Source: a virus (taxonomy: Duplodnaviria; Heunggongvirae; Uroviricota; Caudoviricetes). From it: 64,000 bases of DNA. The notes under the pieces were generated by a model. That model saw only the letters and a list, made by a program, of their open reading frames with translations. It ran no database searches and was not told the origin of the DNA. This document shows, one piece after another, positions 1 through 64,000 of this stretch (within the stretch, counting starts at the first letter, position 1; each line of letters opens with the position of its first letter). A program made the position numbers and the translations under genes. Where the stretch lies: the IMG/VR virus record IMGVR_UViG_3300040781_000350. The stretch is one strand, 5' to 3'.

Positions 1-99
1 GAAAATACAATTACACAAGCACGTTTAGTTGTGAGCAGAATCAAAGCAAATGCAGCAGAGTATAGACGCGTTCATGGTTACTCACCATATTCAGATTAA
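1..99 (+). CDS. 3' end of a plus-strand gene (partial, C-terminal 32 codons)
   Basis: Open frame 1 from the window edge to TAA at 97-99 (…RVHGYSPYSD*). The upstream part lies outside the window. Confidence 0.35.
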   Translation, partial: ENTITQARLVVSRIKANAAEYRRVHGYSPYSD

Positions 100-112
100 A
101 CATAAATAATGT

Positions 113-601
113 ATGCCCTGGATATCGTCAGAAATTCATTATGAACGAGTAAATATCAAGAAGAAAACGATCTTTGGTTGGAGACGTAAATTAGGATATC
201 GTTTAACAAAAGATCTCAGATATAAAGCTGGTGATGGTGTTTTTTATGTTTTAAAACGTGGTTATATTTGGGACGGCCCATCATACCCAAATTGGCTTAG
301 TTGGATTATAGGTGATAAAACAACGGATGGTGCATTAGCTGCATCAGCATTCCATGACATTCATAATAAGATACCAGCTCGTTATGTTACATATAACAGT
401 GATAAATCACAAAAAATGTATTATGTAACAATGTCTATTAAAGATGGTGCTGCATTTTATGATAAACTGCTTGATGAATGGCCGGATAGTAACCAAACAG
501 TGAAAGGATGGCAATCCAACACACAACGATTTGGTTTAATAGTTTTTCAGCCAATATATCGTCTGTTGAATGATAATGAAGATTGGCTACTGGATGAATA
601 A
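113..601 (+). CDS. hypothetical protein (162 aa)
   Basis: Long ORF. [8 protein letters not shown] element at 103-110, 2 nt before the ATG, matching the other plus-strand and structural genes. No recognisable domain. Confidence 0.5.
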   Translation: MPWISSEIHYERVNIKKKTIFGWRRKLGYRLTKDLRYKAGDGVFYVLKRGYIWDGPSYPNWLSWIIGDKTTDGALAASAFHDIHNKIPARYVTYNSDKSQKMYYVTMSIKDGAAFYDKLLDEWPDSNQTVKGWQSNTQRFGLIVFQPIYRLLNDNEDWLLDE

Positions 602-609
602 ATAATTAT

Positions 610-807
610 ATGAGCATGTTAAGAAAAATAAAACGTTTTTTCAATCTTCCGATCGTTGAATGGGTTGAAAACACACAAAAAAATACAAGTAATGAAGCTG
701 ATGAATATCTTTATATTTTTTCACCAACTGAAGGTGACCTTATGTTAACAATCGGAGATGTTAAAGCAGCTAAAAAGCTCGCAAGTAAAAATAACGAGGA
801 TAAATAA
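610..807 (+). CDS. hypothetical small protein (65 aa)
   Basis: ORF immediately after the previous gene. Overlaps ORF 758..970, and which of the two is real is unclear. Confidence 0.3.
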   Translation: MSMLRKIKRFFNLPIVEWVENTQKNTSNEADEYLYIFSPTEGDLMLTIGDVKAAKKLASKNNEDK

Positions 808-974
808 TATTATGCCATTACATACAACACTAGTACCACCTGCATCAGGTGGAAGCATGACAACGGGTTATCTAGAAGATTTCATGAACACCACGGTAAC
901 TGCAGCTTCAGGGACTTTGATTCAAGTACTTGACGCAAGTGGTCGTCTTCTTCTTGTATGGTCTGATTAAACCT

Positions 975-2738
975 TTAAGCTACTGGCTCTTCTGGCACCG
1001 GTTCACCAACCGGTGTCTCCGGCTCTACTGGTATATCTTCAGTACCCCCTGCATCAGCTGGAGCTCCTCCGAAGTCAGGGATTCCGCCACCTCCTCCGCC
1101 GAGGTCCGCTCCGCCGAGATCACCTTCTGCTCCTTCAACACCTTGCTCCATATTTTCTCTCCAGTCAGGACCACCTGCAGTAATTTGTGCAATTTCCCAA
1201 TCAGTTTCAGCATCTTTACGACGTGCATGTCTATTAGCTTTAATACGGTCATCATCCCAACCAAGATAAAGCTTTTGTGCAAATGTTGGTGATATACTTT
1301 CATTACCAGCAATAGCATTAAAGTTGTCCATTCGTAGAGACAATTTCTGACTTTCACGCATTTCGTAAAAGTTAGTCGGTACATTCATTGTAATATCAAT
1401 GTTATGCGCTTTGATATCAAATTTCTTATCTAGCTTTTTAAGCTTAAGATGAGCAATAAATCCGTTTTTAAGACCGTTAGCAAACTGCTGCTGTAATCTG
1501 ATAATAAAATTAGCAAATCTAAGTTCTTGTCTTAAGATTTCATTACCATCAGAAAAACCTTGTTCTGGGTTTATACGAGTACCTGGCACTTTAAGTGCTT
1601 TGTAAAGCTTTTCGACGAAGTAAAGCAAGTCTGTAAGCTCACCGAGGTTTTGACCACCTTCAAGTTGTGTAACGGATGTACCTTCACTACCAGTACGCTT
1701 TGCGAACCAGAAACTATCTAGCATACTTTGAGGATTGAATTTTTGTACTTGACCTTCTTGATTCGTGTCAAACGTCTTTTTGCTCCAATACTGCTGAATT
1801 AATTTACGGAGATAAGCTTCTGCTTTTGGTGGCGGAAGGTTACCGGTATCAACATTGAATACTAGACGTTCTGGTGCACGAACTAGACGATAGATTACAA
1901 TAGAATCTTCAATAAGAGACAGCTGTCTATATGCACGTCTACCGTTTTCAATATGCGGCATTCTAAACGTCTTATCGTGATTCCAAACACCAGAGTGTAC
2001 ATATGTAATTTGATTTTCTTCCATCGGAATCAAATCGTATCCGACAACCTTTTCAGGCTTCTGTGGATCAAAGATTGGTTTACGTAAAATATACCCTTTG
2101 ATCATCATGTTTTGAATATTATCAAAAATAGGATCAATCAACTCACATGGTAATGTTACAGCACCTAAAATACCTTCATCTATATGATTGTTATGAATGA
2201 TGTGTTCAAAATAAACTTCCCCTTCAATTAACAACTGTCTGAAATACTCGAACCCTTTCTTCTCTAACTCGAAATGATCTACATATTTTTGAAATTCTTC
2301 TTTAAGTAAAGTTTCATATTCTGAATCGATTTCAGTATTTTTAATTTTAAGATAAGCTACACGACCTTCATCATCAAGGTTAACACACTCATCGCAAATT
2401 TCATCTAGTGCTGTTGCAACTTCAGCAAAGGCAGCCATAACTCTATACTCAGATAATCTACCACCTTTATTCTCATCGATATTAGAATAAACAAGCTGCG
2501 CATAATCACCATCTCTTGAAATAGCTGCTGCTCCTTGTTCATTATACCCGTTGTTATAAAATATACTATTCTTAGCTAGTGCTTCATTGCGATCCATGCC
2601 CAATTGCTGGAAAGCTGGGTATTTTGGATTCAGGTTGCCGAACACATTATCAAAGTCTACCGGTTGATATGGTAGTTTGTTTGTTAAATTCTTGAATAGG
2701 TCAGATTTAAAGAATCCTTTTTTATCGTCTTGAGCCAT
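975..2738 (-). CDS. portal vertex protein, T4 gp20-like
   Basis: 587-aa ORF. Remembered similarity to T4 gp20: EICDECVNLDDEGRVAYLKIK vs T4 [21 protein letters not shown], and LEKKGFEYFRQLLIEGEVYFEHII vs [33 protein letters not shown] lies 4 nt upstream of the ATG. Unusual Gly/Pro/Glu-rich C-terminal tail. Confidence 0.85.
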   Translation of the reverse strand: MAQDDKKGFFKSDLFKNLTNKLPYQPVDFDNVFGNLNPKYPAFQQLGMDRNEALAKNSIFYNNGYNEQGAAAISRDGDYAQLVYSNIDENKGGRLSEYRVMAAFAEVATALDEICDECVNLDDEGRVAYLKIKNTEIDSEYETLLKEEFQKYVDHFELEKKGFEYFRQLLIEGEVYFEHIIHNNHIDEGILGAVTLPCELIDPIFDNIQNMMIKGYILRKPIFDPQKPEKVVGYDLIPMEENQITYVHSGVWNHDKTFRMPHIENGRRAYRQLSLIEDSIVIYRLVRAPERLVFNVDTGNLPPPKAEAYLRKLIQQYWSKKTFDTNQEGQVQKFNPQSMLDSFWFAKRTGSEGTSVTQLEGGQNLGELTDLLYFVEKLYKALKVPGTRINPEQGFSDGNEILRQELRFANFIIRLQQQFANGLKNGFIAHLKLKKLDKKFDIKAHNIDITMNVPTNFYEMRESQKLSLRMDNFNAIAGNESISPTFAQKLYLGWDDDRIKANRHARRKDAETDWEIAQITAGGPDWRENMEQGVEGAEGDLGGADLGGGGGGIPDFGGAPADAGGTEDIPVEPETPVGEPVPEEPVA

Positions 2739-2780
2739 TGTAATTATTTAATTGTAACCACTGTTTTAATCAATACTATG

Positions 2781-3956
2781 TTATAGATCGTATGATATAT
2801 AGTTACCAGAGAGGTCAGTTATAACCTGATCGAGATAAGTCACAATACCGATACCACTGTCTAACATCATAATATTCGTATCACCAGCACTGAAAGATTG
2901 TGTATTTAGCGTGTAACTACTATCTGTGTATCCAGCATCATTAATTGTAACAAACACCACATCAAATGACGATGCTGCACTTAATGATGGCAAGTCAAAC
3001 ATCAAAATATTATCATTTAAAACTGTCGGTATAATCTCTTGACCTGAAACCGGTGCTTGTTGAGATGTGAATCCTGATACCGTTTTAACACTAGAGTACA
3101 CATCCGGGTTATTCGATGATAATAATACAGTTTCAACATGATTGAAACCATACCCTTCAAGAGTTATATTACCTGTTGTACCGTATGCTAATGGTAATCT
3201 AGTGAAAAGCTGTCGTTGACCGTAGTATATGCTTGTTATTTCAGGTGCACCGCTCAATACACGACGACTAATATCACCAGTATCAAGATCAGCTGATGTA
3301 ATTAGATTAACATCGTAAAAGTTTTGTCTTATATTATGAATTTCACCTACTGGATCAGCTGTATCTTTAAACAACCATCCTTTAAGAGTGAAGTTCGTTT
3401 CAGAAACAACTCTATCCTTTTTTGATGAATCTCTATTTAGTTCATGCGTCGTTGATATATCACCGCTCCACAACACCGTTGTTCGAATTTCCTGTATGTT
3501 TGGAAGTTTAAATTGTATTGGCACCGGCCAACTTATAATAACATACGGGTCACAAAAAGGTATGAAATTCGATATAATCTGATCCATATCAGTATCATAA
3601 CGCGACATAATTGCCATCGATATCTCAATATTTACCGGTACAGGGGCTTTAATATGTGAATGACTTGCTGCTTCAGTTAAATCACTAAAGTACCCGCCGT
3701 CGATCTTATTACGTTGTCTGACGCTATCACGTTTTAACCCAGTCATATTAACACTCACAACCGGTAATGTAAGTGTTTTATTCTCATTAACAATGTCGTG
3801 CATCACACGTTCTTTCGGTGCATACACGTATCTTACACTGATTCGATCTTGTTCAGAACGATTTTTGTTATAGCGACCAATAACTATATCATCGAACGCA
3901 GCACAAAACTGCGTGATAATATCTGAAATTTCAAAATAGAATGGACGGGACTTCAC
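2781..3956 (-). CDS. putative tail tube protein (gp19-like N-terminus) with C-terminal Ig-like extension
   Basis: Lies immediately upstream of the portal, as T4 gene 19 does. N-terminal RPFYFEISDI resembles T4 gp19 RPNLFQVEISYL. GTG start 3 nt after TTAAATAAT. The C-terminal about 100 aa look like an Ig-like domain. At 391 aa it is larger than a canonical tube protein, so the call is tentative. Confidence 0.4.
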   Translation of the reverse strand: MKSRPFYFEISDIITQFCAAFDDIVIGRYNKNRSEQDRISVRYVYAPKERVMHDIVNENKTLTLPVVSVNMTGLKRDSVRQRNKIDGGYFSDLTEAASHSHIKAPVPVNIEISMAIMSRYDTDMDQIISNFIPFCDPYVIISWPVPIQFKLPNIQEIRTTVLWSGDISTTHELNRDSSKKDRVVSETNFTLKGWLFKDTADPVGEIHNIRQNFYDVNLITSADLDTGDISRRVLSGAPEITSIYYGQRQLFTRLPLAYGTTGNITLEGYGFNHVETVLLSSNNPDVYSSVKTVSGFTSQQAPVSGQEIIPTVLNDNILMFDLPSLSAASSFDVVFVTINDAGYTDSSYTLNTQSFSAGDTNIMMLDSGIGIVTYLDQVITDLSGNYISYDL

Positions 3957-3964
3957 ACAATTAT

Positions 3965-4429
3965 TTAATCAACTTCCCACGGGAAGTGAATCCAACTAGT
4001 GCCTGCATTTCCGCAGTGATATGTTTTAATATCAAATGTTGTATCATCACGTCTTAACAATGAGCAATATGTTACATTTATTTGAGGGTAAAATGTGGAT
4101 AAAAATACAGAAACTTTTCTGAATGTTTCTCCGGAATCATTAATATCATCCACAACAATAACATTTTTAAACATGTCTAATTGCGGTGTCTGTTTAATAC
4201 ACCCAGCACCATCTCTCAAGCTAACTGAGAAATTAACGAGTTCATTACAACCGAACTTGTATGCTAACATAGTGGCAGGAATTAAGCCGCCTCTACCTAT
4301 TCCGATAACACAGTCAGTTTCAATCTCGTCAACTTTAAGTTGATTATGTAAATCAGTGATGTAATGATCTACATATTCCCATGGTAAAGAAAACTTATCA
4401 TGCGGTTTTTCAGTTTTAAATAAATGCAT
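3965..4429 (-). CDS. gpt: xanthine-guanine phosphoribosyltransferase-like (PRTase type I)
   Basis: 154 aa. PRPP-binding motif VIVVDDINDSGETF, GIGRGGLIPATMLAY resembling Gpt AVSRGGLVPGALLAR, and a C-terminal WIHFPWE as in E. coli Gpt. Confidence 0.7.
   Translation of the reverse strand: MHLFKTEKPHDKFSLPWEYVDHYITDLHNQLKVDEIETDCVIGIGRGGLIPATMLAYKFGCNELVNFSVSLRDGAGCIKQTPQLDMFKNVIVVDDINDSGETFRKVSVFLSTFYPQINVTYCSLLRRDDTTFDIKTYHCGNAGTSWIHFPWEVD
3971..3984 (-). terminator. possible short hairpin terminator between gpt-like and tube-like genes
   Basis: CTTCCC-ac-GGGAAG 6-bp stem followed on the minus strand by TTGATTAAATAATT. It overlaps the TTAAATAAT element of the next gene, so the function is ambiguous. 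Confidence 0.3.
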
Positions 4430-4456
4430 ACTCTAAATTATGGAGTAAAGATACAC

Positions 4457-4831
4457 TTAATCCATGTATGCATCATATGTATTTTTAAAGTGTTTTAATA
4501 AAGACAGCTTATCATCAACTGCATAAACACCATTATCAAGCATACGCTTAATATCTTCAACACATCTTCGCATCAAATTTTCCAACTGTTCTAATCTCAT
4601 TGAACCGTACCCTGGTACAAGAATTTCACTACTGTCGGAAATTTCTGATTCCTGCTCTACACCTGTACTTGCACTGTATGGTGATCCTTCCACTTTACCT
4701 TTACCTTGGAGACCAGGAAAAGCACTGGATGGTCCTTGACTATGAGGTGCATATTGACTATTTTGTCTTGTTTGATTGTATGCACCAGGATAATTTTCCA
4801 TGATTAATTCGTTATCGCTCTTTTCGATCAT
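4457..4831 (-). CDS. hypothetical protein (124 aa)
   Basis: ORF in the packed minus-strand series with no recognisable motif. Confidence 0.45.
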   Translation of the reverse strand: MIEKSDNELIMENYPGAYNQTRQNSQYAPHSQGPSSAFPGLQGKGKVEGSPYSASTGVEQESEISDSSEILVPGYGSMRLEQLENLMRRCVEDIKRMLDNGVYAVDDKLSLLKHFKNTYDAYMD

Positions 4832-4842
4832 ATCATTACTTA

Positions 4843-5292
4843 TTAGAAAAAGTCATCTAATCTTGATGCAATTTTTTCCCATTCTTTACATTCATGTTCA
4901 TATTTGTTATTTGCATATTTATCATGATCAATATCATCATTAGAGTCCGGAACGTAATCGACTACATCTCTTACAGGTGCTCTATCAATGTTGCATTGTA
5001 TCCAGTGTTTAAATTCATGTACAATAGTCTGTATAACGAACTGTCGCTTTGTACGGAACACTCGAGCACCATAAAATTCGTCCCCAATCTGAATCTCGTT
5101 TGTACCCCATATATACCCAGAAACTGGTCCTGGTACGACAGAAATACTCAACGTATAAAACCAAATTTTAGTTGTTCTCTTATGATGATTAGCAAGAAAT
5201 GATAGACAATTTTCTAAACGATGCTTCTTAATTCCGTATTCCTTTAGAAGTTTTCTAAACTTTGCATCATATTCTATCGAAATAACTATCAC
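4843..5292 (-). CDS. hypothetical protein with HExxH motif (possible metallopeptidase)
   Basis: 149 aa, HEFKH motif. GTG start overlapping the stop of the upstream gene (GTGA). Confidence 0.4.
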   Translation of the reverse strand: MIVISIEYDAKFRKLLKEYGIKKHRLENCLSFLANHHKRTTKIWFYTLSISVVPGPVSGYIWGTNEIQIGDEFYGARVFRTKRQFVIQTIVHEFKHWIQCNIDRAPVRDVVDYVPDSNDDIDHDKYANNKYEHECKEWEKIASRLDDFF

Positions 5293-5687
5293 AGACTTTC
5301 AGTTCTATTTTCTTTTAAAACATCGATAAGTGTTCTGAATGATTTTCTTCCTGCTTCTTCAGCAGCTTCTTTACTTTCAAACCCGAAATTGTACTTATCA
5401 GGGGGATATTGTTCTTTCTCAGATTCTGTTTCGTCTTTTACTGTATCGACTTTAAGGTATTTGAATGCCCATTGAGCACCTGCTATAAATGCCTTGTGAG
5501 CTTCCGTGGTAAACATGTCACCATCTTCAACCTTATCCATGCCGTTTTCTTCGCTATACTCATCTATGCCATAGCACATAGCGGTCCAATCATCAATAAA
5601 AAGATCTCCTTTTTTATAACACTCCTTACGACACTCTTCCCAGATTCGTATAAATCGTTCATCTGTAATTGGCTTCATATTTTCCAT
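5289..5687 (-). CDS. hypothetical protein (132 aa)
   Basis: ORF with TATAAT 6 nt upstream of the ATG (leaderless geometry). Confidence 0.5.
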   Translation of the reverse strand: MENMKPITDERFIRIWEECRKECYKKGDLFIDDWTAMCYGIDEYSEENGMDKVEDGDMFTTEAHKAFIAGAQWAFKYLKVDTVKDETESEKEQYPPDKYNFGFESKEAAEEAGRKSFRTLIDVLKENRTESL

Positions 5688-5712
5688 AACTCTATTATAA
5701 TATATTTTTATA

Positions 5713-6315
5713 TTATGTCCACATTTGCTTACGATTTCTGATAATCCAGCTCATGTAAAATTCTTCTTGTTTGTTTAGCTTTTCTTCAAGCTTATCATGG
5801 TGACTATAGCATTCTTCATATGAAAACTTAGATGGTTTCAATTTCTTTAATGATAGTTGATCGTCAATTTTACATGGTTCATCTTCCCATTCAAGTGGTC
5901 CAGCTTTATTCGTTGCAGCTGTGAGTGCATCATCTATTTGTTTCTGTAATTTCGGTCGGCGAACCTTCACAAAATCATAACAATCTGTAAGTTCTTTTGC
6001 AAACTTCTTATGATCATCACAATCATCATATGCGACCCGTTCAAAACATTCTTCACCTTCTACGAAATGAATAACACAACCGAATAAAAATTCCTCGATA
6101 AGATAATCTTTATCATGCCATTCATATTTCGGAATGTATGTTCGTACCCAACGTTGTGGTGACTTGAAGAACTGCTTAATGTAATCAAGCCAGTTCATTC
6201 GATATCGGGGTAGAATGAATCCCCACACATCATCAACGAAGAAGTCGTAAACATCATATACGAATTTCGGAAGATTATACATCCTCCATTCCATTTTGAA
6301 TTTAAAATCGTTCAT
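5713..6315 (-). CDS. hypothetical protein (200 aa)
   Basis: ORF with ATGA overlap to the downstream gene. Confidence 0.5.
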   Translation of the reverse strand: MNDFKFKMEWRMYNLPKFVYDVYDFFVDDVWGFILPRYRMNWLDYIKQFFKSPQRWVRTYIPKYEWHDKDYLIEEFLFGCVIHFVEGEECFERVAYDDCDDHKKFAKELTDCYDFVKVRRPKLQKQIDDALTAATNKAGPLEWEDEPCKIDDQLSLKKLKPSKFSYEECYSHHDKLEEKLNKQEEFYMSWIIRNRKQMWT

Positions 6316-6596
6316 TATGTTATTGGTTCAATTTCAAAACATTCGAGCCTTTGAAACAATTCGTTTTGTGATACAACCGTGATACCTTTTCCAGACAAGC
6401 TGAAAACATAAACATATAATGCGTGTATACCTCTGCTTCCAACAGTACGTTTGAATTCACATGTAAAGTAGATACAATCACCTTCTTTAATATCACAAAA
6501 ACCATAAGCTGTTGTTTTCTTTTTGATTGCAGTTACCCTATACTGGCCTGATTGAAATGGTATTGTTAATTCTTCCATATAAAAGGTGAGGTTCAA
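6315..6596 (-). CDS. hypothetical protein (93 aa)
   Basis: ORF with a motif-like element just upstream. Confidence 0.45.
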   Translation of the reverse strand: MNLTFYMEELTIPFQSGQYRVTAIKKKTTAYGFCDIKEGDCIYFTCEFKRTVGSRGIHALYVYVFSLSGKGITVVSQNELFQRLECFEIEPIT

Positions 6597-6802
6597 GAAC
6601 CGAAGTTCAACGAAAAGTTTCGCTGCTAAGTTTTTTGTTTTACGATTTTCGTTTTACAGTTTACAGAAGCTAAATTTTGTATTTTAGATGTCGATATCTG
6701 TATATATACGAAGTCCGATTGGACCAGTTCATCAAGTCTCCGAAGAGAGTATGATAAGTGCTACTTGCTTTTCATACCCGCCCGATTCTATCCCCTCATA
6801 AA

Positions 6803-7246
6803 CTAAATTGATGTTGTTGCGTTGAAATCATCGACCTCGTCTTGAAGATCATTGATCTCTTCTTTGATCACTTGCAATCTTGCGTCAACATCATCTTGGG
6901 TAACAAAAGCTTCAAACACATCATATTCTTCAGGTGCATCGCGCGTGAATCGAGATTTACTAAACTTACCTTCTTTTGTGTCGAGGCATTCGAAAAAGCC
7001 TAGCTGTCCTTTGAGTTCAGCCATTCTGATCAGCTTAACTGCAATTGGTGCAGTTGCAACTTGAATTGCAGCCTTGAGACTAATCAGTTGAGCAAGTTTA
7101 TCATCAAGTTGAACGAACGACTCACTAACTTTAGTATGATTAAACTTATCTTCAAGCTGTGAATTCTCACGGTTAATGATAGATTTAACTGTGTTGATCT
7201 CACCTACAAGGCGATTTTTAACTTTTAATGCTTTGCTTAATTTCAT
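6803..7246 (-). CDS. hypothetical coiled-coil protein (147 aa)
   Basis: ORF with a conserved promoter element (attatatcgttgttcc) at 7254-7272 directly upstream. Confidence 0.5.
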   Translation of the reverse strand: MKLSKALKVKNRLVGEINTVKSIINRENSQLEDKFNHTKVSESFVQLDDKLAQLISLKAAIQVATAPIAVKLIRMAELKGQLGFFECLDTKEGKFSKSRFTRDAPEEYDVFEAFVTQDDVDARLQVIKEEINDLQDEVDDFNATTSI

Positions 7247-7368
7247 AGTTGTATTATATCGTTGTTCCTATTATTTTTTACCCTTTTCGTAAATTTCTTT
7301 CATTGTTCTTTTACATCCCACACAGTATGTTTTACACCTGCTTAGTTCACATTTTCGAATGCACTGTT

Positions 7369-7665
7369 TCATACATGTCTATCCCAGAATATTCCACCTA
7401 ACCATAGAAAGATGCATGAACGAGCTGTTTTTCTAATACGGAATTGATTTCTCGATACACGCTCGGTTGAACTTGGCGGGAATTTATCGCGAGTTATTTC
7501 AAAATTATTCCAAAATATCAGCGGAAGAATTTCCATCCCCGCTTCGATATTACCTTTACTGGTATAGAAATTAGCAACTGCAGTATTGCGGTTCTTCCAA
7601 CCATAAAACTCGAACAATTCAATCTCGATAAATCTACCAGACTTCGTTGTAATATTCCACTTCAT
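7369..7665 (-). CDS. hypothetical protein (up to 98 aa)
   Basis: ORF in an operon with the upstream gene. The C-terminal extent is uncertain. Confidence 0.35.
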   Translation of the reverse strand: MKWNITTKSGRFIEIELFEFYGWKNRNTAVANFYTSKGNIEAGMEILPLIFWNNFEITRDKFPPSSTERVSRNQFRIRKTARSCIFLWLGGIFWDRHV

Positions 7666-8115
7666 TTACTCTGCTTCTTTTACCATAGCATCAAAGTCAA
7701 TTGCATTAACAGCATTAACGATGATTACAGGTTCTTTCGTCTTTACACTGATATCTCGTTCAGTAAGAAGCTTTCTCTTTACGTCTCCCATAGCGTTAGC
7801 AATGGTCTCCACTGGAATCTTCATGCCTTTACGTGTGAGATTGTGTTCAGCTGCTGCTTCTTTAATGCGTTTCACAACATCAACATGCGGAACACTTTCA
7901 GGCGTCTGAACAATATACATTGGAATTTCAGCAATGTTTTCATCTTCACTCAATGCAACAATTACGAATTGCTTCGGCTCTTTTGGGAGAGGCGGCTCTT
8001 TTGCTGCTTCTTGTTCAGCTTCTGCTTTGCTGATAATTTCTGCTCGTGTCGGCAAGTCGAGTTGCGGATAATCTGCTAGGACGCTTTCGAATATTTCTTT
8101 GTCTATTTTTTTCAT
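7666..8115 (-). CDS. hypothetical protein (149 aa)
   Basis: ORF with a degenerate promoter element (attgtaacactgttcc) upstream. Confidence 0.5.
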   Translation of the reverse strand: MKKIDKEIFESVLADYPQLDLPTRAEIISKAEAEQEAAKEPPLPKEPKQFVIVALSEDENIAEIPMYIVQTPESVPHVDVVKRIKEAAAEHNLTRKGMKIPVETIANAMGDVKRKLLTERDISVKTKEPVIIVNAVNAIDFDAMVKEAE

Positions 8116-8164
8116 AAATTCTAAATGATTGTAACACTGTTCCTTCTTGAATAAATAATAAAAT

Positions 8165-9478
8165 ATGACAATTACAAAATTTAGTCAGCTCGTAAAGCTC
8201 GTAAATGAAGAGTTTTACAAAGATGGTGATACATTAAAGTTTACAACAGATTCAAACGATGATAATGTATTGAAATTTACTGATTCTTTAACAACAGTTA
8301 AAGGTGATAATTCAACATTTATAAGAAACAGGGGATTATCTCAAGGTAATTGGCATAGAGTGTATTATGGGTATGATGTTGTGGACGATACCGATATGAG
8401 AAAAAGTGTTATGAGAATACCGAAGACATTTACATCGGGTTCAGCTGATCCAAAATCATACGATTCAAACATAAATACAACACATTATGATTATGATGCA
8501 TTTACTGATAAGGAATATCAAATGTTAATAGATAGAGCAATTGATGGGTTCGTATCAAAACCATACACAGCTAAGACGCATTATAATTTAATTGTGTATC
8601 CGAGTAGTAGATCACCTCATGTTATGGATATTGTACAGTCAATTCAAAATAAAATTGGTTATGAATTACCAGCTATAGAACACAAAAAAATTCCTAATAC
8701 AACAACAGGTTGGAAACAAATATTTGGATTAAATGACCCAGATAACAGTAAAAATATTGTCAATACGCTGTACAATAAAATCTTCGGAGATGCTAATCAT
8801 TCCAGTAATGTAGCAGCTACTGCAAAAACAGAAATAAATGATGCTGCAAATGCGGTAATGACAAACCATAAAAGCAATGACGATAAATACATTTCAGTTG
8901 CAACTCATTTACGCGGTGCAGGTGAGCCGGTTTTAATACAACAAATAATCGATGCGTTAAACCAAAATGGGTTCTTCGAAAAATTTCCAGGTGCTAAACA
9001 ACCTAAGCTAGGTGGTCATTTAGATCAATATGCAACTAATTCTGTATTCAGACAAGAAAGACTGAACAAAAAGCTTGGTGAGGATCAGCTTAATATTTTA
9101 TTTGTGGATGATAATATTAATACAGGGGATACGTATAAGCAGTTACAAGCTGTAATTACAAAATCGCCTGATCAGCATTGGGATTTCTTTTACCTTATTA
9201 AAAAGGAAAGTTATGGAAATACAGAAGGTGATATTGGTACTGGGGAAATCGAACAGCTTGAATCACAAAAAGTTAGTATTTCAAAAACGATTTCCGATCT
9301 CAACCTTAGGCTCAAAAAATTGAACGATGTTGAAAATTTCTCTTCTATGGACCTTGGTTTGAGCGATATGAGACGAGAAAAGGAGCAAAAGGAAAAGACA
9401 AATCAGTTAGAATCACTTACAAACCAGCTTGCTGAACTTGAAAAGAAGATCAAGCAACTAAGCTGGCAGAGGGAATAG
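8165..9478 (+). CDS. hypothetical 437-aa protein with PRTase-like PRPP-loop motif and C-terminal coiled coil
   Basis: Isolated plus-strand ORF. ILFVDDNINTGDTY fits the type-I PRTase PRPP-binding loop. C-terminal heptad-rich segment. ATAAATAAT lies 5 nt before the ATG. Confidence 0.55.
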   Translation: MTITKFSQLVKLVNEEFYKDGDTLKFTTDSNDDNVLKFTDSLTTVKGDNSTFIRNRGLSQGNWHRVYYGYDVVDDTDMRKSVMRIPKTFTSGSADPKSYDSNINTTHYDYDAFTDKEYQMLIDRAIDGFVSKPYTAKTHYNLIVYPSSRSPHVMDIVQSIQNKIGYELPAIEHKKIPNTTTGWKQIFGLNDPDNSKNIVNTLYNKIFGDANHSSNVAATAKTEINDAANAVMTNHKSNDDKYISVATHLRGAGEPVLIQQIIDALNQNGFFEKFPGAKQPKLGGHLDQYATNSVFRQERLNKKLGEDQLNILFVDDNINTGDTYKQLQAVITKSPDQHWDFFYLIKKESYGNTEGDIGTGEIEQLESQKVSISKTISDLNLRLKKLNDVENFSSMDLGLSDMRREKEQKEKTNQLESLTNQLAELEKKIKQLSWQRE

Positions 9479-9659
9479 TTTAATCCCAATTCCAGGTTTC
9501 ATAATACAAATCATCAACCTCGAACTCATCCCAGAATTCTTTACCGCATGTAGGACAGGTACCATATAATGTCTTCCAATGACCAGGTTTATTAGGATAT
9601 CCGGTCATACCACTTGTTCTAACCTTCATTTTAAGATCTTTATGTCCGCAATAATCGTT

Positions 9660-9866
9660 CTAGATCGTTTCAATTTCCTGTACGACTTGTTGCTGAACCT
9701 TCTTGATTAGATCTTGTTTATCATTTGTGGTATTAATTTGTAGTTGCAAGTAAAAATGATCTTGTTTACGGTGATCTACCGTAAACTTATCTTCCATCAA
9801 AGCATTCACATTTTTGACATGCACAAACCCTGTCTCTGAGATAGTTCTCCAATCAAATTTTCTCAT
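9660..9866 (-). CDS. hypothetical small protein (68 aa)
   Basis: Starts MRKFDW with ATGA overlap to the thyA stop. The longer 91-aa version in the ORF track would overlap thyA by 73 nt. Confidence 0.4.
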   Translation of the reverse strand: MRKFDWRTISETGFVHVKNVNALMEDKFTVDHRKQDHFYLQLQINTTNDKQDLIKKVQQQVVQEIETI

Positions 9867-10762
9867 ACTGCAACCTCCGCCTTGATTGTACCCTGATGAT
9901 TGTAATCGACGAGCTTCGAGTCTGAAAACTCCCAATCAAATACACTTGTAAAATTATCTGTCTGAAGCGTAGGCAACGCAAGCGGGCTACGTGACAGCTG
10001 TTCTCTTGCTTGTTCCACATGGTTCTCATACAGGTGTAAATCAGCTAGTGAACCACTTAGAACACCTGGTTTGAGACCTGCTTCTTTTGCTAGCAAATCT
10101 AGTAGCAAAGCATACGATGCAAGATTGAATGGTACCCCAAGGAATGTATCACAACTGCGCTGCGTCCAAACAAGGTCGAGATATTCACCACGCTTCATAA
10201 CTTGCCAAGAAAAATGACACCATGCAAGTGCTGTATGATCTAGACCGAGAGGATTCCAAGCAGTACAGACCATTCGACGACATTCAGGATTGTTATGAAG
10301 TCGATAAACAATACTTTTTAATTGGTCAACACTTTGATGACCTTCATTACCGTAATGTCTTGCAGATGGATCATGAAAATCTCTCCAACTAGCTCCATAA
10401 ATACATGGACCGAGATCGTCTTCGGCTTTCATTTTAGCTTTAGTTTCATCATCGTTACCATATAGTACTTTATCTGGGTTACACCATTCATCCCAAATCT
10501 TACATCCACGATCTTGAAACCATTTCTTAGATGTAACACCTTTAATGAACCCCTCGAGCTCAACCGCCATTGTTTTAAATGCAAGACGTTTTGTTGTAAG
10601 TGCCGGAAATCCTAAACTCATATCATGTTGAATCATACGAGGTGGGATTTTATAAGTAGCTACACCGGTACGGTTTTGCTGAATGACATCTGTATCAAGA
10701 AGGTCTTGAAGAATTTGTAGGTATTGTGTTTCTGCGTTCATATTAATCTTTAAAGTGTTCAC
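9863..10762 (-). CDS. thyA: thymidylate synthase
   Basis: 299 aa with canonical ThyA sequence throughout, including the active-site region LAWCHFSWQVM and the C-terminal DYNHQGTIKAEVAV. It is uninterrupted, with no intron, unlike T4 td. Confidence 0.9.
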   Translation of the reverse strand: MNTLKINMNAETQYLQILQDLLDTDVIQQNRTGVATYKIPPRMIQHDMSLGFPALTTKRLAFKTMAVELEGFIKGVTSKKWFQDRGCKIWDEWCNPDKVLYGNDDETKAKMKAEDDLGPCIYGASWRDFHDPSARHYGNEGHQSVDQLKSIVYRLHNNPECRRMVCTAWNPLGLDHTALAWCHFSWQVMKRGEYLDLVWTQRSCDTFLGVPFNLASYALLLDLLAKEAGLKPGVLSGSLADLHLYENHVEQAREQLSRSPLALPTLQTDNFTSVFDWEFSDSKLVDYNHQGTIKAEVAV

Positions 10763-11210
10763 GTACGGTATTTTCCATAATCTGCTTTAGCTGACTATCG
10801 ATATTGAACCGTTTGCTGTTGATATCCAAACTGGTGCGGATATTACCGTTTTTATTTCGTTGCGTAGCTGCTTTCCAGTCTGCAAGCATCTCGAGCAAAT
10901 CGAGGAGTGTCATGTCATTAACACCATTCTCCCAGTGTTCAGGGTGGTGCCGGTTCTTTGCATAGTGGTTGTCAATAGCAGGTTGTACCTGCTTGAGAAG
11001 CTCATCATACTCAGGAGAACCATATTCTGTCTTAGCTAGTTCAGGAGTCTTTTCAGCAAAGATTGCTAGCTCCGGATCAACAAACTTACTATCATCATGC
11101 TTTTGACCACGATCAATCAGATCATGTACAAACAAATTCAGATTCATTTGTACTTGACGGACATGTTTATGCGTCTCGTTCAGACAGTTTAATGTTTTAT
11201 TATTGCTCAT
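10743..11210 (-). CDS. hypothetical protein, possible HD-domain phosphohydrolase
   Basis: 155 aa. H..H…HD…D spacing (HKHVRQV…FVHDLIDRGQKHDDSKF) resembles the HD metal-binding motif. Confidence 0.35.
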   Translation of the reverse strand: MSNNKTLNCLNETHKHVRQVQMNLNLFVHDLIDRGQKHDDSKFVDPELAIFAEKTPELAKTEYGSPEYDELLKQVQPAIDNHYAKNRHHPEHWENGVNDMTLLDLLEMLADWKAATQRNKNGNIRTSLDINSKRFNIDSQLKQIMENTVREHFKD

Positions 11211-11216
11211 ATTGTT

Positions 11217-11396
11217 TCATTCCTTCCGGTTTTGTATCCGACGACGGATAGCAGCTTCAATTCCGTCTTGTTCATCTGTTAACATTGCTTTAGCGTTATG
11301 TAAGATACTTTCAATATCATTTTCATCAAACCATTCTCTATCAACATCTAACCAACCAAGAATGTATTCTGCAATTTCAAATTTAGTAAATTTCAT
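11217..11396 (-). CDS. hypothetical small protein (59 aa, not in ORF track)
   Basis: Hand-translated as MKFTKFEIAEYILGWLDVDREWFDENDIESILHNAKAMLTDEQDGIEAAIRRRIQNRKE. ATGA overlap with the upstream gene. Confidence 0.3.
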   Translation of the reverse strand: MKFTKFEIAEYILGWLDVDREWFDENDIESILHNAKAMLTDEQDGIEAAIRRRIQNRKE

Positions 11397-11671
11397 TTTG
11401 TCTTACGATACATATCTGGATGATCCTTTTTATATTGTTCGAATTCCTCCTTTGTCATGTTCCATGGATCTGTTGGATCAGGAGCAAGATGATCAAGAAT
11501 TTCTTCCGGGGAGTCACCGATCATGTAATACGGAATTGTACGATCACAAAGATTGTCTTCCTTACCTCCTTCGTCTTCTTGTTTGAGTCGAGCTCGAGCA
11601 TGACGGCGAAGCATCTTTTTATCGTTCATGTCATCCCGCTCAATAAGAGATCCGCGCTTGAATTTATCCAT
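11393..11671 (-). CDS. hypothetical protein (92 aa)
   Basis: ORF in the packed series. Confidence 0.4.
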   Translation of the reverse strand: MDKFKRGSLIERDDMNDKKMLRRHARARLKQEDEGGKEDNLCDRTIPYYMIGDSPEEILDHLAPDPTDPWNMTKEEFEQYKKDHPDMYRKTK

Positions 11672-11691
11672 ACTGTATTATAGAAGTGTTC

Positions 11692-12807
11692 CTACAGATC
11701 TTCACGCCCAATGTCAACCATAACCGGAAAACGTGGAATACCATCTGGTGTAAGGTTCTGATATCGAATTGTAGCAAGCTTACCAATGTATTTGTCTTTG
11801 TTAACAAGCAGCTCGGTAAACAATTCATCATTACCACGACCACTAGCTCCAAATTCTTTACCATCTTTTGTTTGACAAATCAACCGACCCATCATACCTG
11901 CACGTCGCCCATTACCTGGTGTGATATCAAGCACTAAAAATTCATCATCATCGAATGCTTTATACTTCTGCAAATGTTTTGTACGTGTGAAAATATACGG
12001 CTCGCTCGGATTCTTCAACATGATACCTTCATACCCATCCTCGATATAACTTGCATGAGCTTCTTCAATTGTTTCAATTGTCGGCTCGTACATAATATTC
12101 TCAACAATCTTAATCATTGAATCAATACCTGCAACTTCCATATGAAGAAACTCTTGACGTTCAATTGTGGTCATATCAGGTCGATCTGAATCAAACATAT
12201 CGAATACATGAAACTGTAACTTGCTTGCTGCTTCAGCTAAGTCAGCTGATGTAGGTTTCTTTTTACGTGTTAAACTGATTATTTTGTTGAAATCAGTATT
12301 GTATTCATGATTATAAATTTCACCATCAAGACGTACTGTTGGAAACTTCTCAAAGAAGCTTCCGAGCGCATCAAACAAATGACCAAGTGTGAAGTATGGT
12401 TTATTATTACGACTTACTGCTTCATTTTTGTCAATGATACACCGTAACCCGTCCAGCTTTGGGGAGATAAATACATGCTTCTCAAGATGCTTAGGTTGAT
12501 ATTTCTGTGCTAGGGTAGGACTAAAGTTTGTCTGTGTATCATCTGGCACATCATCAACATTTTCAACATACCCTTTATTTACATGGTCATCCCACTGCTT
12601 TTGTGCGCGTTCCATCGCAACTGTTTGAGGAGTCTTTTCGTTTGCTTTACCAAAGTTATTTCCTTTAGCATAGGTCGGTGTACTCGTTGTCGTTTTTCCA
12701 CCTACCTGACCATACTCGGTCCAGAAATGATCATCTTCCCAGAACATTGTCCAGTGCTGAATACTTCCGTTTTTATTGCGTTTAAATAGCGTTGGTAAAT
12801 TTTGCAT
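11692..12807 (-). CDS. ATP-dependent DNA ligase
   Basis: Adenylation motif I KLDGLR (SPKLDGLRCII). Size and motif order match small phage ATP-dependent ligases. Start set at MQNLPTLF (12807) because a promoter element (12816-12833) lies directly upstream. The ORF track extends it 12 codons further. Confidence 0.8.
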   Translation of the reverse strand: MQNLPTLFKRNKNGSIQHWTMFWEDDHFWTEYGQVGGKTTTSTPTYAKGNNFGKANEKTPQTVAMERAQKQWDDHVNKGYVENVDDVPDDTQTNFSPTLAQKYQPKHLEKHVFISPKLDGLRCIIDKNEAVSRNNKPYFTLGHLFDALGSFFEKFPTVRLDGEIYNHEYNTDFNKIISLTRKKKPTSADLAEAASKLQFHVFDMFDSDRPDMTTIERQEFLHMEVAGIDSMIKIVENIMYEPTIETIEEAHASYIEDGYEGIMLKNPSEPYIFTRTKHLQKYKAFDDDEFLVLDITPGNGRRAGMMGRLICQTKDGKEFGASGRGNDELFTELLVNKDKYIGKLATIRYQNLTPDGIPRFPVMVDIGREDL

Positions 12808-12815
12808 AATGATAT

Positions 12816-12833
12816 ATATTGTATTACAGTTCC
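12816..12833 (-). promoter_or_regulatory. conserved early-type promoter-like element (variant), DNA ligase
   Basis: Copy of the conserved early-type promoter-like element, reading tatattgtattacagttcc. It ends 8 nt before the ligase ATG and overlaps the stop of the RlmN-like gene. Confidence 0.5.
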
Positions 12834-13768
12834 TTTGGTGCATGGACTTTTTCTAATCCATGACCTTTTGTCTTTTTAATTTTGTCTTTGTTTTTGTTCA
12901 TCCAGTCTTGAACATACCAAAGTTGACCGCATCCACCGCCAATATCATCTTGACCGGCTGGATTGAAAACACGGACGTTGTAACCTGCTTGTAACATCTT
13001 GGATGAAAAATCTTGTGCTAACTTCCGTTGCCGTTCATTTGCTGTGGCAATATTTTCATCGCGTTCACAAATAACTGATATTGTTGACTGCCAGATTGAC
13101 GGATCGAAATGTTTGACTAATCGATCAACATCTTCCTGTGAATCATTTTTATCATGAACACAATAATTAAAGAATGGTTTTCTACCACAAGCTTTATACC
13201 ATTCAACACCGGTTTCAGAAATCTGTTTTAGCGTCATTGTAGGGCTTGGAATTAACTTCTTTCTAGCTTCATCTGTCGATTCATGAACTGAAAACTGTAA
13301 CCCGATGGTTTGGATCCATTTAGAGATTTTATTCAACTCCTCGAAAGCTTTTATTCCGCCGATTGGAGCTGATGTTGAAATCAGAAGTGAAGCTGTAGGA
13401 TACATTGCATAAAGCGTACCGAGTGCTTTTGATAACTCATTAAAATTCAACATTGGTTCACCCATTGACATAAACATGATTTGCAGCTTATCGATATCAT
13501 TCGGATTACAATCGATCTCATTTTCCAACAAGTGTATTGATTGTGATGCAATCTCTTCACCTGTGAACGATCTTACGAAGTAGTCACCGGCGCCACAAAA
13601 CCGACACCCTACCGGACAACCAGATTGTGTAGAACAACAGATAACTGTTCGATCTTTGTATGTCGGATACTTATACAATACCGATTCTGCAACACCATTG
13701 TCCTGAGTGTAAACATACTTGTTTACATTTTCATCACTAGATGTTATTTTTTTAATATTATCCCACAT
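12824..13768 (-). CDS. RlmN/Cfr-family radical SAM RNA methyltransferase-like protein
   Basis: 314 aa. CCSTQSGCPVGCRFCGAG matches the RlmN signature S-Q-x-G-C-x3-C-x-F-C (radical SAM CX3CX2C). LQFSVHESTDEARKKLIP resembles RlmN ALSLHAPNDELR. C-terminal GGGCGQL matches the RlmN catalytic-Cys motif ACGQL. It lacks the N-terminal accessory domain of bacterial RlmN. Confidence 0.75.
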   Translation of the reverse strand: MWDNIKKITSSDENVNKYVYTQDNGVAESVLYKYPTYKDRTVICCSTQSGCPVGCRFCGAGDYFVRSFTGEEIASQSIHLLENEIDCNPNDIDKLQIMFMSMGEPMLNFNELSKALGTLYAMYPTASLLISTSAPIGGIKAFEELNKISKWIQTIGLQFSVHESTDEARKKLIPSPTMTLKQISETGVEWYKACGRKPFFNYCVHDKNDSQEDVDRLVKHFDPSIWQSTISVICERDENIATANERQRKLAQDFSSKMLQAGYNVRVFNPAGQDDIGGGCGQLWYVQDWMNKNKDKIKKTKGHGLEKVHAPKEL

Positions 13769-13780
13769 ACCGGTATTATA

Positions 13781-14365
13781 TTACAGTTCCAAAATCTTTT
13801 TCGATGTCGGTACCCAATCAGGATCAGTTTTCAACTTCATTGAGACTTTACGAAACAAATCAGCTGTTGAACCTTGCATTGTTGTTGGTACCGTATCTTG
13901 AACGGTCGAAAGACCAAAACTCTCAATCACACTAATGTAAGGTTTCTGTTCACCTTTCCAGTTCGTTGTAACACCAGCAACTCGTACTGCTGGAAATTCA
14001 CGGCCTATCCAATCATTACGAATATGTGGCTGAACAACAATTGCTGTTCGCATGTATAGTGAGCTGCCGCATCGACCAGGGTAGGATATAATTTGTCCTC
14101 GTTCAATCGGTTTACTGTATAAATCTGTAATATTATTAATAATTGCTTTTTTTGTTAAAAATTCTACTGCTTCTTCCATTGTTAGAACCTTTGCATTTTT
14201 ACCTTTTGGTCTTTGCATTGATTCAATTTTTTCTTGTTCGTTATTATAAAGACATCCTGAGCAAGTCCAACCCCCGAACATGCCGGGAGGGCATGAACCT
14301 CTTCCCTTCGAACATTTTTCAATGTTACCCTCCCGGCAGATACCACCTTGGTGTAAATAAACCAT
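13781..14365 (-). CDS. hypothetical protein with N-terminal Cys-rich (zinc-ribbon-like) region
   Basis: 194 aa, with C-x5-C…C-x…C-x2-C at the N-terminus. Confidence 0.5.
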   Translation of the reverse strand: MVYLHQGGICREGNIEKCSKGRGSCPPGMFGGWTCSGCLYNNEQEKIESMQRPKGKNAKVLTMEEAVEFLTKKAIINNITDLYSKPIERGQIISYPGRCGSSLYMRTAIVVQPHIRNDWIGREFPAVRVAGVTTNWKGEQKPYISVIESFGLSTVQDTVPTTMQGSTADLFRKVSMKLKTDPDWVPTSKKILEL

Positions 14366-14671
14366 TTACATAAACCAAGTTATAACCCAACCAAAAAGCA
14401 ATGCAAAAGCAGGCTTTAATACAGCAACCACAATACTAAAAATTATCTTTTCTTCTGACGTACGAGTATCTTCCGGTTCGTTACCGGAATAACCTTTAGT
14501 TAGATAATTTATAATTATCGCAATTCCGACTGCTACCGGGATTGTTAATGATGCAATACCAAATGTAGAAACGATAAACCATTCCCATAAGATGGTTAAT
14601 GCGTATCCGCTCCAGATTATACCGAGCGGTGTAATTAGTAATGCAATTACTGCTAGTGCTATTGTTTTCAT
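14366..14671 (-). CDS. small membrane protein (101 aa)
   Basis: Two or three hydrophobic helices. Confidence 0.5.
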   Translation of the reverse strand: MKTIALAVIALLITPLGIIWSGYALTILWEWFIVSTFGIASLTIPVAVGIAIIINYLTKGYSGNEPEDTRTSEEKIIFSIVVAVLKPAFALLFGWVITWFM

Positions 14672-14680
14672 ATTTTTGTT

Positions 14681-15412
14681 TTATTGCTTTGTAGTGGGCA
14701 TTAACCACATGTTATTGTTTGAGAAAACTTGCTCCTTGATCATGCTGTAGTATTCAAGCCGTGACAAGGTCAACATAGTATCAGCCTTGAAACACTTGAA
14801 CAATTCCTCACGGATACGCTCTTGTGAAACGTTCTTTAGACCACTTACGAACTCCATGTAGATCATGCAGCGATGAATATCCTGATGTAGGTTGAATCCC
14901 TTGGTGATTGAAAACCTGAAGTAGCGTAACATACGAAGGTAATCTTCCTTGATTCGATCTTCAGCATTTCCAACTGCACGGATAAGCTTCATATTAAGGT
15001 CATCCACCCCATGAAAAGGATCGATAATAGTACCATCAGCAAGATCAATAGCAATTGCATTTACAGTTGCGTCACGACGAGCAAGGTCATCTTCGATACA
15101 ATCAGCAATGTGGGTTACATCAGGCCGACGACCATCACTGTATTCACCATCCTTACGAGCAAGAGCAACATCAACTGCACCGAGTCCAGGAATGTTGCAT
15201 CGTAGAGTCAAAAACCCTTCAGTTGCAAGAAAGACCTCACCACCGATATCTTCAACAGCCTTCACCATGTCAGCAAAGGTAGGAGCTACCATACACAAAT
15301 CCAAGTCCTTAGGCTTGCTATTTGCGTCGATCAACTTATCACGTACCCACCCACCAACGATGTACGTTGGGAAGGGTAGCTTAATGTTAGGAATGTCTAA
15401 TACTGCTTGCAT
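14681..15412 (-). CDS. cca: tRNA nucleotidyltransferase (CCA-adding enzyme) / poly(A) polymerase family, head domain
   Basis: 243 aa. Signature GGxVRD (IVGGWVRDKLI) with DLDL catalytic carboxylates shortly after, then an RRD motif (DDLARRDATVNAIA). Confidence 0.8.
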   Translation of the reverse strand: MQAVLDIPNIKLPFPTYIVGGWVRDKLIDANSKPKDLDLCMVAPTFADMVKAVEDIGGEVFLATEGFLTLRCNIPGLGAVDVALARKDGEYSDGRRPDVTHIADCIEDDLARRDATVNAIAIDLADGTIIDPFHGVDDLNMKLIRAVGNAEDRIKEDYLRMLRYFRFSITKGFNLHQDIHRCMIYMEFVSGLKNVSQERIREELFKCFKADTMLTLSRLEYYSMIKEQVFSNNNMWLMPTTKQ

Positions 15413-15433
15413 ATGGTAATTATATGATTGTTC

Positions 15434-15805
15434 CTATCCGAAATACGGTTCGCTTTTTTTACTGAAAGGGTGCATTGCATCCCAATGTTTTTTATATGCT
15501 TCAGGATCTTTTTTCTTCATACGTTCTACTTCTTCAGCATATCGCTTCAACGGACGATTTGCAATCTCATTGAATTCATCCTGTGTAATGTTATTGAGAT
15601 TGATTTCAATATTTCGTAACTCAGGGCATCCAGTCTGCTCACCGCCAAACCGACGCTGTTCAGCACCTTCAGGGCTGAGATCGATCCCGTATTTGCAGTC
15701 ACATGTTGAAGGTTCTTTTTCGAACATCATACCGTCATAACTACATTTCGTGCGGCGAAGCAGATGGATGTATTTTCTGAGTGTTTCTATGTCTGTTGTA
15801 AACAT
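15434..15805 (-). CDS. hypothetical protein (124 aa)
   Basis: Start moved to MFTTDIE (15805). The upstream residues in the ORF track are the in-frame translation of the promoter element. Confidence 0.45.
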   Translation of the reverse strand: MFTTDIETLRKYIHLLRRTKCSYDGMMFEKEPSTCDCKYGIDLSPEGAEQRRFGGEQTGCPELRNIEINLNNITQDEFNEIANRPLKRYAEEVERMKKKDPEAYKKHWDAMHPFSKKSEPYFG

Positions 15806-15809
15806 AATA

Positions 15810-16493
15810 TTATAGCGGATTCTGAGTATCCTTACCGTGATGATCTGGAGCACTTCCATTTTGCTTATCCATGAACTTTCTCAGATCAGCAAAGTTGATC
15901 GGGTAATCATTCTCTTCAACGCTAACTTCGTAGCACTTCATCTTGGAATTCTTGTAAAGACGTCCGAGTTCAGACTTAACGAGAGTTCCATGAACATGAC
16001 TGTAAAGCATGTAAGACCCTCCGCCTTGACCATTCCAACTCAACACTGGGTAATGACTCAAGCACACAGCTTGACCATTGACAAATGCTTCGAAGTAGTT
16101 TGGAGTAAACACAACTTGCTTACCCCCGAGATCGAGAACATTTTCATCAACACCGCTAAAGCTTTGATGCCAACCCGCATAGTGATTACCAGCAGGTAGG
16201 TAAAGAGTCTTGAAGCTCAATCGGTTCAGCAATTCTTCGAATGCTTCCTTCCCACCTGCGCCGAACATAGTATCACCAAGTAGGAAACCAACAGTATTCT
16301 CATTAGCTACTTCGTTCCAACGTTGGATCAAAGTCTCTCTATGATCAAGAACGGAATCAAATCCGCGCATCTTCCATAGCGGTACCTTCCACTTTGGATC
16401 ATGATTAGCATGCAAGCATCCCCAGAACAGAACTTCCTTAGGATCTGCCTTAACCTTAACTGGCTTGTAAAATAAATCTTTTAAATTCGACAT
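15810..16493 (-). CDS. calcineurin-like metallophosphoesterase (putative)
   Basis: 227 aa. GCLHANHD, GDTMFG and AGNHYAG resemble phosphoesterase motifs I-III. Start set at MSNLKDL (16493), directly after a promoter element at 16497-16515. Confidence 0.5.
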   Translation of the reverse strand: MSNLKDLFYKPVKVKADPKEVLFWGCLHANHDPKWKVPLWKMRGFDSVLDHRETLIQRWNEVANENTVGFLLGDTMFGAGGKEAFEELLNRLSFKTLYLPAGNHYAGWHQSFSGVDENVLDLGGKQVVFTPNYFEAFVNGQAVCLSHYPVLSWNGQGGGSYMLYSHVHGTLVKSELGRLYKNSKMKCYEVSVEENDYPINFADLRKFMDKQNGSAPDHHGKDTQNPL

Positions 16494-16500
16494 ATGCGTA

Positions 16501-16941
16501 TTATAAATGTGTTCCTGTTGCAAGTTGAACATAAAATGGTACAAGAGCAATAAGCGTTACTGCGTGAATAAGCTGATCGATTCCAATTGTATTCCAAAAT
16601 GCTTTATATTGATCACGTTGCCAGAATCGAGCTGTAAGTCTACTTGTACACCAATCTGTTGCAAAATGTGTTACAAAAATATAAAAATATATTAACATAT
16701 GAAACGAAAATGATCCCCAAAATCCCATATTAGGCAGCTCTGTTACAAAGCAAAGCGGCATCAAGATAAAAAGAAAAATCATCATGAATACAGTCCCTGT
16801 ATAAATCGTAACGTGATCTAACATAACCCTGTTATCTGAGATTTTTTGTGTACCTATTTTTCTACTCTGAAGTAGAAAATCTCCGATATAATGCCCACTA
16901 AGTAAGACAGCTATAAAATAAATTGTAATATATTCAATCAT
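16501..16941 (-). CDS. small membrane protein
   Basis: Hydrophobic 147-160 aa protein. Start tentatively at MIEYITIY (16941), which has the GGAG Shine-Dalgarno-like sequence (GGAGAAGATT) 7 nt upstream. Alternative starts up to 16983. Confidence 0.4.
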   Translation of the reverse strand: MIEYITIYFIAVLLSGHYIGDFLLQSRKIGTQKISDNRVMLDHVTIYTGTVFMMIFLFILMPLCFVTELPNMGFWGSFSFHMLIYFYIFVTHFATDWCTSRLTARFWQRDQYKAFWNTIGIDQLIHAVTLIALVPFYVQLATGTHL

Positions 16942-17069
16942 AATCTTCTCCAATTCCAACTGTTCGATGTGCATATCTCTCACCGCAAGAATATTCAGCG
17001 AGCTCTGAACTGCATAGAGATAATGTTCCGTCCTTCACTCTCTGAAAAAACAGATCGATCTCTAATTCC

Positions 17070-17906
17070 TCAATCATGGTCTTCGAGATCGATGTAAATT
17101 TTGTCGTTGAACCATGACCAATCTTGTTTAAAGACTGGCGTCTCGTTATCAATGTACCATTTTGTTCTGACAGGTACCTCACCGATTTTAATATCTGGAT
17201 GCATATCAGGAAATGCTACTGTTTCAAATTTCTTATAACAAGACGAACCATGCTGTTTGGTAACTGGTAGTTCATACCAATCAGCGTCATCATCTTCATT
17301 TGACATTAACATCTCTTTAAGCTTAGCTGTATTCTTACCTTGTAACTCTTTATGTGAGTAATAAGCTCGAGCTTGCATCTGAACACTGTTTTTTGCAGCA
17401 TCTTGCATTCTCCACCACAAGCAGTTTAAAACTTCATAACGTTGTGATAGTGGAAACACACGAGCATCGAATTGAGCTTGTTTCATTACCATTGCATCAG
17501 CTACAGCAGTTTCATCTAACTGATTACCATAATCAGGTGTTATAGCACGAACCATTCGCAACTGATTAAACTTACTTGTTGCAAGACTTGCAGCAACACT
17601 TGTGATCTTTTGGATGTTTCCGCCAAACCAGATATCAGCTTCACGGCTCATCAGGTCAGTAAACACGATTGTGATATCATCTGATTGTGTATAACCAAAC
17701 TGCGCACCCTGGATATTCTCACAAAGAAACTTCATCGTCTCTTGCATATCTTCGATCATACCTTCATCGAATGGTCGATCCAACCCTTTTGTATAGGTAT
17801 GAAATGCTTTACCATCGATGCGTAGCACGTAATATTGTTTTGGTGAAAGATATGTACGAGTGATATTCTCGTAACCTTTCATGCGATCTCCTAATTCATC
17901 ACTCAT
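17070..17906 (-). CDS. tRNA-His guanylyltransferase (Thg1)-like 3'-5' nucleotide polymerase
   Basis: 278 aa. YYVLRIDGKAFH matches the Thg1 motif RIDGRxFH. GYTQSDDITIVF matches the Thg1 catalytic motif GQSDEYSF. Confidence 0.75.
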   Translation of the reverse strand: MSDELGDRMKGYENITRTYLSPKQYYVLRIDGKAFHTYTKGLDRPFDEGMIEDMQETMKFLCENIQGAQFGYTQSDDITIVFTDLMSREADIWFGGNIQKITSVAASLATSKFNQLRMVRAITPDYGNQLDETAVADAMVMKQAQFDARVFPLSQRYEVLNCLWWRMQDAAKNSVQMQARAYYSHKELQGKNTAKLKEMLMSNEDDDADWYELPVTKQHGSSCYKKFETVAFPDMHPDIKIGEVPVRTKWYIDNETPVFKQDWSWFNDKIYIDLEDHD

Positions 17907-17912
17907 GTTGTT

Positions 17913-17932
17913 ATAATATCGTTGTTCCTATT
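17913..17932 (-). promoter_or_regulatory. conserved early-type promoter-like element (variant), Thg1-like gene
   Basis: Copy of the conserved early-type promoter-like element, reading ttataatatcgttgttcc, 6 nt from the ATG. Confidence 0.5.
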
Positions 17933-18069
17933 TTACCAACAAAACCATCCGCCGCATTTATTACATTTAACACCACCACGTGGTTGTGCTTGGATATCAT
18001 GATCACATTCTGTATCAGCATCCCAAAGTTCATCTAATTCTGAGACGTTTTCTTTTATTTCATCACCCA

Positions 18070-18486
18070 TTACAGCTTAATGTTATTGAGGATCTTCTCC
18101 TTTTGCTTTGCAACTACCTCAGCAGGTACCCCATGTACGTTTTCACTCCCATGCAAGTTCTGAACAACATAGCTCACAACTACATAACCATGCTTTTCAG
18201 CAAGTTCGATATACGGCTTACGTTCTTTACCTGTTGTATTGGTGTTGTCAACAATGATACATGCAGTTCTTTTCAACATATTCAGCTCGACCTGATCTTT
18301 GCACCAAGCATGAGCTTGGCCGAGTTTACTCGGATCGAAATCATAACCATCACCCCAGAATAAATCAGCACTACATATTTCACAATCTGGGTGCAAAGTT
18401 TCGATGAACTTGCTAAAGGTAGACTTACCGCTGCCTGACGCTCCGACAGGCAGGATAAGTACTTTGTTTTGAATTAATGGATTCAT
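18070..18486 (-). CDS. P-loop polynucleotide kinase-like protein (kinase domain only)
   Basis: 138 aa. Walker A GASGSGKST at the N-terminus, as in the T4 Pnk kinase domain. Context of RNA ligases and phosphoesterases. Confidence 0.6.
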   Translation of the reverse strand: MNPLIQNKVLILPVGASGSGKSTFSKFIETLHPDCEICSADLFWGDGYDFDPSKLGQAHAWCKDQVELNMLKRTACIIVDNTNTTGKERKPYIELAEKHGYVVVSYVVQNLHGSENVHGVPAEVVAKQKEKILNNIKL

Positions 18487-18509
18487 ATAGCTATTATGTT
18501 AATGTTCCT

Positions 18510-18710
18510 TTACTTGCTTACTCGCTCACGAATTTCTGCAAGAGAATGCTCGATCAAAAGCTCCATAAGGTCATCAGAACTTTGAATCCTAGCTTCAATA
18601 ACCTCTGTTGGCTCGTTATGGTAAATTGCTCCGGCAGCAACATGTACCTCACCACCACTGAATACATGGCGATTGAAATTAATATGCTTGTTTTTTTCTA
18701 GTTTAATCAT
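18510..18710 (-). CDS. hypothetical protein (66 aa)
   Basis: ORF in an operon. Confidence 0.4.
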   Translation of the reverse strand: MIKLEKNKHINFNRHVFSGGEVHVAAGAIYHNEPTEVIEARIQSSDDLMELLIEHSLAEIRERVSK

Positions 18711-18721
18711 AATTGTTTTGT

Positions 18722-18928
18722 CTATTTAAATTGTGTATCCATGTTGATATTAAACGAACGGAAAACATAGTATAGTGATCCGATGTAAAATATCACCCAA
18801 GTACTCCATGTTGCAAAAACGAAACTATTCCAAGGTAGTTCATATATCACACCTGTAGACCACAGGGTAGCAAAAAACATCAATATGGAAATGAATTTAT
18901 GTTTATGTTTTAAAAATCGTCGTATCAT
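18722..18928 (-). CDS. small membrane protein (68 aa)
   Basis: Two hydrophobic helices. Promoter element at 18934-18952. Confidence 0.4.
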   Translation of the reverse strand: MIRRFLKHKHKFISILMFFATLWSTGVIYELPWNSFVFATWSTWVIFYIGSLYYVFRSFNINMDTQFK

Positions 18929-18932
18929 ATGT

Positions 18933-19715
18933 TTATATTACTGTTGTTCCTTTTTTACATCTACCTTTGAACCACCCGTTTGGTATTTCAGTTTTGGTTA
19001 AATCAACTTGTTTCATTGTTACACCATTGGTAATCCAATTTGTTCCTTTCTTCGCTTCACTCATTCTTTTTCTTGTACTAGTCTTTTTTGCAATACCTTT
19101 CTGTTTTATGCTTATTTTACGTTTAACATCATCAGGACGCTGTTTACCATAATGACCATTATTCGCGCCTTTATTTTTACCTTTCATGCTTTGTGAGATT
19201 TTTCTACAATGATCTTTAGAAAATTTCTTGCCTTTGTTAGTACCGGTTCGACCAATATTTGTTTCACTTATTCTTTTTTTATGTCTTTCAGTCATTCCTC
19301 TCACCCAACCTTCAGGTATATTTTTCAGTTTACACCATTTTTCATTATTACCATCGTTTATTAATACTAAACCATCACGTGCATGTTTCATACTTTCTCG
19401 CCATCGAACCCTGTAATACTCAAACATTCTTGATGATGTAATACGACCTACACCGTTAATACCAGTTTTAAAAAAAGATAAAGCGGATAGAGCTCTTAAC
19501 ATTTTATAATACTCAACAGAGCCTTTTATTTGCATTTTTACTAGTAGTAAATGCGCAATAAAATGTTCTCTCGGAGATAATAAAACTATATTACTATGTT
19601 TATTATCTCCACCAATACTTTTTGGTATAATATGATGTCTTTCAGCATGGCATGATGTTGATGGATCTGATTTGCGTTTTTTGACAAGTGATTTGTAAAC
19701 AGTATGATAATTCAT
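18933..19715 (-). mobile_element. HNH homing endonuclease with C-terminal NUMOD3-like DNA-binding repeats
   Basis: 260 aa. HNH motif HHIIPKSIGGDNKHSNIVLLSPREHFIAH. Four C-terminal repeats of the pattern [KR]xISxxxKG (RHKKRISETNIG, HCRKISQSMKGK, VKRKISIKQKG, TRKRMSEAKKG). Inserted between the kinase and the RNA ligase genes. Confidence 0.85.
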
Positions 19716-19729
19716 ACTATTATTTATAT

Positions 19730-20740
19730 TCAGCTTTCGGTATACTGGTAATTGATCGTTTTGAAGCTTAGATCTTTGTTAAGTCGTTCACTATAAAGAT
19801 GATTGCGAAGTCTCCATACAAGCCCTTCAGCAGTTGCACCATTAGCATACTTCACTTTCTTCGCTTCTTCGACAAGATCATCAGCTGTTTCCCATTTGAA
19901 TGGACCTTCATAGTAAAGATCAACCATAGGAATACCAAGCGTAGTGCAGATTTGAACTGATTCATTCCAGTCGCAAAGAATACGACGATCAAGCTTCCAA
20001 ACATTGAACACCCGGGCGTCAACACCTTTAAGCTTTTCTGGATTCTTTTGAATACCTTCACCTACAAGCTCCAACTGGAGACCAATACCCACAGGTAGCT
20101 TCTCTTTAAGGTTGTACTTGAATACAGGTTGCCAATATTTGCTGTTTCCTGATTCTTTGATTTCGAGATTACGAGAGCAAACTTTGAAACCGTCTTCGGC
20201 ATGATTAACGATAGTTACAGAACTACCATCATGCTTAACAGTTGCAACAACATCTCGCCCTTTCATCATTTCGATAATATCAGGCATATTCTCAAGACGT
20301 TCTTCATCGGTCTTTGGTACAAGATGTGTCGGAAACGACCCAGCTACGTCACCACTTTCATACGATACAGGTTTTTCGTATTTCTCAACACCGAGATATT
20401 CACCCACATCAGTATCAATCAAATCATTCGGGTCGACATCATAATAGCTTGCTGGGAGATATTTCATAAGCTCACCAAGAGGCATAATTAGTCCATTGCT
20501 GTATTCACCACGAAGCTTGATAATATTAATCCTGAACTTCTTATTTTCTAGGAAGCTGAATTCTGGTTTATCTTTCGGCGCAATAGTATCGACCGGGATA
20601 TAAACGACGAGATCATCCACTTTGAAATCAACTGCGCTAATTACACGCCAGCTGAGACCATACATCTTAAAGATGGTGAGTGAATCTGCATTTGGATGCT
20701 CAATAACATCCGAGATTTTTTGTATTGTTGCTAGTTTCAT
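19730..20740 (-). CDS. RNA ligase (nucleotidyltransferase motif KHDGSS) with N-terminal OB/tRNA-binding-like domain
   Basis: 336 aa. N-terminal IEHPNADSL resembles the tRNA-binding OB domain (HPDADKL). Motif I KHDGSS sits mid-protein, an architecture like DraRnl/NgrRnl (Rnl5-type). Confidence 0.6.
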   Translation of the reverse strand: MKLATIQKISDVIEHPNADSLTIFKMYGLSWRVISAVDFKVDDLVVYIPVDTIAPKDKPEFSFLENKKFRINIIKLRGEYSNGLIMPLGELMKYLPASYYDVDPNDLIDTDVGEYLGVEKYEKPVSYESGDVAGSFPTHLVPKTDEERLENMPDIIEMMKGRDVVATVKHDGSSVTIVNHAEDGFKVCSRNLEIKESGNSKYWQPVFKYNLKEKLPVGIGLQLELVGEGIQKNPEKLKGVDARVFNVWKLDRRILCDWNESVQICTTLGIPMVDLYYEGPFKWETADDLVEEAKKVKYANGATAEGLVWRLRNHLYSERLNKDLSFKTINYQYTES

Positions 20741-20749
20741 ATTATATTT

Positions 20750-21091
20750 TTATTTTTGTTTCTTGTAGTTAACAAAGTCTCTACGTAAAACATTTCCAGT
20801 TTTTTGAAAATTTCTGATGAACATTAAGTTGTAGTTTTTTAGACTCTTCTGTTTATCGTAATACCCGAATACCTTTGCATTAAATTTTACAACATCACCT
20901 GAACGGAATTTAAAGCCAGCAGGTGCAGTGATCCAAACATGATCTGCAACATCAATATCTTTATGTATCACGTCTTTAATCAAAAGATAATGACCACCGA
21001 TCTTGCGTGGATTAATTGTTTGTATAGTTGCAGTTACTTCGATCAATTGACCTTTGAACTGCTCCATTGCTTCTCTGAATTTACTTTTCAT
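20750..21091 (-). CDS. hypothetical protein (113 aa)
   Basis: ORF overlapping the Rnl1 stop by 11 nt. Confidence 0.45.
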   Translation of the reverse strand: MKSKFREAMEQFKGQLIEVTATIQTINPRKIGGHYLLIKDVIHKDIDVADHVWITAPAGFKFRSGDVVKFNAKVFGYYDKQKSLKNYNLMFIRNFQKTGNVLRRDFVNYKKQK

Positions 21092-22178
21092 CCAATACTG
21101 ATTTGATTATTTTTTTGATTGTTTGGTTTGGTATTTCCATTCCTTTACGTTTCTTAAATGCAACATCTTTCCATGGATTTCTGTACGTCATTTGCATTAA
21201 GAACGCAAAATCCTTATCCGAAAGATTTTTGTGCATTTGTGCATATTCATCGATTTTGTTGATTGAAACATCAACAGATTTTTTAACTTCATCTAGATTT
21301 TGAACAAGTTCCTCAACCATGCACCAGCATTCATAATCAAATGTGTTTTTGATATATTTTTTAAATGCTTTGAATGATGGAAAATCCTGATCAGCATAAA
21401 GATTAAGAATATTCTTTTCAGTTGCATTTGATTTAAACGAATGTAACTTGAGATACTCTGCTGATTTTACTTTCCATAAATCATTACCTTGGTATATGAC
21501 ACAACCTTCAATACCAGATGCTTTTTCGATCGTAGATAGAAGTTCGCTCAGGTCATTGAACTCATATTTCTTCGGACGTGGCACAAGCATCTCCATTGCA
21601 AATGAATCAAGCATTACCTGAGATTCTAGCTCGTATGTATTCTTGTTAATTGCTCCGATCAGATACAAATCGATTTCGGGGTAGTCCAAAACAATCCGCT
21701 GATTAGGTGTTACAATTTCGAAAAGTAATGATAAATGAGTATGGTTCTGCATCCAAGGACGGATGTTATAGTACTTGTCAAGAGCAACATCGAAATCAGC
21801 GCTATTGTCTAAAGTAACGTAGCTTTCAGTACCTCTGGTACGAACGTTGAACATGTTCTCACATGCATCGACAATCATTAACGAGCCATCCTCTTTAGAT
21901 ACAATTCTCGAATCTAACAGATCAGTTGGAGGCGGAAAGTTACCAGGGTTTTCACCAAAATTAACGAACTTAGGAAAGCCGCAGCTTAAGGGCTGAAAAT
22001 CTGACTTACGGTAAATAAGTGAGCGTAAAAATTTATTTTCCTGCGTCCATTCGACACTAGGCAGACCTGGAGTAATTAAACATGCCTCATCGCCAAAGAA
22101 TGTAATATCTCTTTGTATAAATTCCTCGATTGGTACACTTTTGAGTGCAGCCTCTACGCGTTTTTGTGCTAAGTTCAT
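21081..22178 (-). CDS. rnlA: RNA ligase 1 (T4 RnlA-like)
   Basis: 365 aa against 374 aa for T4 Rnl1. KFVNFGENP vs T4 KFFNLNENP. Motif I IVSKEDGSLM vs T4 ILTKEDGSLV. LLFEIVTPNQRIVLDY vs T4 ANFEFVAPTNRIVLAY. IEGCVIYQGNDLWKVKSAEYLKLHSFKS vs T4 [29 protein letters not shown]. Confidence 0.9.
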   Translation of the reverse strand: MNLAQKRVEAALKSVPIEEFIQRDITFFGDEACLITPGLPSVEWTQENKFLRSLIYRKSDFQPLSCGFPKFVNFGENPGNFPPPTDLLDSRIVSKEDGSLMIVDACENMFNVRTRGTESYVTLDNSADFDVALDKYYNIRPWMQNHTHLSLLFEIVTPNQRIVLDYPEIDLYLIGAINKNTYELESQVMLDSFAMEMLVPRPKKYEFNDLSELLSTIEKASGIEGCVIYQGNDLWKVKSAEYLKLHSFKSNATEKNILNLYADQDFPSFKAFKKYIKNTFDYECWCMVEELVQNLDEVKKSVDVSINKIDEYAQMHKNLSDKDFAFLMQMTYRNPWKDVAFKKRKGMEIPNQTIKKIIKSVLDEK

Positions 22179-22468
22179 ACTAACTCCAAGCTATAATTTG
22201 CTCCCCGTTTATTGAATTTGAACACCCCTTTAACAACCCCGTTAACCATATGCGGTACAACCTTTTCAAACTCTGCTAATCTGAATGTGTATACAGTTCC
22301 ACGAACACCAACATGTTTAAATTTGAAGTTACATGCTGATCGACCTCGATTTGCTCCCACAAATTCAAGCTCAGCTGGAAAGGGTCCAGGAATCTCAAGC
22401 ATTTCATACCCGCCATAACTTTCATAGGTTAAGTATTCGTTTTTTTCTTTGTTGTATGGTACTTTCAT
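22175..22468 (-). CDS. hypothetical protein (97 aa)
   Basis: ATGA overlap with the rnlA start. Confidence 0.45.
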   Translation of the reverse strand: MKVPYNKEKNEYLTYESYGGYEMLEIPGPFPAELEFVGANRGRSACNFKFKHVGVRGTVYTFRLAEFEKVVPHMVNGVVKGVFKFNKRGANYSLELV

Positions 22469-22469
22469 A

Positions 22470-22802
22470 TTATTTTTTTCTAATTGGAATTAATGGTACT
22501 GGTGATGCTTTACAATCACATGAGAAATCTTTTGTTTTGTCAAATTCTTTTTTACAAACCGTACATTGCCAAATGTTCCAATGTATTTTGCGTTCGTATT
22601 TTTCTTCTAATAATGCCTCTGATGGCCACTTTGGTGGATCAACTTGACTTTTTGGTGGAATATAACTACCTGTTCGAACAGGTTCATTATGACAATCGCA
22701 TGGACATTTATGATTTTTACGAATCTTTACAAATATCCACAAAGCTATCGGCAATAAAGCAACAGCAATTGGACTACAACTTGAACATGCTAAAACGATC
22801 AT
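22470..22802 (-). CDS. hypothetical Cys-rich (zinc-finger-like) membrane-anchored protein
   Basis: 110 aa with an N-terminal hydrophobic segment and CxC / CxxC clusters. Confidence 0.45.
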   Translation of the reverse strand: MIVLACSSCSPIAVALLPIALWIFVKIRKNHKCPCDCHNEPVRTGSYIPPKSQVDPPKWPSEALLEEKYERKIHWNIWQCTVCKKEFDKTKDFSCDCKASPVPLIPIRKK

Positions 22803-23011
22803 ACTTCTTTAAATTCAATTTCAAATGTTGCAAGGCTATATTTTTCACCCGGTAAATTGCGACGAATGTTTACTAAATCATATTCAGCTTCCTCTTTATC
22901 TGATTTGAGATGTTTAAGCGGAACGGTTGGTGAAAAATATCCTCCCATTCGATGCGAGCAATAGTAAAACCCATCACAATCACGTTTGATGCAATACTGT
23001 TTAATAATCAT
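22799..23011 (-). CDS. hypothetical protein (70 aa)
   Basis: Promoter element at 23016-23034. Confidence 0.4.
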   Translation of the reverse strand: MIIKQYCIKRDCDGFYYCSHRMGGYFSPTVPLKHLKSDKEEAEYDLVNIRRNLPGEKYSLATFEIEFKEV

Positions 23012-23035
23012 ACAGCAATAATAATGATGTTCCTT

Positions 23036-23845
23036 TTATTGGAATTGTGTGTCGTGACTTAAAAAATGTTGTGTAATAACACCATTTTGTATAATTGCAT
23101 AGCTCATTTGCATACAGTCAATACAGTAGTTTTTTAAACCAATCCCATTTTTCTTTTCTCGTTTGATTTTACTGTTAATTGTAGTATGACCAACAACTTG
23201 TCTTACTTCATCAAGGGGCACGAATTCATAATTCCAATCAAGCCAAACAGGGCTCCCAACATCGCTCAGACCCATCCGACATGCACCGACATCCCATATC
23301 CAATGACCAGCTTCAAACATAAAATGATGTTTTGTTTTATCCCAGTCATCACTCAAACGTTGGATATTATCCAGTTCGCTCATGAATGGTTTAAAATGTG
23401 ATGTGTGAAATCCTGCATGTGAAACAACAATATCATCACCGATTTGTGTACAAAGCTTTAGCGATTCAACCCATTTTGGATCGATATCCTTATTAAAAGT
23501 TTTTGCTTTACTTTTTGACCAACCAGAGCAAAAATAGTCTGAATTTGATTTAGTGTTGATATAGTTTTTATTATATGATGCTAAGTATGCAACATCATGA
23601 TTACCAACATGCCAAATAGCGCGATCACCAAATTCTTCAAACCGTTCTCTGATCCATTCACATGTTGCACCAACACCATATATAATTGCTCCGTCTGGTG
23701 TTCTGAATGTATCGAAATAGTCACCGTTAAAGATTACAATCTCCCAATCACGTTCAGCTTCTAATACGAGGTCAGCAAAGCCACCAATGTTTTGGTGTAT
23801 GTCCGGAATTACTAGTACTTTTGTTTCTTTTGATATTTTTCTCAT
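23036..23845 (-). CDS. calcineurin-like metallophosphoesterase
   Basis: 269 aa with clear motifs: VIPDIHQN (DxH), FNGDYFDTF (GDxxD), HVGNHDVAY (GNHD). Last gene of the RNA-repair module. Confidence 0.7.
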   Translation of the reverse strand: MRKISKETKVLVIPDIHQNIGGFADLVLEAERDWEIVIFNGDYFDTFRTPDGAIIYGVGATCEWIRERFEEFGDRAIWHVGNHDVAYLASYNKNYINTKSNSDYFCSGWSKSKAKTFNKDIDPKWVESLKLCTQIGDDIVVSHAGFHTSHFKPFMSELDNIQRLSDDWDKTKHHFMFEAGHWIWDVGACRMGLSDVGSPVWLDWNYEFVPLDEVRQVVGHTTINSKIKREKKNGIGLKNYCIDCMQMSYAIIQNGVITQHFLSHDTQFQ

Positions 23846-23990
23846 TTTCTTTTAATCTCTCAATAAGTTGTTCGTCAATTTCTGCAGTTATTGTTCTCTG
23901 CATATCTTCTCGTGCTTCATCATCATTAAAGACAATACGCAACACTTCAAGACTATTATCTTCCATTCACTTATTATACATTAACAACCA

Positions 23991-24206
23991 CTAATTTCCA
24001 GTAATTTTAATACTATGAAAGCTGTTCATTGATCTAGTAAACCCCTTTTCATCCCGTGCAAGAAACGCAGCAGTAGGGGCATGCCATTCAACAACACCTA
24101 CAAAGATTGGATTCTTATAATCGTTACGCACTTCGCAGGTAATTTTATCACCTGCGCATACTTCTTGACCATTATCAGCAAATATTCCAGTTTGTTTATA
24201 TTTCAT
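23991..24206 (-). CDS. hypothetical protein (71 aa)
   Basis: ORF. Confidence 0.4.
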   Translation of the reverse strand: MKYKQTGIFADNGQEVCAGDKITCEVRNDYKNPIFVGVVEWHAPTAAFLARDEKGFTRSMNSFHSIKITGN

Positions 24207-24574
24207 GATTGGTGCTGAAAGCTATGCAGGTAACATTCTATATTCCTTTTACCTACTGGGTTCATACTATGACACATCCAATCTGATGTTAAATCAATAT
24301 TTTTGTTCATGCAGAATTTTACTAACCACTTTGCACAATCATAACCTGTCTTCTCGAGATCTCCATTCGCATTATCACCTGCAGCATAATGAACATCAGC
24401 TAGATCATGATCGAATGAGATAAAGTCTGGAAGTTCATTATATAAAATGAAGTGATCACTGATAGTTTTTACAAACTCATCATAATTACGGACAATTGTC
24501 CATGTACCAACATCTGGCAATTTCACATGGGTTGTGAATTGCGGGCTTCGTATATCATCTAAAAATAAGTTCAT
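24203..24574 (-). CDS. hypothetical protein (123 aa)
   Basis: ORF with ATGA overlaps on both sides. Confidence 0.45.
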   Translation of the reverse strand: MNLFLDDIRSPQFTTHVKLPDVGTWTIVRNYDEFVKTISDHFILYNELPDFISFDHDLADVHYAAGDNANGDLEKTGYDCAKWLVKFCMNKNIDLTSDWMCHSMNPVGKRNIECYLHSFQHQS

Positions 24575-24888
24575 TGCATAACCTCAATTATATAACATGA
24601 GTTCATAGTATTCAACACAGTTTCTGTTTTATTATCTTGTGGTACAATCTTTGTAACTGGAGACGATGTAAACAGACCAAGCGATTCAACACCATTGCGT
24701 TCTTCCCGTAGCACCCAAATAGATTTACCAACTTCAACATCCATTAATAATATACCTTTGATGGAATATTCAACCGGTACACCATTAAATCTAGCTCCAT
24801 CAACTTCTGATAAAGTGTCATTTTCGGTGTAATTTTCATCACTGATATGTTTCTTTTTATAAAGTTTAACTGTTTGTAATTTTTTCAT
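24571..24888 (-). CDS. hypothetical protein (105 aa)
   Basis: ORF. Confidence 0.45.
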   Translation of the reverse strand: MKKLQTVKLYKKKHISDENYTENDTLSEVDGARFNGVPVEYSIKGILLMDVEVGKSIWVLREERNGVESLGLFTSSPVTKIVPQDNKTETVLNTMNSCYIIEVMQ

Positions 24889-25271
24889 ATTTTTCTAAGT
24901 TCGTTGTTAAAACACTCCCATGCTACTGCTGAATTGATCGCAGCTCTGAGTGTAGGTCTCTTTTCCCCTTCACCAACCGAAACACCAAACATATCACGTT
25001 GTTCAGAACCTGCTTCCTCCAAAAAATCCAAGCGTTGTGTATCATTCAACGAATATCGAGCATAGTGCTCATCACGTAAAATAGTCGCTCGTTCTTTTGT
25101 TTCAAATGGTCCGATAACTTTGTAATTATGCGTCGGGTCCATGTAATAGAAACCAACTGTGGTGAAACCTGCACTTATTTCAAGATCAGTGGGATCATCA
25201 CAGTTTATCAATTCAAGTATTTCACTATAATTGCTGTTTATACTTCTTGTTCTATGTTGGTTAACTTCCAT
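24885..25271 (-). CDS. hypothetical protein (128 aa)
   Basis: ORF. Confidence 0.45.
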   Translation of the reverse strand: MEVNQHRTRSINSNYSEILELINCDDPTDLEISAGFTTVGFYYMDPTHNYKVIGPFETKERATILRDEHYARYSLNDTQRLDFLEEAGSEQRDMFGVSVGEGEKRPTLRAAINSAVAWECFNNELRKI

Positions 25272-25771
25272 TACTTTGTTATTATTTCGTATTCTGTTAA
25301 GTCTGTAAACCCCATCCTACCGTAACAACGTTTAGTATATGCTTTACCACCATCCACAGATGTCTCACCACAGACACATGTTACAAAATCATGTTGATGT
25401 TTTGATTCGATTATTGTATGACATACATTACATTCAACTTTGTTATGTAAGATCTCTTTTCGGGTTGTTTCACAATAAAGAACAATTTTGTTAATATCAT
25501 CTTTTTTGACAGCTTTACGGATTTGTACACAGGTTTTATGAATAGATTTTGCTTCTTGAAATTGTTTCTTTGTAAGAAGCTTCTTTTCCGGTGCAAGAGT
25601 AGCATACTCAATAAGTGATATATGGTTGATATAGTTTATAGTATCTTCGGTAACACCATATCTGAGACTCAAACTAAGCTGTTTAAACAAAAATATAGCA
25701 TCATCAACAACTTTTGATATTGTCTCTACATATTGCTTGTCATAAAGCTGTTTAATTGAATTGCTCATCAC
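25271..25771 (-). CDS. hypothetical protein with C-terminal Cys cluster (zinc ribbon)
   Basis: 166 aa, with CNVCH…CVCGE. Confidence 0.45.
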   Translation of the reverse strand: MMSNSIKQLYDKQYVETISKVVDDAIFLFKQLSLSLRYGVTEDTINYINHISLIEYATLAPEKKLLTKKQFQEAKSIHKTCVQIRKAVKKDDINKIVLYCETTRKEILHNKVECNVCHTIIESKHQHDFVTCVCGETSVDGGKAYTKRCYGRMGFTDLTEYEIITK

Positions 25772-25992
25772 TTAATTATAAACGTGTGCCTGGTCTCGAC
25801 AAACTGTATGATTTTGTAATATTCATTCAAATCTTTATTCGGGTTGAGATGAATGCTCCTACCTATACCAGTTTTTAATGCACCCATCGCCATGCCTGGT
25901 GATTTATATGTAACTCTACCTTTGTATGACTGTATTAGCTCATCATTAGCTAAATTAACAATTGCATATCTAGTCTTCATGATTGAAATCAA
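25768..25992 (-). CDS. hypothetical protein (74 aa)
   Basis: ORF. Confidence 0.4.
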   Translation of the reverse strand: MISIMKTRYAIVNLANDELIQSYKGRVTYKSPGMAMGALKTGIGRSIHLNPNKDLNEYYKIIQFVETRHTFIIK

Positions 25993-26185
25993 ATGATTTG
26001 TTCATCCCTGCTACATAACCATGAATGTAATCATCATTGATACCTAGAGCTTGAAAGTATGTTGCCTCAATACCAACCTCTTGGAGTAGAAGTTGTTTAC
26101 TCCTCACTTCTGAATGTATACAGAGCCATAGTGCTGACCCTAAAAATGCAATTACTGCAATTATAACTTTTGTTTCTGTATTCAT
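25970..26185 (-). CDS. small membrane protein (71 aa)
   Basis: N-terminal transmembrane helix. Confidence 0.4.
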   Translation of the reverse strand: MNTETKVIIAVIAFLGSALWLCIHSEVRSKQLLLQEVGIEATYFQALGINDDYIHGYVAGMNKSFDFNHED

Positions 26186-26186
26186 A

Positions 26187-26606
26187 TTATTTTCCGTTTG
26201 TTAATTCATCAACGACATTACGTAATTTACTACGTTTTACAATGCGAGCCATGTTTAAATAGTGATCTTCCGGGCTTGGTTGCCAATTATTATACCATAC
26301 ATCTGGTAAACTACAAGCAGATCCTAAGATTTTTTCATATTGCTCATGATTAAGATTGTAGTTTCTGTGTATGAGTTCATGATAAATTGTAAAATACCGT
26401 CTTGATAACCACTGTAACTTATTGTAAAAGAATTTGTTATGGCCTGTATTAAGACAATACTGCTCAGGTATGTCAACATCTTCTACTGTTTTACCTTTTT
26501 CGATAAGCTTTCTTACCGCGGTAAAGATGCGAGGCAGTTCTTTATATTCTGCCATCAAATGTTTATTTGTAAGATACCCGGGTGATATTGTATTAATCCT
26601 CGTCAT
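26187..26606 (-). CDS. denV: endonuclease V, pyrimidine-dimer DNA glycosylase/AP lyase (T4 DenV-like)
   Basis: 139 aa against 138 aa for T4 DenV. MTRINTISPGYLTNKHLMAEYKELPRIFTAVRK vs T4 [33 protein letters not shown]. Confidence 0.85.
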   Translation of the reverse strand: MTRINTISPGYLTNKHLMAEYKELPRIFTAVRKLIEKGKTVEDVDIPEQYCLNTGHNKFFYNKLQWLSRRYFTIYHELIHRNYNLNHEQYEKILGSACSLPDVWYNNWQPSPEDHYLNMARIVKRSKLRNVVDELTNGK

Positions 26607-26907
26607 CTAATTTAAGCATATCTTCAGGTTTAAATGGCCAGCATGGACCATGCTGCGGGTATTGTTTTTCATTTTCGCGCGCACAGTGCCAGCAAGGCTT
26701 CTCCCAATATCTATAAAAATCTAGTTCTCCTGAACCGAATGTCAACCCGGTCCAGTCTTCATCATTATGGATACCACTGCTTACTTTACAGTTGCCTGGA
26801 TCAATACACTGTGTTTGCTCACCCATTAAAAGAACATCATGCAGATGTTGAATAGAATAACCAGCGTACCTGCTGTAACAATAACTGCTACAAGAGCAAC
26901 TGGCCAT
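26593..26907 (-). CDS. hypothetical Cys/Trp-rich protein (104 aa)
   Basis: ORF. Confidence 0.4.
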   Translation of the reverse strand: MASCSCSSYCYSRYAGYSIQHLHDVLLMGEQTQCIDPGNCKVSSGIHNDEDWTGLTFGSGELDFYRYWEKPCWHCARENEKQYPQHGPCWPFKPEDMLKLDDED

Positions 26908-27029
26908 GGCATATTTGCATCTGGATTCTCTTGCATGATTTGCAACAGCTTATCGAATGAATGATCGGTCCAAACAGTAAGTGCTGGGATCAGTCCGAGA
27001 ATAATTGTAAAAATTGATACGATGACCAA
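26826..27029 (-). CDS. small membrane protein (67 aa)
   Basis: Two transmembrane helices. Overlaps the previous ORF in another frame, so one of the two may be spurious. Confidence 0.35.
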   Translation of the reverse strand: MVIVSIFTIILGLIPALTVWTDHSFDKLLQIMQENPDANMPWPVALVAVIVTAGTLVILFNICMMFF

Positions 27030-27085
27030 TAATTCAATTAGTGTATAACCTTGGCAGGCTTTCAGTTACGCTTTATCCTTTAGTT

Positions 27086-27421
27086 TCATATTGTTTTATG
27101 TTTTTGTAGAGCATTTTTAATTTGCTCTTGTTCTTGTTTGAGTTTCTCTTGACGAGCTTTCAGTCTTGAAATTTCTTCTTGTTGTTCACGTTCTTTACGG
27201 CGTTCATTCAGATCTAACATTTCAGATCGTGGGTCTATACGTCGACGCTCTACTGTTTCATATTCGATGATAACAAACTCGAGCTGTTGAAGGCGGCTTC
27301 TATTAAACGCATCAGCAGCTTTGACAGCACCCGTGAGTGATTTCCATTGTTTACCGCGGTTATTGATACCATAATCGCCGAGAAATTTTTCAGTTTTTAT
27401 ATCTTGAACTTTATAAATCAT
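27086..27421 (-). CDS. hypothetical coiled-coil protein (111 aa)
   Basis: Promoter element at 27426-27445. Confidence 0.45.
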   Translation of the reverse strand: MIYKVQDIKTEKFLGDYGINNRGKQWKSLTGAVKAADAFNRSRLQQLEFVIIEYETVERRRIDPRSEMLDLNERRKEREQQEEISRLKARQEKLKQEQEQIKNALQKHKTI

Positions 27422-27433
27422 AACAGTATTGTA

Positions 27434-27712
27434 TCAATGTTCCTGTTTTAGAATTATACTACCTTTACCCAAATCTTTAAACGCCCAATCATATGGTACC
27501 GTAACTGTAAATTCTGTTACAACTTTCGGTATATCCTTACCAGAGAACATTTTATCATATAAATGCTTACGAGTAAACATTCGTTTCGTTTTAATGTTCA
27601 ACAGGTTAACCCCTTTAGGTGTAGATCGAATACACAAAAATACACTATCTGGTCTACCATATAGGCAGTATAAGTGTCCGATCTTCAATTTTATGTATTT
27701 AATCCGTATCAT
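27434..27712 (-). CDS. hypothetical protein (92 aa)
   Basis: ORF. Confidence 0.4.
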   Translation of the reverse strand: MIRIKYIKLKIGHLYCLYGRPDSVFLCIRSTPKGVNLLNIKTKRMFTRKHLYDKMFSGKDIPKVVTEFTVTVPYDWAFKDLGKGSIILKQEH

Positions 27713-28025
27713 TTTTATCTATATCTTTAGCAATAGCTTCAACAATAAAATCATACACAAATTTTGTCGCTTCTTGTTGTTCTTTATAGAATAGTAATCT
27801 TGTTATAATAACTGAAATCAGCAATGTAAAAAATGTAAATACAAAGGCAATGCAAAAAATAGTGAAACTACTGAGAACCTCTATAACAGAATAACCATAT
27901 GTAATACCCAAAAAAAGTTGAAATATATATACAGGCCATATTACAAGATCAGGATTCGTTTCAATCCACTCACCACAGAACGTATAAAATGTTCTGTCAT
28001 TAATTTCTATTCTCGTACGTGCCAT
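27699..28025 (-). CDS. membrane protein (108 aa)
   Basis: Hydrophobic. Confidence 0.4.
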   Translation of the reverse strand: MARTRIEINDRTFYTFCGEWIETNPDLVIWPVYIFQLFLGITYGYSVIEVLSSFTIFCIAFVFTFFTLLISVIITRLLFYKEQQEATKFVYDFIVEAIAKDIDKNDTD

Positions 28026-28417
28026 TACTTACGAAATCTATCTAGATATTCATCAAATGTTTGATCATGCGCATGGTTATAAACATAATCAAAAAGAAAT
28101 TCATTTGCATCTTCTGCATTAGTGAACTGTTCATCGAATCCATCCTCAGATAGTTGCGCATATAATTTATCGAAATATTCAGTCCGAACCTTTTCAAGTT
28201 CACCAATGAATGTTTTTACTCAATAGATTTCGTCTTCCCATTTACCTTTAATTTCCATACTATTATTCTGTTTCTTGTTCATCATAAAATGTTTCTAAGA
28301 TTTTCACGCTTGAAGCTGAGAAGTTGAGTTGTTCATAGATAAACTCTTCACAAGCTTCAACCATCTCAGCTTCTGTTTCATAACCATCCATGCAAAGTTC
28401 TATTAAAAATTTAGGCA

Positions 28418-29479
28418 TTATACGTCGTCATATTCAGGGTTAACTTTCATATCTTGTTTGTACTCATCAAATACATCAAGAACATCTTCATGCAAACGTT
28501 CAACTGTATGATAATTAACAAATTCGAAATAACTTTTGTTATCGATAAATTCGTCCTTGTAATATTGGATGAAATTACCTAGCTCTTTACCTTCCAAGCC
28601 AGTGATTTTCGAAATATCCCCACCGCTGAACTTCTTATTGGCGCGATCTCTTACATAAACATAGTTATATGCATCATCGACTTGCTTATAGAATGTATCA
28701 GGCTCCTTATTCAACTTACGTTCAGCATGTCGAATTGGGTCCCAAACAGGACTAGTTGCAGTATATTTCTTCTTATTGTTGATGAAATCTGCTAAGAATC
28801 TTTTAAACATAGGACGGTGTGTATCACGCTTGCGACTCTTTCGATTTTCACTATCAGCTTCAGTCACACCTTGCCAGATGTAATCGCTACTAAGTAGAAA
28901 ATCCATTACTACCTCTTCAGGAAGTTCGATATTCGAAAACAGACCTTTAAGTTCATCGCTATTATAACCAAGCACAGTGAGTGCTTCAGTAAAGTCGTTT
29001 GTCAAAAGCAACTTATTACCTTCAGGTAGCTTATACCACAGACCATCATGACCAAACATGTAACCGAGACTACGTGCAACCCGACCTAGGATCATACCAA
29101 AGTCACCAAAGCTTAGATAATTGCAATAGAACTCTTTCGTATCAGTTGTTGCGAAGATCAGATCGATTTGAAGCAAGTTATCCCAAAGCATGCTATAAAC
29201 ATTATGATTTGAGATGATAACACCAGCTTTCGGTTCATTGACTGAGATGTTTTTAAGCGTAGTCATCATATTGGTAACACGCTCATATTCACTACCACTT
29301 GCTGGTGGTACACAAACGATATCGATATCACCGAAGTCTTCTTTACCAGCAATATCTGCAGGAATTGTATAGTCGATATCATACTTTGCAAGCATTTCAC
29401 CCACTTCTTTACAAGCAGCACGATAGTATTCTGGTGATACCCTTACTGCTCCGAATTCTTTTAATGCGTTTCCACCCAT
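28418..29479 (-). CDS. hypothetical 353-aa protein, possible Pol-beta-superfamily nucleotidyltransferase fold
   Basis: N-terminal IAGKEDFGDIDIVCV loosely fits the G[GS]…DxD nucleotidyltransferase motif. This is weak. Confidence 0.3.
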   Translation of the reverse strand: MGGNALKEFGAVRVSPEYYRAACKEVGEMLAKYDIDYTIPADIAGKEDFGDIDIVCVPPASGSEYERVTNMMTTLKNISVNEPKAGVIISNHNVYSMLWDNLLQIDLIFATTDTKEFYCNYLSFGDFGMILGRVARSLGYMFGHDGLWYKLPEGNKLLLTNDFTEALTVLGYNSDELKGLFSNIELPEEVVMDFLLSSDYIWQGVTEADSENRKSRKRDTHRPMFKRFLADFINNKKKYTATSPVWDPIRHAERKLNKEPDTFYKQVDDAYNYVYVRDRANKKFSGGDISKITGLEGKELGNFIQYYKDEFIDNKSYFEFVNYHTVERLHEDVLDVFDEYKQDMKVNPEYDDV

Positions 29480-29485
29480 GATGTT

Positions 29486-29788
29486 TTATTTTAGTTTTTC
29501 GTAATAATTGAGAGATATGATCTCCCGACCATAACCTTCCTTTTCTAGAAGGTCATTATAATACTGTTCCTGCTCTTCAAGCTCAGCCAAGCTGTCTGAT
29601 GTGATAACTAAACGACCGGTTGATGTTGTTTGTTTAAACACTTCATATTGTCGTTCTTCATACGGTCTTGACCATTCAATACTAAGAATGTATTGCTTAT
29701 TCTTGTATCTAGGTCCTGGCGGATAGTGTCGTTCCTGCTTCATCTGTATATTTGTTGGTGTATACATGTGCAACGAATGATCCCTCAT
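29486..29788 (-). CDS. hypothetical protein
   Basis: The ORF overlaps its upstream neighbour. The real start is probably an internal Met (MYTPTN at 29767 or MKQERH at 29743). Confidence 0.4.
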   Translation of the reverse strand: MRDHSLHMYTPTNIQMKQERHYPPGPRYKNKQYILSIEWSRPYEERQYEVFKQTTSTGRLVITSDSLAELEEQEQYYNDLLEKEGYGREIISLNYYEKLK

Positions 29789-30044
29789 TAACGAGAACCG
29801 TCTTAAGGTATTCTGTTACCATTGTTTTACCACCATCATCTGTAGACGATTTAGGTGGAACGGCATCGCCAGTCATTACAACATGGTAGATATCCATACG
29901 GGTTTCCTTTTCGTCATCATCAACTTCATACCATACACAGATGTCAGCATACTGTGCATCAATATGCATAAACTTTGATCCAACAGGTACTTCAAGTTCA
30001 GCGATTAAACTTACAGGGAGTGAGTATTTATATATTCGTTTCAT
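29709..30044 (-). CDS. hypothetical protein (111 aa)
   Basis: ORF. Confidence 0.45.
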   Translation of the reverse strand: MKRIYKYSLPVSLIAELEVPVGSKFMHIDAQYADICVWYEVDDDEKETRMDIYHVVMTGDAVPPKSSTDDGGKTMVTEYLKTVLVNEGSFVAHVYTNKYTDEAGTTLSART

Positions 30045-30059
30045 AATTCTATTATAGTA

Positions 30060-30320
30060 TCAGTCTGATGTCCAATCAACTGTATCATCCAAAGGGTCAA
30101 ACATTAGCACCCAACCTAAAAAGTCTTCTTCAATTCGTCGTGGTGAACCATAGCTAACCCAATGCTTGGGACCGCAGTAATTTTCAACGTAATAACCTGG
30201 TTCGAGATCACCTCGTTTGTATTTAGTCCACTTAACTGTTACAGCACAAGCAGTTAGAGATTCTTTATGAACTGCAAGATATATACCTTCTCTTAGTAAT
30301 GGATTAGTTGTTAGTTTCAT
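30060..30320 (-). CDS. hypothetical protein (86 aa)
   Basis: ORF. Confidence 0.45.
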   Translation of the reverse strand: MKLTTNPLLREGIYLAVHKESLTACAVTVKWTKYKRGDLEPGYYVENYCGPKHWVSYGSPRRIEEDFLGWVLMFDPLDDTVDWTSD

Positions 30321-30324
30321 AATT

Positions 30325-31218
30325 TTAGTCTGTTATAAATGTTGGAGAGAACTCTTTATATTCTCTGAGTGCAATTTCACTTACACCTTCTACAATCTTC
30401 TTCTTGTCGCATGCATAGAGACCAGAGCAGCTAAATGCACCGACTTCTAAAACATATGGTTTCATACCAGCATCAAGACATACATCAAGAATCCATACTG
30501 AACACGGATTGTAATCAGTTGTATCAGCCAGCACACGATCAACGAATGCATTCAAATGCCCTGGAGCTTCTTTTCTATTTGGTTTACCATCCCATGAGTA
30601 TTGACTACTTGCAATAATCTTGCGATCACCAATAACATAACGATACTCACCAAGAATAACTTTCGGTGTTGATGCAACAACTAGATCAGTAGGTTGGCCA
30701 CCATAACCAATTACAGCATGCCAATCCTTATGAAAGTGTTTGCGTTCAAACAACTGACCGGTAAATGTTTTACGACCAGAAGACGGACGAATAAAAATTG
30801 TTTCATATGAACCAAGCCAATCATACAAATCATCAAGACGCCTTTCAACTTCGCCAAGAGGTAACATGATGTACTTATCATTGAACAAATAGTCTCCGAA
30901 AAACTGATAGTAATACTTACATGAAAATTGTTCAACATTATCCCAGATAGCAGGAAGCCAATCTGTATACTTGCAAATCCGTTCAGCGCTCTGAATAGAT
31001 GTTTGGGCAACAACACAACTATCTTGTTCAAAGTAATCGGTATACTCATCGCATGGGTTCGCAAGATCGGCTTCTTTAACATCATAACCGAGATCACGAG
31101 CTGCTTGAATTAACTCTTTCGTTGAATCATCATTTGCGATGTCTTCAATAAACCACTTTACAGTATTCTGTTTTGTCATTTTGCTTATTACAATTATGTT
31201 TATCTGCTTGTTGAGCAA
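30325..31218 (-). CDS. ATP-grasp domain protein (putative)
   Basis: 297 aa. A central block IFIRPSSGRKTFTGQLF resembles the ATP-grasp Lys/Gly-rich loop. Overall size fits phage ATP-grasp families. Confidence 0.5.
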   Translation of the reverse strand: MLNKQINIIVISKMTKQNTVKWFIEDIANDDSTKELIQAARDLGYDVKEADLANPCDEYTDYFEQDSCVVAQTSIQSAERICKYTDWLPAIWDNVEQFSCKYYYQFFGDYLFNDKYIMLPLGEVERRLDDLYDWLGSYETIFIRPSSGRKTFTGQLFERKHFHKDWHAVIGYGGQPTDLVVASTPKVILGEYRYVIGDRKIIASSQYSWDGKPNRKEAPGHLNAFVDRVLADTTDYNPCSVWILDVCLDAGMKPYVLEVGAFSCSGLYACDKKKIVEGVSEIALREYKEFSPTFITD

Positions 31219-31314
31219 ACATACTTGGACCTGTTGATGCTATTCTATAACCGCAATATTTACAGGTATGAATATTCAATGTACCGTTTAACGATTTAAA
31301 TTTGAAATCATCTC

Positions 31315-31770
31315 TCATGATGTAACAAAATCGATCAACTTTTCCTTTACAATTGCACTGATCTTTCCAGCATCGATACTTGCGCCAAACTCACCTTTAA
31401 TAGCACCGATAACTTTACCCATATCCCTGATCGATGTTGCACCTGTAATACTAATTGTCTTATCAGCAATCATTTCATAGTCGCTTTCATCAACCATTTC
31501 AGGTAGCAGTTCTTTACAAAGTTCAGCTTTCACTGTCATGTCAGAAGCAACTGTTGGTTGGGTTTTGCTATCTGCAAATGTAACAGCAGATTCCAAATAT
31601 GCCTTTTCCTCCTTCTTAATGAGAGCATAAATCTGTTCATCATTAAGATCTTTGTTAAGACGCGCTTCGCTTTCTTGAATAGCGCTTAAAATGCCTTGAT
31701 ATACAGTAAGCTTTTTATAGTCGCGGTCTCTACGAGCGCTTGTGATCTTATCCTGAATTTTAGTTTTCAT
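31315..31770 (-). CDS. GatB/YqeY-domain protein
   Basis: 151 aa. C-terminal GATSIRDMGKVIGAIKGEFGASIDAGKISAIVKEKL matches the YqeY/GatB C-terminal domain (…MKDMGKVMGA…GKADGKLVNQIVKELL). Confidence 0.7.
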   Translation of the reverse strand: MKTKIQDKITSARRDRDYKKLTVYQGILSAIQESEARLNKDLNDEQIYALIKKEEKAYLESAVTFADSKTQPTVASDMTVKAELCKELLPEMVDESDYEMIADKTISITGATSIRDMGKVIGAIKGEFGASIDAGKISAIVKEKLIDFVTS

Positions 31771-32039
31771 GTAGTTATTATATTATAGTTCCTCTAAACT
31801 AATACCAAGCCCCGCGCGCATATTAGAGCTCAATGAGCTTCTAATCCGCCTCTTAAGATTTTTGATAAGTTTTCGTATTTCATGTTTATTAGTGTGCGTA
31901 TCCTCACACGCATTACAAGCCCTAAATGTGAGTTTTTCTCACTTTTTTCTGCGGGTATTTTGGCCGTTTCGGCGGCTCCTCGAACCAGACGCTTCTGGTC
32001 AATTCCGTTCGCTCGTGCCTCGCTCTCTCCATGCCAGAG

Positions 32040-32384
32040 CTATTTGTTCTGGAGAAAAGTTTCTTTGTATTCTCGCCACTCTTCCATCGCTTGAGAGATT
32101 AGCCGGATGACTGTGCCTACTTCACCGTCGGATTCGACCGCCTGCCAGACTCCTGGCCATGTCGGGTGGTCGATGCGATGTATATCGAGCGTTGCCCATT
32201 CGCATGTAGAGCCTTGGCAGGTTCCACGCGATAGTTGAAATCCATTGAGTCGCAGTCCTTCTGCGATCATCTCCAGCTCACCCCACCCAGAACCAACCGG
32301 ATGGATCAACCCCTTAGCCTCGGCCTTATCTTCCCAATATTGGTGTTCTTCATCACTCATGTTTTCTATATCTTCTATGTTCAT
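32040..32384 (-). CDS. hypothetical protein (114 aa) in GC-rich island
   Basis: ORF whose GC content is clearly above its neighbours. Confidence 0.45.
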   Translation of the reverse strand: MNIEDIENMSDEEHQYWEDKAEAKGLIHPVGSGWGELEMIAEGLRLNGFQLSRGTCQGSTCEWATLDIHRIDHPTWPGVWQAVESDGEVGTVIRLISQAMEEWREYKETFLQNK

Positions 32385-32662
32385 TTGTCGGGGTTATCCT
32401 CCTCGGAGTTCTCAAGAATAGAAAACTCGCAGTAGTTGTTTTCTTGTCGACCTGTCTGTGTGAGCGAAAATCTAAACCCCTCCGGTTGTCGCAATCCCAT
32501 TTTGTCGATCTCTACCCTAGCCAATCGAAACATCTTATTTCTCTTGCCGTTGTAACCAATTGCTGCAACTTCATCGTCTCTAAACGATAGTCGGTATGTG
32601 GTCGTTTTTATGGTTTTTAATATCATAGTGTTGTCGGGTTTAGAACCAGCCGCCATACTCAA
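32381..32662 (-). CDS. hypothetical protein (93 aa) in GC-rich island
   Basis: ATGA overlap with the downstream gene. Confidence 0.45.
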   Translation of the reverse strand: MSMAAGSKPDNTMILKTIKTTTYRLSFRDDEVAAIGYNGKRNKMFRLARVEIDKMGLRQPEGFRFSLTQTGRQENNYCEFSILENSEEDNPDK

Positions 32663-32786
32663 TGCGAGGTAGGCCGCTGGATTTTCGTTAATATTTATCT
32701 ACCTCTGAGCTGCTAGGCTCGCATCGAGTAGGCTCGATGATGTAATGACTTCATTATTCGATAGTATAATTGCTGCGTATTTCATA

Positions 32787-33083
32787 TTATGAGAAGTTTA
32801 TTTGGTTTTGATAGATTTCTGTATCACCTGGATCAGCTGCTAGACCTAGCGTTTCACTTTTTCCATAACATGTACCATCAATGCTGATGAATCCAGCTGA
32901 TACCGGCTCTCTACGAACTCGGTGCCAATCACCATGCGTCTGGTTCTTAATAGCACCGAGCATCTCTGCCATAGCATCATGATCAACACTTTTCGGAAAT
33001 GTAAATATCTCAAGCTTATTATTATCAGGATTTTTTGTTTTGATGTATTTCATATTAAAAAACTTTAAAATTGCGAACCGCAT
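32787..33083 (-). CDS. hypothetical protein (98 aa)
   Basis: ORF. Confidence 0.45.
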   Translation of the reverse strand: MRFAILKFFNMKYIKTKNPDNNKLEIFTFPKSVDHDAMAEMLGAIKNQTHGDWHRVRREPVSAGFISIDGTCYGKSETLGLAADPGDTEIYQNQINFS

Positions 33084-33175
33084 ATGCTACAAAGGCAATG
33101 CTAATACCGACTCCTACAATGAAGCCAAACCAAAAAGATCCGTTAAATATCCATTGTGATATTGTAATTTCCATC

Positions 33176-33361
33176 TTATTCGTGTCCGTATAGTTCGATT
33201 AAAGATGTGCGAAGCTCATCAGCTGTTAGACCTTCTAGTGCTATTGAAATACCGGTCAGGAAACTCTTCTTAGTGAGGTCATCAATTGTCTTAGATGGTC
33301 CCATGTTATGTAATTTATGGTTTACTACATCAAGTAGCTTTTGTTGTTCATCTGTTAGCAT
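33176..33361 (-). CDS. hypothetical protein (61 aa)
   Basis: Promoter element at 33366-33385. Confidence 0.4.
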   Translation of the reverse strand: MLTDEQQKLLDVVNHKLHNMGPSKTIDDLTKKSFLTGISIALEGLTADELRTSLIELYGHE

Positions 33362-33382
33362 ATCTGTATTATATTATAGTTC

Positions 33383-33601
33383 CTATGACCTAGACCATTT
33401 TTGCTGACGAGTAAGCAAGCCATTGTGCTTAGCATTGCGCTTAATCATCTTGAGCTCTTGTTGCCCTTGCTCAAGTGTGATATCACCATCATGAATACGC
33501 TTCATAATTGCAGAACGTACTTCCATTGAATCAGCAATCTCACCACTACTATCAGCTTTGTTTAGTGCACTTCGCTTTCGTGATCTGGTTTCATCATTCA
33601 T
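33383..33601 (-). CDS. hypothetical protein (72 aa)
   Basis: ORF. Confidence 0.4.
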   Translation of the reverse strand: MNDETRSRKRSALNKADSSGEIADSMEVRSAIMKRIHDGDITLEQGQQELKMIKRNAKHNGLLTRQQKWSRS

Positions 33602-34059
33602 AATTCAGTTATTGTTATCTTATTAGTTACTATATATTTGACATTGACAGCAAACTTGCACTTACAGACGCAATTGATTGTCATGTGATGTTCATCTGTA
33701 AACACATCACCATACTCGGTGCTATCAAAAGGTGTTAGAGCACTGTAATGATATTCGCATTGTGGACACTGAAAGTCATATTCATCTTTAACACGAGGAC
33801 CGTATGTATTTGCATGCTCTTTGCTCTTGATTCCATCATACAACTTGTTCAGATTATCACTGAAGACAAACCGATCACATACAAAGAGGTTGTATTGTCG
33901 GATCTTAGATACCATCCAACCTGTATCAGGATCTTGCGGGTTGATATACCAGTCCTTGTTATCATTGAGCTCATACACCCTGTACTTACCACGAGGTAAC
34001 CATGATAGCGCACCATTACTATCCATCGGACATGCCATGAATCGTTTTAACTCATTCAT
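33598..34059 (-). CDS. hypothetical zinc-finger protein (153 aa)
   Basis: CPQCE…C-x-C-K-C clusters. Confidence 0.45.
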   Translation of the reverse strand: MNELKRFMACPMDSNGALSWLPRGKYRVYELNDNKDWYINPQDPDTGWMVSKIRQYNLFVCDRFVFSDNLNKLYDGIKSKEHANTYGPRVKDEYDFQCPQCEYHYSALTPFDSTEYGDVFTDEHHMTINCVCKCKFAVNVKYIVTNKITITEL

Positions 34060-34341
34060 CTTTTAAAATATCTATGTTGTGGTGCATGATTACACTCAGT
34101 GATTTATTTGCAACTGTCCACCAACCACAGCACATCTGTTCATGAAGAGAATAATAACCAATGAACTCATCATGAAGCATGTCATAGAACATCTTATCGA
34201 AGATTCTCTCAGCATGTTGTTCATTGCATGCATGAGGTGGTAATAAGCCCAGCTAGTTGCGCTTCTGCATCCGCTTTACAGATTTGCGTTTTACATCGAT
34301 AATCGCTGGTAACCGGATAAACTCCTCATATGTCATTTCGT

Positions 34342-34599
34342 TCATAATACTTCTACATTATCATATGCATGATAGACAATACCTGTTTCCTTTTCAGTAA
34401 ATAGCAATTCAAGATTACCACAACTTAATTCCACCTTGTCCACCACAATTGTTCGTTCACCAGATTCATGTCTACTCCAGTGCCATCCCAGGTACCCACG
34501 AATAGCTTTACCTTCGAATGTGCTCTTTGCCCATGCAAGGTATGAATCACGCATTGCTTTATGCGCTGTCTCTTGTACTTGTTTAATGCTTACGTTCAT
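34342..34599 (-). CDS. hypothetical protein (85 aa)
   Basis: ORF. Confidence 0.45.
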   Translation of the reverse strand: MNVSIKQVQETAHKAMRDSYLAWAKSTFEGKAIRGYLGWHWSRHESGERTIVVDKVELSCGNLELLFTEKETGIVYHAYDNVEVL

Positions 34600-34919
34600 G
34601 AGAAGATCTCCGTATCACCTTTCAAATCAAAGATTGTACCGCAATCAGAGCCCTGCGCGTATGATTCATGTCCATATTGAGCCCCGCCACAGTGGCGAGT
34701 CACCTTATAACCTTTCTGAGAGATACCAATAGTATATTCAGCATCATCACCACCTCTTGCGCGCTCATATTGGAGCATGGCAATAAACTCAGCCAACTCA
34801 TATTTTGTCATCCGTGCACTGGTAACAGAGACGAATGGTTTAATCTTAGCTAGTCTTGGACCTGTTTTACTCATATAACTAGTATATGGTAGTTCCTTAA
34901 ACATGGAGAAACCTTCCAT
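34596..34919 (-). CDS. hypothetical protein (107 aa)
   Basis: ORF. Confidence 0.45.
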   Translation of the reverse strand: MEGFSMFKELPYTSYMSKTGPRLAKIKPFVSVTSARMTKYELAEFIAMLQYERARGGDDAEYTIGISQKGYKVTRHCGGAQYGHESYAQGSDCGTIFDLKGDTEIFS

Positions 34920-34947
34920 TTCTGAAAGGCCTTTCCGTAAAGCTAGT

Positions 34948-35310
34948 TTACATTACTGCTCTGCTTCTAATAAGAGCCTGGCTCATGAGCTTGCTCATGT
35001 GAGTTAGTGCTTTTTGAAGCTCTTCAGAGTCTATATTTCTCTCATCAATTGCCATCTCTGCTTCACCATGAAGTAGATCATAGAAGAACTGCTCTGGTTC
35101 TTCAGCAAGAGTCTTCATTAACTGAGCTGCAACAAGATCGAAATACTCTTCTTCAGGCGATATACTATCAGGCTCTGAGTAGCGCGGATCTCGAGGGTCA
35201 TATTTCGGCTTACGTGCATTTTCCTGTGCTCGTAGTAAATCTGCTGGTGCATCTTCTAAACCACTGTAGGCTTCGTAAATTAGTTTGCTGTCATTGTTGA
35301 TTGTGCTCAT
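34948..35310 (-). CDS. hypothetical acidic protein (120 aa)
   Basis: ORF. Confidence 0.45.
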   Translation of the reverse strand: MSTINNDSKLIYEAYSGLEDAPADLLRAQENARKPKYDPRDPRYSEPDSISPEEEYFDLVAAQLMKTLAEEPEQFFYDLLHGEAEMAIDERNIDSEELQKALTHMSKLMSQALIRSRAVM

Positions 35311-35549
35311 AATATTATTTAATGCGGGGTAGGGCGGGATCTGTATAATCTGCGAATAGCGGGGGTCTTAGTAATCTGCGAGGGATCTGCTCCCGGTTTT
35401 TTGTTTGGCATGCAGATATAACCCTAGTTCCAAAACGGCTCAGATAGTAAAGCGTTCCAACGGTTAACCTTCTCAGACCGGGTTCCTCTGAGCACAAAAG
35501 TTTCTCTAGTTCCAACCCACCTCTCGCTAGACCACTTTGGTTCTCTCTG

Positions 35550-35741
35550 CTACTTCCTCTTTCTATTCGCCTTACGCCTCCTTCGCTCGTTCTTATTCTT
35601 TCTTTTGTTGTTAGGCTTACCCACCTTAGGACTAAATGCATTCATCCATTTACTGTAGTCAGCATTAGCTCTAGCTAAGTCATGACCACTGAATGAAAAT
35701 GTAGGCGCTCCGCTCATGTTACTATTATATGTCTGTTCCAT
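35550..35741 (-). CDS. hypothetical protein with extremely basic C-terminus (63 aa)
   Basis: Ends NNKRKNKNERRRRKANRKRK, a nucleic-acid-binding-like tail. Confidence 0.4.
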   Translation of the reverse strand: MEQTYNSNMSGAPTFSFSGHDLARANADYSKWMNAFSPKVGKPNNKRKNKNERRRRKANRKRK

Positions 35742-35938
35742 TACCTGATAGCAGCTTTGATATCACCTATAGTGTTTACACCTTGCTGTGAGTTATCAAT
35801 AGCGATCACTTCTGTATCGTCTGGTAGTAAAGATGCAATTGGGTTAGTCCATCTCATTCCATTACTACGAAAAGCTACCTCTTCTACATTATCTGGATCG
35901 TTTTTAGTTGGCGCTTTGACTGCAAATGTTGTACTCAT
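35741..35938 (-). CDS. hypothetical protein (65 aa)
   Basis: First gene of the small-gene array. Promoter element at 35941-35961. Confidence 0.45.
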   Translation of the reverse strand: MSTTFAVKAPTKNDPDNVEEVAFRSNGMRWTNPIASLLPDDTEVIAIDNSQQGVNTIGDIKAAIR

Positions 35939-35961
35939 ATGTATATTATATCAGAGTTCCA

Positions 35962-36207
35962 TTACTTAGCTGGCGGCCATGTTAGGCCTGCCTCTTGTAG
36001 CTTAGGTACATCTTCGTCAGCAATATCGAACTCATCCTGAGTAGTGTAGTTAGCTTGTTGATGCTCTCCTAATGTGTCGAAGACCATCTGCTCTGGAATG
36101 AACCACCCATAGTCATTACTACTACCTTTAAAGTACACCCTGACCATATTACGGTCATTGATATGATTGACTGATGCGCTCTTATGCTCTGTGATTTGTA
36201 TTACCAT
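35962..36207 (-). CDS. hypothetical protein (81 aa)
   Basis: ORF in the small-gene array (35.9-45.7 kb), where genes follow a conserved promoter element ending 3-7 nt before the ATG or are operonic. This one is operonic with the gene upstream. Confidence 0.4.
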   Translation of the reverse strand: MVIQITEHKSASVNHINDRNMVRVYFKGSSNDYGWFIPEQMVFDTLGEHQQANYTTQDEFDIADEDVPKLQEAGLTWPPAK

Positions 36208-36217
36208 AATTATCCGA

Positions 36218-36403
36218 TCATGCTTGATGCTCTACACTCTTTGCTTCCTGGACCTGCTTCTGGCGCAGGACAAACTCTTCTACCTCGTCAGCTCTGATGC
36301 TGTACGTCGGTATGTGACGATCATGAAACTCCACTCGATAGAACTCACCTTGTGTGGTTGTTAGCGTGACTTCTTTTAGCTCGATTGTATTTGCTTTGCT
36401 CAT
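36218..36403 (-). CDS. hypothetical protein (61 aa)
   Basis: ORF in the small-gene array. Promoter element at 36407-36426. Confidence 0.4.
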   Translation of the reverse strand: MSKANTIELKEVTLTTTQGEFYRVEFHDRHIPTYSIRADEVEEFVLRQKQVQEAKSVEHQA

Positions 36404-36426
36404 GTCGATATTATATCAAGGTTCCA

Positions 36427-36696
36427 TCACAGCATCGGATTGTGCGGAACGTCATTATCTTCTTCCTCACAAATCTCGTGATAGGCACATCCTCTTAGTA
36501 CGCTATTAGCTTTGTACCGAACTGTACCGGTGAATGCTTCTCGCTTTTCCTTCTTGAGTCCAGCTGCTCGAACGTATCGTTCAGCTTGCTCCCGGGTGTT
36601 AAATGTCGCAACTATCTCTTCTTGTTCTTCAGTCTTGAACTGACCTCCGATATGTGAAAGAAAAACGTGCTCTGTTATACCTATTAGCTTTACCAT
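36427..36696 (-). CDS. hypothetical protein (89 aa)
   Basis: ORF in the small-gene array. Promoter element at 36700-36719. Confidence 0.45.
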   Translation of the reverse strand: MVKLIGITEHVFLSHIGGQFKTEEQEEIVATFNTREQAERYVRAAGLKKEKREAFTGTVRYKANSVLRGCAYHEICEEEDNDVPHNPML

Positions 36697-36725
36697 GTAA
36701 TTATTATATCGTGGTTCCGTGAGTG

Positions 36726-37016
36726 CTAATAAACCGCTACCATACGGTGGCTGAACATTGCAGAGAGCTCTCTCAGATTGAGTGGCTTCTCAGCGATCGT
36801 CAAGAACGCATAACCTTCCAGCTCTTCCTGAACCTCTTCTAAATAAACCTCATCACCTTCCCAATCACCTGACTCATCATTGAACGTCACGCGCTCAAAC
36901 GTCATCAAATTGCTATTGCGATCGAGCGTCATGTCGATGTCTTCGTTCTCGCCTAGGTGCACAAACACCATCATATCGTTGCTGCGCATTGCTGGTAATT
37001 CATTTTTCATATTCAT
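36726..37016 (-). CDS. hypothetical protein (96 aa)
   Basis: ORF in the small-gene array. Start at MNMKNELP. The upstream residues in the ORF track (LEPSYNIV) are the promoter element read in frame. Confidence 0.45.
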   Translation of the reverse strand: MNMKNELPAMRSNDMMVFVHLGENEDIDMTLDRNSNLMTFERVTFNDESGDWEGDEVYLEEVQEELEGYAFLTIAEKPLNLRELSAMFSHRMVAVY

Positions 37017-37187
37017 AACAATATTATATGATGGTTCCAATACGGCTATCCGATCAGTCCGACTGCGTTTGCAATCATCACTGCTACAAGCACGACAATA
37101 CCGAACAGTACAACTTTTGCTATTGTTTTGAAGCTCCAACTATTATTTGGTCCAATCATTTTATTTCCCTTTGTTTTTGTTATTTGT

Positions 37188-37577
37188 TTATGCAGCAGTC
37201 TCTTCTACTAACTGCTCTCCATGAAAGCGTCGTGCCCACACCTCTTTGATATGCTCTTTCTGCTCTCTTGTAGATGAAAGGGATACGTACTGCAATCGTA
37301 GCAGGCGCTTGTAACCGCTAAGGTCTTCTACGATGTTGCCATCACCATCGTGCTGCTTTTCATGACGAACCAGACCTCGGCCCTTCTTCGAAACATACTC
37401 AGCGAGGAACTTCTCGTAACTGTTGTCGTATTTCTTCTCAATCAAGCCAGCTAGATACTTGTGATGGAATGCATTTTCCTCACCGGTAACAGTGCACTTG
37501 ACTTTGACCGTGCAGTTAAAAGCTTGCTTACCATCAGCAAACTCGTAGTTGTATAATTTTTTAGCTTTCTTTTCCAT
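37188..37577 (-). CDS. hypothetical protein (129 aa)
   Basis: ORF in the small-gene array. Start at MEKKAKK, 4 nt after the stop of the upstream micro-gene. Confidence 0.45.
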   Translation of the reverse strand: MEKKAKKLYNYEFADGKQAFNCTVKVKCTVTGEENAFHHKYLAGLIEKKYDNSYEKFLAEYVSKKGRGLVRHEKQHDGDGNIVEDLSGYKRLLRLQYVSLSSTREQKEHIKEVWARRFHGEQLVEETAA

Positions 37578-37581
37578 AATG

Positions 37582-37668
37582 TTAAACGTCAATTGCAAAG
37601 TACATCACCATCGCTGCATAGGCTGCAACTACTGTAATGACTGCTATGTGAATGATTAAATGTTTCAT
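37582..37668 (-). CDS. 28-aa hydrophobic micropeptide (putative)
   Basis: ORF in the small-gene array. Sequence MKHLIIHIAVITVVAAYAAMVMYFAIDV, a single transmembrane helix. Promoter element at 37671-37690. Confidence 0.35.
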   Translation of the reverse strand: MKHLIIHIAVITVVAAYAAMVMYFAIDV

Positions 37669-37670
37669 AC

Positions 37671-37690
37671 TGATATTATATCGAGGTTCC
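37671..37690 (-). promoter_or_regulatory. conserved early-type promoter-like element
   Basis: Copy of the conserved early-type promoter-like element, reading tgatattatatcgaggttcc. Its TATAAT hexamer also supplies the TAA stop of the upstream gene. Confidence 0.55.
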
Positions 37691-37849
37691 GAAAAGGTAC
37701 TCATCATATGCTGCCTCATCAGAAGCTTCATATTCTGCTTTATGTAGTGCAATTTCATAATCTGCTTCATCTCGCAGAAATTGCGCTGCTTCAGCTGCTT
37801 GCCATGTATCAATATATTGATCGCGATCGTGTTCTTCTAGATGTGCCAT
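37676..37849 (-). CDS. hypothetical acidic protein (57 aa, not in ORF track)
   Basis: ORF in the small-gene array. Hand-translated as MAHLEEHDRDQYIDTWQAAEAAQFLRDEADYEIALHKAEYEASDEAAYDEYLFGTSI. Its TAA stop lies inside the TATAAT of the next promoter element. Confidence 0.35.
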   Translation of the reverse strand: MAHLEEHDRDQYIDTWQAAEAAQFLRDEADYEIALHKAEYEASDEAAYDEYLFGTSI

Positions 37850-37870
37850 ACCAATATTATATCAGAGTTC

Positions 37871-38143
37871 CTAGAGGGAGTTACGTTTAATGCATCCTGC
37901 TTGGTACTGAAGACGATCTGTATCTTTCAACCAATTCGCAACGAATGTCTTGAGAGGGTACTCAGCATACAATCCATCTTTCCTTCCGCCGATGTGATGA
38001 AAGCCATAATGAGCATTCACATCAATACCTTCGCTGGTAAGAAAGTCAAGATGGGTTCCGAGATCCCATTCCGGATGAATCAGAGTGCTTTGAGCTACCG
38101 AAACTTTTGCTAAATCGAATGTCTGTATTTGCGTTTTTATCAT
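37871..38143 (-). CDS. hypothetical protein (90 aa)
   Basis: ORF in the small-gene array. Promoter element at 38144-38165. Confidence 0.45.
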   Translation of the reverse strand: MIKTQIQTFDLAKVSVAQSTLIHPEWDLGTHLDFLTSEGIDVNAHYGFHHIGGRKDGLYAEYPLKTFVANWLKDTDRLQYQAGCIKRNSL

Positions 38144-38165
38144 ACCAATATTATATCAGGGTTCC
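38144..38165 (-). promoter_or_regulatory. conserved early-type promoter-like element
   Basis: Example copy of the conserved promoter-like element found before nearly every minus-strand gene start in the window. On the plus strand it reads (acc)aatattatatcagggttcc. In minus-strand sense it is GGAACC-CT-GATATAAT-ATTGGT-ATG, an extended -10 (TGnTATAAT) ending 6 nt before the start codon. This copy reads ccaatattatatcagggttcc. Variants occur with 0-6 substitutions. Confidence 0.6.
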
Positions 38166-38259
38166 GAGATGTGATTAGCACCATACTAGCTGTTCAGCAT
38201 CAACATCTAGCTTACGAAGATACTCTTCACGTGCATATCGTTCCTGACGAGCCTTCACT

Positions 38260-38775
38260 TTACGATCGCGCTCTTCTTGAGCTAGTCGACGAGCTTCCTT
38301 CATCCTTAGCAACTTGCTCGTTACCAACAATGATCTCAGCTGCAAGTTCCTCATCGAGCGTCTTCAACCATGCTCGGAACTCCTCGCAATCTTCCTTTGA
38401 TGTCTTAACGACAGCCCATGCATCGTTAAAGTCAACACTCTTATCGAACTTTACGATATGACCAGGGCTGCAACCGCATGAACATCCAGCATTGCGTGAG
38501 TAATGAATACTCTTCACATCAGAAAGAATTTCCTTGATTGCTGCATTAACTGCACGATTGCACTTGCGAAGAACTTTGTTCCAAGTCTTGCACTTAAAGT
38601 CTAGATTATAAATCTTCTTTTCATTGAACCAATCATCTGCGATCGTCATCACACTTTCTTCCTCTTTAGGTGTCTCAGTGTAGATGACCGCTCGGGTGCT
38701 GTGTGAAGGAGCCCAACCATTGCGGCTCTTTGACATCATTTTGTTTCGAATTTCTGCTGTGGTGTTATTTTTCAT
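38260..38775 (-). CDS. hypothetical protein (171 aa)
   Basis: ORF in the small-gene array. Promoter element at 38778-38797. Confidence 0.45.
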   Translation of the reverse strand: MKNNTTAEIRNKMMSKSRNGWAPSHSTRAVIYTETPKEEESVMTIADDWFNEKKIYNLDFKCKTWNKVLRKCNRAVNAAIKEILSDVKSIHYSRNAGCSCGCSPGHIVKFDKSVDFNDAWAVVKTSKEDCEEFRAWLKTLDEELAAEIIVGNEQVAKDEGSSSTSSRRARS

Positions 38776-38777
38776 AC

Positions 38778-38797
38778 CAATATTATATCAGGGTTCC
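38778..38797 (-). promoter_or_regulatory. conserved early-type promoter-like element
   Basis: Copy of the conserved early-type promoter-like element, reading ccaatattatatcagggttcc. In this copy a TTGATC -35-like hexamer sits 18 nt upstream of the TATAAT. Confidence 0.6.
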
Positions 38798-38807
38798 AAT
38801 ACGGCGA

Positions 38808-39128
38808 TCAACCTGCGTCCCAACCATATGGCTTGCAAAGGAACGGCTTACCATCTACATCAACCAGATCACCTACTGATACGCTATACAGAGGACCATC
38901 ATCAGCTCGGAACTTTTCTTCGAAGCGAGCTTCTTCGCTGTCCATGTCCATAAAATCACGTGGCTTGTTTGTAGCTGTGAACACCCACTCAGCAGCCTTT
39001 TCCTGCTCGACCACTCCGTCTGGAAGATCATACTCAAATACTAAGTGGCGAGTTAGGTTATCGAGCTCCTCATCGGTTGCTCCAAATGCTTGGCGTGTGT
39101 CGGTTGGTCGGTATAATTTAATTTTCAT
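38808..39128 (-). CDS. hypothetical protein (106 aa)
   Basis: ORF in the small-gene array. Promoter element at 39131-39150. Confidence 0.45.
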   Translation of the reverse strand: MKIKLYRPTDTRQAFGATDEELDNLTRHLVFEYDLPDGVVEQEKAAEWVFTATNKPRDFMDMDSEEARFEEKFRADDGPLYSVSVGDLVDVDGKPFLCKPYGWDAG

Positions 39129-39130
39129 AC

Positions 39131-39150
39131 TGCGATTATATCAGGGTTCC
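39131..39150 (-). promoter_or_regulatory. conserved early-type promoter-like element
   Basis: Copy of the conserved early-type promoter-like element, reading tgcgattatatcagggttcc. The upstream flank CACATCTC is shared with the copy at 38144. Confidence 0.6.
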
Positions 39151-39159
39151 GAGATGTGG

Positions 39160-39339
39160 CTAGAGTCGAATCTTGATCATCTGTTCCAACCAAGCATGGA
39201 CCTCTTCAATAGTGTCAGCATCTTCTGCACCTTCAACATGATCCATAAACACATCCTCATACCATGTCTCAAAGCTTCCGCTCATCAACAGATTGTAAAC
39301 GCCTTTTGCAACTTCTTCTGTGGTGTGTGTATCTTTCAT
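39160..39339 (-). CDS. hypothetical protein (59 aa, not in ORF track)
   Basis: ORF in the small-gene array. Hand-translated as MKDTHTTEEVAKGVYNLLMSGSFETWYEDVFMDHVEGAEDADTIEEVHAWLEQMIKIRL. Promoter element at 39342-39361. Confidence 0.35.
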   Translation of the reverse strand: MKDTHTTEEVAKGVYNLLMSGSFETWYEDVFMDHVEGAEDADTIEEVHAWLEQMIKIRL

Positions 39340-39360
39340 ATTGATATTATATCGAGGTTC

Positions 39361-39690
39361 CTAGAAGTGATAGAGCGTTGAGCTCTTGTTGTCCTTATCG
39401 ATGCAATTCGTATGCCAATTGTGCATGTAAGCTGGGGTATACTTCTTGCGATGCTCATCGTATTTGTCTTTGCGGCAAATACGCACCTTACCGTAGAAAG
39501 TTCCTAGAGCGCCATACCCGCGATCCTTTTGCGTGACTTTTGTCTTGAACTGTTTGCGATTCTCTTTAAGCCAATCAGTAGCTTCCTTTCTACTCTCAAA
39601 GCCAAGATCGTACATGAGGTAGTTCGTATTGCGTCCAGTGATGCCTTCTGCATAGGCATTTGTATAAGTCATCCAAATAATATATTTCAT
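39361..39690 (-). CDS. hypothetical protein (109 aa)
   Basis: ORF in the small-gene array. Promoter element at 39694-39713. Confidence 0.45.
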   Translation of the reverse strand: MKYIIWMTYTNAYAEGITGRNTNYLMYDLGFESRKEATDWLKENRKQFKTKVTQKDRGYGALGTFYGKVRICRKDKYDEHRKKYTPAYMHNWHTNCIDKDNKSSTLYHF

Positions 39691-39719
39691 ACAATTATTA
39701 TATCAGGGTTCCGTGAGGG

Positions 39720-39974
39720 CTACACACCTGGCAGCTCGAACTTCACATACCAGTGTGATTGATTTGCGAGCGATGCTCCTCCTCGGAACGGCTTCCATTT
39801 ATCGCCGGTAGCAAGAATGATTGCTTCTGGGAAAGCTTTCCTTACTTTCTCCTCGAGCATCTCTGATGTGTACCCATTTCGGTAAAAGTAACCTTTGCGT
39901 ACTGTAAAGATGCCTTTGCTCTTGCTGACGTGGTTTCCGATCTTTTCTTCGACTTGACGTGATGTAATTTTCAT
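39720..39974 (-). CDS. hypothetical protein (84 aa), MKxIT N-terminus family
   Basis: ORF in the small-gene array. Starts MKITSRQVEEK. Promoter element at 39977-39996. Confidence 0.45.
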   Translation of the reverse strand: MKITSRQVEEKIGNHVSKSKGIFTVRKGYFYRNGYTSEMLEEKVRKAFPEAIILATGDKWKPFRGGASLANQSHWYVKFELPGV

Positions 39975-39999
39975 ATGGTTATTATATCGAGGTTCCATG

Positions 40000-40509
40000 C
40001 TAGATGTTGTGGATGATCTTACCTGCAATTTTGATCTTGCGAAGTGATGATATTTTGTAATCACGTTCTGGTATTTCCTTCTCGATGCCTACTGCTTGCT
40101 GAGTAGCTGTTGGTGCTGCTTTAGGCAAGAATGGCTTTAGTTCCGCTAGAGGAATCTCAACTCCAGTCTCCTTATCGATGTAATAAGTTTTGCCGTTCAG
40201 CTGTTGAGGCTTGACGCTCAAGTATTGCTCACCTTTATGATGAATGATGAAGCGATGTTCCTCATCACGAACACCCCAACGACGAGGCTTAGCTTTGAAA
40301 ATAGCTTCCTTCCCCTCACGTTCGAGCTGACGATTAACGCCTGCTTCGTAGTTAGTTCCGATCAAGCCGCCAACGAATGCAACCTTGATGACGCGTCCAA
40401 AGTATGGATTGTTCGTCTTGTTCATGCGAGGCTCGGTATGAGCTTCGAATGAGATTGGTGTAGTGCCATTATTGGCATTTTCGATGATGTGGTGTACGAT
40501 GTTTTTCAT
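40000..40509 (-). CDS. hypothetical protein (169 aa)
   Basis: ORF in the small-gene array. Promoter element at 40513-40532. Confidence 0.45.
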   Translation of the reverse strand: MKNIVHHIIENANNGTTPISFEAHTEPRMNKTNNPYFGRVIKVAFVGGLIGTNYEAGVNRQLEREGKEAIFKAKPRRWGVRDEEHRFIIHHKGEQYLSVKPQQLNGKTYYIDKETGVEIPLAELKPFLPKAAPTATQQAVGIEKEIPERDYKISSLRKIKIAGKIIHNI

Positions 40510-40530
40510 AATCAGATTATATCTAGGTTC

Positions 40531-40722
40531 CTAGACGTCCAGTCTGTATGCTGTAACTACTAGATCATCGATCTCACTCTCTTTCTGAGCAATTTGCTTC
40601 TCTAAATAAGCTAGTGCATCATCAGGTGCATCCTTATTCATCGCAAGTGTATGATAATATTCATGCAAGATGCTCAATTGTGCCTCAGCATGCTCCAATT
40701 TTTGTAGTGGTGTCTTTTCCAT
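40531..40722 (-). CDS. hypothetical coiled-coil protein (63 aa)
   Basis: ORF in the small-gene array. Start at MEKTPLQ. Promoter element at 40725-40744. Confidence 0.4.
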   Translation of the reverse strand: MEKTPLQKLEHAEAQLSILHEYYHTLAMNKDAPDDALAYLEKQIAQKESEIDDLVVTAYRLDV

Positions 40723-40833
40723 ACCAACATTATATCTAGGTTCCAAGACATGAAAGGACTCGAGCCACACCACATAACTCGAGTCCCGACCCCCTTGGGT
40801 CAACCACCTTTTGCCAACCACGGCACATGAAAA

Positions 40834-41049
40834 TTATTCTTCCGGTTCCTTAAAAATTTCGTCTTGCTCTCCTGGCAAAAGACCAGTCATAAGAAATTCT
40901 CGCTCAGTTGCATTGAGCATCGGAAAGGCTTCCTGAATCATCATGCCGTCTTTCCATTTTTTGTTGCACTCGAGAAACTCTTGCGAGCTAATATTGAGAT
41001 GCATCTCATTTGTTTTGCCTGTCAGTGGATTGGTTTTTGTGATCTTCAT
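40834..41049 (-). CDS. hypothetical protein (71 aa)
   Basis: ORF in the small-gene array. Promoter element at 41053-41072. Confidence 0.4.
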   Translation of the reverse strand: MKITKTNPLTGKTNEMHLNISSQEFLECNKKWKDGMMIQEAFPMLNATEREFLMTGLLPGEQDEIFKEPEE

Positions 41050-41061
41050 AATGTTATTATA

Positions 41062-41349
41062 TTACTGTTCCGTTTCAGCAAGACGCTCGTTATATTTTGC
41101 AAGAATATGATCTTCAACCCTCTTGTATGAACCCCAGCAACTTGATGGCACATGATTGTAGATGAATACAATGAGCTTTCTGAGCTCATCACTCTCTTGA
41201 GGACAATTATCATATCGTCCGTAAGCACCGAAGAGATCATTTGCAAGTACTGCATTGATAAACCCTCCTGGCTCATAACCATTCTCGATATAGTCCATCA
41301 TCGTCTGAGCAAACCGTTTCGGACACTTGTTGTAATCTATTTCAAACAT
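41062..41349 (-). CDS. hypothetical protein (95 aa)
   Basis: ORF in the small-gene array. Promoter element at 41352-41371. Confidence 0.45.
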   Translation of the reverse strand: MFEIDYNKCPKRFAQTMMDYIENGYEPGGFINAVLANDLFGAYGRYDNCPQESDELRKLIVFIYNHVPSSCWGSYKRVEDHILAKYNERLAETEQ

Positions 41350-41375
41350 ATATTATTTTATCAGGGTTCCGTCAC

Positions 41376-41612
41376 CTAAACGTTGTTCGGTCCAGTACCA
41401 ACTCGATCAGATACTTTATCGAGATAGTCATAAAGGAATTCAATTTGCGCTAATCGAGCGAGATCCATATTGTTATCGAGATTCGCTTCGCGTTCGAAAC
41501 TGTTGAGTTGTTCCTCGAGAGCTTCAAACATATATGTCATATGCATCTGACGCTCATCAGTTGACATTTGTTTGTACTTTGTAGTGTATTTAATTTTCTG
41601 TGCTTGATTCAT
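41376..41612 (-). CDS. hypothetical protein (78 aa)
   Basis: ORF in the small-gene array. Promoter element at 41615-41634. Confidence 0.45.
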   Translation of the reverse strand: MNQAQKIKYTTKYKQMSTDERQMHMTYMFEALEEQLNSFEREANLDNNMDLARLAQIEFLYDYLDKVSDRVGTGPNNV

Positions 41613-41638
41613 ACTACGATTATATCAGGGTTCCGAAA

Positions 41639-41917
41639 TTAGAACTCCTTCTTAAAGCTGATGCATGTGACTGTTTGGCCGCGCATCCATCGAGCGGAAC
41701 GATTGATCTCATGATCATATACCTCGAATGTATAAAGCTCGAATGCTTTGGTGAGCATGTCTTTGATCATGCGCTTTGCTGCATCATCGTAGTTACAATT
41801 CGTTTTGATGCGAACTGTTCCGTCTTTGCGTACATCTCGGAAATAATTTCCTGGTGTAACAGTGCGTGTTGACGCGATTAATACTCGAATGTCTCTAATG
41901 GTTGGTGCTGTAATCAT
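41639..41917 (-). CDS. hypothetical protein (92 aa)
   Basis: ORF in the small-gene array. Start at MITAPTIRD. Promoter element at 41918-41939. Confidence 0.45.
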   Translation of the reverse strand: MITAPTIRDIRVLIASTRTVTPGNYFRDVRKDGTVRIKTNCNYDDAAKRMIKDMLTKAFELYTFEVYDHEINRSARWMRGQTVTCISFKKEF

Positions 41918-42001
41918 ACTATTATTATAAGAAGGTTCCAAGAATGGAAAGCTGCCAGCTCTTTCGAACTGACAGCCCAAGTCGTTTCCGCCCTCCATTC
42001 A

Positions 42002-42514
42002 CTAACCGAAATGCGCTGTCAATACTTTGTTCATGCATACTCGAAGTTCCTTCAAGTCAGCAATCAGCGCATCTCGTGAGTAAAGTTCCAATACCTTCAC
42101 TACATCATGCTTGTACGAATCAAGCTTGCTTACTAGCGTAGGTTTGTCTTTGATAAAATCGTAGTAGTCACCATCAGCTTTGACTGTTCCGTCTCTCTCG
42201 TTGATAGCATACTCCATGTAATTACAGACCTCTTTGTCATAACCAAGTACTTCACAAACGGTGTAAATTCGCATGCGATGACTCAGATCGCAATCACCGG
42301 TAACAAGTTCCTTAGCAAGGTTGTAACCGGAACGTTTTGTTGGCCAAGGACCATCTTTTACATATTTAAATGCTCCTTCTTCAACTTCCAAATTGTTCCA
42401 GAACTTCCAATGATCGTATGGGTAAGTATTCTCCCATGCCCCATCGGAGAGCTGCCCGAGAATCTCATGTTCGAAAAGAGCTTTGAGCCGTTTTGGTAAT
42501 GTCAATATATTCAT
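42002..42514 (-). CDS. hypothetical protein (170 aa)
   Basis: ORF in the small-gene array. Here the promoter element (42548-42566) sits about 30 nt upstream, so this gene has a leader. Confidence 0.45.
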   Translation of the reverse strand: MNILTLPKRLKALFEHEILGQLSDGAWENTYPYDHWKFWNNLEVEEGAFKYVKDGPWPTKRSGYNLAKELVTGDCDLSHRMRIYTVCEVLGYDKEVCNYMEYAINERDGTVKADGDYYDFIKDKPTLVSKLDSYKHDVVKVLELYSRDALIADLKELRVCMNKVLTAHFG

Positions 42515-42579
42515 AATGTGTGCGGTTGTTATTGCTTAATTGCAACTATATTATAAAAGGGTTCCGTTCTGGCTAACCC

Positions 42580-42702
42580 CTAAATTGATGCAAGTAGCAC
42601 GATACCTAAACCGATTGCGAGGCCGATTAGCCAGCTACCTAGCAAGGCACCTATGCAAGTTAAAAAGGCGACAAATGCGAGAGCGTTTGGATTAATATTC
42701 AT
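42580..42702 (-). CDS. 40-aa hydrophobic micropeptide (putative, not in ORF track)
   Basis: ORF in the small-gene array. Hand-translated as MNINPNALAFVAFLTCIGALLGSWLIGLAIGLGIVLLASI, with one or two transmembrane helices. Confidence 0.3.
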   Translation of the reverse strand: MNINPNALAFVAFLTCIGALLGSWLIGLAIGLGIVLLASI

Positions 42703-42811
42703 AATGTGTTCCGTGTTCTAGATAATGTTTAATTGTTCCTGCTTCCTCTTCATCGATGCAGTGACTGATTAAAGGATCTATAATCATTTGTTCAATACAG
42801 GAACGTTCCTG

Positions 42812-42846
42812 TTCCAGTTCCGTGGCGGCGGCTATTACCCTTACTG
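42812..42846. repeat. perfect 11-bp GC-rich inverted repeat flanked by GGAAC/GTTCC repeat clusters
   Basis: GTGGCGGCGGC-tattacccttact-GCCGCCGCCAC. Upstream is ggaacgttcctgttccagttcc (42789-42811). Downstream is ctgttcctgttccactaaacgttccagttccagttcc (42857-42892). Confidence 0.7.
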
Positions 42847-42901
42847 CCGCCGCCACTTGTTCTATCTGTTCCTGTTCCACTAAACGTTCCAGTTCCAGTT
42901 C

Positions 42902-43240
42902 CTACACTCGTTGTGGATCGAAAATATGGAACACTGTCACTTGTGTGTTCCGCATAATATCACTCACATTATACTTCGGGTCATCTTTCAAGGAACTGAT
43001 GCCAAACCCTCGCAGGTATTGAGAGATTGCCAATGTGTGGCCAGCTGTAACAACTGCACTGACATTCAATCGTGATAGTTCCTCTACTACCTTCTCGAGG
43101 ATCGATAACGGAACAACCTTCTCGATCTTAATACGATACCGACCATCTTGATGACGATCATTATAATGAGTAACACAAGTCAAATCGACTCCATGTTTCT
43201 CAATTGCATTGCGAACTTCTTTATATGTGATGTTTTTCAT
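42902..43240 (-). CDS. hypothetical protein (112 aa), MKNIT N-terminus family
   Basis: ORF in the small-gene array. Start at MKNITYKEV. Promoter element at 43241-43262. Confidence 0.45.
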   Translation of the reverse strand: MKNITYKEVRNAIEKHGVDLTCVTHYNDRHQDGRYRIKIEKVVPLSILEKVVEELSRLNVSAVVTAGHTLAISQYLRGFGISSLKDDPKYNVSDIMRNTQVTVFHIFDPQRV

Positions 43241-43263
43241 ATCGATATTATAAAAGGGTTCCA

Positions 43264-43788
43264 TTACGCTGCAATCAGCTCTCTAACAATCAGCTTGCCG
43301 AGAGTTTCATGCTTCTTTCCGATCATGTACCGATCTCTGTTGATCTTGTTGAGCTGGAACCCTTTTGGTATGCGAGCTTTTTTCGCATAGATGACTCCTG
43401 TTTCAACATTCATGATAGCATATAAGAGCTTTTTACGACTGCGAGCAACAACATGTTCTGTAATATCTGTTTTGCCATTTGCAAGACGTGTAGGAGATGC
43501 TCCAATTTCTCTACAGATGCGCTTCCAACGATAGTCATGCCTGCAGCATTCACCATGACGATGATAAGCAAGTGCGTGAGCGATCTCATGCAGCATCGTA
43601 TCGAGAACCTCTTCCTCTTTACCAACACGGCACAATGTTTGATTGATTGCGAGAGTGCGATCGCGGTAGCGGCATTGACCGTATGTACGATAAGCACTCT
43701 TCTTTAGCAACCGCGGGCGCCATCCATGTTTGTCGAGGCCGTGCTGCTCAATTAACTTTCTGTACGTTGTTAGTGGTGTCATCATCAT
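43264..43788 (-). CDS. SprT-like zinc metallopeptidase domain protein (putative)
   Basis: ORF in the small-gene array. 174 aa. HEIAHALAYH contains the HExxH motif, with a C-x-H…C cluster downstream, in a SprT-like layout. Start at MMMTPL. Promoter element at 43791-43810. Confidence 0.4.
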   Translation of the reverse strand: MMMTPLTTYRKLIEQHGLDKHGWRPRLLKKSAYRTYGQCRYRDRTLAINQTLCRVGKEEEVLDTMLHEIAHALAYHRHGECCRHDYRWKRICREIGASPTRLANGKTDITEHVVARSRKKLLYAIMNVETGVIYAKKARIPKGFQLNKINRDRYMIGKKHETLGKLIVRELIAA

Positions 43789-44015
43789 ACTACGATTATA
43801 TCTGGGTTCCAAAAAGGCAAAACCATTTAAGATCATCGCAAATCTCTATAGAGGCGAGCCGCTAAGCTCGGGTTTTAACCCCTCAGTATCAGTAGGTCGA
43901 TGCAGTCACCTATCATCAGCTTTAATTTAAAGACGAGCTGGTTCGATTGCGTCTCCATCCGCGTTTAGGGTCTGTGATGGGTTCGACCTTGCGATAAATT
44001 ATTGTATCAGTGTTC

Positions 44016-44192
44016 CTATTCAACAACTGCTTCAATGCCATGATCAACTGCTTCACTGACCTTAACACCATTACGCATATGGTTAAGAGCAATCTGCTGC
44101 GCTTTGTTCATCTGTGTTAGTGTTAGCACAACAGCAAAGTCATTGCGTGCAACTTGTTCAATTGTCTGTAGGCTGGCGTCTCTAATTTTCAT
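44016..44192 (-). CDS. hypothetical protein (58 aa)
   Basis: ORF in the small-gene array. Start at MKIRDAS. Promoter element at 44195-44214. Confidence 0.4.
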   Translation of the reverse strand: MKIRDASLQTIEQVARNDFAVVLTLTQMNKAQQIALNHMRNGVKVSEAVDHGIEAVVE

Positions 44193-44261
44193 ACGGTTAT
44201 TATATTGTGGTTCCATGCACATATTTAATGTGAACAACCGATTAAATATGCATCCATAATA

Positions 44262-44519
44262 TTATCGATTAGTTGCGAAGCGAGGAACAAAGCAGTTCTC
44301 AACCACTCCAGTTCGGCGGTTCATGTTTGTGACAATACCACAAATGTCATGCATAAATTCAACTCGTGGAGCTTCATGTAAACGCTCCCAATTCATTCCC
44401 ATATCATCTGCATTGAGCAGATCCATGACAAGTGTCATGCGGTCAATTTTGATGCCCATCTCGGTGAATTCATCTTCAGCGCGATCAGCTACTTTGGTCA
44501 TTATTTCTAGTGGTCTCAT
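44262..44519 (-). CDS. hypothetical protein (85 aa)
   Basis: ORF in the small-gene array. Promoter element at 44522-44541. Confidence 0.45.
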   Translation of the reverse strand: MRPLEIMTKVADRAEDEFTEMGIKIDRMTLVMDLLNADDMGMNWERLHEAPRVEFMHDICGIVTNMNRRTGVVENCFVPRFATNR

Positions 44520-44540
44520 ACTCAGATTATAAGAAGGTTC

Positions 44541-45014
44541 CTACCTGTGCTTGACTGCTAATGTAACACTTGCATGATAGTTACAAGGCATGACCTGTAC
44601 GCTATGTACATTAACTGGCTCGGAAAGTTCCATCCATTGCTGTAATGCTGGAACTAAATCTTCATTTGGATCATCCCATGTACCTGTATTGATATCAAAG
44701 CTGATGTTCACGCTTCTAATTTCGCGATTAGGCTTAGGTAGTTCTATTTCCTTACCTTGTTCAAAGCGAAGACCATAGCATGATTGCGAAGCAAGAGCAA
44801 TTGCGATGTCAGCAACATGACCTTTAAATGTTCCAAGCTGCTTAGTAGTGCGACCTTCACAGTCACCTTCTGTTGTAACCTTCCATATACCTTCTGGAGG
44901 ACCGACAGTGTCTTGCATTTTGTTCCAGATATCACGCTGTCGTTCGACAGCACTATCTCGGCGTTTAAGTTCCTGAGCTAGCTGCTCAGATGTAAATTGT
45001 TTAAGGCTATCCAT
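44541..45014 (-). CDS. hypothetical protein (157 aa)
   Basis: ORF in the small-gene array. Operonic with the gene upstream (TAA-T-ATG junction). Confidence 0.45.
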   Translation of the reverse strand: MDSLKQFTSEQLAQELKRRDSAVERQRDIWNKMQDTVGPPEGIWKVTTEGDCEGRTTKQLGTFKGHVADIAIALASQSCYGLRFEQGKEIELPKPNREIRSVNISFDINTGTWDDPNEDLVPALQQWMELSEPVNVHSVQVMPCNYHASVTLAVKHR

Positions 45015-45015
45015 A

Positions 45016-45171
45016 TTAGCCTACGATCTTATATTCGTCGCGCATGCTATCTGCTAATGACATCTTGACCGACTTAAGAGTGATGCCCGGAACTTTGCAT
45101 AGTGCATATTCTTCACGTGCACGTTCGGTCACAAGCTTGTTAAATTCTTTCTGTGTGATGGTTGTTTTCAT
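45016..45171 (-). CDS. hypothetical protein (51 aa, not in ORF track), MKTTIT N-terminus
   Basis: ORF in the small-gene array. Hand-translated as MKTTITQKEFNKLVTERAREEYALCKVPGITLKSVKMSLADSMRDEYKIVG. Variant promoter element at 45174-45194. Confidence 0.35.
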   Translation of the reverse strand: MKTTITQKEFNKLVTERAREEYALCKVPGITLKSVKMSLADSMRDEYKIVG

Positions 45172-45195
45172 AAGTGGTATGTTAAGAGGGTTCCA

Positions 45196-45420
45196 TTATG
45201 GCTCTTTACGAAGAGATGGATGACATGTCTCATTAAAGCCTTCAAACCATGCAGCATTTTCGAGCTCATTTTGTTCGACCTTCTTAGTCATCTCTGGTGT
45301 ATCATGTCTTCTATGACCTAAACGAAATGGTCCACCTGGTGTGTAATCCCAGTTCTCAGAACCATCAAACTTAAGACCGGTCAGGCGACCATCTTTGTAT
45401 GCTTTAATGTTTGATTTCAT
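45196..45420 (-). CDS. hypothetical protein (74 aa)
   Basis: ORF in the small-gene array. Variant promoter element at 45424-45444. Confidence 0.45.
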   Translation of the reverse strand: MKSNIKAYKDGRLTGLKFDGSENWDYTPGGPFRLGHRRHDTPEMTKKVEQNELENAAWFEGFNETCHPSLRKEP

Positions 45421-45446
45421 GTCGCTATGTTAAGAGGGTTCCAAGA

Positions 45447-45641
45447 TTAATCATCACCGAATAAGTTGTCATTGTCCCATTGATCACAAGCACGAACTAG
45501 ATCAGTGATGACCTGCTCACGACCAACATTGAATGCGAAGCGAATGAATGTTAAACACCCATGATCATATACACCTGGTATGTTCCGGCCGCGTGCTTCA
45601 GCGAGTGATTCGATTGCTTGTTCGTATGTGATTGTTTTCAT
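45447..45641 (-). CDS. hypothetical protein (64 aa), MKTITYE N-terminus
   Basis: ORF in the small-gene array. Start at MKTITYEQAIE. Variant promoter element at 45642-45662. Confidence 0.45.
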   Translation of the reverse strand: MKTITYEQAIESLAEARGRNIPGVYDHGCLTFIRFAFNVGREQVITDLVRACDQWDNDNLFGDD

Positions 45642-45678
45642 GCCTCTAGTATAGAGAGGTTCCAATCCAGCTCAGAAC

Positions 45679-45694
45679 GGAACAGTGATATAAT
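45679..45694 (+). promoter_or_regulatory. promoter-like element in plus-strand orientation (P1) at the edge of the noncoding region
   Basis: GGAACAGTGATATAAT read directly on the plus strand. This is the same element as the minus-strand family but inverted. No ORF follows it. Confidence 0.5.
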
Positions 45695-45790
45695 ATGTGT
45701 ACAGCCAGATCGTGTCGTGAGCGAAATGCAGAGCCCGAGGGGTTGGCGAGAACTCCCTTGAGATATGGACCTGCTCCATCTCGGAAAAAA

Positions 45791-45806
45791 GGAACTGTGA
45801 TATAAT
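45791..45806 (+). promoter_or_regulatory. promoter-like element in plus-strand orientation (P2)
   Basis: GGAACTGTGATATAAT on the plus strand, followed by about 340 nt of GC-rich ORF-free sequence. Confidence 0.5.
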
Positions 45807-45809
45807 TGA

Positions 45810-46150
45810 TGTGCTCCACCTACCTGCCTAACAAGGATTGCCGGGATGGAAGGAGCAGAGATCTAGAGCTAGAGAGCAAACTACTCACCCTAGAGCGGAA
45901 AAGACCGGATGGGTTGCTAATGAAGAGTTTATAGGCCCCCACGCCTAGGCGGATCCAAACGGTCCAGCTATGCTTCTCTATAGAAATCCAGCTAAAAATG
46001 CTGGTAATGCGCCAGGTGCATAGGGAGTTAGAAGATTCTAACTTCAGGGTCGCCCGTCCGGATTCTCGCCCGGGTGAATTTACGCCCGTTTTGCCGCTCT
46101 GTAACTCGTTGAGAGGGTATGAGTTTACAGCCGATCCTGGCACGTAGTTC
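45810..46150 (+). ncRNA. candidate structured noncoding RNA (GC-rich, ORF-free) downstream of plus-strand promoter P2
   Basis: No ORF of 60 aa or more on either strand apart from compositionally implausible Ser/Leu/Arg-rich ones. Many short hairpins (CCAGCtaaaaatGCTGG, TTAGAAgaTTCTAA, CCTAGG palindrome, three CGCCCG repeats). GC content is far above the local mean. Its identity is unknown. Confidence 0.35.
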
Positions 46151-46151
46151 T

Positions 46152-46167
46152 GGAACCATGATATACT
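46152..46167 (+). promoter_or_regulatory. promoter-like element in plus-strand orientation (P3, degenerate -10)
   Basis: GGAACCATGATATACT on the plus strand, followed by an ORF-free AT-rich then purine-rich region. Confidence 0.4.
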
Positions 46168-46385
46168 AGTGTTTTAATTTAACAGTGAGATAGCAGCCAT
46201 GTAATAGATACACATAATAATATACGTAGACGTGCATATGAAGCGCTATATATGAAGCGCTTAGGGCTCTCCGAGAGCCACGTAAGGATATATACGTGGG
46301 GTAATAATAAATGCCCGGGATAGCCAGGACGAATCTGCTATTGCAAGCGGGCTCAACTTGTGCGTATAGCTAGAAAGGAACACCT

Positions 46386-46490
46386 GCGCGGGAGATCGCG
46401 AGAGAAAGTGCGGGAGAGATAGCGCGCAGTGCGATAAGAGAGCGAGCGCGGGTGGGAGGGAGAAAATTTGAGCGGGAGACCTAACCAAAT
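46386..46490 (+). repeat. purine-rich degenerate repeats (GCGGGAGA motif about 5 times)
   Basis: gcgcgggagatcgcgagagaaagtgcgggagagatagcgcgcagtgcgataagagagcgagcgcgggtgggagggagaaaatttgagcgggagacc has a strongly GA-rich plus strand. Confidence 0.6.
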
Positions 46491-46735
46491 ACCCGCTTAG
46501 ATTCTATCATTTCCGTGCCCTCATATACCTCTCCTCACATAACCCTCTTGACTTTTCATACCTTGCTTAGCCTCTCCTCTAGGCTATTGCTCACATCAAC
46601 AACAACCCTGCATCCATCATTAGTAGATATTACATTCACACTTATATGTTCATCCTCTATCTCCACACCATGATTTTTCATCATGCTCTTTACCCTCTCT
46701 TTTATACCGCTTTTAAAATTATCATCTACCATTTT

Positions 46736-46810
46736 ATTACTCTTTCTATTAGTATTGTTATTGATGTTACTATTTCTAATATTACTCTTTCTATTGTTAT
46801 TAGTATTGTT
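46736..46810. repeat. iteron-like direct repeats in AT-rich DNA
   Basis: attactctttctattagtattgtt at 46736-46759 recurs as attactctttctattgttattagtattgtt at 46781-46810. A related ttactatttctaat lies between them. Confidence 0.55.
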
Positions 46811-46946
46811 GTTATTAATACCCTGCGGGTGGGCTCATTTCCTTCACTGGTGAGATATCGGGCTGTATACTAATGCCATTCCAGTTCCAAAAATACTTCC
46901 ACACATCTTTCTCTTTTCTACACCATATCAATACCATAATTATACT

Positions 46947-47156
46947 TCAGTTCCTTTTTGTATACACCATCCACACACCATCTCTTTTACTCAATGAAAC
47001 ACATTCAAACAACATCTTACCATTCACAATTTCATATGGTACGCCAGCTACAATAAGTATTGCACATACTTCATCCTCAGTCAAGTCACAAACATATTCC
47101 TTTTTACATGCTTGTTCACACATATTTAAAATGCTTTTAATATCATCAATCTTCAT
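46947..47156 (-). CDS. hypothetical protein (69 aa)
   Basis: First minus-strand gene after the 1.3 kb noncoding region. Confidence 0.4.
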   Translation of the reverse strand: MKIDDIKSILNMCEQACKKEYVCDLTEDEVCAILIVAGVPYEIVNGKMLFECVSLSKRDGVWMVYTKRN

Positions 47157-47160
47157 TATA

Positions 47161-47574
47161 TTACCCAGATAATCTTTTTGTTTTAATTAAACCATTTGTA
47201 TCTCTATAAACCATGAACCGGTGTGTTACAACAATACCAAATCTCACACTATTATACACTCTATATGATCCACACTTAGTCTGTGTGAAATCAAATTCAG
47301 CAATTGCATGCTTTGGTACAATAATTAGTCTCTTGTTATCATCTCTATAATGGTATTCATCTGTGTATTCCACCACATGCTCTGATTTTGGATTACATAA
47401 CCCCCAGTGACGCAAGTTACCTATGAATACATTTTGTGTTTGTATCCAGTGGTCTTGACCAATAATCTTAATCTTTACAGTCAGCTTGTGTACATCTTTA
47501 CGCTGAACTTCATAGAACCTGTGTTTAAAAAATTGTTTGATCTTATTCATCCACCGGAACATAATATGTTTCAA
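47161..47574 (-). CDS. hypothetical protein (up to 137 aa)
   Basis: Start is either 47574 (31-nt overlap with the upstream gene) or MNKIKQ at 47553. Confidence 0.45.
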   Translation of the reverse strand: MKHIMFRWMNKIKQFFKHRFYEVQRKDVHKLTVKIKIIGQDHWIQTQNVFIGNLRHWGLCNPKSEHVVEYTDEYHYRDDNKRLIIVPKHAIAEFDFTQTKCGSYRVYNSVRFGIVVTHRFMVYRDTNGLIKTKRLSG

Positions 47575-47860
47575 CTACTGTGCGGGTGCGCTGCTCTACC
47601 ACCTTGGCACCATCCAATATTTCGCACGGCATAACACAATCATACCAATCATTATCACCATCTGCATGTACCTGGTAAAAGCTCACGAACACATCACATA
47701 ACTTAGCAACCTTTGGTGTGATTGAATACCATCTATGATTATCTGTCTCACCATTAGTCACTGATTCAGTTTCAAACATCAGCATAGATGCTAGACCCTC
47801 ATCACTACACACTTCATTTTCTAATTCAAAATGTTTCTTTATCAGTTCTCTTATATTCAT
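47543..47860 (-). CDS. hypothetical protein (105 aa)
   Basis: Start at MNIRELIKK. Promoter element at 47862-47885. Confidence 0.45.
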   Translation of the reverse strand: MNIRELIKKHFELENEVCSDEGLASMLMFETESVTNGETDNHRWYSITPKVAKLCDVFVSFYQVHADGDNDWYDCVMPCEILDGAKVVEQRTRTVVETYYVPVDE

Positions 47861-48069
47861 AATTGTATTATACCTCTGTTCCTTTTTCCTCAATATGCTT
47901 CTTCACTATCCACAGATCATCACCTATTTGTCTTAACCATTAACTCTTATGTGCTTACTATTATTTTCCAGTATTTCTACCATGTATCTTCATTACTTCG
48001 CGGAAGCTCCTCTGTCTAATTCTCTTGTTCTACTATACTCTCTCATGGAACCCCTGGTGGGAACAGCTA

Positions 48070-48285
48070 TTATTCATCAACCCATAGCAAAATATCGATG
48101 ATACACATGATACACACATAAAACCAAATAATAATATATATCCAACCTTCTACTAAATTAATAGTAGGATCATCTGAGATGAAGTCAGGTTTTGAATAAC
48201 ATAACAATACCATTACAGCAAGTGTATAAAGAATATTAGTTTTCATAATTAACCTAACGTACAACTTAACCCGATAAGGAACCAT
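48070..48285 (-). CDS. small membrane protein (71 aa)
   Basis: Two transmembrane helices. Confidence 0.4.
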   Translation of the reverse strand: MVPYRVKLYVRLIMKTNILYTLAVMVLLCYSKPDFISDDPTINLVEGWIYIIIWFYVCIMCIIDILLWVDE

Positions 48286-48434
48286 CCGATAATACCTAAC
48301 ATATACACTGTCCCAGCAGCGCTATCATCTGCATCGCTCAGTGGTTTTTTATCAAGCAATGATGATAATGAGATTGTAACATGAAATGTTAGTGCCCAAA
48401 TCAGAAGGGGTATAAAATTGATTATATCCATCAC
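48249..48434 (-). CDS. small membrane protein (61 aa)
   Basis: Two transmembrane helices. Promoter element at 48436-48455. Confidence 0.4.
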   Translation of the reverse strand: MMDIINFIPLLIWALTFHVTISLSSLLDKKPLSDADDSAAGTVYMLGIIGWFLIGLSCTLG

Positions 48435-48520
48435 TTATTATAAGGTTGTTCCTTCTTACATTCACTTGCTGGTACTACTTTTCTGAATCTCTACATATAA
48501 TATATATGCTACAATTTCGT

Positions 48521-49018
48521 TCATAGTGTTGGGAGCTCCCATCCATCCTCGTTCATGATGTCGGCGGCTTCTTTGGCACCGGCTTGTGAGGTGAATAATG
48601 ATGTAAGATCTTGTGAAAGAATATGGGGACCAGCACACCGGAGGCGGTGGCGGGAATCGAACCAGATGGAATACCGAGAGTAAGTTGCTTCATGCTTCGC
48701 ATTCATCTCCATAGCCAGCGAGTAGTATCGCTGGTAGAAGGTGAAGAACTTGGAAGCTTGTTCGGCAGCATTTCGGGTTGGGAAGGTTCTACCAGCTCTT
48801 GGGTGATGAGGGCGGTCGCCAGCACTGTGACAGATCCAACCATTATAGGTAACTGTATACATACCACCTTTCGGATCCCATGGTGTGACCGGATCAGGTG
48901 TTTCTTTAATAATCCTGTTAATTTGAGCTTTAACTGAAGCAATACGTTCAGTCTGACGAGCAGACTCTTTTGTAAGTTCACCTAGCTGTTCTAATAGTAC
49001 TTTCATTTCATCTTTCAT
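48521..49018 (-). CDS. hypothetical protein (165 aa), GC-rich gene
   Basis: ORF with noticeably higher GC than its surroundings. Confidence 0.45.
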   Translation of the reverse strand: MKDEMKVLLEQLGELTKESARQTERIASVKAQINRIIKETPDPVTPWDPKGGMYTVTYNGWICHSAGDRPHHPRAGRTFPTRNAAEQASKFFTFYQRYYSLAMEMNAKHEATYSRYSIWFDSRHRLRCAGPHILSQDLTSLFTSQAGAKEAADIMNEDGWELPTL

Positions 49019-49020
49019 AA

Positions 49021-49227
49021 TTAATAATTCCTTTCACAACCATTAAAGATTATATTGTTACAATCTTGGTTTTCATGCTCTACTTGATTGTATGCATAGT
49101 GTTCTTCATCACCATTTTTGTATTGAGCCTCTATTGAGACACTCATTTCTGTCCCATCATCATACTCGACCGTGAAATGATATGAATATTCATCTTCTCT
49201 ATTTTTCATCTTGTGTAAAATATACAA
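49021..49227 (-). CDS. hypothetical protein (68 aa)
   Basis: ORF. Confidence 0.4.
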   Translation of the reverse strand: MYILHKMKNREDEYSYHFTVEYDDGTEMSVSIEAQYKNGDEEHYAYNQVEHENQDCNNIIFNGCERNY

Positions 49228-49459
49228 ATTCTGTTATTGGTTTATTGGTATCCTCATCAATTATTAATATCCAATCACCTAAACCTTGCTCGAAATGTTC
49301 GTTTTTAATTTCATTACGGATATATTCATCCATTGCTACTGTATACATTATAACAGCAATAACCATAATCGGAAGCGATCCCATCTGTGTGCTTTCTGCA
49401 CCAGCACATGCTAAGATAACAAAGAATATCATACTAAAAATAAAAAGAAATAACATCAT
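49199..49459 (-). CDS. small membrane protein (86 aa)
   Basis: N-terminal transmembrane helices. Promoter element at 49462-49482. Confidence 0.4.
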   Translation of the reverse strand: MMLFLFIFSMIFFVILACAGAESTQMGSLPIMVIAVIMYTVAMDEYIRNEIKNEHFEQGLGDWILIIDEDTNKPITEFVYFTQDEK

Positions 49460-49466
49460 AACAACA

Positions 49467-49814
49467 TTATATTAAGGTTCCTGTATGATCGCGGCGTTCA
49501 TAAATGATAATACCTGCTCTTGTAGCTTCTTTCATCATTGAAGCAGTACCCTTGCCTCCAGGAAATAAAACAACAGCATCAGCATATTGTGCCATTTCTC
49601 TATTACGAATAGGACCTGCAGCACGCCCATGCTTATCCCAATCAGCTTTGAATACTTTAATAGGTATACCCTTAGCCTGAGCGAATGCTTCACCACCACG
49701 ATCTGCTCCTGTTGCACCACCACTCACAACTTCAGTTATCAGGAGACTAGATAGGAATTTAACATCGTCATGATTAAGTTGATAATCTCTACCACCTGCA
49801 ATGATTGTTTTCAT
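49467..49814 (-). CDS. SLOG-superfamily (DUF2493/YspA-like) nucleotide-binding protein (putative)
   Basis: 115 aa. IIAGGRDY, VVSGGATGADRGGEAFA and LFPGGKGT are glycine-rich loops in the order seen in LOG/DprA/DUF2493 Rossmann-like proteins. Confidence 0.4.
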   Translation of the reverse strand: MKTIIAGGRDYQLNHDDVKFLSSLLITEVVSGGATGADRGGEAFAQAKGIPIKVFKADWDKHGRAAGPIRNREMAQYADAVVLFPGGKGTASMMKEATRAGIIIYERRDHTGTLI

Positions 49815-50446
49815 TTTCTATTACGGAATGACTCTTTGAGATCAAAACCAGCACTTTCGATCTTATCTTTATTAGTCATCTCAGGAATGTGTGGTTCATT
49901 TGCACCTAGAACTGATCCGATATCTTGAAAGATTTCCCATGTGGATGCAGGGCAACCAAGGTCTTTAAGCTGTGGGTTAAATTCAACATTACGTGCTTTA
50001 TATTGTCGTTCCCTACCCCAGAAGATCATTATAGGAGCATACTTCTGACATAGTGCGACTGCATTCTCGTTACGTTCCCCACTTACAAGCTTACTATAAT
50101 GTCTAGCTAGGTACTTTTGTTCCTTAACGGCTTTGTCAAAATAATCATATGGTGTTTTAAAGTCATACACAAACGGTTCACCAGCCACATTTGTGAATGG
50201 GTAAGCTTTACCTCCAATTAGAAGTATATTACATTCACCTTCATAATTAGATTTGGTTTTACTATTCCATTCCCATGTCAAAGGTCCCCATGTATATAGT
50301 TTATGAAACTTAAGTAGGTCGCTATATCTATTAGGATCACAGCTAATATCAAGAACTTGTCTTTTACGATTATACACAACCTTCTCATCTCTGTACTGAT
50401 GAGCAAAGTAGTCATAATAATCTTTAAATTTTGAATTGATAATCAT
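49811..50446 (-). CDS. hypothetical protein (211 aa)
   Basis: ATGA-coupled to the SLOG-like gene. Confidence 0.45.
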   Translation of the reverse strand: MIINSKFKDYYDYFAHQYRDEKVVYNRKRQVLDISCDPNRYSDLLKFHKLYTWGPLTWEWNSKTKSNYEGECNILLIGGKAYPFTNVAGEPFVYDFKTPYDYFDKAVKEQKYLARHYSKLVSGERNENAVALCQKYAPIMIFWGRERQYKARNVEFNPQLKDLGCPASTWEIFQDIGSVLGANEPHIPEMTNKDKIESAGFDLKESFRNRK

Positions 50447-50653
50447 TTAGTTTGAAATACTTCTAATAATCATTGCAAGAATCTCTGGTCGTTTTGTTAC
50501 GAGAGATCCTATTACTTTACGTTCTACCGCAAACTTATCATGCTGACCGCAAGGTAGTTCATCTGGTGCTTTGCGAAACATATAGCAGTAATCAGACCCT
50601 TCACCTTTACCTTGATGACGACACCCATCATAACTATTTGTTTCATTTTTCAT
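50447..50653 (-). CDS. hypothetical Cys-rich protein (68 aa)
   Basis: Promoter element at 50657-50677. Confidence 0.4.
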   Translation of the reverse strand: MKNETNSYDGCRHQGKGEGSDYCYMFRKAPDELPCGQHDKFAVERKVIGSLVTKRPEILAMIIRSISN

Positions 50654-50665
50654 ATAGTGATTATA

Positions 50666-50866
50666 TCATTGTTCCACTGCTTGGCGAATAGCTTGTCTAA
50701 ACACCCATTCATCACTAACTTCAGTACTATCGAGTGGTGGATAACTTATTGTACGTTGAATATAACCTTCTTCATTTACCCAACTGAGATGACCACATTT
50801 ATGTATATCAATCCGCCATGTTTCAAGATTCTCAGCTACCCATTTAATCATTTCACTATCTGTCAT
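50666..50866 (-). CDS. hypothetical protein (66 aa)
   Basis: Start at MTDSEMIKW. Promoter element at 50869-50889. Confidence 0.4.
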   Translation of the reverse strand: MTDSEMIKWVAENLETWRIDIHKCGHLSWVNEEGYIQRTISYPPLDSTEVSDEWVFRQAIRQAVEQ

Positions 50867-50966
50867 TACACTTATTATAATATTGTTCCTACACTGAATA
50901 TTCTTCACCTGATTTCACATCTTCAACATTCACCACATCTATTTGAACCTAGTATTACTTATATTG

Positions 50967-51446
50967 TTATGATAAAAGTAAACCAGCTTGATATTGGATT
51001 GCAGTTAAACTAGCAGTATCTGTATTACAATTAGCAATTTCGTCAATGAACTTACGATATTTTTCATTATCCTCAAGTTCTCTAAGCTTGATTCGAGCAA
51101 CTGTTCGATCTTTTCGTCCAGTCTGAACACCACTAAACCAATAATCATCAGCCTTTTCAAACAGTATAATAGCACCTGTTTTAGTTGACACATCTTCATT
51201 AATTACAGCATTCAGTAAATCTTCAATATCCGCAAGTGATTCAAATGAGAATTGATGCTTCTTAATGTATTCTTGTGCATCGAATTTAGCTCGTTGAGCT
51301 TTACCACATTCTTCTGCTGCAAGAGCAATTTCTTGTAGTGCATCGATCTCAGTATCACTATACTGCGACACATCGATCTCGATCGGTTTCTTCGTTACTG
51401 AATCAACAAGTGCTTTACAAATTAATTTACCATCTTTTATTTCCAT
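50967..51446 (-). CDS. hypothetical protein (159 aa)
   Basis: ORF. Confidence 0.45.
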   Translation of the reverse strand: MEIKDGKLICKALVDSVTKKPIEIDVSQYSDTEIDALQEIALAAEECGKAQRAKFDAQEYIKKHQFSFESLADIEDLLNAVINEDVSTKTGAIILFEKADDYWFSGVQTGRKDRTVARIKLRELEDNEKYRKFIDEIANCNTDTASLTAIQYQAGLLLS

Positions 51447-51450
51447 AATT

Positions 51451-51828
51451 TTACTTTCGTTTGATAGTCAGATATTTACAATCTTCATCATTAGGCATAC
51501 TATATACCAGATCATAATCATCAGCTCTCATGAGTTCCCAATCATATATATGCAGAGTGTGACCATTACTAGCAACAGCAGCAACTAAAAGATTCTTTAG
51601 ATGCTCTTTATCTGTTACAATTACATCTGGTATTGGTTCAATGCGTTCTTCTCCATAACGGTCTTTGAACACTTTTCGCATCCCTTTACCATCATGGTAC
51701 TCAACACAGGTACAGCTAACAATTACTTGGTGTGATACATAAAGATGGAAATCTTTTAATACGATATCTTTAATATCTTTTTGTTTACGTTCAGGTAACA
51801 AATCAGCTGTTGTTAATATTAAATTCAT
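51451..51828 (-). CDS. hypothetical protein (125 aa)
   Basis: Promoter element at 51834-51852. Confidence 0.45.
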   Translation of the reverse strand: MNLILTTADLLPERKQKDIKDIVLKDFHLYVSHQVIVSCTCVEYHDGKGMRKVFKDRYGEERIEPIPDVIVTDKEHLKNLLVAAVASNGHTLHIYDWELMRADDYDLVYSMPNDEDCKYLTIKRK

Positions 51829-51833
51829 AGTTG

Positions 51834-52250
51834 TTAGTTTATAAAAGTTCCATTATCACCCCATGTTGTAACCTGGTCTAAAAACGCTTTTGTTGCTTTA
51901 CTAATACTGTCGGAATACCGCAGTTGTTTCTGCAATTCTTGAGTAACGATTTTACTAAGCTGCTCACGAATACACTTACCCATATATTCCATGACTGTTG
52001 CTTCTGTTTCTCTAGCTGCATGTGGTATATCATCTACAAATATTTCACCACTAAACACATCTTCTTTTGTTCCAAGGATAAAATTACATCTATATTTGAA
52101 AGATGGTGTGTATTTAACACTATGACCTGTATATGCAACCCATTCACCTGATACAATTGACGATTCAAACTTGCGTGTGAACAGGATACGATCGGGTACA
52201 TCCTGTTCGATCTCTCTATACAGCTTATGATATTCGTAGACGTCTTTCAT
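51834..52250 (-). CDS. hypothetical protein (138 aa)
   Basis: Start at MKDVYEY, 1 nt after the upstream stop. The longer ORF-track version would overlap the upstream gene. Confidence 0.45.
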   Translation of the reverse strand: MKDVYEYHKLYREIEQDVPDRILFTRKFESSIVSGEWVAYTGHSVKYTPSFKYRCNFILGTKEDVFSGEIFVDDIPHAARETEATVMEYMGKCIREQLSKIVTQELQKQLRYSDSISKATKAFLDQVTTWGDNGTFIN

Positions 52251-52251
52251 T

Positions 52252-52644
52252 TTAATGTAAGTCATCAGGATGAATACCGAACAGCTCTGACATTGGGGCT
52301 CTGAGTGCATCTTTCAGCTCATTATATGCTGTTTTGTAATATTCAAGTTCGATTTCAGTAGATGTTTCTTCAACTTTAACATCATTGTATACATCTTGTG
52401 CGATCCTTTCAGCAATAGCGACAACACCCGGATCAGCATATGAAAGATCTCCGAAGCCGCTTACTGAATAGCCAATGAGCTGGGCAAATTGCATACGATC
52501 TTCTTGTGTGAAAGATTTGTATGCAATGTCGTTCATATCTATACCACCATTTGTAAGAATGTAGTCAACTATTTCGTTCGTTTTAAACCGTACAGTACCT
52601 GATTCAGTCTTGACGATTGGTTGCATTGGTTGTTTAGTATTCAT
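52252..52644 (-). CDS. hypothetical protein (130 aa)
   Basis: ORF. Confidence 0.45.
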   Translation of the reverse strand: MNTKQPMQPIVKTESGTVRFKTNEIVDYILTNGGIDMNDIAYKSFTQEDRMQFAQLIGYSVSGFGDLSYADPGVVAIAERIAQDVYNDVKVEETSTEIELEYYKTAYNELKDALRAPMSELFGIHPDDLH

Positions 52645-52647
52645 AAT

Positions 52648-52842
52648 TTATCTAATATTTGAAATATCACAGCATGCTCCACAAGCTGATTTAAATCGTA
52701 CCCATATCTTATCTTCGATTCCTTCTTTGATCGTCGAAACATGCCCAACTTCACAATCTGGATGACTTGCATCACCATTTGCATGATTTGGGATATAGGT
52801 CACCGGATCACCAACAGTATAGTCACTAGCTTTTTTGTTCAT
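52648..52842 (-). CDS. hypothetical protein (64 aa)
   Basis: ORF. Confidence 0.4.
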   Translation of the reverse strand: MNKKASDYTVGDPVTYIPNHANGDASHPDCEVGHVSTIKEGIEDKIWVRFKSACGACCDISNIR

Positions 52843-53105
52843 ATTTTACCCTGCTCTAAAATGTTTAACAATTGCAAGAATTTCTGGATCATCAGTTTCT
52901 TCTTTTGGAAAATCAACATTAGATGAACATAAAAAACTGTCAACATCTTTTAGTTCATCACTATCAACAAAAAGTTCATTGTATTCTTCTTTGTTGAAAC
53001 AGTATATCGATAATCACCCCACTCAATAACTAAACCATTTGGTTCAACTGTAGCCCATGCCATAGGATGATTTCTTGTTTTGTTAAGTTTTTGTTTTTTC
53101 ATAAT

Positions 53106-53885
53106 TTACAAATCCAAGTCCCAATATGTCACGACCAGGTAACCTTCACGTACCTTAGCAAGCACTATAGGATCATCTCGTCGCAGTGATTGTCGTTCAG
53201 CTTCTTGATTCAGCCAAGCACTATATGTAAGTTTTCTGCTACCTCTAGCATGAGACAGATCTTGCTTGAAAAGCTCTCGTGTACCTGCTACAAGTAATGA
53301 CCGTTTCGGTTCATCAACTTCTTGTTCAAGATAATCATCAAGATAAATTGAGCCAGGTATCAAACCTCTGAGTGCTGCTTCTGCATGAACTGATTCAAAT
53401 GACCTTGCAGTATCACCTTTCAGGAACTTACCACCAACTTTGTTAATGATGTTCTGGACGTGAGTATCCTCCATTGTAGCAATGAGATGATACACACCAT
53501 CTTTTGATCTCCAGTATCGTTCAGGTGATTTTTTATCTTCAATTGATGTAGTTGTATCATCTTCAATAAGAACAATTTTGTTTTGTCCAACAGTTTCGTT
53601 CATGAACTTGATAATATCACCAGCATTCTCTTGCGGTACAATACCGGTAAAGTTTTCAACCCCACTCCAGAACAGATCATGTTTGAAGCACAGAAACTCT
53701 ACCTGCTCTTCGGTAAGGAACGACAAGCCAATACGCCGATATGAGTCAGCAAATCGCTGCTCATTCTCAGTAAGCTCTGGTGTTACATTCTGTGTAAATC
53801 CAAAACTTGACAAATCATACTTCTTTGCATGAAGCTCTTCATGCTTATCAGATAGTGTTGTAAAGTCTTTGTGTATTGTATTCAT
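53106..53885 (-). CDS. hypothetical protein (259 aa)
   Basis: ORF. Confidence 0.5.
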   Translation of the reverse strand: MNTIHKDFTTLSDKHEELHAKKYDLSSFGFTQNVTPELTENEQRFADSYRRIGLSFLTEEQVEFLCFKHDLFWSGVENFTGIVPQENAGDIIKFMNETVGQNKIVLIEDDTTTSIEDKKSPERYWRSKDGVYHLIATMEDTHVQNIINKVGGKFLKGDTARSFESVHAEAALRGLIPGSIYLDDYLEQEVDEPKRSLLVAGTRELFKQDLSHARGSRKLTYSAWLNQEAERQSLRRDDPIVLAKVREGYLVVTYWDLDL

Positions 53886-53888
53886 AAA

Positions 53889-54410
53889 TTAGTTCTGTGT
53901 TGCAAGCTCAACATTTTTCTGAGCCTTGTAAAGATATTTTTCGAAGCCATGCTTTTCAGTACCATAAGCAGCCCATTCATACCGCTTACCATCAACGACT
54001 TTTTTGTCATCAACTTTGAGTACGTTCACAACACCAACTTGCTTTCCGCCTCGGAACAGCTCATACTCTCGCGTGTTATGCTTCTGCCATTCGATGGTGA
54101 GCGATTTTGATTGCTGTACATCTTCTTCATAGACTTCACCTGGCTTCAATTTACGTTTAAACGATGGTGCTGAAAGCTTACCATCGACTAATGTCATTGT
54201 TGACTTGTAATGCTTCTTAGCAAATTCTTTAAGCTGCTTGACGATTTCTTTGCGCGTCTTACCCTTAACAGCAAGTGTTAAACCTAACCCCTCACAATGC
54301 GGTTTTGCTAAAAGATTGGCATATGTTTCGGCACCTTCATCTGTCGATGTTTTAATGATGTGTGCCATCGATACTAAATACATTGCTTCTTCTCTGGTGA
54401 TGTTTTTCAT
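53889..54410 (-). CDS. hypothetical protein (173 aa), MKNIT N-terminus family
   Basis: Start at MKNITREEAMY. Promoter element at 54413-54432. Confidence 0.45.
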   Translation of the reverse strand: MKNITREEAMYLVSMAHIIKTSTDEGAETYANLLAKPHCEGLGLTLAVKGKTRKEIVKQLKEFAKKHYKSTMTLVDGKLSAPSFKRKLKPGEVYEEDVQQSKSLTIEWQKHNTREYELFRGGKQVGVVNVLKVDDKKVVDGKRYEWAAYGTEKHGFEKYLYKAQKNVELATQN

Positions 54411-54492
54411 ACTATGATTATATCGAGGTTCCTTCACCAGAAAAGCCTGCTACCGATTAAAGTAGCAGGCTTGAAAAATTATTCTGATCAGA

Positions 54493-55485
54493 TTACTGAG
54501 TTGACTTTGAATCTAGTTGAAACAAGAATGGGTTCTGCGATCCGCCACCAACAGTGACAAACTTTGGTACTTCACCATTCCATTTTTCAGAGAAGTTAAG
54601 CAATGCTTCAGCTTTCATACGCTGTACATCAACTTCAACTTGCTTCTTACGTGCTTCAGCTGCTTTAGCGAACTCTTCTGCTTGCTTACGTTCATTAACC
54701 GCAATACTTAGCAAACGCAAATTCTCTTGCTCTTGAGCAATCTTTTGCTGTTCCTTACGCTTAATATCCATTTCAGCAGTATATGCAAAGTTGATAGCTT
54801 CCTGAATTTCGTCATCAACATATGTCAAACCTTCTGCAAGACCAAACGATGTAATTGTAATACCGTATTCTTTAAAGTGCGATACGATATGTTGTCGTAC
54901 CTTTTCAAAGATCTCATTCTTCTTAAGCTTGCACTCTTGTAGATTATATGCTCCAAAGCCTTCTGATAGTTGAGTTTGAATTACACCACGTACATTGCTG
55001 TCGATAATCTTACTAAGTGGTTGTGATCGATAGTAATATAGAAACGTTGCTGTATCAGATTCATCTACATATGCTGAGATATTTGTCCCAACTTTAAATC
55101 CGAGGCTATCCAATGATTCAACTTCAATTGCAGCTGTTTCAGCTCCGCCTCGACTTTGTTCTGTATCACTTGTCCACTCACGTGTTACTGGAGATCGGTC
55201 AACTGTTACAACACGAATTGTAGGAATCCATTCATAATCGTACCACATACGACCCAAGCTTCGCTTCTTGATCGGAATTGTAATACGCTTCGTAGCGACT
55301 TTCTGAGATTCCAAGAATTGGATACTCTCAAATTGCTGCTGGTTACTTGTCTTACCTTCGAGAGGGATAACAAATGCTGTTTCATTTGTATCGATCTCAT
55401 CGATCGGTTCAACCGGTGCTGGTCCGAAACAACCTGTAAAGAATACAGTTGAAACGAAACCGAGGATTAGTACTAGTTTTTTCAT
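54493..55485 (-). CDS. SPFH/band-7 domain lipoprotein (putative)
   Basis: 330 aa. N-terminal signal peptide with lipobox (VFFTGC). A central SPFH-like core is followed by a long Ala/Glu-rich coiled coil (AEEFAKAAEARKKQVEVDVQRMKAEA), as in HflK/HflC and flotillin-type proteins. Confidence 0.5.
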   Translation of the reverse strand: MKKLVLILGFVSTVFFTGCFGPAPVEPIDEIDTNETAFVIPLEGKTSNQQQFESIQFLESQKVATKRITIPIKKRSLGRMWYDYEWIPTIRVVTVDRSPVTREWTSDTEQSRGGAETAAIEVESLDSLGFKVGTNISAYVDESDTATFLYYYRSQPLSKIIDSNVRGVIQTQLSEGFGAYNLQECKLKKNEIFEKVRQHIVSHFKEYGITITSFGLAEGLTYVDDEIQEAINFAYTAEMDIKRKEQQKIAQEQENLRLLSIAVNERKQAEEFAKAAEARKKQVEVDVQRMKAEALLNFSEKWNGEVPKFVTVGGGSQNPFLFQLDSKSTQ

Positions 55486-55493
55486 TTTTATTA

Positions 55494-55742
55494 TTATTGT
55501 GTTTTTGTTAGCTTGGTTTTAATTGTGTTAAACCAAATTGTTAGAATCATTGCCAAGTATGCAACTGTTCCTAAGAACGGGATACTACCTTGAGAGAATT
55601 TTTCAGCTGCACTATAGACAACGATTGAATCTTCAACCTGTCGAACTGCAATTGATGCTTCTGTTGCGCTTCCAAAAGTGCTCCATGCATATAGAAATGC
55701 AATATATGCAAGTGTAATTAGTATTGTAGTTAGTTTTTTCAT
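55494..55742 (-). CDS. small membrane protein (82 aa)
   Basis: Two transmembrane helices. Confidence 0.45.
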   Translation of the reverse strand: MKKLTTILITLAYIAFLYAWSTFGSATEASIAVRQVEDSIVVYSAAEKFSQGSIPFLGTVAYLAMILTIWFNTIKTKLTKTQ

Positions 55743-55745
55743 AAA

Positions 55746-56000
55746 TTAATATTGTCCTGTTGCTTTGAGCTCTTTCGTTGTCATCATTGAATATGGACGT
55801 TCATTCATTAATCCATCTGCATCCAATGCATTGAAACGAGCTTCATGTTCTTCTTGTAAGCATGATTTACCGAGTGGTTTGAGAATAAACTCACCATCAA
55901 TTTCAATAACATCATAAATACCTGACATCGTTTTGTTAGACATTGGTATGAATATACCTGCGACTTCTTTACGTGCTATAATACGGCCTAAATGTTTCAT
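55746..56000 (-). CDS. hypothetical protein (84 aa)
   Basis: Promoter element at 56005-56025. Confidence 0.45.
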   Translation of the reverse strand: MKHLGRIIARKEVAGIFIPMSNKTMSGIYDVIEIDGEFILKPLGKSCLQEEHEARFNALDADGLMNERPYSMMTTKELKATGQY

Positions 56001-56027
56001 ATGTTTTTATTATACGGTAGTTCCTCG

Positions 56028-56222
56028 TTACATCACATTAAGGTAACTCATAATCCAATCCTTGGACAATCTAGTCAGTGAAGGGCTTGTATCATAGATA
56101 TGCTGAAGCTCATCTTTATTGAAAATTGTATCAAGAGCAACTGGTTTAACAGTACCGGTATCACCAAATACAAGCTTGTTAAACTCCGACTCTGTCAGAT
56201 CAGTTATGTTTGTTGTATCCAT
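56028..56222 (-). CDS. hypothetical protein (64 aa)
   Basis: ORF. Confidence 0.35.
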   Translation of the reverse strand: MDTTNITDLTESEFNKLVFGDTGTVKPVALDTIFNKDELQHIYDTSPSLTRLSKDWIMSYLNVM

Positions 56223-56388
56223 TGTTTGATATTTCTTCGACTATATTTTGTACTTCATTACGAACCATTTGACCTACACATTCTTTGCTGTAATTTTTTG
56301 GGTTTCCAAAATCATCAGTAATGTCTAACAGCCAAACACGAGCAGTAGCTTTTTCAATAATGTCTAACATTTGCTCGTCTATTTTCAT
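56200..56388 (-). CDS. hypothetical protein (62 aa)
   Basis: ORF. Confidence 0.35.
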   Translation of the reverse strand: MKIDEQMLDIIEKATARVWLLDITDDFGNPKNYSKECVGQMVRNEVQNIVEEISNNGYNKHN

Positions 56389-56564
56389 TATATTGTGCTT
56401 GAGTCATTATCAATATCATCACCCCATGTATGAATATCGTTTGACAATGTCATAATTTTATGATAGACCGGATATAAAAACCGTGCAGTGCAATCAAACC
56501 GTAAAAATGTTCTTGCAATCAGATCACCGGTATAAAAGAGGATGTTTGAAATGAGATATTTCAT

Positions 56565-56897
56565 TCACCCCGCTTTTCGATATTCTTCAGTGGTCATATA
56601 CTTGCGACCGTTCCATAACGTTTGTGCCCTAAGTTTACGTTGTTGATGAGCAAGATTAAATGCATCATCACTCAACATAACACATGTTGTGGCTCTAAGT
56701 GCAGCATCTCTGCTACAAATTCGTTCATACCGAATAAACCCATCATCATTCCATTGCTTTGCAATTTCACGATCACCATCGTTCATATGTGCACTATCTA
56801 CTTTACCGCTATAGTCTACTGCTCGTGTTTCAAGGTACAGCAAAAGGCTGCGTTCATCTCGTGACATTTCTTCTAGTTTTTTCATAGTGTTTCCCAT
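56565..56897 (-). CDS. hypothetical protein (110 aa)
   Basis: ORF. Confidence 0.45.
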   Translation of the reverse strand: MGNTMKKLEEMSRDERSLLLYLETRAVDYSGKVDSAHMNDGDREIAKQWNDDGFIRYERICSRDAALRATTCVMLSDDAFNLAHQQRKLRAQTLWNGRKYMTTEEYRKAG

Positions 56898-57097
56898 TGA
56901 CTGTTAATACATTTGATAAACGTGATAGCATCTACACCTTCAGGTGGGTAAGCAACTTTATGATCAATCACACCTTCAATTGAAAACGGGTTCGTTTCAA
57001 GCAGCATAACACATGGATACTTCTTAGGGTAGCTGTGCGGTTTATGTTTGTAATCATATGTTTTTTCAAATTCTTCCTTGTTATGTATGACTTTCAT
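56882..57097 (-). CDS. hypothetical protein (71 aa)
   Basis: Promoter element at 57102-57120. Confidence 0.4.
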   Translation of the reverse strand: MKVIHNKEEFEKTYDYKHKPHSYPKKYPCVMLLETNPFSIEGVIDHKVAYPPEGVDAITFIKCINSQWETL

Positions 57098-57487
57098 AAG
57101 GATATTATAGTATTGTTCCTTTCAGGACATAAATATAAATATGACACAACGTTTTGATAAATTAGTAGAAAGTTTCTCTCTTAATGACGACAATAGCCGA
57201 GAATGAGATGAAACTGAAACACCTGATGAATATTATCAGTATGAAAATGACGATCTTGAAATTGGTGGTAAGTCACTTTGGGTGAAAGCATCTGTTAATT
57301 ATGAGCTATCAAGCAACGATGATACAGGAGAAGGTTTCATTGATGTTCATAGCGTTGAGTTGAGCTATGTTGGTGTGTTAAATGATGTACAAGATGATTT
57401 TGTACCAATCGATTTACAAACATTATCACCTGAGGATCGTGAGACTATTGAAGCTGCAATTCAGCAAGATTTTCTCGATAGAGAACA

Positions 57488-57946
57488 TTACCGATAAACA
57501 ATTACATTATCAGGTAGATTCTCGATGATCGGAAGCACATCATCATATTGTAACCTACCAGCACCAATGCCTGGAAAATTTAAATGGAATGTATAGTCGC
57601 TTAAAAGTGCTAAAAATGACAGCATTTTCATACTCTTACGAATAATATCCAAATCTGCATCATCGCTATAATAGCGTTTCACTTGGAAGGCTCCTACAAT
57701 CTGATCGGGAGAAATATTTGCAAATATGATACCATAATCACCTTGTCTGAACTTTATCATACATTGTTTGATATACTCACCAATCTGTGCATCGACACCA
57801 GGGAATGCATCTCTCACCTGCTTAGCCGCTCCGCGACCCATGACCAACACATCACCTGATTTAAGCGTGTTGTTGCCTGTAAACATATAAACATCGGGTT
57901 TCGACCATGCTTTGGAATAGTCAAGTAATTGTTCTTTTAATATCAT
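57488..57946 (-). CDS. hypothetical protein (152 aa), weak macro-domain-like features
   Basis: FTGNNTLKSGDVLVMGRGAAKQV and FPGIGAGRL vaguely resemble the macro-domain glycine-rich loops (NAAN…GGGV, GIxGYP). This is speculative. Confidence 0.3.
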   Translation of the reverse strand: MILKEQLLDYSKAWSKPDVYMFTGNNTLKSGDVLVMGRGAAKQVRDAFPGVDAQIGEYIKQCMIKFRQGDYGIIFANISPDQIVGAFQVKRYYSDDADLDIIRKSMKMLSFLALLSDYTFHLNFPGIGAGRLQYDDVLPIIENLPDNVIVYR

Positions 57947-58146
57947 GCTCCTAAATAGTATCTTGTTTGTTCAGCTGAACATTCATCCCATACACCAATG
58001 TATGGATACATTCTCACACCATGGATAACTTCACTCTTTTTAAACATGCATTTAAAGTCCTCATCTGAAATATCCTCTGGTAATTGATCTTCATATTCAT
58101 ACTGCAGCGCACAAACATCGTAATCGTACTCACATGATTCCATCAT
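57943..58146 (-). CDS. hypothetical acidic protein (67 aa)
   Basis: ORF. Confidence 0.35.
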   Translation of the reverse strand: MMESCEYDYDVCALQYEYEDQLPEDISDEDFKCMFKKSEVIHGVRMYPYIGVWDECSAEQTRYYLGA

Positions 58147-58330
58147 CTAGCATTTCTAAGTTTATCAAACAAATGACATTGCTACGATCACTCGCTACAT
58201 AAAAAAGATGATCAGCTGCTTGAGTAATACTCAAATTATCACATCTACAATAGTATCCACTTTGCGCGTATTTTTCACTGAAATATTGATTTATAATGTT
58301 TTTCAGTATTGGATCGATTTGCTTTGTCAT
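58130..58330 (-). CDS. hypothetical protein (66 aa)
   Basis: ATGA overlap with the upstream gene. Confidence 0.35.
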   Translation of the reverse strand: MTKQIDPILKNIINQYFSEKYAQSGYYCRCDNLSITQAADHLFYVASDRSNVICLINLEMLDDGIM

Positions 58331-58506
58331 TTCTGTTCAAACAGTTTCGTCATATTTTCTAATAGGCGGTCGAGTGTTTGTTTACACTGTTCTGTATCAC
58401 CGCTCTTCAAATCATCAATACCTTTTTGTAAAGTTATGATCATTTGAGCGTTAACAAATTCTTGGATGTTATCAGACATAGTAACAGTATTTAATCCACT
58501 CACCAT
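58327..58506 (-). CDS. hypothetical protein (59 aa)
   Basis: Start at MVSGLNTV (58506), 20 nt after the upstream stop. The longer ORF-track form would overlap. Confidence 0.35.
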   Translation of the reverse strand: MVSGLNTVTMSDNIQEFVNAQMIITLQKGIDDLKSGDTEQCKQTLDRLLENMTKLFEQK

Positions 58507-58526
58507 AATAGTTTTGAACTGCTGTA

Positions 58527-58715
58527 TTAAACTGACTTGAGATATTCGCTGATGTAACAGCATTCAATCTCAAAATCTTTACGTGATTTGCATACGATGC
58601 TTTGTTCGTATACAATCTCATCATTATTTTTAACAATGATTTTTGGGTGTTCATCCGCACACTGATACGAATATTCATTCCCGTTCATCACAATGTCAAA
58701 TTTTGTATTTTCCAT
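58527..58715 (-). CDS. hypothetical protein (62 aa)
   Basis: ORF with an AT-rich TAAATAAT-like element upstream. Confidence 0.4.
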   Translation of the reverse strand: MENTKFDIVMNGNEYSYQCADEHPKIIVKNNDEIVYEQSIVCKSRKDFEIECCYISEYLKSV

Positions 58716-58923
58716 ATGTTATGTTATTTTTGTTATTATTTACTACGGTTTGAATTGATATCTTTATCAATTTTTTGCGTAACTTTAACTCCGACATGCT
58801 CATTAAACACAAGCGGTCCATAAGACCTCCCCATTGTTTTACCAGCATTCATCACTTTTGTTCTTCCTTTTAGGGTTCGTTTTGCCATAAGTTAATTTCT
58901 TCTATTTTAGTATACGTTTTTAT

Positions 58924-59214
58924 TTAATCAACTGGTTCATCTGAGTACCATTCCAATTTTTTGAATTCTGATATACGCATTGAATGCTCTTTGACTATTT
59001 TACGGTTAGCGTCTAGTTCAGTGAGCAGACACCAATTTTCTTTGATATCTCGCACTATATAAAAGAAGCATTTCTCGCTTGGATCGTGTTCGAACGGGTT
59101 GTAATGATAGTTTTTTACTAACCGTGTTTGACCAACTTTAACAAGGTTTCTTTCCTCTTCTTCTTGAAGATTATATGTACACCAATTAGTAAACTTATCC
59201 CAAATCTTACCCAT
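58924..59214 (-). CDS. hypothetical protein (96 aa)
   Basis: ORF. Confidence 0.45.
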   Translation of the reverse strand: MGKIWDKFTNWCTYNLQEEEERNLVKVGQTRLVKNYHYNPFEHDPSEKCFFYIVRDIKENWCLLTELDANRKIVKEHSMRISEFKKLEWYSDEPVD

Positions 59215-59657
59215 TACATTGCCTTACGTTTCTTCTTAAGAATTTTATCAGTTACATTTCCATTACGGGTAACACCTGCTTTGTTGAAAAATGACTGATT
59301 ACCACTGTGTTCAAAAACACTAAGTCGTTTCTTCTTTGACACAATGAATGCTTTTTTAAGCATTGCTGTTGCAACACCTTTTCGACGATAACGTACTAGT
59401 GTATAGCATTGATATTCTGTATTGAAATCTGTATAAACAATCGCCCATCCGACTAGATTTGTACCATTATGCGCAACAATCACAAACCCGTTTCTTTCAA
59501 TGATCTTATCTTCAAGAGTATCGGCCATCAACCCATCACCTCTCACTGTATTGTCAGCAACACGACCGCTGTTGAAATTATTACGCTTACAAAACATCTT
59601 AATATCGTCAGGAAGGTTTTGTGTCTTCAAATTGTATGTTTTTGTATATGTTCTCAT
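59214..59657 (-). CDS. GNAT-family N-acetyltransferase (putative)
   Basis: 147 aa. YTLVRYRRKGVATAMLKKA matches acetyl-CoA-binding motif A (R/Q-x-x-G-x-G/A). Confidence 0.55.
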   Translation of the reverse strand: MRTYTKTYNLKTQNLPDDIKMFCKRNNFNSGRVADNTVRGDGLMADTLEDKIIERNGFVIVAHNGTNLVGWAIVYTDFNTEYQCYTLVRYRRKGVATAMLKKAFIVSKKKRLSVFEHSGNQSFFNKAGVTRNGNVTDKILKKKRKAM

Positions 59658-60217
59658 TCGTAGTAATCTGGAATTAGTTCGATGTTTGAATTAAAGCACA
59701 ATGGTGAACCCATTGAAATATATTCACCGAATATGCTCATAAGATACCATAATTGAAACTTCGACCATCCATCTTCATCCACTTTTGGTGTACTGATTTC
59801 ACTAACTCGTAGATATTTTGAATGATGCTGTATGTATTTTCCAATACCATACTCTGTGAGTTTCACTCGCACATCATGATTGATGTTGAATTCATTTTTT
59901 TCCGGCTTGTTCATGACAGCTACTCTATGCGCTTGTCGTGTAACCTTTTCGAAATCATTAATTTCAACTCGAACAGATTTATCTGTCATTGATATGATTT
60001 TACCTTCTTGTGGAAATACACTACCGTACTGTGTAGGAGATGTCATACATACAACAGTATCTCCTACATACATTTTTATTCCTTTATGATCTTTAAGATA
60101 TTTTACACTCATTTGTTTGTTCTTGTTCGTATGATTCTGGCCACTTATTATAATGTTGTTCCATTTCTTCTGCTGCTGAATAGGCAGTAACGATAGCACA
60201 TTCGATTCCACCAGCAA
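59654..60217 (-). CDS. hypothetical protein (187 aa)
   Basis: ORF. Confidence 0.45.
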   Translation of the reverse strand: MLVESNVLSLLPIQQQKKWNNIIISGQNHTNKNKQMSVKYLKDHKGIKMYVGDTVVCMTSPTQYGSVFPQEGKIISMTDKSVRVEINDFEKVTRQAHRVAVMNKPEKNEFNINHDVRVKLTEYGIGKYIQHHSKYLRVSEISTPKVDEDGWSKFQLWYLMSIFGEYISMGSPLCFNSNIELIPDYYE

Positions 60218-60347
60218 CAGGTTCGAGAAAATCTTTATGTAGATAGTTAGTCTTCGCCATCATCCGAAACTCATGACGGATATCAGACAACTGATCGCGT
60301 AGTTCATGAATACGTTCATGTTGTTTTTTGAATTTTTCTTCACTCAT
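60093..60347 (-). CDS. hypothetical protein (84 aa)
   Basis: Overlaps the previous gene in another frame, so assignment is uncertain. Confidence 0.3.
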   Translation of the reverse strand: MSEEKFKKQHERIHELRDQLSDIRHEFRMMAKTNYLHKDFLEPVAGGIECAIVTAYSAAEEMEQHYNKWPESYEQEQTNECKIS

Positions 60348-60382
60348 ATTCTTTATGCACTGTTGTTTTCGTTTTATACATT

Positions 60383-60577
60383 TTAGTACCCATAACAGAT
60401 TCTAGATAGTCGTTTACACACATCTGAGCCGTTGAGACGTTCAAATCTCATCCCAAATTGTTCTTCTTCATTTAACATACCTCCATACTTTCGTACTTTG
60501 GTTAACCGTCGTGATAACTCATCACGCATGCTTTCAGCCTGTTCAAGTTTTTGTTTAAGTTCTTCTACTTCGCTCAT
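60383..60577 (-). CDS. hypothetical coiled-coil protein (64 aa)
   Basis: ORF. Confidence 0.35.
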   Translation of the reverse strand: MSEVEELKQKLEQAESMRDELSRRLTKVRKYGGMLNEEEQFGMRFERLNGSDVCKRLSRICYGY

Positions 60578-60580
60578 ATA

Positions 60581-60925
60581 CTATTTTGGTTTGTTTGTTG
60601 TGAAGTAATATGGATCGTTTAATATCTCAAAATCATATTTGGTTACAAGACTACCTTCTACAAATGGTTTCATAGAGTATGTACCGTCTTCATTCTTGAA
60701 AAACTCGACACCGTCTTTGACTCTATAGATAACATCTGAACCTGGGTGTAAAGTGTGCGGAAACAAAACATAATAACCATGATTCAAAAACACTCCTTGG
60801 AACCGTTTTATATCACTCTTTGTGGCAGCTTTTTCACCCATAACATGCTCAAACATCACATCATCACAAGTAAAGTGGTCAACATTGAGATCACTTTTTC
60901 TAAGTTTTAACTCATTCATATACAC
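60581..60925 (-). CDS. hypothetical protein (114 aa)
   Basis: ORF. Confidence 0.45.
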   Translation of the reverse strand: MYMNELKLRKSDLNVDHFTCDDVMFEHVMGEKAATKSDIKRFQGVFLNHGYYVLFPHTLHPGSDVIYRVKDGVEFFKNEDGTYSMKPFVEGSLVTKYDFEILNDPYYFTTNKPK

Positions 60926-61124
60926 TACCTTTCTGTCCTGGTTCGTTACTATTTGTACAATCTAAATTATGATCACTTGCATGAGGACAACGCTTGTTAC
61001 CACATTTCGGGCATAAGATCATCTGTGCTCGATTTAGCGGAATAACCCAACCATGTAAATCATATACAAGCTTATGCTCTTCGATACACTTATGACAAAT
61101 ACACTGTTTATTTTCTTGGACCAT
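60912..61124 (-). CDS. hypothetical zinc-ribbon protein (70 aa)
   Basis: CICHKC…CPKCGNKRC. Confidence 0.4.
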   Translation of the reverse strand: MVQENKQCICHKCIEEHKLVYDLHGWVIPLNRAQMILCPKCGNKRCPHASDHNLDCTNSNEPGQKGSVYE

Positions 61125-61398
61125 ATGGAGTTGAATCGAGTCTCATATCCCAAAGCTCATCAGAACGCTTATAACCAAGCTTCATTGCTTCTTCAACAGA
61201 ATCAATTTCGTCGAAGATTTCAGATGCTGATGTTGCTAAGCAATACTTGTTTGGATCACGACCAACACTTGCATCCATAACAGTCTCTTGCTTACGGATC
61301 GTCATGTAGAACGTTTTGTAGTCCTTACATTCCCAAACATTAAACTCACCTAACTTGATAAACTTCTTACGAGTTGGATCTGATGATAATTTGCTCAT
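61108..61398 (-). CDS. hypothetical protein (96 aa)
   Basis: ORF. Confidence 0.45.
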   Translation of the reverse strand: MSKLSSDPTRKKFIKLGEFNVWECKDYKTFYMTIRKQETVMDASVGRDPNKYCLATSASEIFDEIDSVEEAMKLGYKRSDELWDMRLDSTPYGPRK

Positions 61399-61568
61399 TA
61401 GTTGTAACGTACGTTTTGTTTTGTTGATTGAAAAAGTAATTCAAACGTTGCTGGTTTCTTCCAATTTTGATATGGTATTGATGGAAACTTGCGTCTTTTT
61501 TCACAATACTCGATAAGGTCCTCCTTTTTAATAAAGGTTTTCCTCTTATCATCGCCGTTTGAATTCAT
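61398..61568 (-). CDS. hypothetical protein (56 aa, not in ORF track)
   Basis: Hand-translated as MNSNGDDKRKTFIKKEDLIEYCEKRRKFPSIPYQNWKKPATFELLFQSTKQNVRYN. A promoter element (61571-61590) lies directly upstream. ORF-track 61367..61552 in a different frame is probably spurious. TAATG overlap with the downstream gene. Confidence 0.35.
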   Translation of the reverse strand: MNSNGDDKRKTFIKKEDLIEYCEKRRKFPSIPYQNWKKPATFELLFQSTKQNVRYN

Positions 61569-61592
61569 ACAGCAATGATAAGAGGGTTCCGA

Positions 61593-62633
61593 TTACGCTA
61601 CCTTAGTTAGCTCGATCGCACGAGCTCCTCGCTCGATCGTTTCAGCAAACTTATCTTCTTGCGTTACAACATCCCAGAACTGAATCTTACCAGTACGGCC
61701 AATTCCGAACTCACTCGATACGAATTGGATAGCCTTATCAGCTCCGAAACCTCGTGTAGATGAATGTGTGTAGTAATCAGTTACTGCACTGAACGCATCT
61801 GCGACTGTTTCACCGCGGTTACCAGCACCGTTCTGGAAGAGATCCATCAAATGACCGATCCGATTGGTGCTGCGTGTACTTACACCCTTTTCAAGATCCT
61901 TCATGCTCTTATGACGAAGGACAAACCCTGTGAACAACCGTTGAGTATCACCCTCATTGATCTTCTGACTATGAAGAATGTCGAACTGCTTGCGGAAATG
62001 CTCCTGCGTTCCAAGATATGCATCAAGAGCTTTGCTCATATCAACAATCTTTTCATCCATATTACCACGGTGAACTGCTTTTGCAACTGCGCCGGTACGG
62101 AAGTTGTATGTAAATGTGTTATCACATACAGTGCAGACATTTGTGTTGTTGACCCAGATCGTTGAACTTTGATCGTGTGAATTACCGAAGTTCAGAAAGT
62201 CATTAAATGTACGACCACCTGCTTGGAACGTATCATGACCTTTGATCTTAACCGTGACGAACACTCGACCACGATTACAAACACTACCAACACTCACAAC
62301 TTCAGCGCCTTTAATAGCATCTATTGCTGAACGAACCAGATCAAGAAATGTCGCATTGGTAACTGGTTTGTATGTTTTAGTCATCGGACGACCGATTGGC
62401 ATACAATCATCAGTTGCGACGATCATATCAAATTCGGTAGGCTCTCCACCTGGAAGGTAAAGACCACGACGATCAATATCCCACTCTGTGAGCCAATTAT
62501 TATTGACATCAATTGTATCTTCAACTTCTGTCAAGCCGTGCCATGCTTGTTTGACACCTTGTTGTTTATCTCTTGCTGTTATATTATGACTCATTGTATT
62601 ATTTGTTTGTGTTAATTTTATTGTGCTTATCAC
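61593..62633 (-). CDS. hypothetical protein (346 aa), possibly DUF932-like phage/plasmid protein
   Basis: Large ORF. Its size and composition are reminiscent of the phage/plasmid DUF932 family, but I cannot verify this. The promoter element (62643-62662) lies about 10 nt upstream of the start (short leader), unlike the leaderless array genes. Confidence 0.5.
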   Translation of the reverse strand: MISTIKLTQTNNTMSHNITARDKQQGVKQAWHGLTEVEDTIDVNNNWLTEWDIDRRGLYLPGGEPTEFDMIVATDDCMPIGRPMTKTYKPVTNATFLDLVRSAIDAIKGAEVVSVGSVCNRGRVFVTVKIKGHDTFQAGGRTFNDFLNFGNSHDQSSTIWVNNTNVCTVCDNTFTYNFRTGAVAKAVHRGNMDEKIVDMSKALDAYLGTQEHFRKQFDILHSQKINEGDTQRLFTGFVLRHKSMKDLEKGVSTRSTNRIGHLMDLFQNGAGNRGETVADAFSAVTDYYTHSSTRGFGADKAIQFVSSEFGIGRTGKIQFWDVVTQEDKFAETIERGARAIELTKVA

Positions 62634-62727
62634 TTCTATTCCCCTATTATAAGAGTGTTCCTATAACCGAAACATTTAATCGATGTTCTTTTCGTAGATA
62701 TATTACATTCAATTAAATAATAGTATA

Positions 62728-63828
62728 ATGTTGACCAGAATTGAAGATTTAATTAGACAAGGCATATTTGATATACCTCTTGACACTAATGACCCGACGT
62801 CCGGAATTGGTGTTTATGCAGGCAACGGTGCTTTTGGATATGCTCCTAATGGAACGAGATGGGTGAAAGTTGGTAGCAGTAATAATGATTGGAAGCAATT
62901 TTTATTCGTATCTGATGTTACATCCGGTAACACCACATTCAATACAATATCAGCAACAACGATACACACCACAACGATTCATGCTGTTTCCTCATTTGTT
63001 GATGTTATTGATATTAAACAGTATGAACTATCAGGTTTTGATGTAGAAGGTAATGTTACTATCGATGGTAATATAAATGTTACAGGTACTGTTGATGGTA
63101 GAGACATTGCTAGTGATGGGTCTAAGATCGATACTCTAATATTAGACGTTTCGTATCTTTCAGCTAATATTGATTCTAATTTCAATCTTCAAACTGCAAC
63201 TGATAACTATCTATCTGGTGCAATTGATTCTAATTTCAATCTTCAAACAGCAACCGACAATTATCTTTCAGCTAATATTGATTCTAATTTCAATCTTCAA
63301 ACAGCAACTGACAATTATCTTTCAGCTAATATTGATTCAAATTTCAATCTTCAAACTGCAACTGATAACTATCTATCTGGTGCAATTGATAATACAGATG
63401 CTGATATAACATTCTTAAGTGGTGCAATTGATTATAATTTCAATCTTCAAACAGCAACCGACAATTATCTTTCAGCTAATATTGATTCAAATTTCAATCT
63501 TCAAACTGCAACTGATAACTATCTATCTGGTGCAATTGATTCTAATAACACATCTATTACCAATCTCAACTCAACTGTAAGTTCAAATAGTGCTGATTGG
63601 AGCGATAAAAGAATTATCAACACTGTTAATTCTGCAGTTGCAACACCATTATCCGGATTATCAGAGAATGAAGCAGCTGTAAGAAACATCGATAACATTA
63701 TTATTATGGATATAAACATCGGTAACACAGTACGATCTATTATTGTTGGAACTACGACATCAACAGAAGACATAGTAACATTTAACAATGAGCAAGTCTT
63801 CTTTAATGGTGAATTTGTAATTATATAG
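62728..63828 (+). CDS. tail fibre-like protein with internal 20-aa (60-bp) tandem repeats
   Basis: 366 aa. Its N-terminus (MLTRIEDLIRQGIFDIPLDTNDPTSGIGVYAGNGAFG) is shared with the next gene. About six copies of IDSNFNLQTATDNYLS(A/G)(N/A). TTAAATAAT lies 6 nt before the ATG. Confidence 0.6.
   Translation: MLTRIEDLIRQGIFDIPLDTNDPTSGIGVYAGNGAFGYAPNGTRWVKVGSSNNDWKQFLFVSDVTSGNTTFNTISATTIHTTTIHAVSSFVDVIDIKQYELSGFDVEGNVTIDGNINVTGTVDGRDIASDGSKIDTLILDVSYLSANIDSNFNLQTATDNYLSGAIDSNFNLQTATDNYLSANIDSNFNLQTATDNYLSANIDSNFNLQTATDNYLSGAIDNTDADITFLSGAIDYNFNLQTATDNYLSANIDSNFNLQTATDNYLSGAIDSNNTSITNLNSTVSSNSADWSDKRIINTVNSAVATPLSGLSENEAAVRNIDNIIIMDINIGNTVRSIIVGTTTSTEDIVTFNNEQVFFNGEFVII
63154..63545 (+). repeat. 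in-frame 60-bp tandem repeat array inside the tail-fibre-like gene
   Basis: The unit gctaatattgattctaatttcaatcttcaaacagcaactgacaattatctttca and close variants run as four contiguous copies. A diverged spacer follows (ATDNYLSGAIDNTDADITFLSGAIDYNFNLQ…), then two more copies. Confidence 0.85.
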
Positions 63829-63869
63829 ATTAAAAATGGAAAATCAAAAATAGTGATTAAATAATTAAA

Positions 63870-64000
63870 ATGGCAAAGCTAGCAGATTTAATTAGAGACG
63901 GTATATTAGATATCGAACTTAATACAACCAATCCATCAACTAGTGGAGCTGGTGTGAGTGCTGGTGATGGTGCTTTTGGTAAAGCAACTGATAATACAAG
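63870..64000 (+). CDS. tail fibre-like paralog (partial, N-terminal 43 codons)
   Basis: MAKLADLIRDGILDIELNTTNPSTSGAGVSAGDGAFG parallels the N-terminus of the preceding gene. TTAAATAAT lies 4 nt before the ATG. Confidence 0.5.
   Translation, partial: MAKLADLIRDGILDIELNTTNPSTSGAGVSAGDGAFGKATDNT

Follow-up and report, generated by a model that had tools for sequence, protein, structure and literature searches.

A possible promoter-dead stem-loop/promoter cassette: GGAAC repeats around a GC hairpin in an uncultured T4-like phage

Why should copies of a promoter half-site crowd around a GC hairpin between two small phage genes, and is the stretch that holds them part of a gene, a regulatory device or the remains of a promoter? 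The locus lies in a 64,000-nt stretch of DNA (the window, to which all positions refer) from an uncultured T4-like phage, whose portal protein matches Pfam Portal_T4 (E = 4e-97) and is only 31-33% identical to that of its best cultured relatives. The site is present in four metagenome assemblies, on contigs of up to 201-221 kb; since all four are 100% identical over the site, they offer no variation usable for testing. Between 9.5 and 45.6 kb the minus strand carries almost all genes, so the element must be read on that strand. From 36 to 45 kb, small ORFs are densely arrayed, each with its own promoter.

The element is bordered upstream by a 112-aa gene and downstream by a 31-aa ORF, whose 3' end overlaps by 11 nt the start of a gene for a small membrane protein (Table 1). 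Both ORFs directly bordering the element are orphans, with neither homologues nor a Pfam family; the 112-aa protein matched only itself among 5.8 billion proteins. The C-terminus of the 40-aa membrane protein is kept in the related contig L136. TAG, which closes the upstream gene, is a common genuine stop in this phage, and no tRNA or suppressor tRNA for read-through of the in-frame TAG was found.

Relatives reach close to the locus. The downstream 170-aa gene has a 72%-identical homologue on a 744-nt contig (ENA ERZ23498987, contig ZHEN15-1...scaffold_299318), the sole close relative, which breaks off within the 40-aa gene, 150 nt before it would reach the site; no relative covering the site was recovered, and in the more distant homologues either the promoter type described below or the neighbouring genes are missing. 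The GGAACN array was absent from every relative inspected, including contig L152, in which the homologue of the 170-aa gene has different neighbours. Against the INPHARED phage genomes, megablast returned nothing and blastn only an 80-nt match in another gene. A scan of metagenomes for the hexamer-array pattern gave at least 120 single chance matches; among the matches listed, which do not include the phage's own contigs, none has the phage's promoter motif or a GC hairpin, and they do not count as relatives.

Anatomy of the repeat cluster and its hairpin

Read 5' to 3' on the minus strand, the element consists of the TAG stop, three hexamers, TTTAGT, two hexamers, GATAGAACAA, the hairpin, three hexamers, TTCC, TGTATT, GAACAA and the ATG at 42787, so that the boxes are laid out as 3 + 2 on one side of the hairpin and 3 on the other. 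The repeats are largely direct. The first set of hexamers (42902-42885), together with the following TT (42884-42883), forms the left copy of a 20-nt direct repeat, and the last set (42821-42804), with its own TT (42803-42802), forms the right copy; the two copies are 95% identical, 81 nt apart, and stand one on each side of the hairpin. Likewise, GATAGAACAA (42866-42857), after the second set, repeats ATTGAACAA, which precedes ATG 42787, within a 12-mer direct repeat, AT(A/T)GAACAA(G/A)TG, whose final triplet is GTG in one copy and ATG in the other. The last hexamer is one half of the palindrome GGAACGTTCC (42800-42809), which occurs once in the window.

Table 1. Coordinates of the element, its parts and the flanking genes and promoters
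Feature	Position	Strand	Basis or remark
Upstream promoter (of the 112-aa gene), GGAACCCTTTTATAAT	43262-43247	minus	promoter motif match
Upstream orphan gene, 112 aa	42902..43240	minus	leaderless ATG 43240, TAG stop 42904-42902; ORF list
Tandem hexamers GGAACT-GGAACT-GGAACG	42885..42902	minus	opens with the G that closes the TAG stop of the 112-aa gene (TAGGAAC junction)
Tandem hexamers GGAACA-GGAACA	42867..42878	minus	sequence, direct repeats
Stem-loop	42822..42856	unstranded	arms 11 bp (10 G:C + 1 A:T), loop 13 nt
Tandem hexamers GGAACT-GGAACA-GGAACG	42804..42821	minus	sequence, direct and inverted repeats
Predicted two-tier structure, outer helix around the GC hairpin with large internal loops between	42800..42890	minus	RNA/DNA folding
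Promoter-shaped remnant GGAACG-TTCC-TGTATT-GAACAA-ATG	42785..42809	minus	exact register of a leaderless promoter
31-aa ORF MIIDPLISHCIDEEEAGTIKHYLEHGTHYEY	42692..42787	minus	A-rich unpaired ATG context; codon score 13.9
40-aa single-pass membrane protein	42580..42702	minus	ORF list
Next ordinary promoter after the 40-aa gene	42565-42550	minus	promoter motif match

The cluster exceeds chance. Nine copies of GGAAC/GTTCC fall within 103 nt (42800-42902); nowhere else in the window does a stretch of that length hold more than four, and in 200 first-order Markov simulations the maximum per 103 nt averaged 2.4 boxes, with four as the largest value. The density that the sequence-only reading had pointed out is thus borne out, and several of its descriptive terms need revision. 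It had spoken of a bidirectional array; eight of the nine boxes share one orientation, on the minus strand, and the sole plus-strand copy is the other half of GGAACGTTCC. It had seen a symmetric cluster forming an extended dyad of 100 bp; the flanks are tandem and direct repeats, and the only dyad besides the hairpin is an outer 9-bp helix, in which GGAACGUUU (42890-42882) pairs with GAACGUUCC (42808-42800). Its right-hand limit of 42892 also falls short, as the cluster extends to 42902 and touches the upstream stop codon.

The hairpin was described correctly as a perfect 11-bp stem. Its arms, GTGGCGGCGGC (42822-42832) and GCCGCCGCCAC (42846-42856), which can also be written as GUGGCGGCGGC/GCCGCCGCCAC, are an exact inverted repeat around the loop AGTAAGGGTAATA, and it is the strongest perfect hairpin of the whole 64 kb. 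The stem is not pure GC, with one A:T among its pairs; it is nonetheless the compositional outlier it was said to be. Its G3/C3-type arm sequences GGCGGCGGC and GCCGCCGCC occur nowhere else in the window. Folded as RNA, it reaches -25.3 kcal/mol in the minus sense and -25.9 kcal/mol in the plus sense (z about -5), comparable to the three hairpin-plus-U-run terminators of the window (-19.8 to -25.4 kcal/mol). With the outer helix added, the energy of the predicted two-tier fold is -44.2 kcal/mol for RNA (z -5.6) and -22.7 kcal/mol for DNA (z -5.1). On the minus strand the stem is followed by GGAACUGG (GGAACTGG), where a U-run is absent, and termination is therefore not expected by the canonical rule; the bases after the stem on the plus strand are UUGUUCUAU. 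A terminator consensus scan called the hairpin on neither strand.

The hairpin appears to be a single occurrence. Neither the hairpin nor its core turned up a second time in the window or in the relatives, the core gave 0 matches in 185,579 GTDB genomes, and the hairpin pattern gave 11 matches in IMG/VR, all on unrelated contigs of 59-70% GC. Against Rfam 15, nothing in the window reached the gathering thresholds; the best sub-threshold hit was CcsR1, with 25 bits against a gathering value of 65. Programmed frameshifting was also considered and ruled out, as the bases read before the hairpin contain no slippery heptamer.

The phage promoter and its register at the site

The identification of GGAAC with the upstream half of the phage promoter holds up well: the motif GGAACCNNNNTATAAT, allowing at most one mismatch, has 49 matches in the 64-kb window against 0.27 expected, nearly all of them on the minus strand. 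In 46 promoter-ATG pairs the site has a TAnnnT hexamer and is followed by an ORF of 30 codons or more; the consensus is GGAAC(C/A/T)-N4-TATAAT-N6-ATG. The spacing from the -10 hexamer to the ATG is 6 nt in 40 of the 46, and transcripts are thus expected to begin at or beside the ATG, that is, to be leaderless. Positions 1, 2 and 6 of the -10 are invariant across these TAnnnT-selected sites, and position 5 is A in 43; the sixth base of the box is C in 24, A in 15, T in 7 and never G. Genes without a promoter of their own have A-rich leaders. Shine-Dalgarno-like motifs are not enriched (5 of 66 genes, against a background of 6.8%), and a gene model starting at the first ATG fits throughout the window.

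The promoter type is also found in several IMG/VR and ENA contigs, one of which carries a portal 65% identical to that of this phage, which makes it a feature of a clade. In the literature, we found no description of an architecture with a box at -22 to -17 and TATAAT in the absence of a -35 element. About 50 copies of GGAAC(C)-N4-TATAAT-N6-ATG would imply leaderless mRNAs and no use of Shine-Dalgarno sequences in an uncultured T4-like clade, and this promoter and leaderless architecture is a richer lead than the repeat element itself.

Two further habits of these promoters bear on the site. Of 56 promoters, 12 are preceded by a TAGGAAC junction, in which the stop codon runs into the box, where about 5% would be expected; at eight of these the TAG closes an upstream long ORF. 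In addition, three intact cassettes (40786-40756, 54472-54443 and about 41983-41956) consist of a hairpin of -19.8 to -25.4 kcal/mol, UUU(U)C and then, 10-11 nt on, the box. One of these hairpins is kept in the 72%-identical relative, with a G.U pair swapped between the arms, and relatives carry further units of hairpin, U-run and promoter.

At the site itself, the box nearest the ATG lies in the exact register of a leaderless promoter (Table 1), and the hairpin ends 12 nt before this box. The promoter outlined there deviates at three places: base 6 of the box is G (0 of 46 sites), and in the -10 a G replaces the A that 46 of 46 sites have at position 2, and a T the A that 43 of 46 have at position 5. 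As these are invariant or near-invariant positions, the last box should be inactive. Indeed, no box of the cluster, as read from the sequence, has a proper -10 at the right spacing, which agrees with what had been noticed before, and none of the eight minus-strand boxes carries the preferred sixth base C. The register match is only suggestive, because with boxes every 6 nt about one in six such arrangements would be in register by chance; nor is a match to TATAAT at 4 of 6 positions, such as TGTATT gives in the form TnTAnT, rare in AT-rich DNA.

Coding capacity of the spacer and other readings of the site

The spacer lies in an open frame. Frame 0 reads ELELERLVEQEQIEQVAAAVRVIAAATELEQERSCIEQ and then MIIDPL...; no stop interrupts it until the upstream TAG is reached, and the upstream gene is read in this frame too. 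The candidate peptide region of the upstream part is ELELERLVEQEQIEQVAAAVR, and the 31-aa ORF begins MIIDPLISH. It could therefore be asked whether the spacer is simply coding, as the N-terminal half of a 62-aa protein starting at GTG 42880, or of a longer one of up to 69 aa, in the form of a helical orphan rich in Glu, Leu, Gln and Ala. The GGAAC repeats would then be GAA-CNG codon pairs (E-L, E-Q, E-R), and the hairpin two runs of three alanines. We consider this unlikely, although it has a good deal in its favour: the frame of 69 codons is open and reads ELELER...ELEQER, JGI's gene caller accepted the 62-aa ORF, the end of the ORF is coupled to the next gene through the 11-nt overlap, GGAACGTTCC lies inside a genuine gene of one relative, where it encodes E-R-S, and AlphaFold2, run on the single sequence, returned one long helix with confidence (pLDDT above 90 for residues 2-48, and 92-97 over residues 1-40).

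Codon usage argues against it. Scored with a codon table derived from 71 long ORFs in the window, the 38 codons before ATG 42787 (42788-42901) reach 0.26, a value within the lowest 1% of genuine in-frame windows (mean 17.8, sd 6.8); the 31 codons from ATG 42787 score 13.9, reported as equal to the in-frame mean. The alanine codons of the spacer are GCC or GCG in five of six cases, which together make up 12% of the phage's Ala codons (p = 1.3e-4), and three of its four leucine codons are CTG, with a usage of 9% in the phage (p = 2.7e-3). The atypical codons and the low score indicate that the spacer, with its hairpin and GGAAC repeats, was shaped at the level of the nucleic acid and not through codon choice. 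The variable base of the hexamer also falls on the second codon position, so that each difference between the repeats alters an amino acid. An alternative frame, GTGTGTFSGTGT..., in which the hexamer differences are all synonymous, was rejected, as it lacks a start codon and its open stretch begins only at about 42960.

The start, too, speaks against a longer protein: the sole in-frame start upstream of ATG 42787 is GTG 42880, an unusual start in this phage, which lies inside the predicted structure in a paired context that is not A-rich, whereas ATG 42787 is unpaired and in A-rich surroundings. No homologue of the 62- or 69-aa product was found in two exhaustive searches (5.8 billion proteins; 1.84 billion representatives with full HMMER), which gave, beyond self-matches, one weak low-complexity match (E = 4.6e-4), and neither the 69-aa ORF nor the 112-aa gene has relatives in IMG/VR. 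The gene calls of three of the four assemblies lack the ORF, high helix pLDDT is expected of any string rich in E, A and L, and the 31-aa ORF accounts equally well for the overlap with the next gene. We conclude that the 114 nt between the upstream TAG and ATG 42787 are most likely non-coding, and that the better gene model is probably translation from 42787 (31 aa), coupled by the overlap to the 40-aa membrane protein. The earlier suspicion that the 62-aa ORF is doubtful and only its last 31 codons plausible is thereby upheld.

Following the idea of the sequence-only reading, the eight GGAACN boxes may be a binding array, that is, an operator, decoy or sink for a putative reader of the GGAAC(C) promoter half. 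The array would adjust how much of the downstream membrane protein is made, or would titrate the factor. Nowhere else in the 64 kb are the boxes so dense, and boxes devoid of a -10 cannot be ordinary promoters; moreover, the related phage contig L143 has at 2300-2660 about 350 nt, apparently non-coding, with dense GGAAC/GTTCC on both strands, including GGAACGTTCC. We nevertheless hold such an array to be improbable. The reader protein is itself putative, the preferred sixth base is missing from all eight boxes, with the G nearest the ATG being one never seen at promoters, and a period of 6 bp would set successive sites on nearly opposite faces of the helix. An array of this kind is also absent from all relatives examined, and the apparent enrichment of GGAACGTTCC among them was dismissed, as it comes down to one coding and one non-coding case. 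A more elaborate version, in which the eight half-sites and the stem-loop form a purpose-built device, with a decoy or operator for the putative reader and an RNA hairpin gating the 31-aa/40-aa pair, is slightly less probable again; if true, it would give a handle on the protein that reads GGAAC at about 50 leaderless promoters.

The hairpin may also be viewed apart from the repeats. As an intrinsic terminator on the plus strand, it would block antisense transcription through the early block, with the repeats being incidental; its plus-strand tail TTGTTCTA, with 5 T in 8, satisfies the tail rule of the scan, in contrast to the minus-strand tail GGAACTGG. Such a role is very unlikely, considering that, upstream of the site (to its left), the window has no phage-type promoter on the plus strand (the four matches on that strand, at 45679-48278, are directed away from the site), that nearby sigma-70-like matches do not exceed chance (16 as against 15.5 expected) and that a loop of 13 nt is long for a terminator. 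It is hardly more credible, and if anything less so, that the site acts at the DNA level, as an origin, as a packaging or site-specific recombination site, or as a mobile GC palindrome with target duplication. An inverted repeat between 20-nt and 12-nt direct repeats does recall iteron and arm-site layouts, and the GC stem is foreign in composition to its surroundings, the region having 51% GC as compared with about 43% locally. A packaging or recombination signal had been suggested at the outset; however, as stated above, no second copy of the hairpin or core turned up, with only unrelated high-GC contigs in IMG/VR, no recombinase or terminase is adjacent, neither of the immediately flanking genes belongs to a Pfam family, the cumulative GC skew does not inflect at the site, and the 13-nt spacer is unlike the cores of tyrosine or serine recombinases.

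A proposed origin and its relation to known systems

We propose that the element is a rearranged, promoter-dead stem-loop/promoter cassette resembling the PeSLs (promoter-early stem-loops) of T4-type phages, with its hairpin acting on read-through RNA, and we put the probability of this reading at about 0.45. The following points speak for it: the first box is fused to a stop codon as at eight ordinary promoters, and the last stands in the register of the 46 promoter-ATG pairs; the hairpin is placed as in the three intact cassettes (12 nt as compared with 10-11 nt); the spacer has a codon score in the bottom 1%, with homologues absent and gene calls discordant; and the arrangement resembles published PeSLs. 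The counterpoints are the lack of a U-run on the gene strand, the no more than suggestive register match of the last box, the open frame of 69 codons with its confidently predicted helix and the acceptance of the ORF by one gene caller.

A normal cassette of this phage consists of an upstream stop, often as TAGGAAC, sometimes a terminator hairpin, and then GGAAC(C/A/T)-N4-TATAAT-N6-ATG, from which a leaderless mRNA is expected to begin. In the cassette proposed here, the GGAAC box would have been multiplied into eight tandem or direct GGAACN copies, probably by slippage or by recombination between boxes; the GC stem-loop would have come to sit between the copies, and the -10 would have decayed to TGTATT. 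With the -10 lost, the 31-aa ORF and the gene for the 40-aa membrane protein would depend on an upstream promoter and be read from transcripts begun at 43262-43247. On this read-through RNA, the stem-loop may attenuate transcription or make it pause, or it may be a hairpin for 3'-end formation or processing and so govern how much downstream message there is relative to upstream message; the repeats may serve only as homology for recombination. What the analysis shows directly is the anatomy, the box statistics, the register, the atypical codons, the orphan flanking genes and the intact hairpin-promoter cassettes of this phage and its relatives; how the element arose, that its promoter is inactive and what its hairpin does at the RNA level are inferences.

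The element is a curiosity, and not a new kind of element. As a single-copy oddity it is of little weight in itself, and is best explained by the recombination and decay to which T4-type early cassettes are known to be prone; its value lies in marking how a cassette may break, with the box multiplied, the stem-loop kept and the -10 lost.

Three known systems invite comparison. Short tandem direct repeats that flank a central element near a promoter are known from R1 parC and from the omega-repressor heptads of pSM19035. The likeness to such plasmid iteron or heptad operator arrays is purely formal, drawn from the layout alone: our site has no cognate binding protein, partition gene or replication gene nearby, and it lies, with a period of 6 bp, in a lytic T4-like genome. 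The second system is the intrinsic terminator, with which the site shares a stable GC-rich hairpin directly 3' of a gene, of an energy like that of the phage's own terminators, and from which it differs in the absent U-tract on the gene strand and in the 13-nt loop.

The closest system is the PeSL. PeSLs are intergenic cassettes of about 100 bp in the hyperplastic regions of T4-type phages, in which a strong early promoter comes after a stable stem-loop, often with poly-G/poly-C (Arbiol et al. 2010, PMC2839356; Comeau et al. 2014, PMC4122927). The stem-loop attenuates upstream transcription, PeSLs preferentially border orphan genes, and recombination among them yields indels and chimeric cassettes; their terminator and promoter activities and the formation of mini-circles have been demonstrated experimentally (PMC2839356, PMC4122927). 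The present element is likewise about 100 bp long and intergenic, stands between orphan neighbours where a T4-like phage has its block of small orphan early genes, and runs in the order of stop, stem-loop with G/C runs, promoter elements and start codon, so that a stable stem lies upstream of the promoter part. Its internal homology could mediate recombination. As for the repetition of the cassette, the promoter part recurs about 50 times and there are three other units of hairpin and promoter, whose hairpins share no sequence.

The differences concern mainly the promoter. The strong promoter of a PeSL is missing, with only the degenerate GGAACG-N4-TGTATT at the site, and the promoter of this phage is itself of another type, a GGAAC box and TATAAT with a 4-nt gap and a leaderless ATG, free of a -35 element, an AT-rich UP element and a Shine-Dalgarno sequence. 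In addition, the box occurs eight-fold and on both sides of the stem-loop, and the stem has no U-run. Considering that the strong promoter is missing and that the promoter type differs, we regard the element as one that may work like, or descend from, a PeSL-type cassette, and not as a member of that family.

Promoter architecture in the phage and its relatives

Across the window, about 50 promoters take the form GGAAC(C/A/T)-N4-TATAAT-N6-ATG, for example along 36410-44541 (minus). Their upstream half, the GGAAC-type box, lies at about -22 to -17, and there is no -35 element. Such spacing between the promoter and the ATG implies, as read from the sequence, that the mRNAs made from these promoters would be leaderless. 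The window genes that lack a promoter of this type have A-rich leaders, and the use of Shine-Dalgarno sequences is absent from them as well. We did not find promoters of this kind described. Several uncultured T4-like contigs share the architecture, including one with a portal 65% identical; the relatives listed with it are L136, L143, L145, L147, L150, L151 and L152.

Gene junctions and terminator-promoter units

Three canonical terminators, each a hairpin followed by a U-run, are located directly 5' of a promoter (see the table), and all of them stop 10-11 nt ahead of its box, thus forming compact terminator-promoter units. The hairpin at about 41.96 kb is kept in L136, a 744-nt related contig, with a G.U pair swapped, and comparable units are present in L150 and L151. 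At gene junctions, the box is often merged with the TAG stop of the upstream gene to give TAGGAAC, which occurs at 12 of the 56 boxes in the window against about 5% expected; in 8 of these 12, the TAG ends an ORF of at least 40 codons.

Coordinates of features in the window
Feature	Position	Strand	Remark
Canonical hairpin + U-run terminators	40756-40786, 41956-41983, 54443-54472		directly 5' of a promoter
TAGGAAC promoters (examples)	40531, 39361, 37871, 44541, 15434, 11692
Phage promoter copies in 45660-46900	45679, 45791, 46152	plus	no ORF after them
GGAAC copies in 35315-35545	35513, 35486, 35458, 35431	minus	ORF-poor stretch
40-aa single-pass membrane protein	42580-42702	minus	MNINPNALAFVAFLTCIGALLGSWLIGLAIGLGIVLLASI

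ORF-poor and apparently non-coding stretches

At the divergence point of transcription, the stretch 45660-46900 is without ORFs and richer in GC, and it matches no tRNA and no Rfam family. Its three plus-strand promoter copies would give candidate phage non-coding RNAs. A second, ORF-poor stretch, 35315-35545 (minus), carries GGAAC every ~27 nt and then repeats of CGCAGATTA, also with no Rfam match. In the related phage L143 (IMGVR_UViG_3300028128_000005), about 350 nt at 2300-2660 are apparently non-coding, with a small-gene block on one side and structural genes on the other; GGAAC, GTTCC and TTCCGAAC are dense there on both strands, and the palindrome GGAACGTTCC is included.

Small genes and their counterparts elsewhere

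The preceding ORF runs 11 nt into the start of the gene for the 40-aa membrane protein, whose C-terminus is retained in L136. The window's 170-aa gene has a homologue in L152 (4526-5146, minus), a related contig of 209 kb, where 825 nt that include one 190-aa ORF separate it from a possible endonuclease ORF. From its beginning (…YILYKIVNKVNNKFYIGVHKT…), we take this ORF to be a putative GIY-YIG homing endonuclease, the family being recognised by eye. Within the 157-aa gene (44541-45014), some 80 nt (44818-44899) are 76-83% identical in DNA to genes classed as hypothetical in phages of Bacillus (such as Bc431v3, Deep Blue and Bcp1) and in Xanthomonas phage Xoo-sp15, which is unusually high between otherwise unrelated phages.

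Follow-up and report, generated by a model that had tools for sequence, protein, structure and literature searches.

An island of putative promoter-driven non-coding RNA genes in an uncultured marine T4-like phage

The locus described here lies in a 64,000-nucleotide stretch of a Caudoviricetes genome (IMG/VR record IMGVR_UViG_3300040781_000350), referred to below as the window. The interval 45642-46555 (914 nt) is the largest gap in the window without an ATG-initiated open reading frame (ORF) of at least 50 amino acids on either strand, the next largest being approximately 390 nt. In a preliminary description, 45666-46946 was given as the only long stretch without a credible gene; the gap is indeed the longest one, but the right third of the stretch so described (46556-46946) is not strictly ORF-free, since it carries a minus-strand ORF of 58 amino acids (46556-46732). 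This ORF converges on the island, is accepted by gene callers and lacks a leaderless promoter. It is an orphan, with no homologue among 1.84 billion representative proteins nor in the related loci, and its status as a gene is uncertain. Within the island itself the minus-strand ORFs of 107 and 75 amino acids are noise-like, the former without a Pfam match, and a plus-strand ORF of 49 amino acids was rejected as a gene, having no counterpart among the related loci. The left edge of the island is marked by a minus-strand promoter at 45648-45663 (GGAACCTCTCTATACT-agaggc-ATG), serving a leaderless gene of 64 amino acids (45447-45641).

The GC content is 0.48-0.54 over 45700-46500, against 0.38 for the whole window, which confirms the GC-rich segment described earlier, and the island lies at the boundary between an early block of 41-44% GC and a block of 34-38% GC. 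The palindromes (ATATGAAGCGCT twice, GGCTCTC/GAGAGCC and CACGTA/TACGTG) and the GA-rich repeats of the CGCGAGAGAT/GCGGGAGA type at 46386-46490 are likewise present. It had been considered that the region could be an unassembled repeat or a junction. A 201-kb Logan contig and a JGI contig, assembled independently, both carry the sequence with 100% identity, and the island is therefore neither an assembly artefact nor a contig end.

A scan of the window with the promoter pattern GGAACNNTGATATAMT, allowing up to two mismatches, returned 49 matches where 1.7 are expected by chance. Forty-six of these are on the minus strand, with the consensus GGAAC-N5-TATAAT-N6-ATG, and in about 45 copies the ATG lies exactly 6 nt past the -10 element, as expected if the mRNAs are leaderless. 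On the plus strand there are three matches, each of them exact (GGAAC-N5-TATAAT) and each in the island, opposing the flanking genes as first noted: P1 (45679-45694, GGAACAGTGATATAAT), back-to-back with the promoter of the left-hand gene, P2 (45791-45806, GGAACTGTGATATAAT) and P3 (46152-46167, GGAACCATGATATACT). In these copies an ATG is found 0 nt or 2 nt past the -10 element or is absent; none has an ATG at +7, and the earlier view that they offer no leaderless start holds. They belong to the general promoter class of the phage, no MotA-type middle promoter being recognisable. A fourth ATG-less promoter, overlooked at first, is found on the minus strand, which is the gene strand, at 46939-46954 (GGAACTGAAGTATAAT, followed downstream by tatggtATTGATATGG). 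It faces the island, forms an inverted-repeat pair with P2, and would either supply the 58-aa ORF with a leadered mRNA or produce one more non-coding RNA, running toward the transcript from P3. In related phages, ATG-less promoters of the same type are present just upstream of tRNA genes called by ARAGORN (L021, 5387, tRNA-Leu; L022, 6704, tRNA-Met; L087, 3763, tRNA-Arg; L095, 1091, tRNA-Leu; L125, 9582, tRNA-Thr), so that in this lineage a promoter lacking the ATG appears to mark a stable-RNA gene.

The putative transcript of P1, RNA1, would be about 90 nt long (45701-45790, plus strand) and contains a conserved core at 45728-45783 (GCAGAGCCCGAGGGGTTGGCGAGAACTCCCTTGAG..GGACC), with the family consensus AGCCCRAGGGGUUGGNGAGRACU...GGACC. 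A leave-one-out nhmmer profile, built from six relatives with the window excluded, gave a single match in the window, at the core, with E=3.3e-6. The full profile reaches E values of 1e-9 to 1e-17 in the relatives, and its matches within 1.3 Mb of related loci are restricted to these islands. The only match to the core in a genome scan, in an Actinomycetota MAG, is inside a coding region and was judged to be due to chance. Narrow motif scans for RNA1 and RNA2 in viral and metagenome contigs recovered only L038, L052 and L129.

The relatives, found through scans with the promoter pattern, form a lineage of marine T4-like phages, likewise uncultured, that use this promoter type. Homologous islands are present in six other lineages (L052, L129/L038, L132, L135/136, L137/138 and L150), all of them opposite in strand to the flanking genes and each with one or two ATG-less promoters. 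All islands have 46-59% GC, against a background of 36-39%, and the strand proposed to be the RNA has more G than C (GC skew +0.02 to +0.29). Homologues of P1 with the same GGAACWGTGNTATAAT and an ATRTGTA start are found in L052, L129/L038, L132, L135, L137 and L150. A homologue of the second promoter followed by TRRTGTG is found in L052, L129 and L135; the L150 contig stops just past its second promoter, and L137 has a degenerate second promoter directly against the end of its converging gene. None of the relatives has a counterpart of P3. A further locus, L148, carries opposite-strand ATG-less promoters but not RNA1. No ORF is shared across the islands, the frames over the conserved blocks differing between phages in the seven homologues.

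The flanking proteins of the window have no homologues beside the other islands, so that conservation is higher in the RNA sequence than in the genes around it, and the converging gene is a different one in every relative. Two scans of viral contigs for synteny through the flanking proteins gave no match. The 129-aa right neighbour matches only itself, the best SprT-like matches are 40% identical and not syntenic, and a 157-aa protein has matches only in Bacillus SPO1-like phages. At the nucleotide level cultured phages yielded no homologue, whether the query was the region itself, 15 kb of the window, or the island of L129 or L052. Melnitz, a marine methylophage in which a tmRNA behind an early promoter has been noted (PMC9004378), was considered as a cultured relative and rejected, as the promoter motif is no commoner in it than by chance (1 match, 1.1 expected).

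Islands of this kind vary in size from about 110 to about 850 nt, with one to three promoters and with duplications (the CCTTACCTC flanks in L052 and L135 and a 20-nt repeat present four times in L135). Such variability is what decayed coding DNA or the remnant of a mobile element, for instance a degraded homing endonuclease or intron, could leave behind, the duplicated promoters then having no function. A GC content 10-15 points above that of the genome, as for foreign DNA, and the fact that other assemblies of the same phage break inside the island (SRR7428125, SRR7428131 and 3300040782, at 46063-46481) point the same way. We nevertheless consider this origin very improbable: the promoters are exact consensus copies and not decayed ones, the RNA1 core is conserved across lineages with differing neighbour genes, the minus-strand ORFs of the island are noise-like and without a Pfam match, and there is no intron or ribozyme match and no flanking split gene.

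Past the RNA1 core the relatives have a GGA...UCC hairpin, which varies in length, and then a U-rich tail; hairpins with U-rich tails are found after RNA1 in L129, L052, L135 and L137, and in L132 a clean terminator, CCCCCGCGGGGGG-UUU (C5-GC-G6 then UUU), lies past the core. These terminator-like hairpins suggest a released RNA. In the window the GGA/UCC hairpin is no longer than 3 bp and precedes A6, with no obvious terminator, and a terminator scan found none on the plus strand. The fold energy of RNA1 shows no excess (z ~0) and RNAalifold gave no convincing consensus structure (-3.3 kcal/mol); together with the missing terminator of the window copy, these values count against a non-coding RNA. 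As to covariation, proposed at the outset as a check, a small hairpin, GCCC-NNN-GGGU, has two compensated pairs, but 10 of 500 shuffles reach the observed score, and the seven sequences represent essentially one lineage event.

The second putative transcript, RNA2 (45813-46151, plus strand), has approximately 340 nt and 52% GC, and a closed multi-branch fold is predicted for it. For the segment 45812-46160 the minimum free energy is -126 kcal/mol, and compared with shuffles the plus strand (z=-3.36) departs further from expectation than the minus strand (z=-1.92), which bears out the structured segment of the preliminary description. It has short collinear motifs in common with the RNA2 of L129, L052 and L135, and a conserved 10-bp palindrome, CGCCTAGGCG, is found within it at 45942-45951. 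Most of RNA2, and of RNA3, has no counterpart in the relatives, and RNA2 is largely specific to this phage.

RNA3 (46174-46510, plus strand) would start with short hairpins (46240-46330) and continue into the GA-rich repeats; it has 61% purines, a GC skew of +0.23 and a fold z of -1.6. Near its end is a conserved 3' module (46453-46503), common to L129, L052, L132 and L135, in which GGGAGG(G)AGAAAA(AA)TTT is followed by a 12-bp hairpin with the stem 46465-46476/46492-46503 and a 15-nt loop containing CTAAC. Since the automatic alignment of the module was poor, the hairpin was compared sequence by sequence. Its stem sequences vary between phages, and in each of the four that were compared G-U pairs make the plus-strand form the stabler one (e.g. 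-14.5 against -9.7 kcal/mol). The module is probably the end of the plus-strand unit.

None of these segments could be assigned to a described class of RNA. Rfam 15 gave no match in the whole window at the gathering score, only three chance snoRNA/lncRNA matches far below threshold at E<=10 over 45300-47300, and none at E<=1 in the homologous islands of the six loci, while ARAGORN called no tRNA or tmRNA gene in the window. The island is therefore not GOLLD, ROOL or tmRNA, and the suggestion that it might hold one of these, HEARO, an intron or RNase P found no covariance-model match. It resembles GOLLD and ROOL in being a GC-rich, well-folding non-coding segment of a phage genome, and differs from them in its lack of a match at E<=10, in the length of RNA2 (about 340 nt against 500-800 nt) and in the poor conservation of that segment. 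A protein sponge of the CsrB/RsmZ type was rejected, as GGA counts are those expected from composition (RNA1, 2 against 2.2; RNA2, 9 against 6.3, P=0.14; RNA3, 9 against 9.1). A type I toxin-antitoxin or cis-antisense arrangement was also rejected: the product of the orphan 58-aa ORF that converges on the island is hydrophilic, and the converging genes of the relatives differ.

To the right of the 58-aa ORF, and in frame with it, lie the AT-rich direct repeats that had been taken for iterons (46735-46817). They are present, but imperfect (period 15, 3.9 copies, 63% matches), and they are low-complexity sequence of the AAT/AAC type, which read on the minus strand gives Asn-rich codons without a start codon. 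Copies of the repeat family are 63-84% identical with irregular spacings of 12, 18 and 15 nt, and they have no counterpart in the relatives. In iteron-type origins at least three regularly spaced direct repeats, well conserved and each about 17-22 bp long, stand beside the gene for the initiator that binds them. With periods of 12-15, 63% matches, no conservation and neighbours that match no replication family, an origin of this type was rejected.

The T4 origins oriF and oriG consist of a promoter whose non-coding transcript enters easily unwound DNA, and the primary origin of T7 has tandem promoters followed by AT-rich DNA. By analogy, a G-cluster transcript of the island could stay hybridised to the DNA and serve as the primer of the leading strand, with unwinding made easier by the promoter tandem and by AT-rich DNA farther downstream. 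The island does have three consensus promoters without ATG, arranged in tandem and followed in the window by an AT-rich tract with direct repeats (GC 0.30 at 46600-46900), an arrangement resembling the T7 origin; the proposed RNA strand is G-rich, with the positive GC skew given above; and conserved G-clusters, GGGGTTGGGG, lie on the non-template strand 40-55 nt downstream of the conserved promoters. In the window the G-clusters are weaker than the family consensus (GGGGTTGGCGAG). Neither the AT-rich tract nor the repeats are conserved, the RNA unit abutting the converging gene directly in L129 and L137. Terminator-like hairpins follow RNA1, the clean one of L132 included, and the promoters are of the general class and not of a special middle-mode class. 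No replication gene is adjacent to the island by the Pfam and replication-family check of the flanking proteins. GC skew shows neither a sign change nor a cumulative step at the island, though such a change is not expected in T4-type phages. As to the purine-rich, R-loop-forming transcript that had been proposed, RNA3 is purine-rich as stated, but the plus strand is no richer in purines than sense strands generally are in these genomes, so that no R-loop is needed to explain it. The conserved G-clusters might still have some part in an R-loop. The replication origin of the preliminary description thus lacks comparative support, and we regard an RNA-primed origin as quite improbable. The likeness to T4 and T7 is one of a G- or purine-rich non-coding transcript running from tandem promoters toward easily unwound DNA; promoter class, the unconserved AT-rich tract, the terminators of RNA1 and the missing skew signal set the island apart. 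The palindrome CGCCTAGGCG and the G-clusters could equally be signals at the DNA level.

The orientation of the island suggests another role, in which the act of transcription or antisense pairing, and not a trans-acting RNA, would matter. Gene-strand transcription that starts on the right, at the 58-aa ORF and the promoter at 46954, and reads toward the dense cluster of early genes to the left could meet the opposing promoters and collide or pair with their transcripts. The island is always placed between two gene-strand units and always opposes them; it is at the border of the two GC blocks; and in the window P3 and the minus-strand promoter at 46954 converge. The degenerate promoter of L137 against the converging gene, and the opposite promoters of L148 without RNA1, also fit. 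Just beyond the island in L052, L135, L137 and L150 there is a terminator-like element on the gene strand, and the island may therefore be transcribed on both strands. Interference alone, however, leaves the conservation of the RNA1 core unexplained while the flanking genes are replaced, and it does not require the GC-richness and fold excess of RNA2. RNA1 moreover overlaps no gene, since P1 stands back-to-back with the promoter of the left-hand gene. An insulator or antisense control element is for these reasons unlikely.

We favour, with moderate confidence, the reading of the region as an island of promoter-driven non-coding RNA genes of the phage. The evidence that carries it is a genuine promoter class without the +1 ATG, found with the island in six related lineages, the absence of any conserved ORF, the conservation of the 3' module and of RNA1, the GC-rich composition, and the strand-specific fold excess of RNA2. 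RNA1, as judged from its sequence, is common to six relatives and belongs to no RNA family so far described. We infer from this arrangement that the RNAs are produced, the positions of their ends and their action in trans. Three promoters of the ordinary class would fire against all neighbouring genes. Translation in this phage would begin at an AUG sited exactly at the 5' end of the transcript, and because this AUG is absent the products of the three plus-strand promoters would remain untranslated. RNA1, whose layout in the relatives of core, hairpin and U-rich tail is that expected of a free-standing, terminated small RNA, may act in trans, its largely unstructured core attaching early in infection to an RNA or protein of either the host or the phage. 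The second unit would have been expanded in this phage into the GC-rich and strongly folding RNA2, the third promoter would add the hairpin-rich, purine-rich RNA3, and the plus-strand unit would end at the hairpin 46465-46503, roughly 50 nt past the point where the converging 58-aa ORF stops.

Comparable RNAs are found in other phages. T4 encodes stable small RNAs (species 1 and 2, rnaC/rnaD) and tRNA clusters. Like these, the island units are presumed untranslated, belong to a T4-type phage and have ordinary promoters, and the ATG-less promoters of the relatives drive tRNA genes; unlike these, they have no sequence or structure relation to a known RNA (Rfam, ARAGORN), run opposite to all neighbours, are not beside tRNAs in the window and, in the case of RNA1, are not strongly structured. 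Small RNAs of Pseudomonas phages have reportedly been mapped by dRNA-seq. With trans-acting small RNAs in general RNA1 shares its own promoter, a length of 80-120 nt, a single-stranded core, the lack of an ORF and, in L132, L129 and L052, a 3' hairpin with a U-rich tail; it differs in that the window copy has no clear terminator and in the tandem array of one to three units with an expansion to about 340 nt. Few phage small RNAs have been described, and we know of none in this uncultured marine T4-like lineage.

RNA1 is a compact, conserved candidate: its core measures about 50 nt, recurs in seven phage lineages and is absent from Rfam. The genome logic of these phages, with one promoter per gene and leaderless mRNAs, is unusual. 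A promoter without a +1 AUG is a mark of RNA genes recognisable in the DNA alone, and the non-coding genes of the lineage are therefore predictable and can be tested against marine metatranscriptomes. A role of RNA1 in host translation or in the priming of replication, if confirmed, would be relevant to the takeover of host cells by these abundant phages of the ocean.

One form of action on translation would be that of a decoy. The G-rich, Shine-Dalgarno-like cores (GGGGAGGAC, GGGAGGAGAAAA), made early and abundantly, might bind to 16S rRNA at its anti-Shine-Dalgarno end, or tie up some other factor that the host needs for leadered mRNAs, shutting off canonical host translation, sparing the phage 5'-AUG mRNAs and so helping a phage with leaderless mRNAs to seize translation. 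We think this highly doubtful, and it gains little from the motif counts, since GGAG and GAGG are not enriched in the window or L132 but exceed the composition expectation in L052 and L129 (P ~0.01).

The promoter motif GGAACNNTGATATAMT, searched with up to two mismatches, has 49 matches in the window against 1.7 expected, so that the conserved element reported in the preliminary description is real. The minus strand carries 46 of these matches. In about 45 of the minus-strand copies (e.g. 35724-45663) the downstream sequences listed have a fixed layout of GGAAC, five bases, TATAAT, six bases and ATG. Since the spacing from the -10 to the ATG is constant, the start codon is placed at the expected transcription start, a layout which implies for most genes a promoter of their own (roughly one per gene) and a leaderless mRNA. 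The sole plus-strand matches are the three copies already described at 45679 (P1), 45791 (P2) and 46152 (P3), all of them exact and none followed by the ATG at +7. A fourth ATG-less copy, missing from the earlier list, is found on the minus strand (46954..46939) and faces the island formed by P1 to P3. Another ATG-less promoter (GGAACACTGATACAAT) heads the minus-strand segment 44016..43811, in which some 180 gene-free nt separate it from the next promoter, at 43810; with a fold z-score of -0.7, this segment makes only a weak case for an additional small RNA or a long leader.

The longest gap in the window without an ATG-initiated ORF of at least 50 amino acids on either strand coincides with the island (45642-46555, 914 nt; the next longest is about 390 nt). 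The ORF-free region had been drawn as 45666-46946, and its right-hand part does hold an ORF, a 58 amino acid minus-strand frame accepted by gene callers and having no homologs among 1.84 billion representative proteins. The palindromes, GA-rich repeats and AT-rich repeats are all present as described. Of these, the AT-rich repeats are only approximate, with a period of 15 and 63% matches, and on the minus strand correspond to Asn-rich codons in frame with the 58 amino acid orphan ORF, with no start codon. The GC-rich segment was likewise found (GC 0.48-0.54 across 45700-46500). GC content is 38% for the window as a whole and 41-44% in the promoter-dense block at 32-46 kb (32000-46000) versus 34-38% elsewhere, the island being positioned at the right-hand boundary of this block.

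An assembly artefact is excluded by identical sequence in independent assemblies. The 201 kb metagenomic Logan contig SRR7428126_1894 includes the whole 64 kb window, and a JGI contig of sample 3300040769 is identical to it around the island. Three other assemblies of the same phage (SRR7428125, SRR7428131 and JGI 3300040782) are 100% identical in the overlap and have contigs ending inside the island, at 46063, 46378-46382 and 46469-46481; in two of the three the ends, at 46469-46481, interrupt the stem of the hairpin in the 3' module described below. These breaks may stem from low coverage, from variation between strains or from a problem in sequencing.

The phage is a myovirus of the T4 type, though a very distant one. 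Among the PHROG matches in the window are the portal, the tail-sheath stabiliser, a DNA ligase and RNA ligases; the nearest cultured phages by portal are cyanophages and vibriophages (31% identity), and no nucleotide similarity to cultured phages was found. The flanking proteins were unproductive as a route to related loci, and relatives were recovered by scanning IMG/VR for the promoter together with its +7 ATG. As the same promoter architecture occurs in more than 100 IMG/VR loci or contigs among the matches listed, and as the portal of one of them (L018) is 65% identical to that of the window, the phage belongs to a sizeable uncultured lineage, whose identifiable sources are seawater or Tara Oceans samples.

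In these related loci, ATG-less copies of this promoter are followed after 20-80 nt by tRNA genes that ARAGORN calls (L021 5387(-), L022 6704(-), L087 3763(-), L095 1091(+) and L125 9582(+)), so that in this lineage an ATG-less promoter marks a stable-RNA gene. Elsewhere a conserved RNA, about 115 nt long, comes after such promoters (L026 8490(+), L030 5306(+), L037 12618(+), L104 12214(+) and L087 1343(-)). It combines a long internal insert with an acceptor and T-arm resembling those of a tRNA (GGCCCGG...GCAGGTTCAATACCTGCTCGGGCC), and goes uncalled by ARAGORN in L026 and L087. A second conserved non-coding start, GACAAGTGAGTATAAACACGGTTAAGC, is found behind ATG-less promoters of two phages (L023 4523(-) and L048 13946(+)). 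In L052 and L038 the ATG-less promoters are opposite to all genes of the locus, and the sequence behind them is similar to RNA1, the putative P1 transcript of the window (about 45701-45790).

The suggested GOLLD/ROOL-type RNA was not borne out: Rfam 15 gave zero matches in the whole window at the gathering score and, at E<=10 for 45300-47300, three chance matches far under the thresholds. ARAGORN called no tRNA or tmRNA in the window. A tmRNA reading, prompted by the paper on the marine methylophage Melnitz (PMC9004378), found no support, and Melnitz does not share the promoter motif. The segment behind P2 (RNA2, 45812-46160) has a predicted folding energy of -126 kcal/mol (z=-3.36 relative to dinucleotide shuffles; reverse complement z=-1.92; core 45860-46110 z=-3.0). 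RNA3, behind P3, is marginal (z=-1.6) and RNA1 (45701-45800) has no excess of fold energy (z=+0.2).

Homologous islands were identified by further scans and look-ups in six lineages besides the window. Two promoters are present in L052, in L129 (the same as L038), in L150, which lies at a contig end, and in L135/L136; L137/L138 have one promoter and a degenerate second, and L132 has one promoter and fused RNAs. The 20-nt tandem repeat ATACGAATACAAATTCTCAA, of which the L135 island has about four copies at its 3' end (about 1500-1600, minus strand), is a recent local amplification, given that L052, a close relative, has it only once. All islands have a GC content of 46-59% against a background of 36-39%, and on the strand proposed for the RNA G is more frequent than C. 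The purine excess is as large as the sense-strand bias normally seen in these genomes, which fits plus-strand transcription and makes the earlier inference of a purine-rich, R-loop-forming transcript superfluous. An R-loop replication origin could still draw on conserved G-clusters 40-55 nt past the start on the non-template strand, a kind of sequence that initiates R-loops, and on the AT-rich DNA beyond the island in the window. The AT-rich tract and repeats are, however, not conserved in relatives, so that the proposed iteron origin has no comparative support; with terminator-like hairpins after RNA1 in relatives, no adjacent replication gene and a flat GC skew, we regard an origin as quite improbable.

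The islands share a conserved core of RNA1, composed of AGCCCRAGGGGTTGGNGAGRACT, 12 nt (often CCCTTGAGGACC) and GGACC. Within 1.3 Mb of DNA from related loci, the profile of this core matches islands only (E 1e-9 to 1e-17), and when built without the window sequence it has a single plus-strand match in the window and no other, at 45728-45783 (E=3.3e-6). The only match to a possible host or prophage copy, inside an Actinomycetota gene, was judged to be chance. No homologs of the proteins flanking the window island occur in the other island loci, so that RNA1 is more strongly conserved than the genes beside it. The islands have no reading frame in common: the short ATG-ORF spanning the core in the window is missing from L052 and L137, and L129 and L132 contain nothing equivalent to a 25-codon ORF that follows a Shine-Dalgarno-like block in L052, their conserved nucleotides being in other frames. 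The islands always oppose gene-strand transcription, that of the window converges with the promoter at 46954 and lies at the GC boundary, all of which would suit an insulator or antisense control element; we consider this unlikely, as it leaves the conservation of RNA1 unexplained. Decayed coding or mobile DNA, to which the foreign-looking GC content and variable island size might point, fits poorly with exact consensus promoters and a conserved core and is hardly credible.

The reading we hold, with moderate confidence, to be the most probable is that promoter-RNA units arranged in tandem encode non-coding RNAs. The promoters are of the ordinary class of the phage, and the missing +1 AUG would keep their transcripts from being translated. 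The conserved RNA1, the ATG-less promoters and the lack of a common frame support, and sharpen, the earlier non-coding proposal. The putative RNA1 has the layout of a free-standing small RNA, with a promoter to itself, a length of about 90 nt, a core that is conserved and largely unstructured and, in relatives, a terminal hairpin and U-rich tail; RNA2 would be a strongly folding, lineage-specific expansion, and RNA3 would add hairpins and a purine-rich tail, the array terminating at a conserved hairpin. The RNAs presumably act in trans. They would constitute a new family of conserved small RNAs, together with structured RNAs particular to the lineage, distinct from the GOLLD/ROOL type, and belong with the known phage-encoded small RNAs; the island is a concrete element directly checkable against marine metatranscriptomes.

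The hairpin 3' of the RNA1 core is closed by GGA/UCC, has a variable interior and is usually followed by U-rich sequence; its stem is 3 bp in the window and 4-6 bp in most relatives, L132 having a C5-GC-G6 stem and then UUU. Evidence for structure within RNA1 is weak: RNAalifold gave no convincing consensus, and in a small hairpin, GCCC-NNN-GGGU, the two compensated pairs both come from one lineage, with 10 of 500 shuffles reaching the observed score. The 3' module, GGGAGG(G)AGAAAA(AA)TTT and a hairpin with a CTAAC-containing loop, is common to the window (46453-46503), L129, L052, L132 and L135. Its stem sequences vary between phages and, owing to G-U pairs, it is more stable on the plus than on the minus strand in all four phages compared. 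The window (45942), L052 and L135 have the palindrome CGCCTAGGCG in common, and L129 has the variant TGCCTAGGCG. Between these conserved anchors the window has several hundred extra nt, including P3, which relatives lack; most of RNA2 and RNA3 is therefore phage-specific and beyond covariation tests.

GGA is not enriched, and a CsrA-type sponge was rejected. GGAG/GAGG is enriched in L052 and L129, and in the window does not exceed composition, for which reason a Shine-Dalgarno decoy was dropped as the main reading; from these counts such a role for the island RNAs appears very improbable. An element of about 50 nt (AAAGCCCCCCGCTAACCCGGGAC...GCCTTACCTCGCA) is conserved between divergent promoters in L052 (5700-5750) and just upstream of P1 in L135, L137 and L150, and is absent from the window. 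It is terminator-like on the gene strand (CCCGGGTTAGCGGGGGGCTTTT), and its likeness to the 3' end of RNA1 suggests a partial duplication. Opposite-strand ATG-less promoters also occur in gene-dense regions of L148 (2533(-)) and L146 (412(-)), where no RNA1 was found; CTGCCTAG in the L148 RNA recalls the palindrome region of RNA2. Lastly, three phages have the leader ATAGTTGCAATTAAGCA in common after a promoter (window 42565..42515, minus; L038 13934(-); L052 3701(-)). The genes behind it differ in their protein N-termini, and the leader may be a conserved 5'-UTR element.
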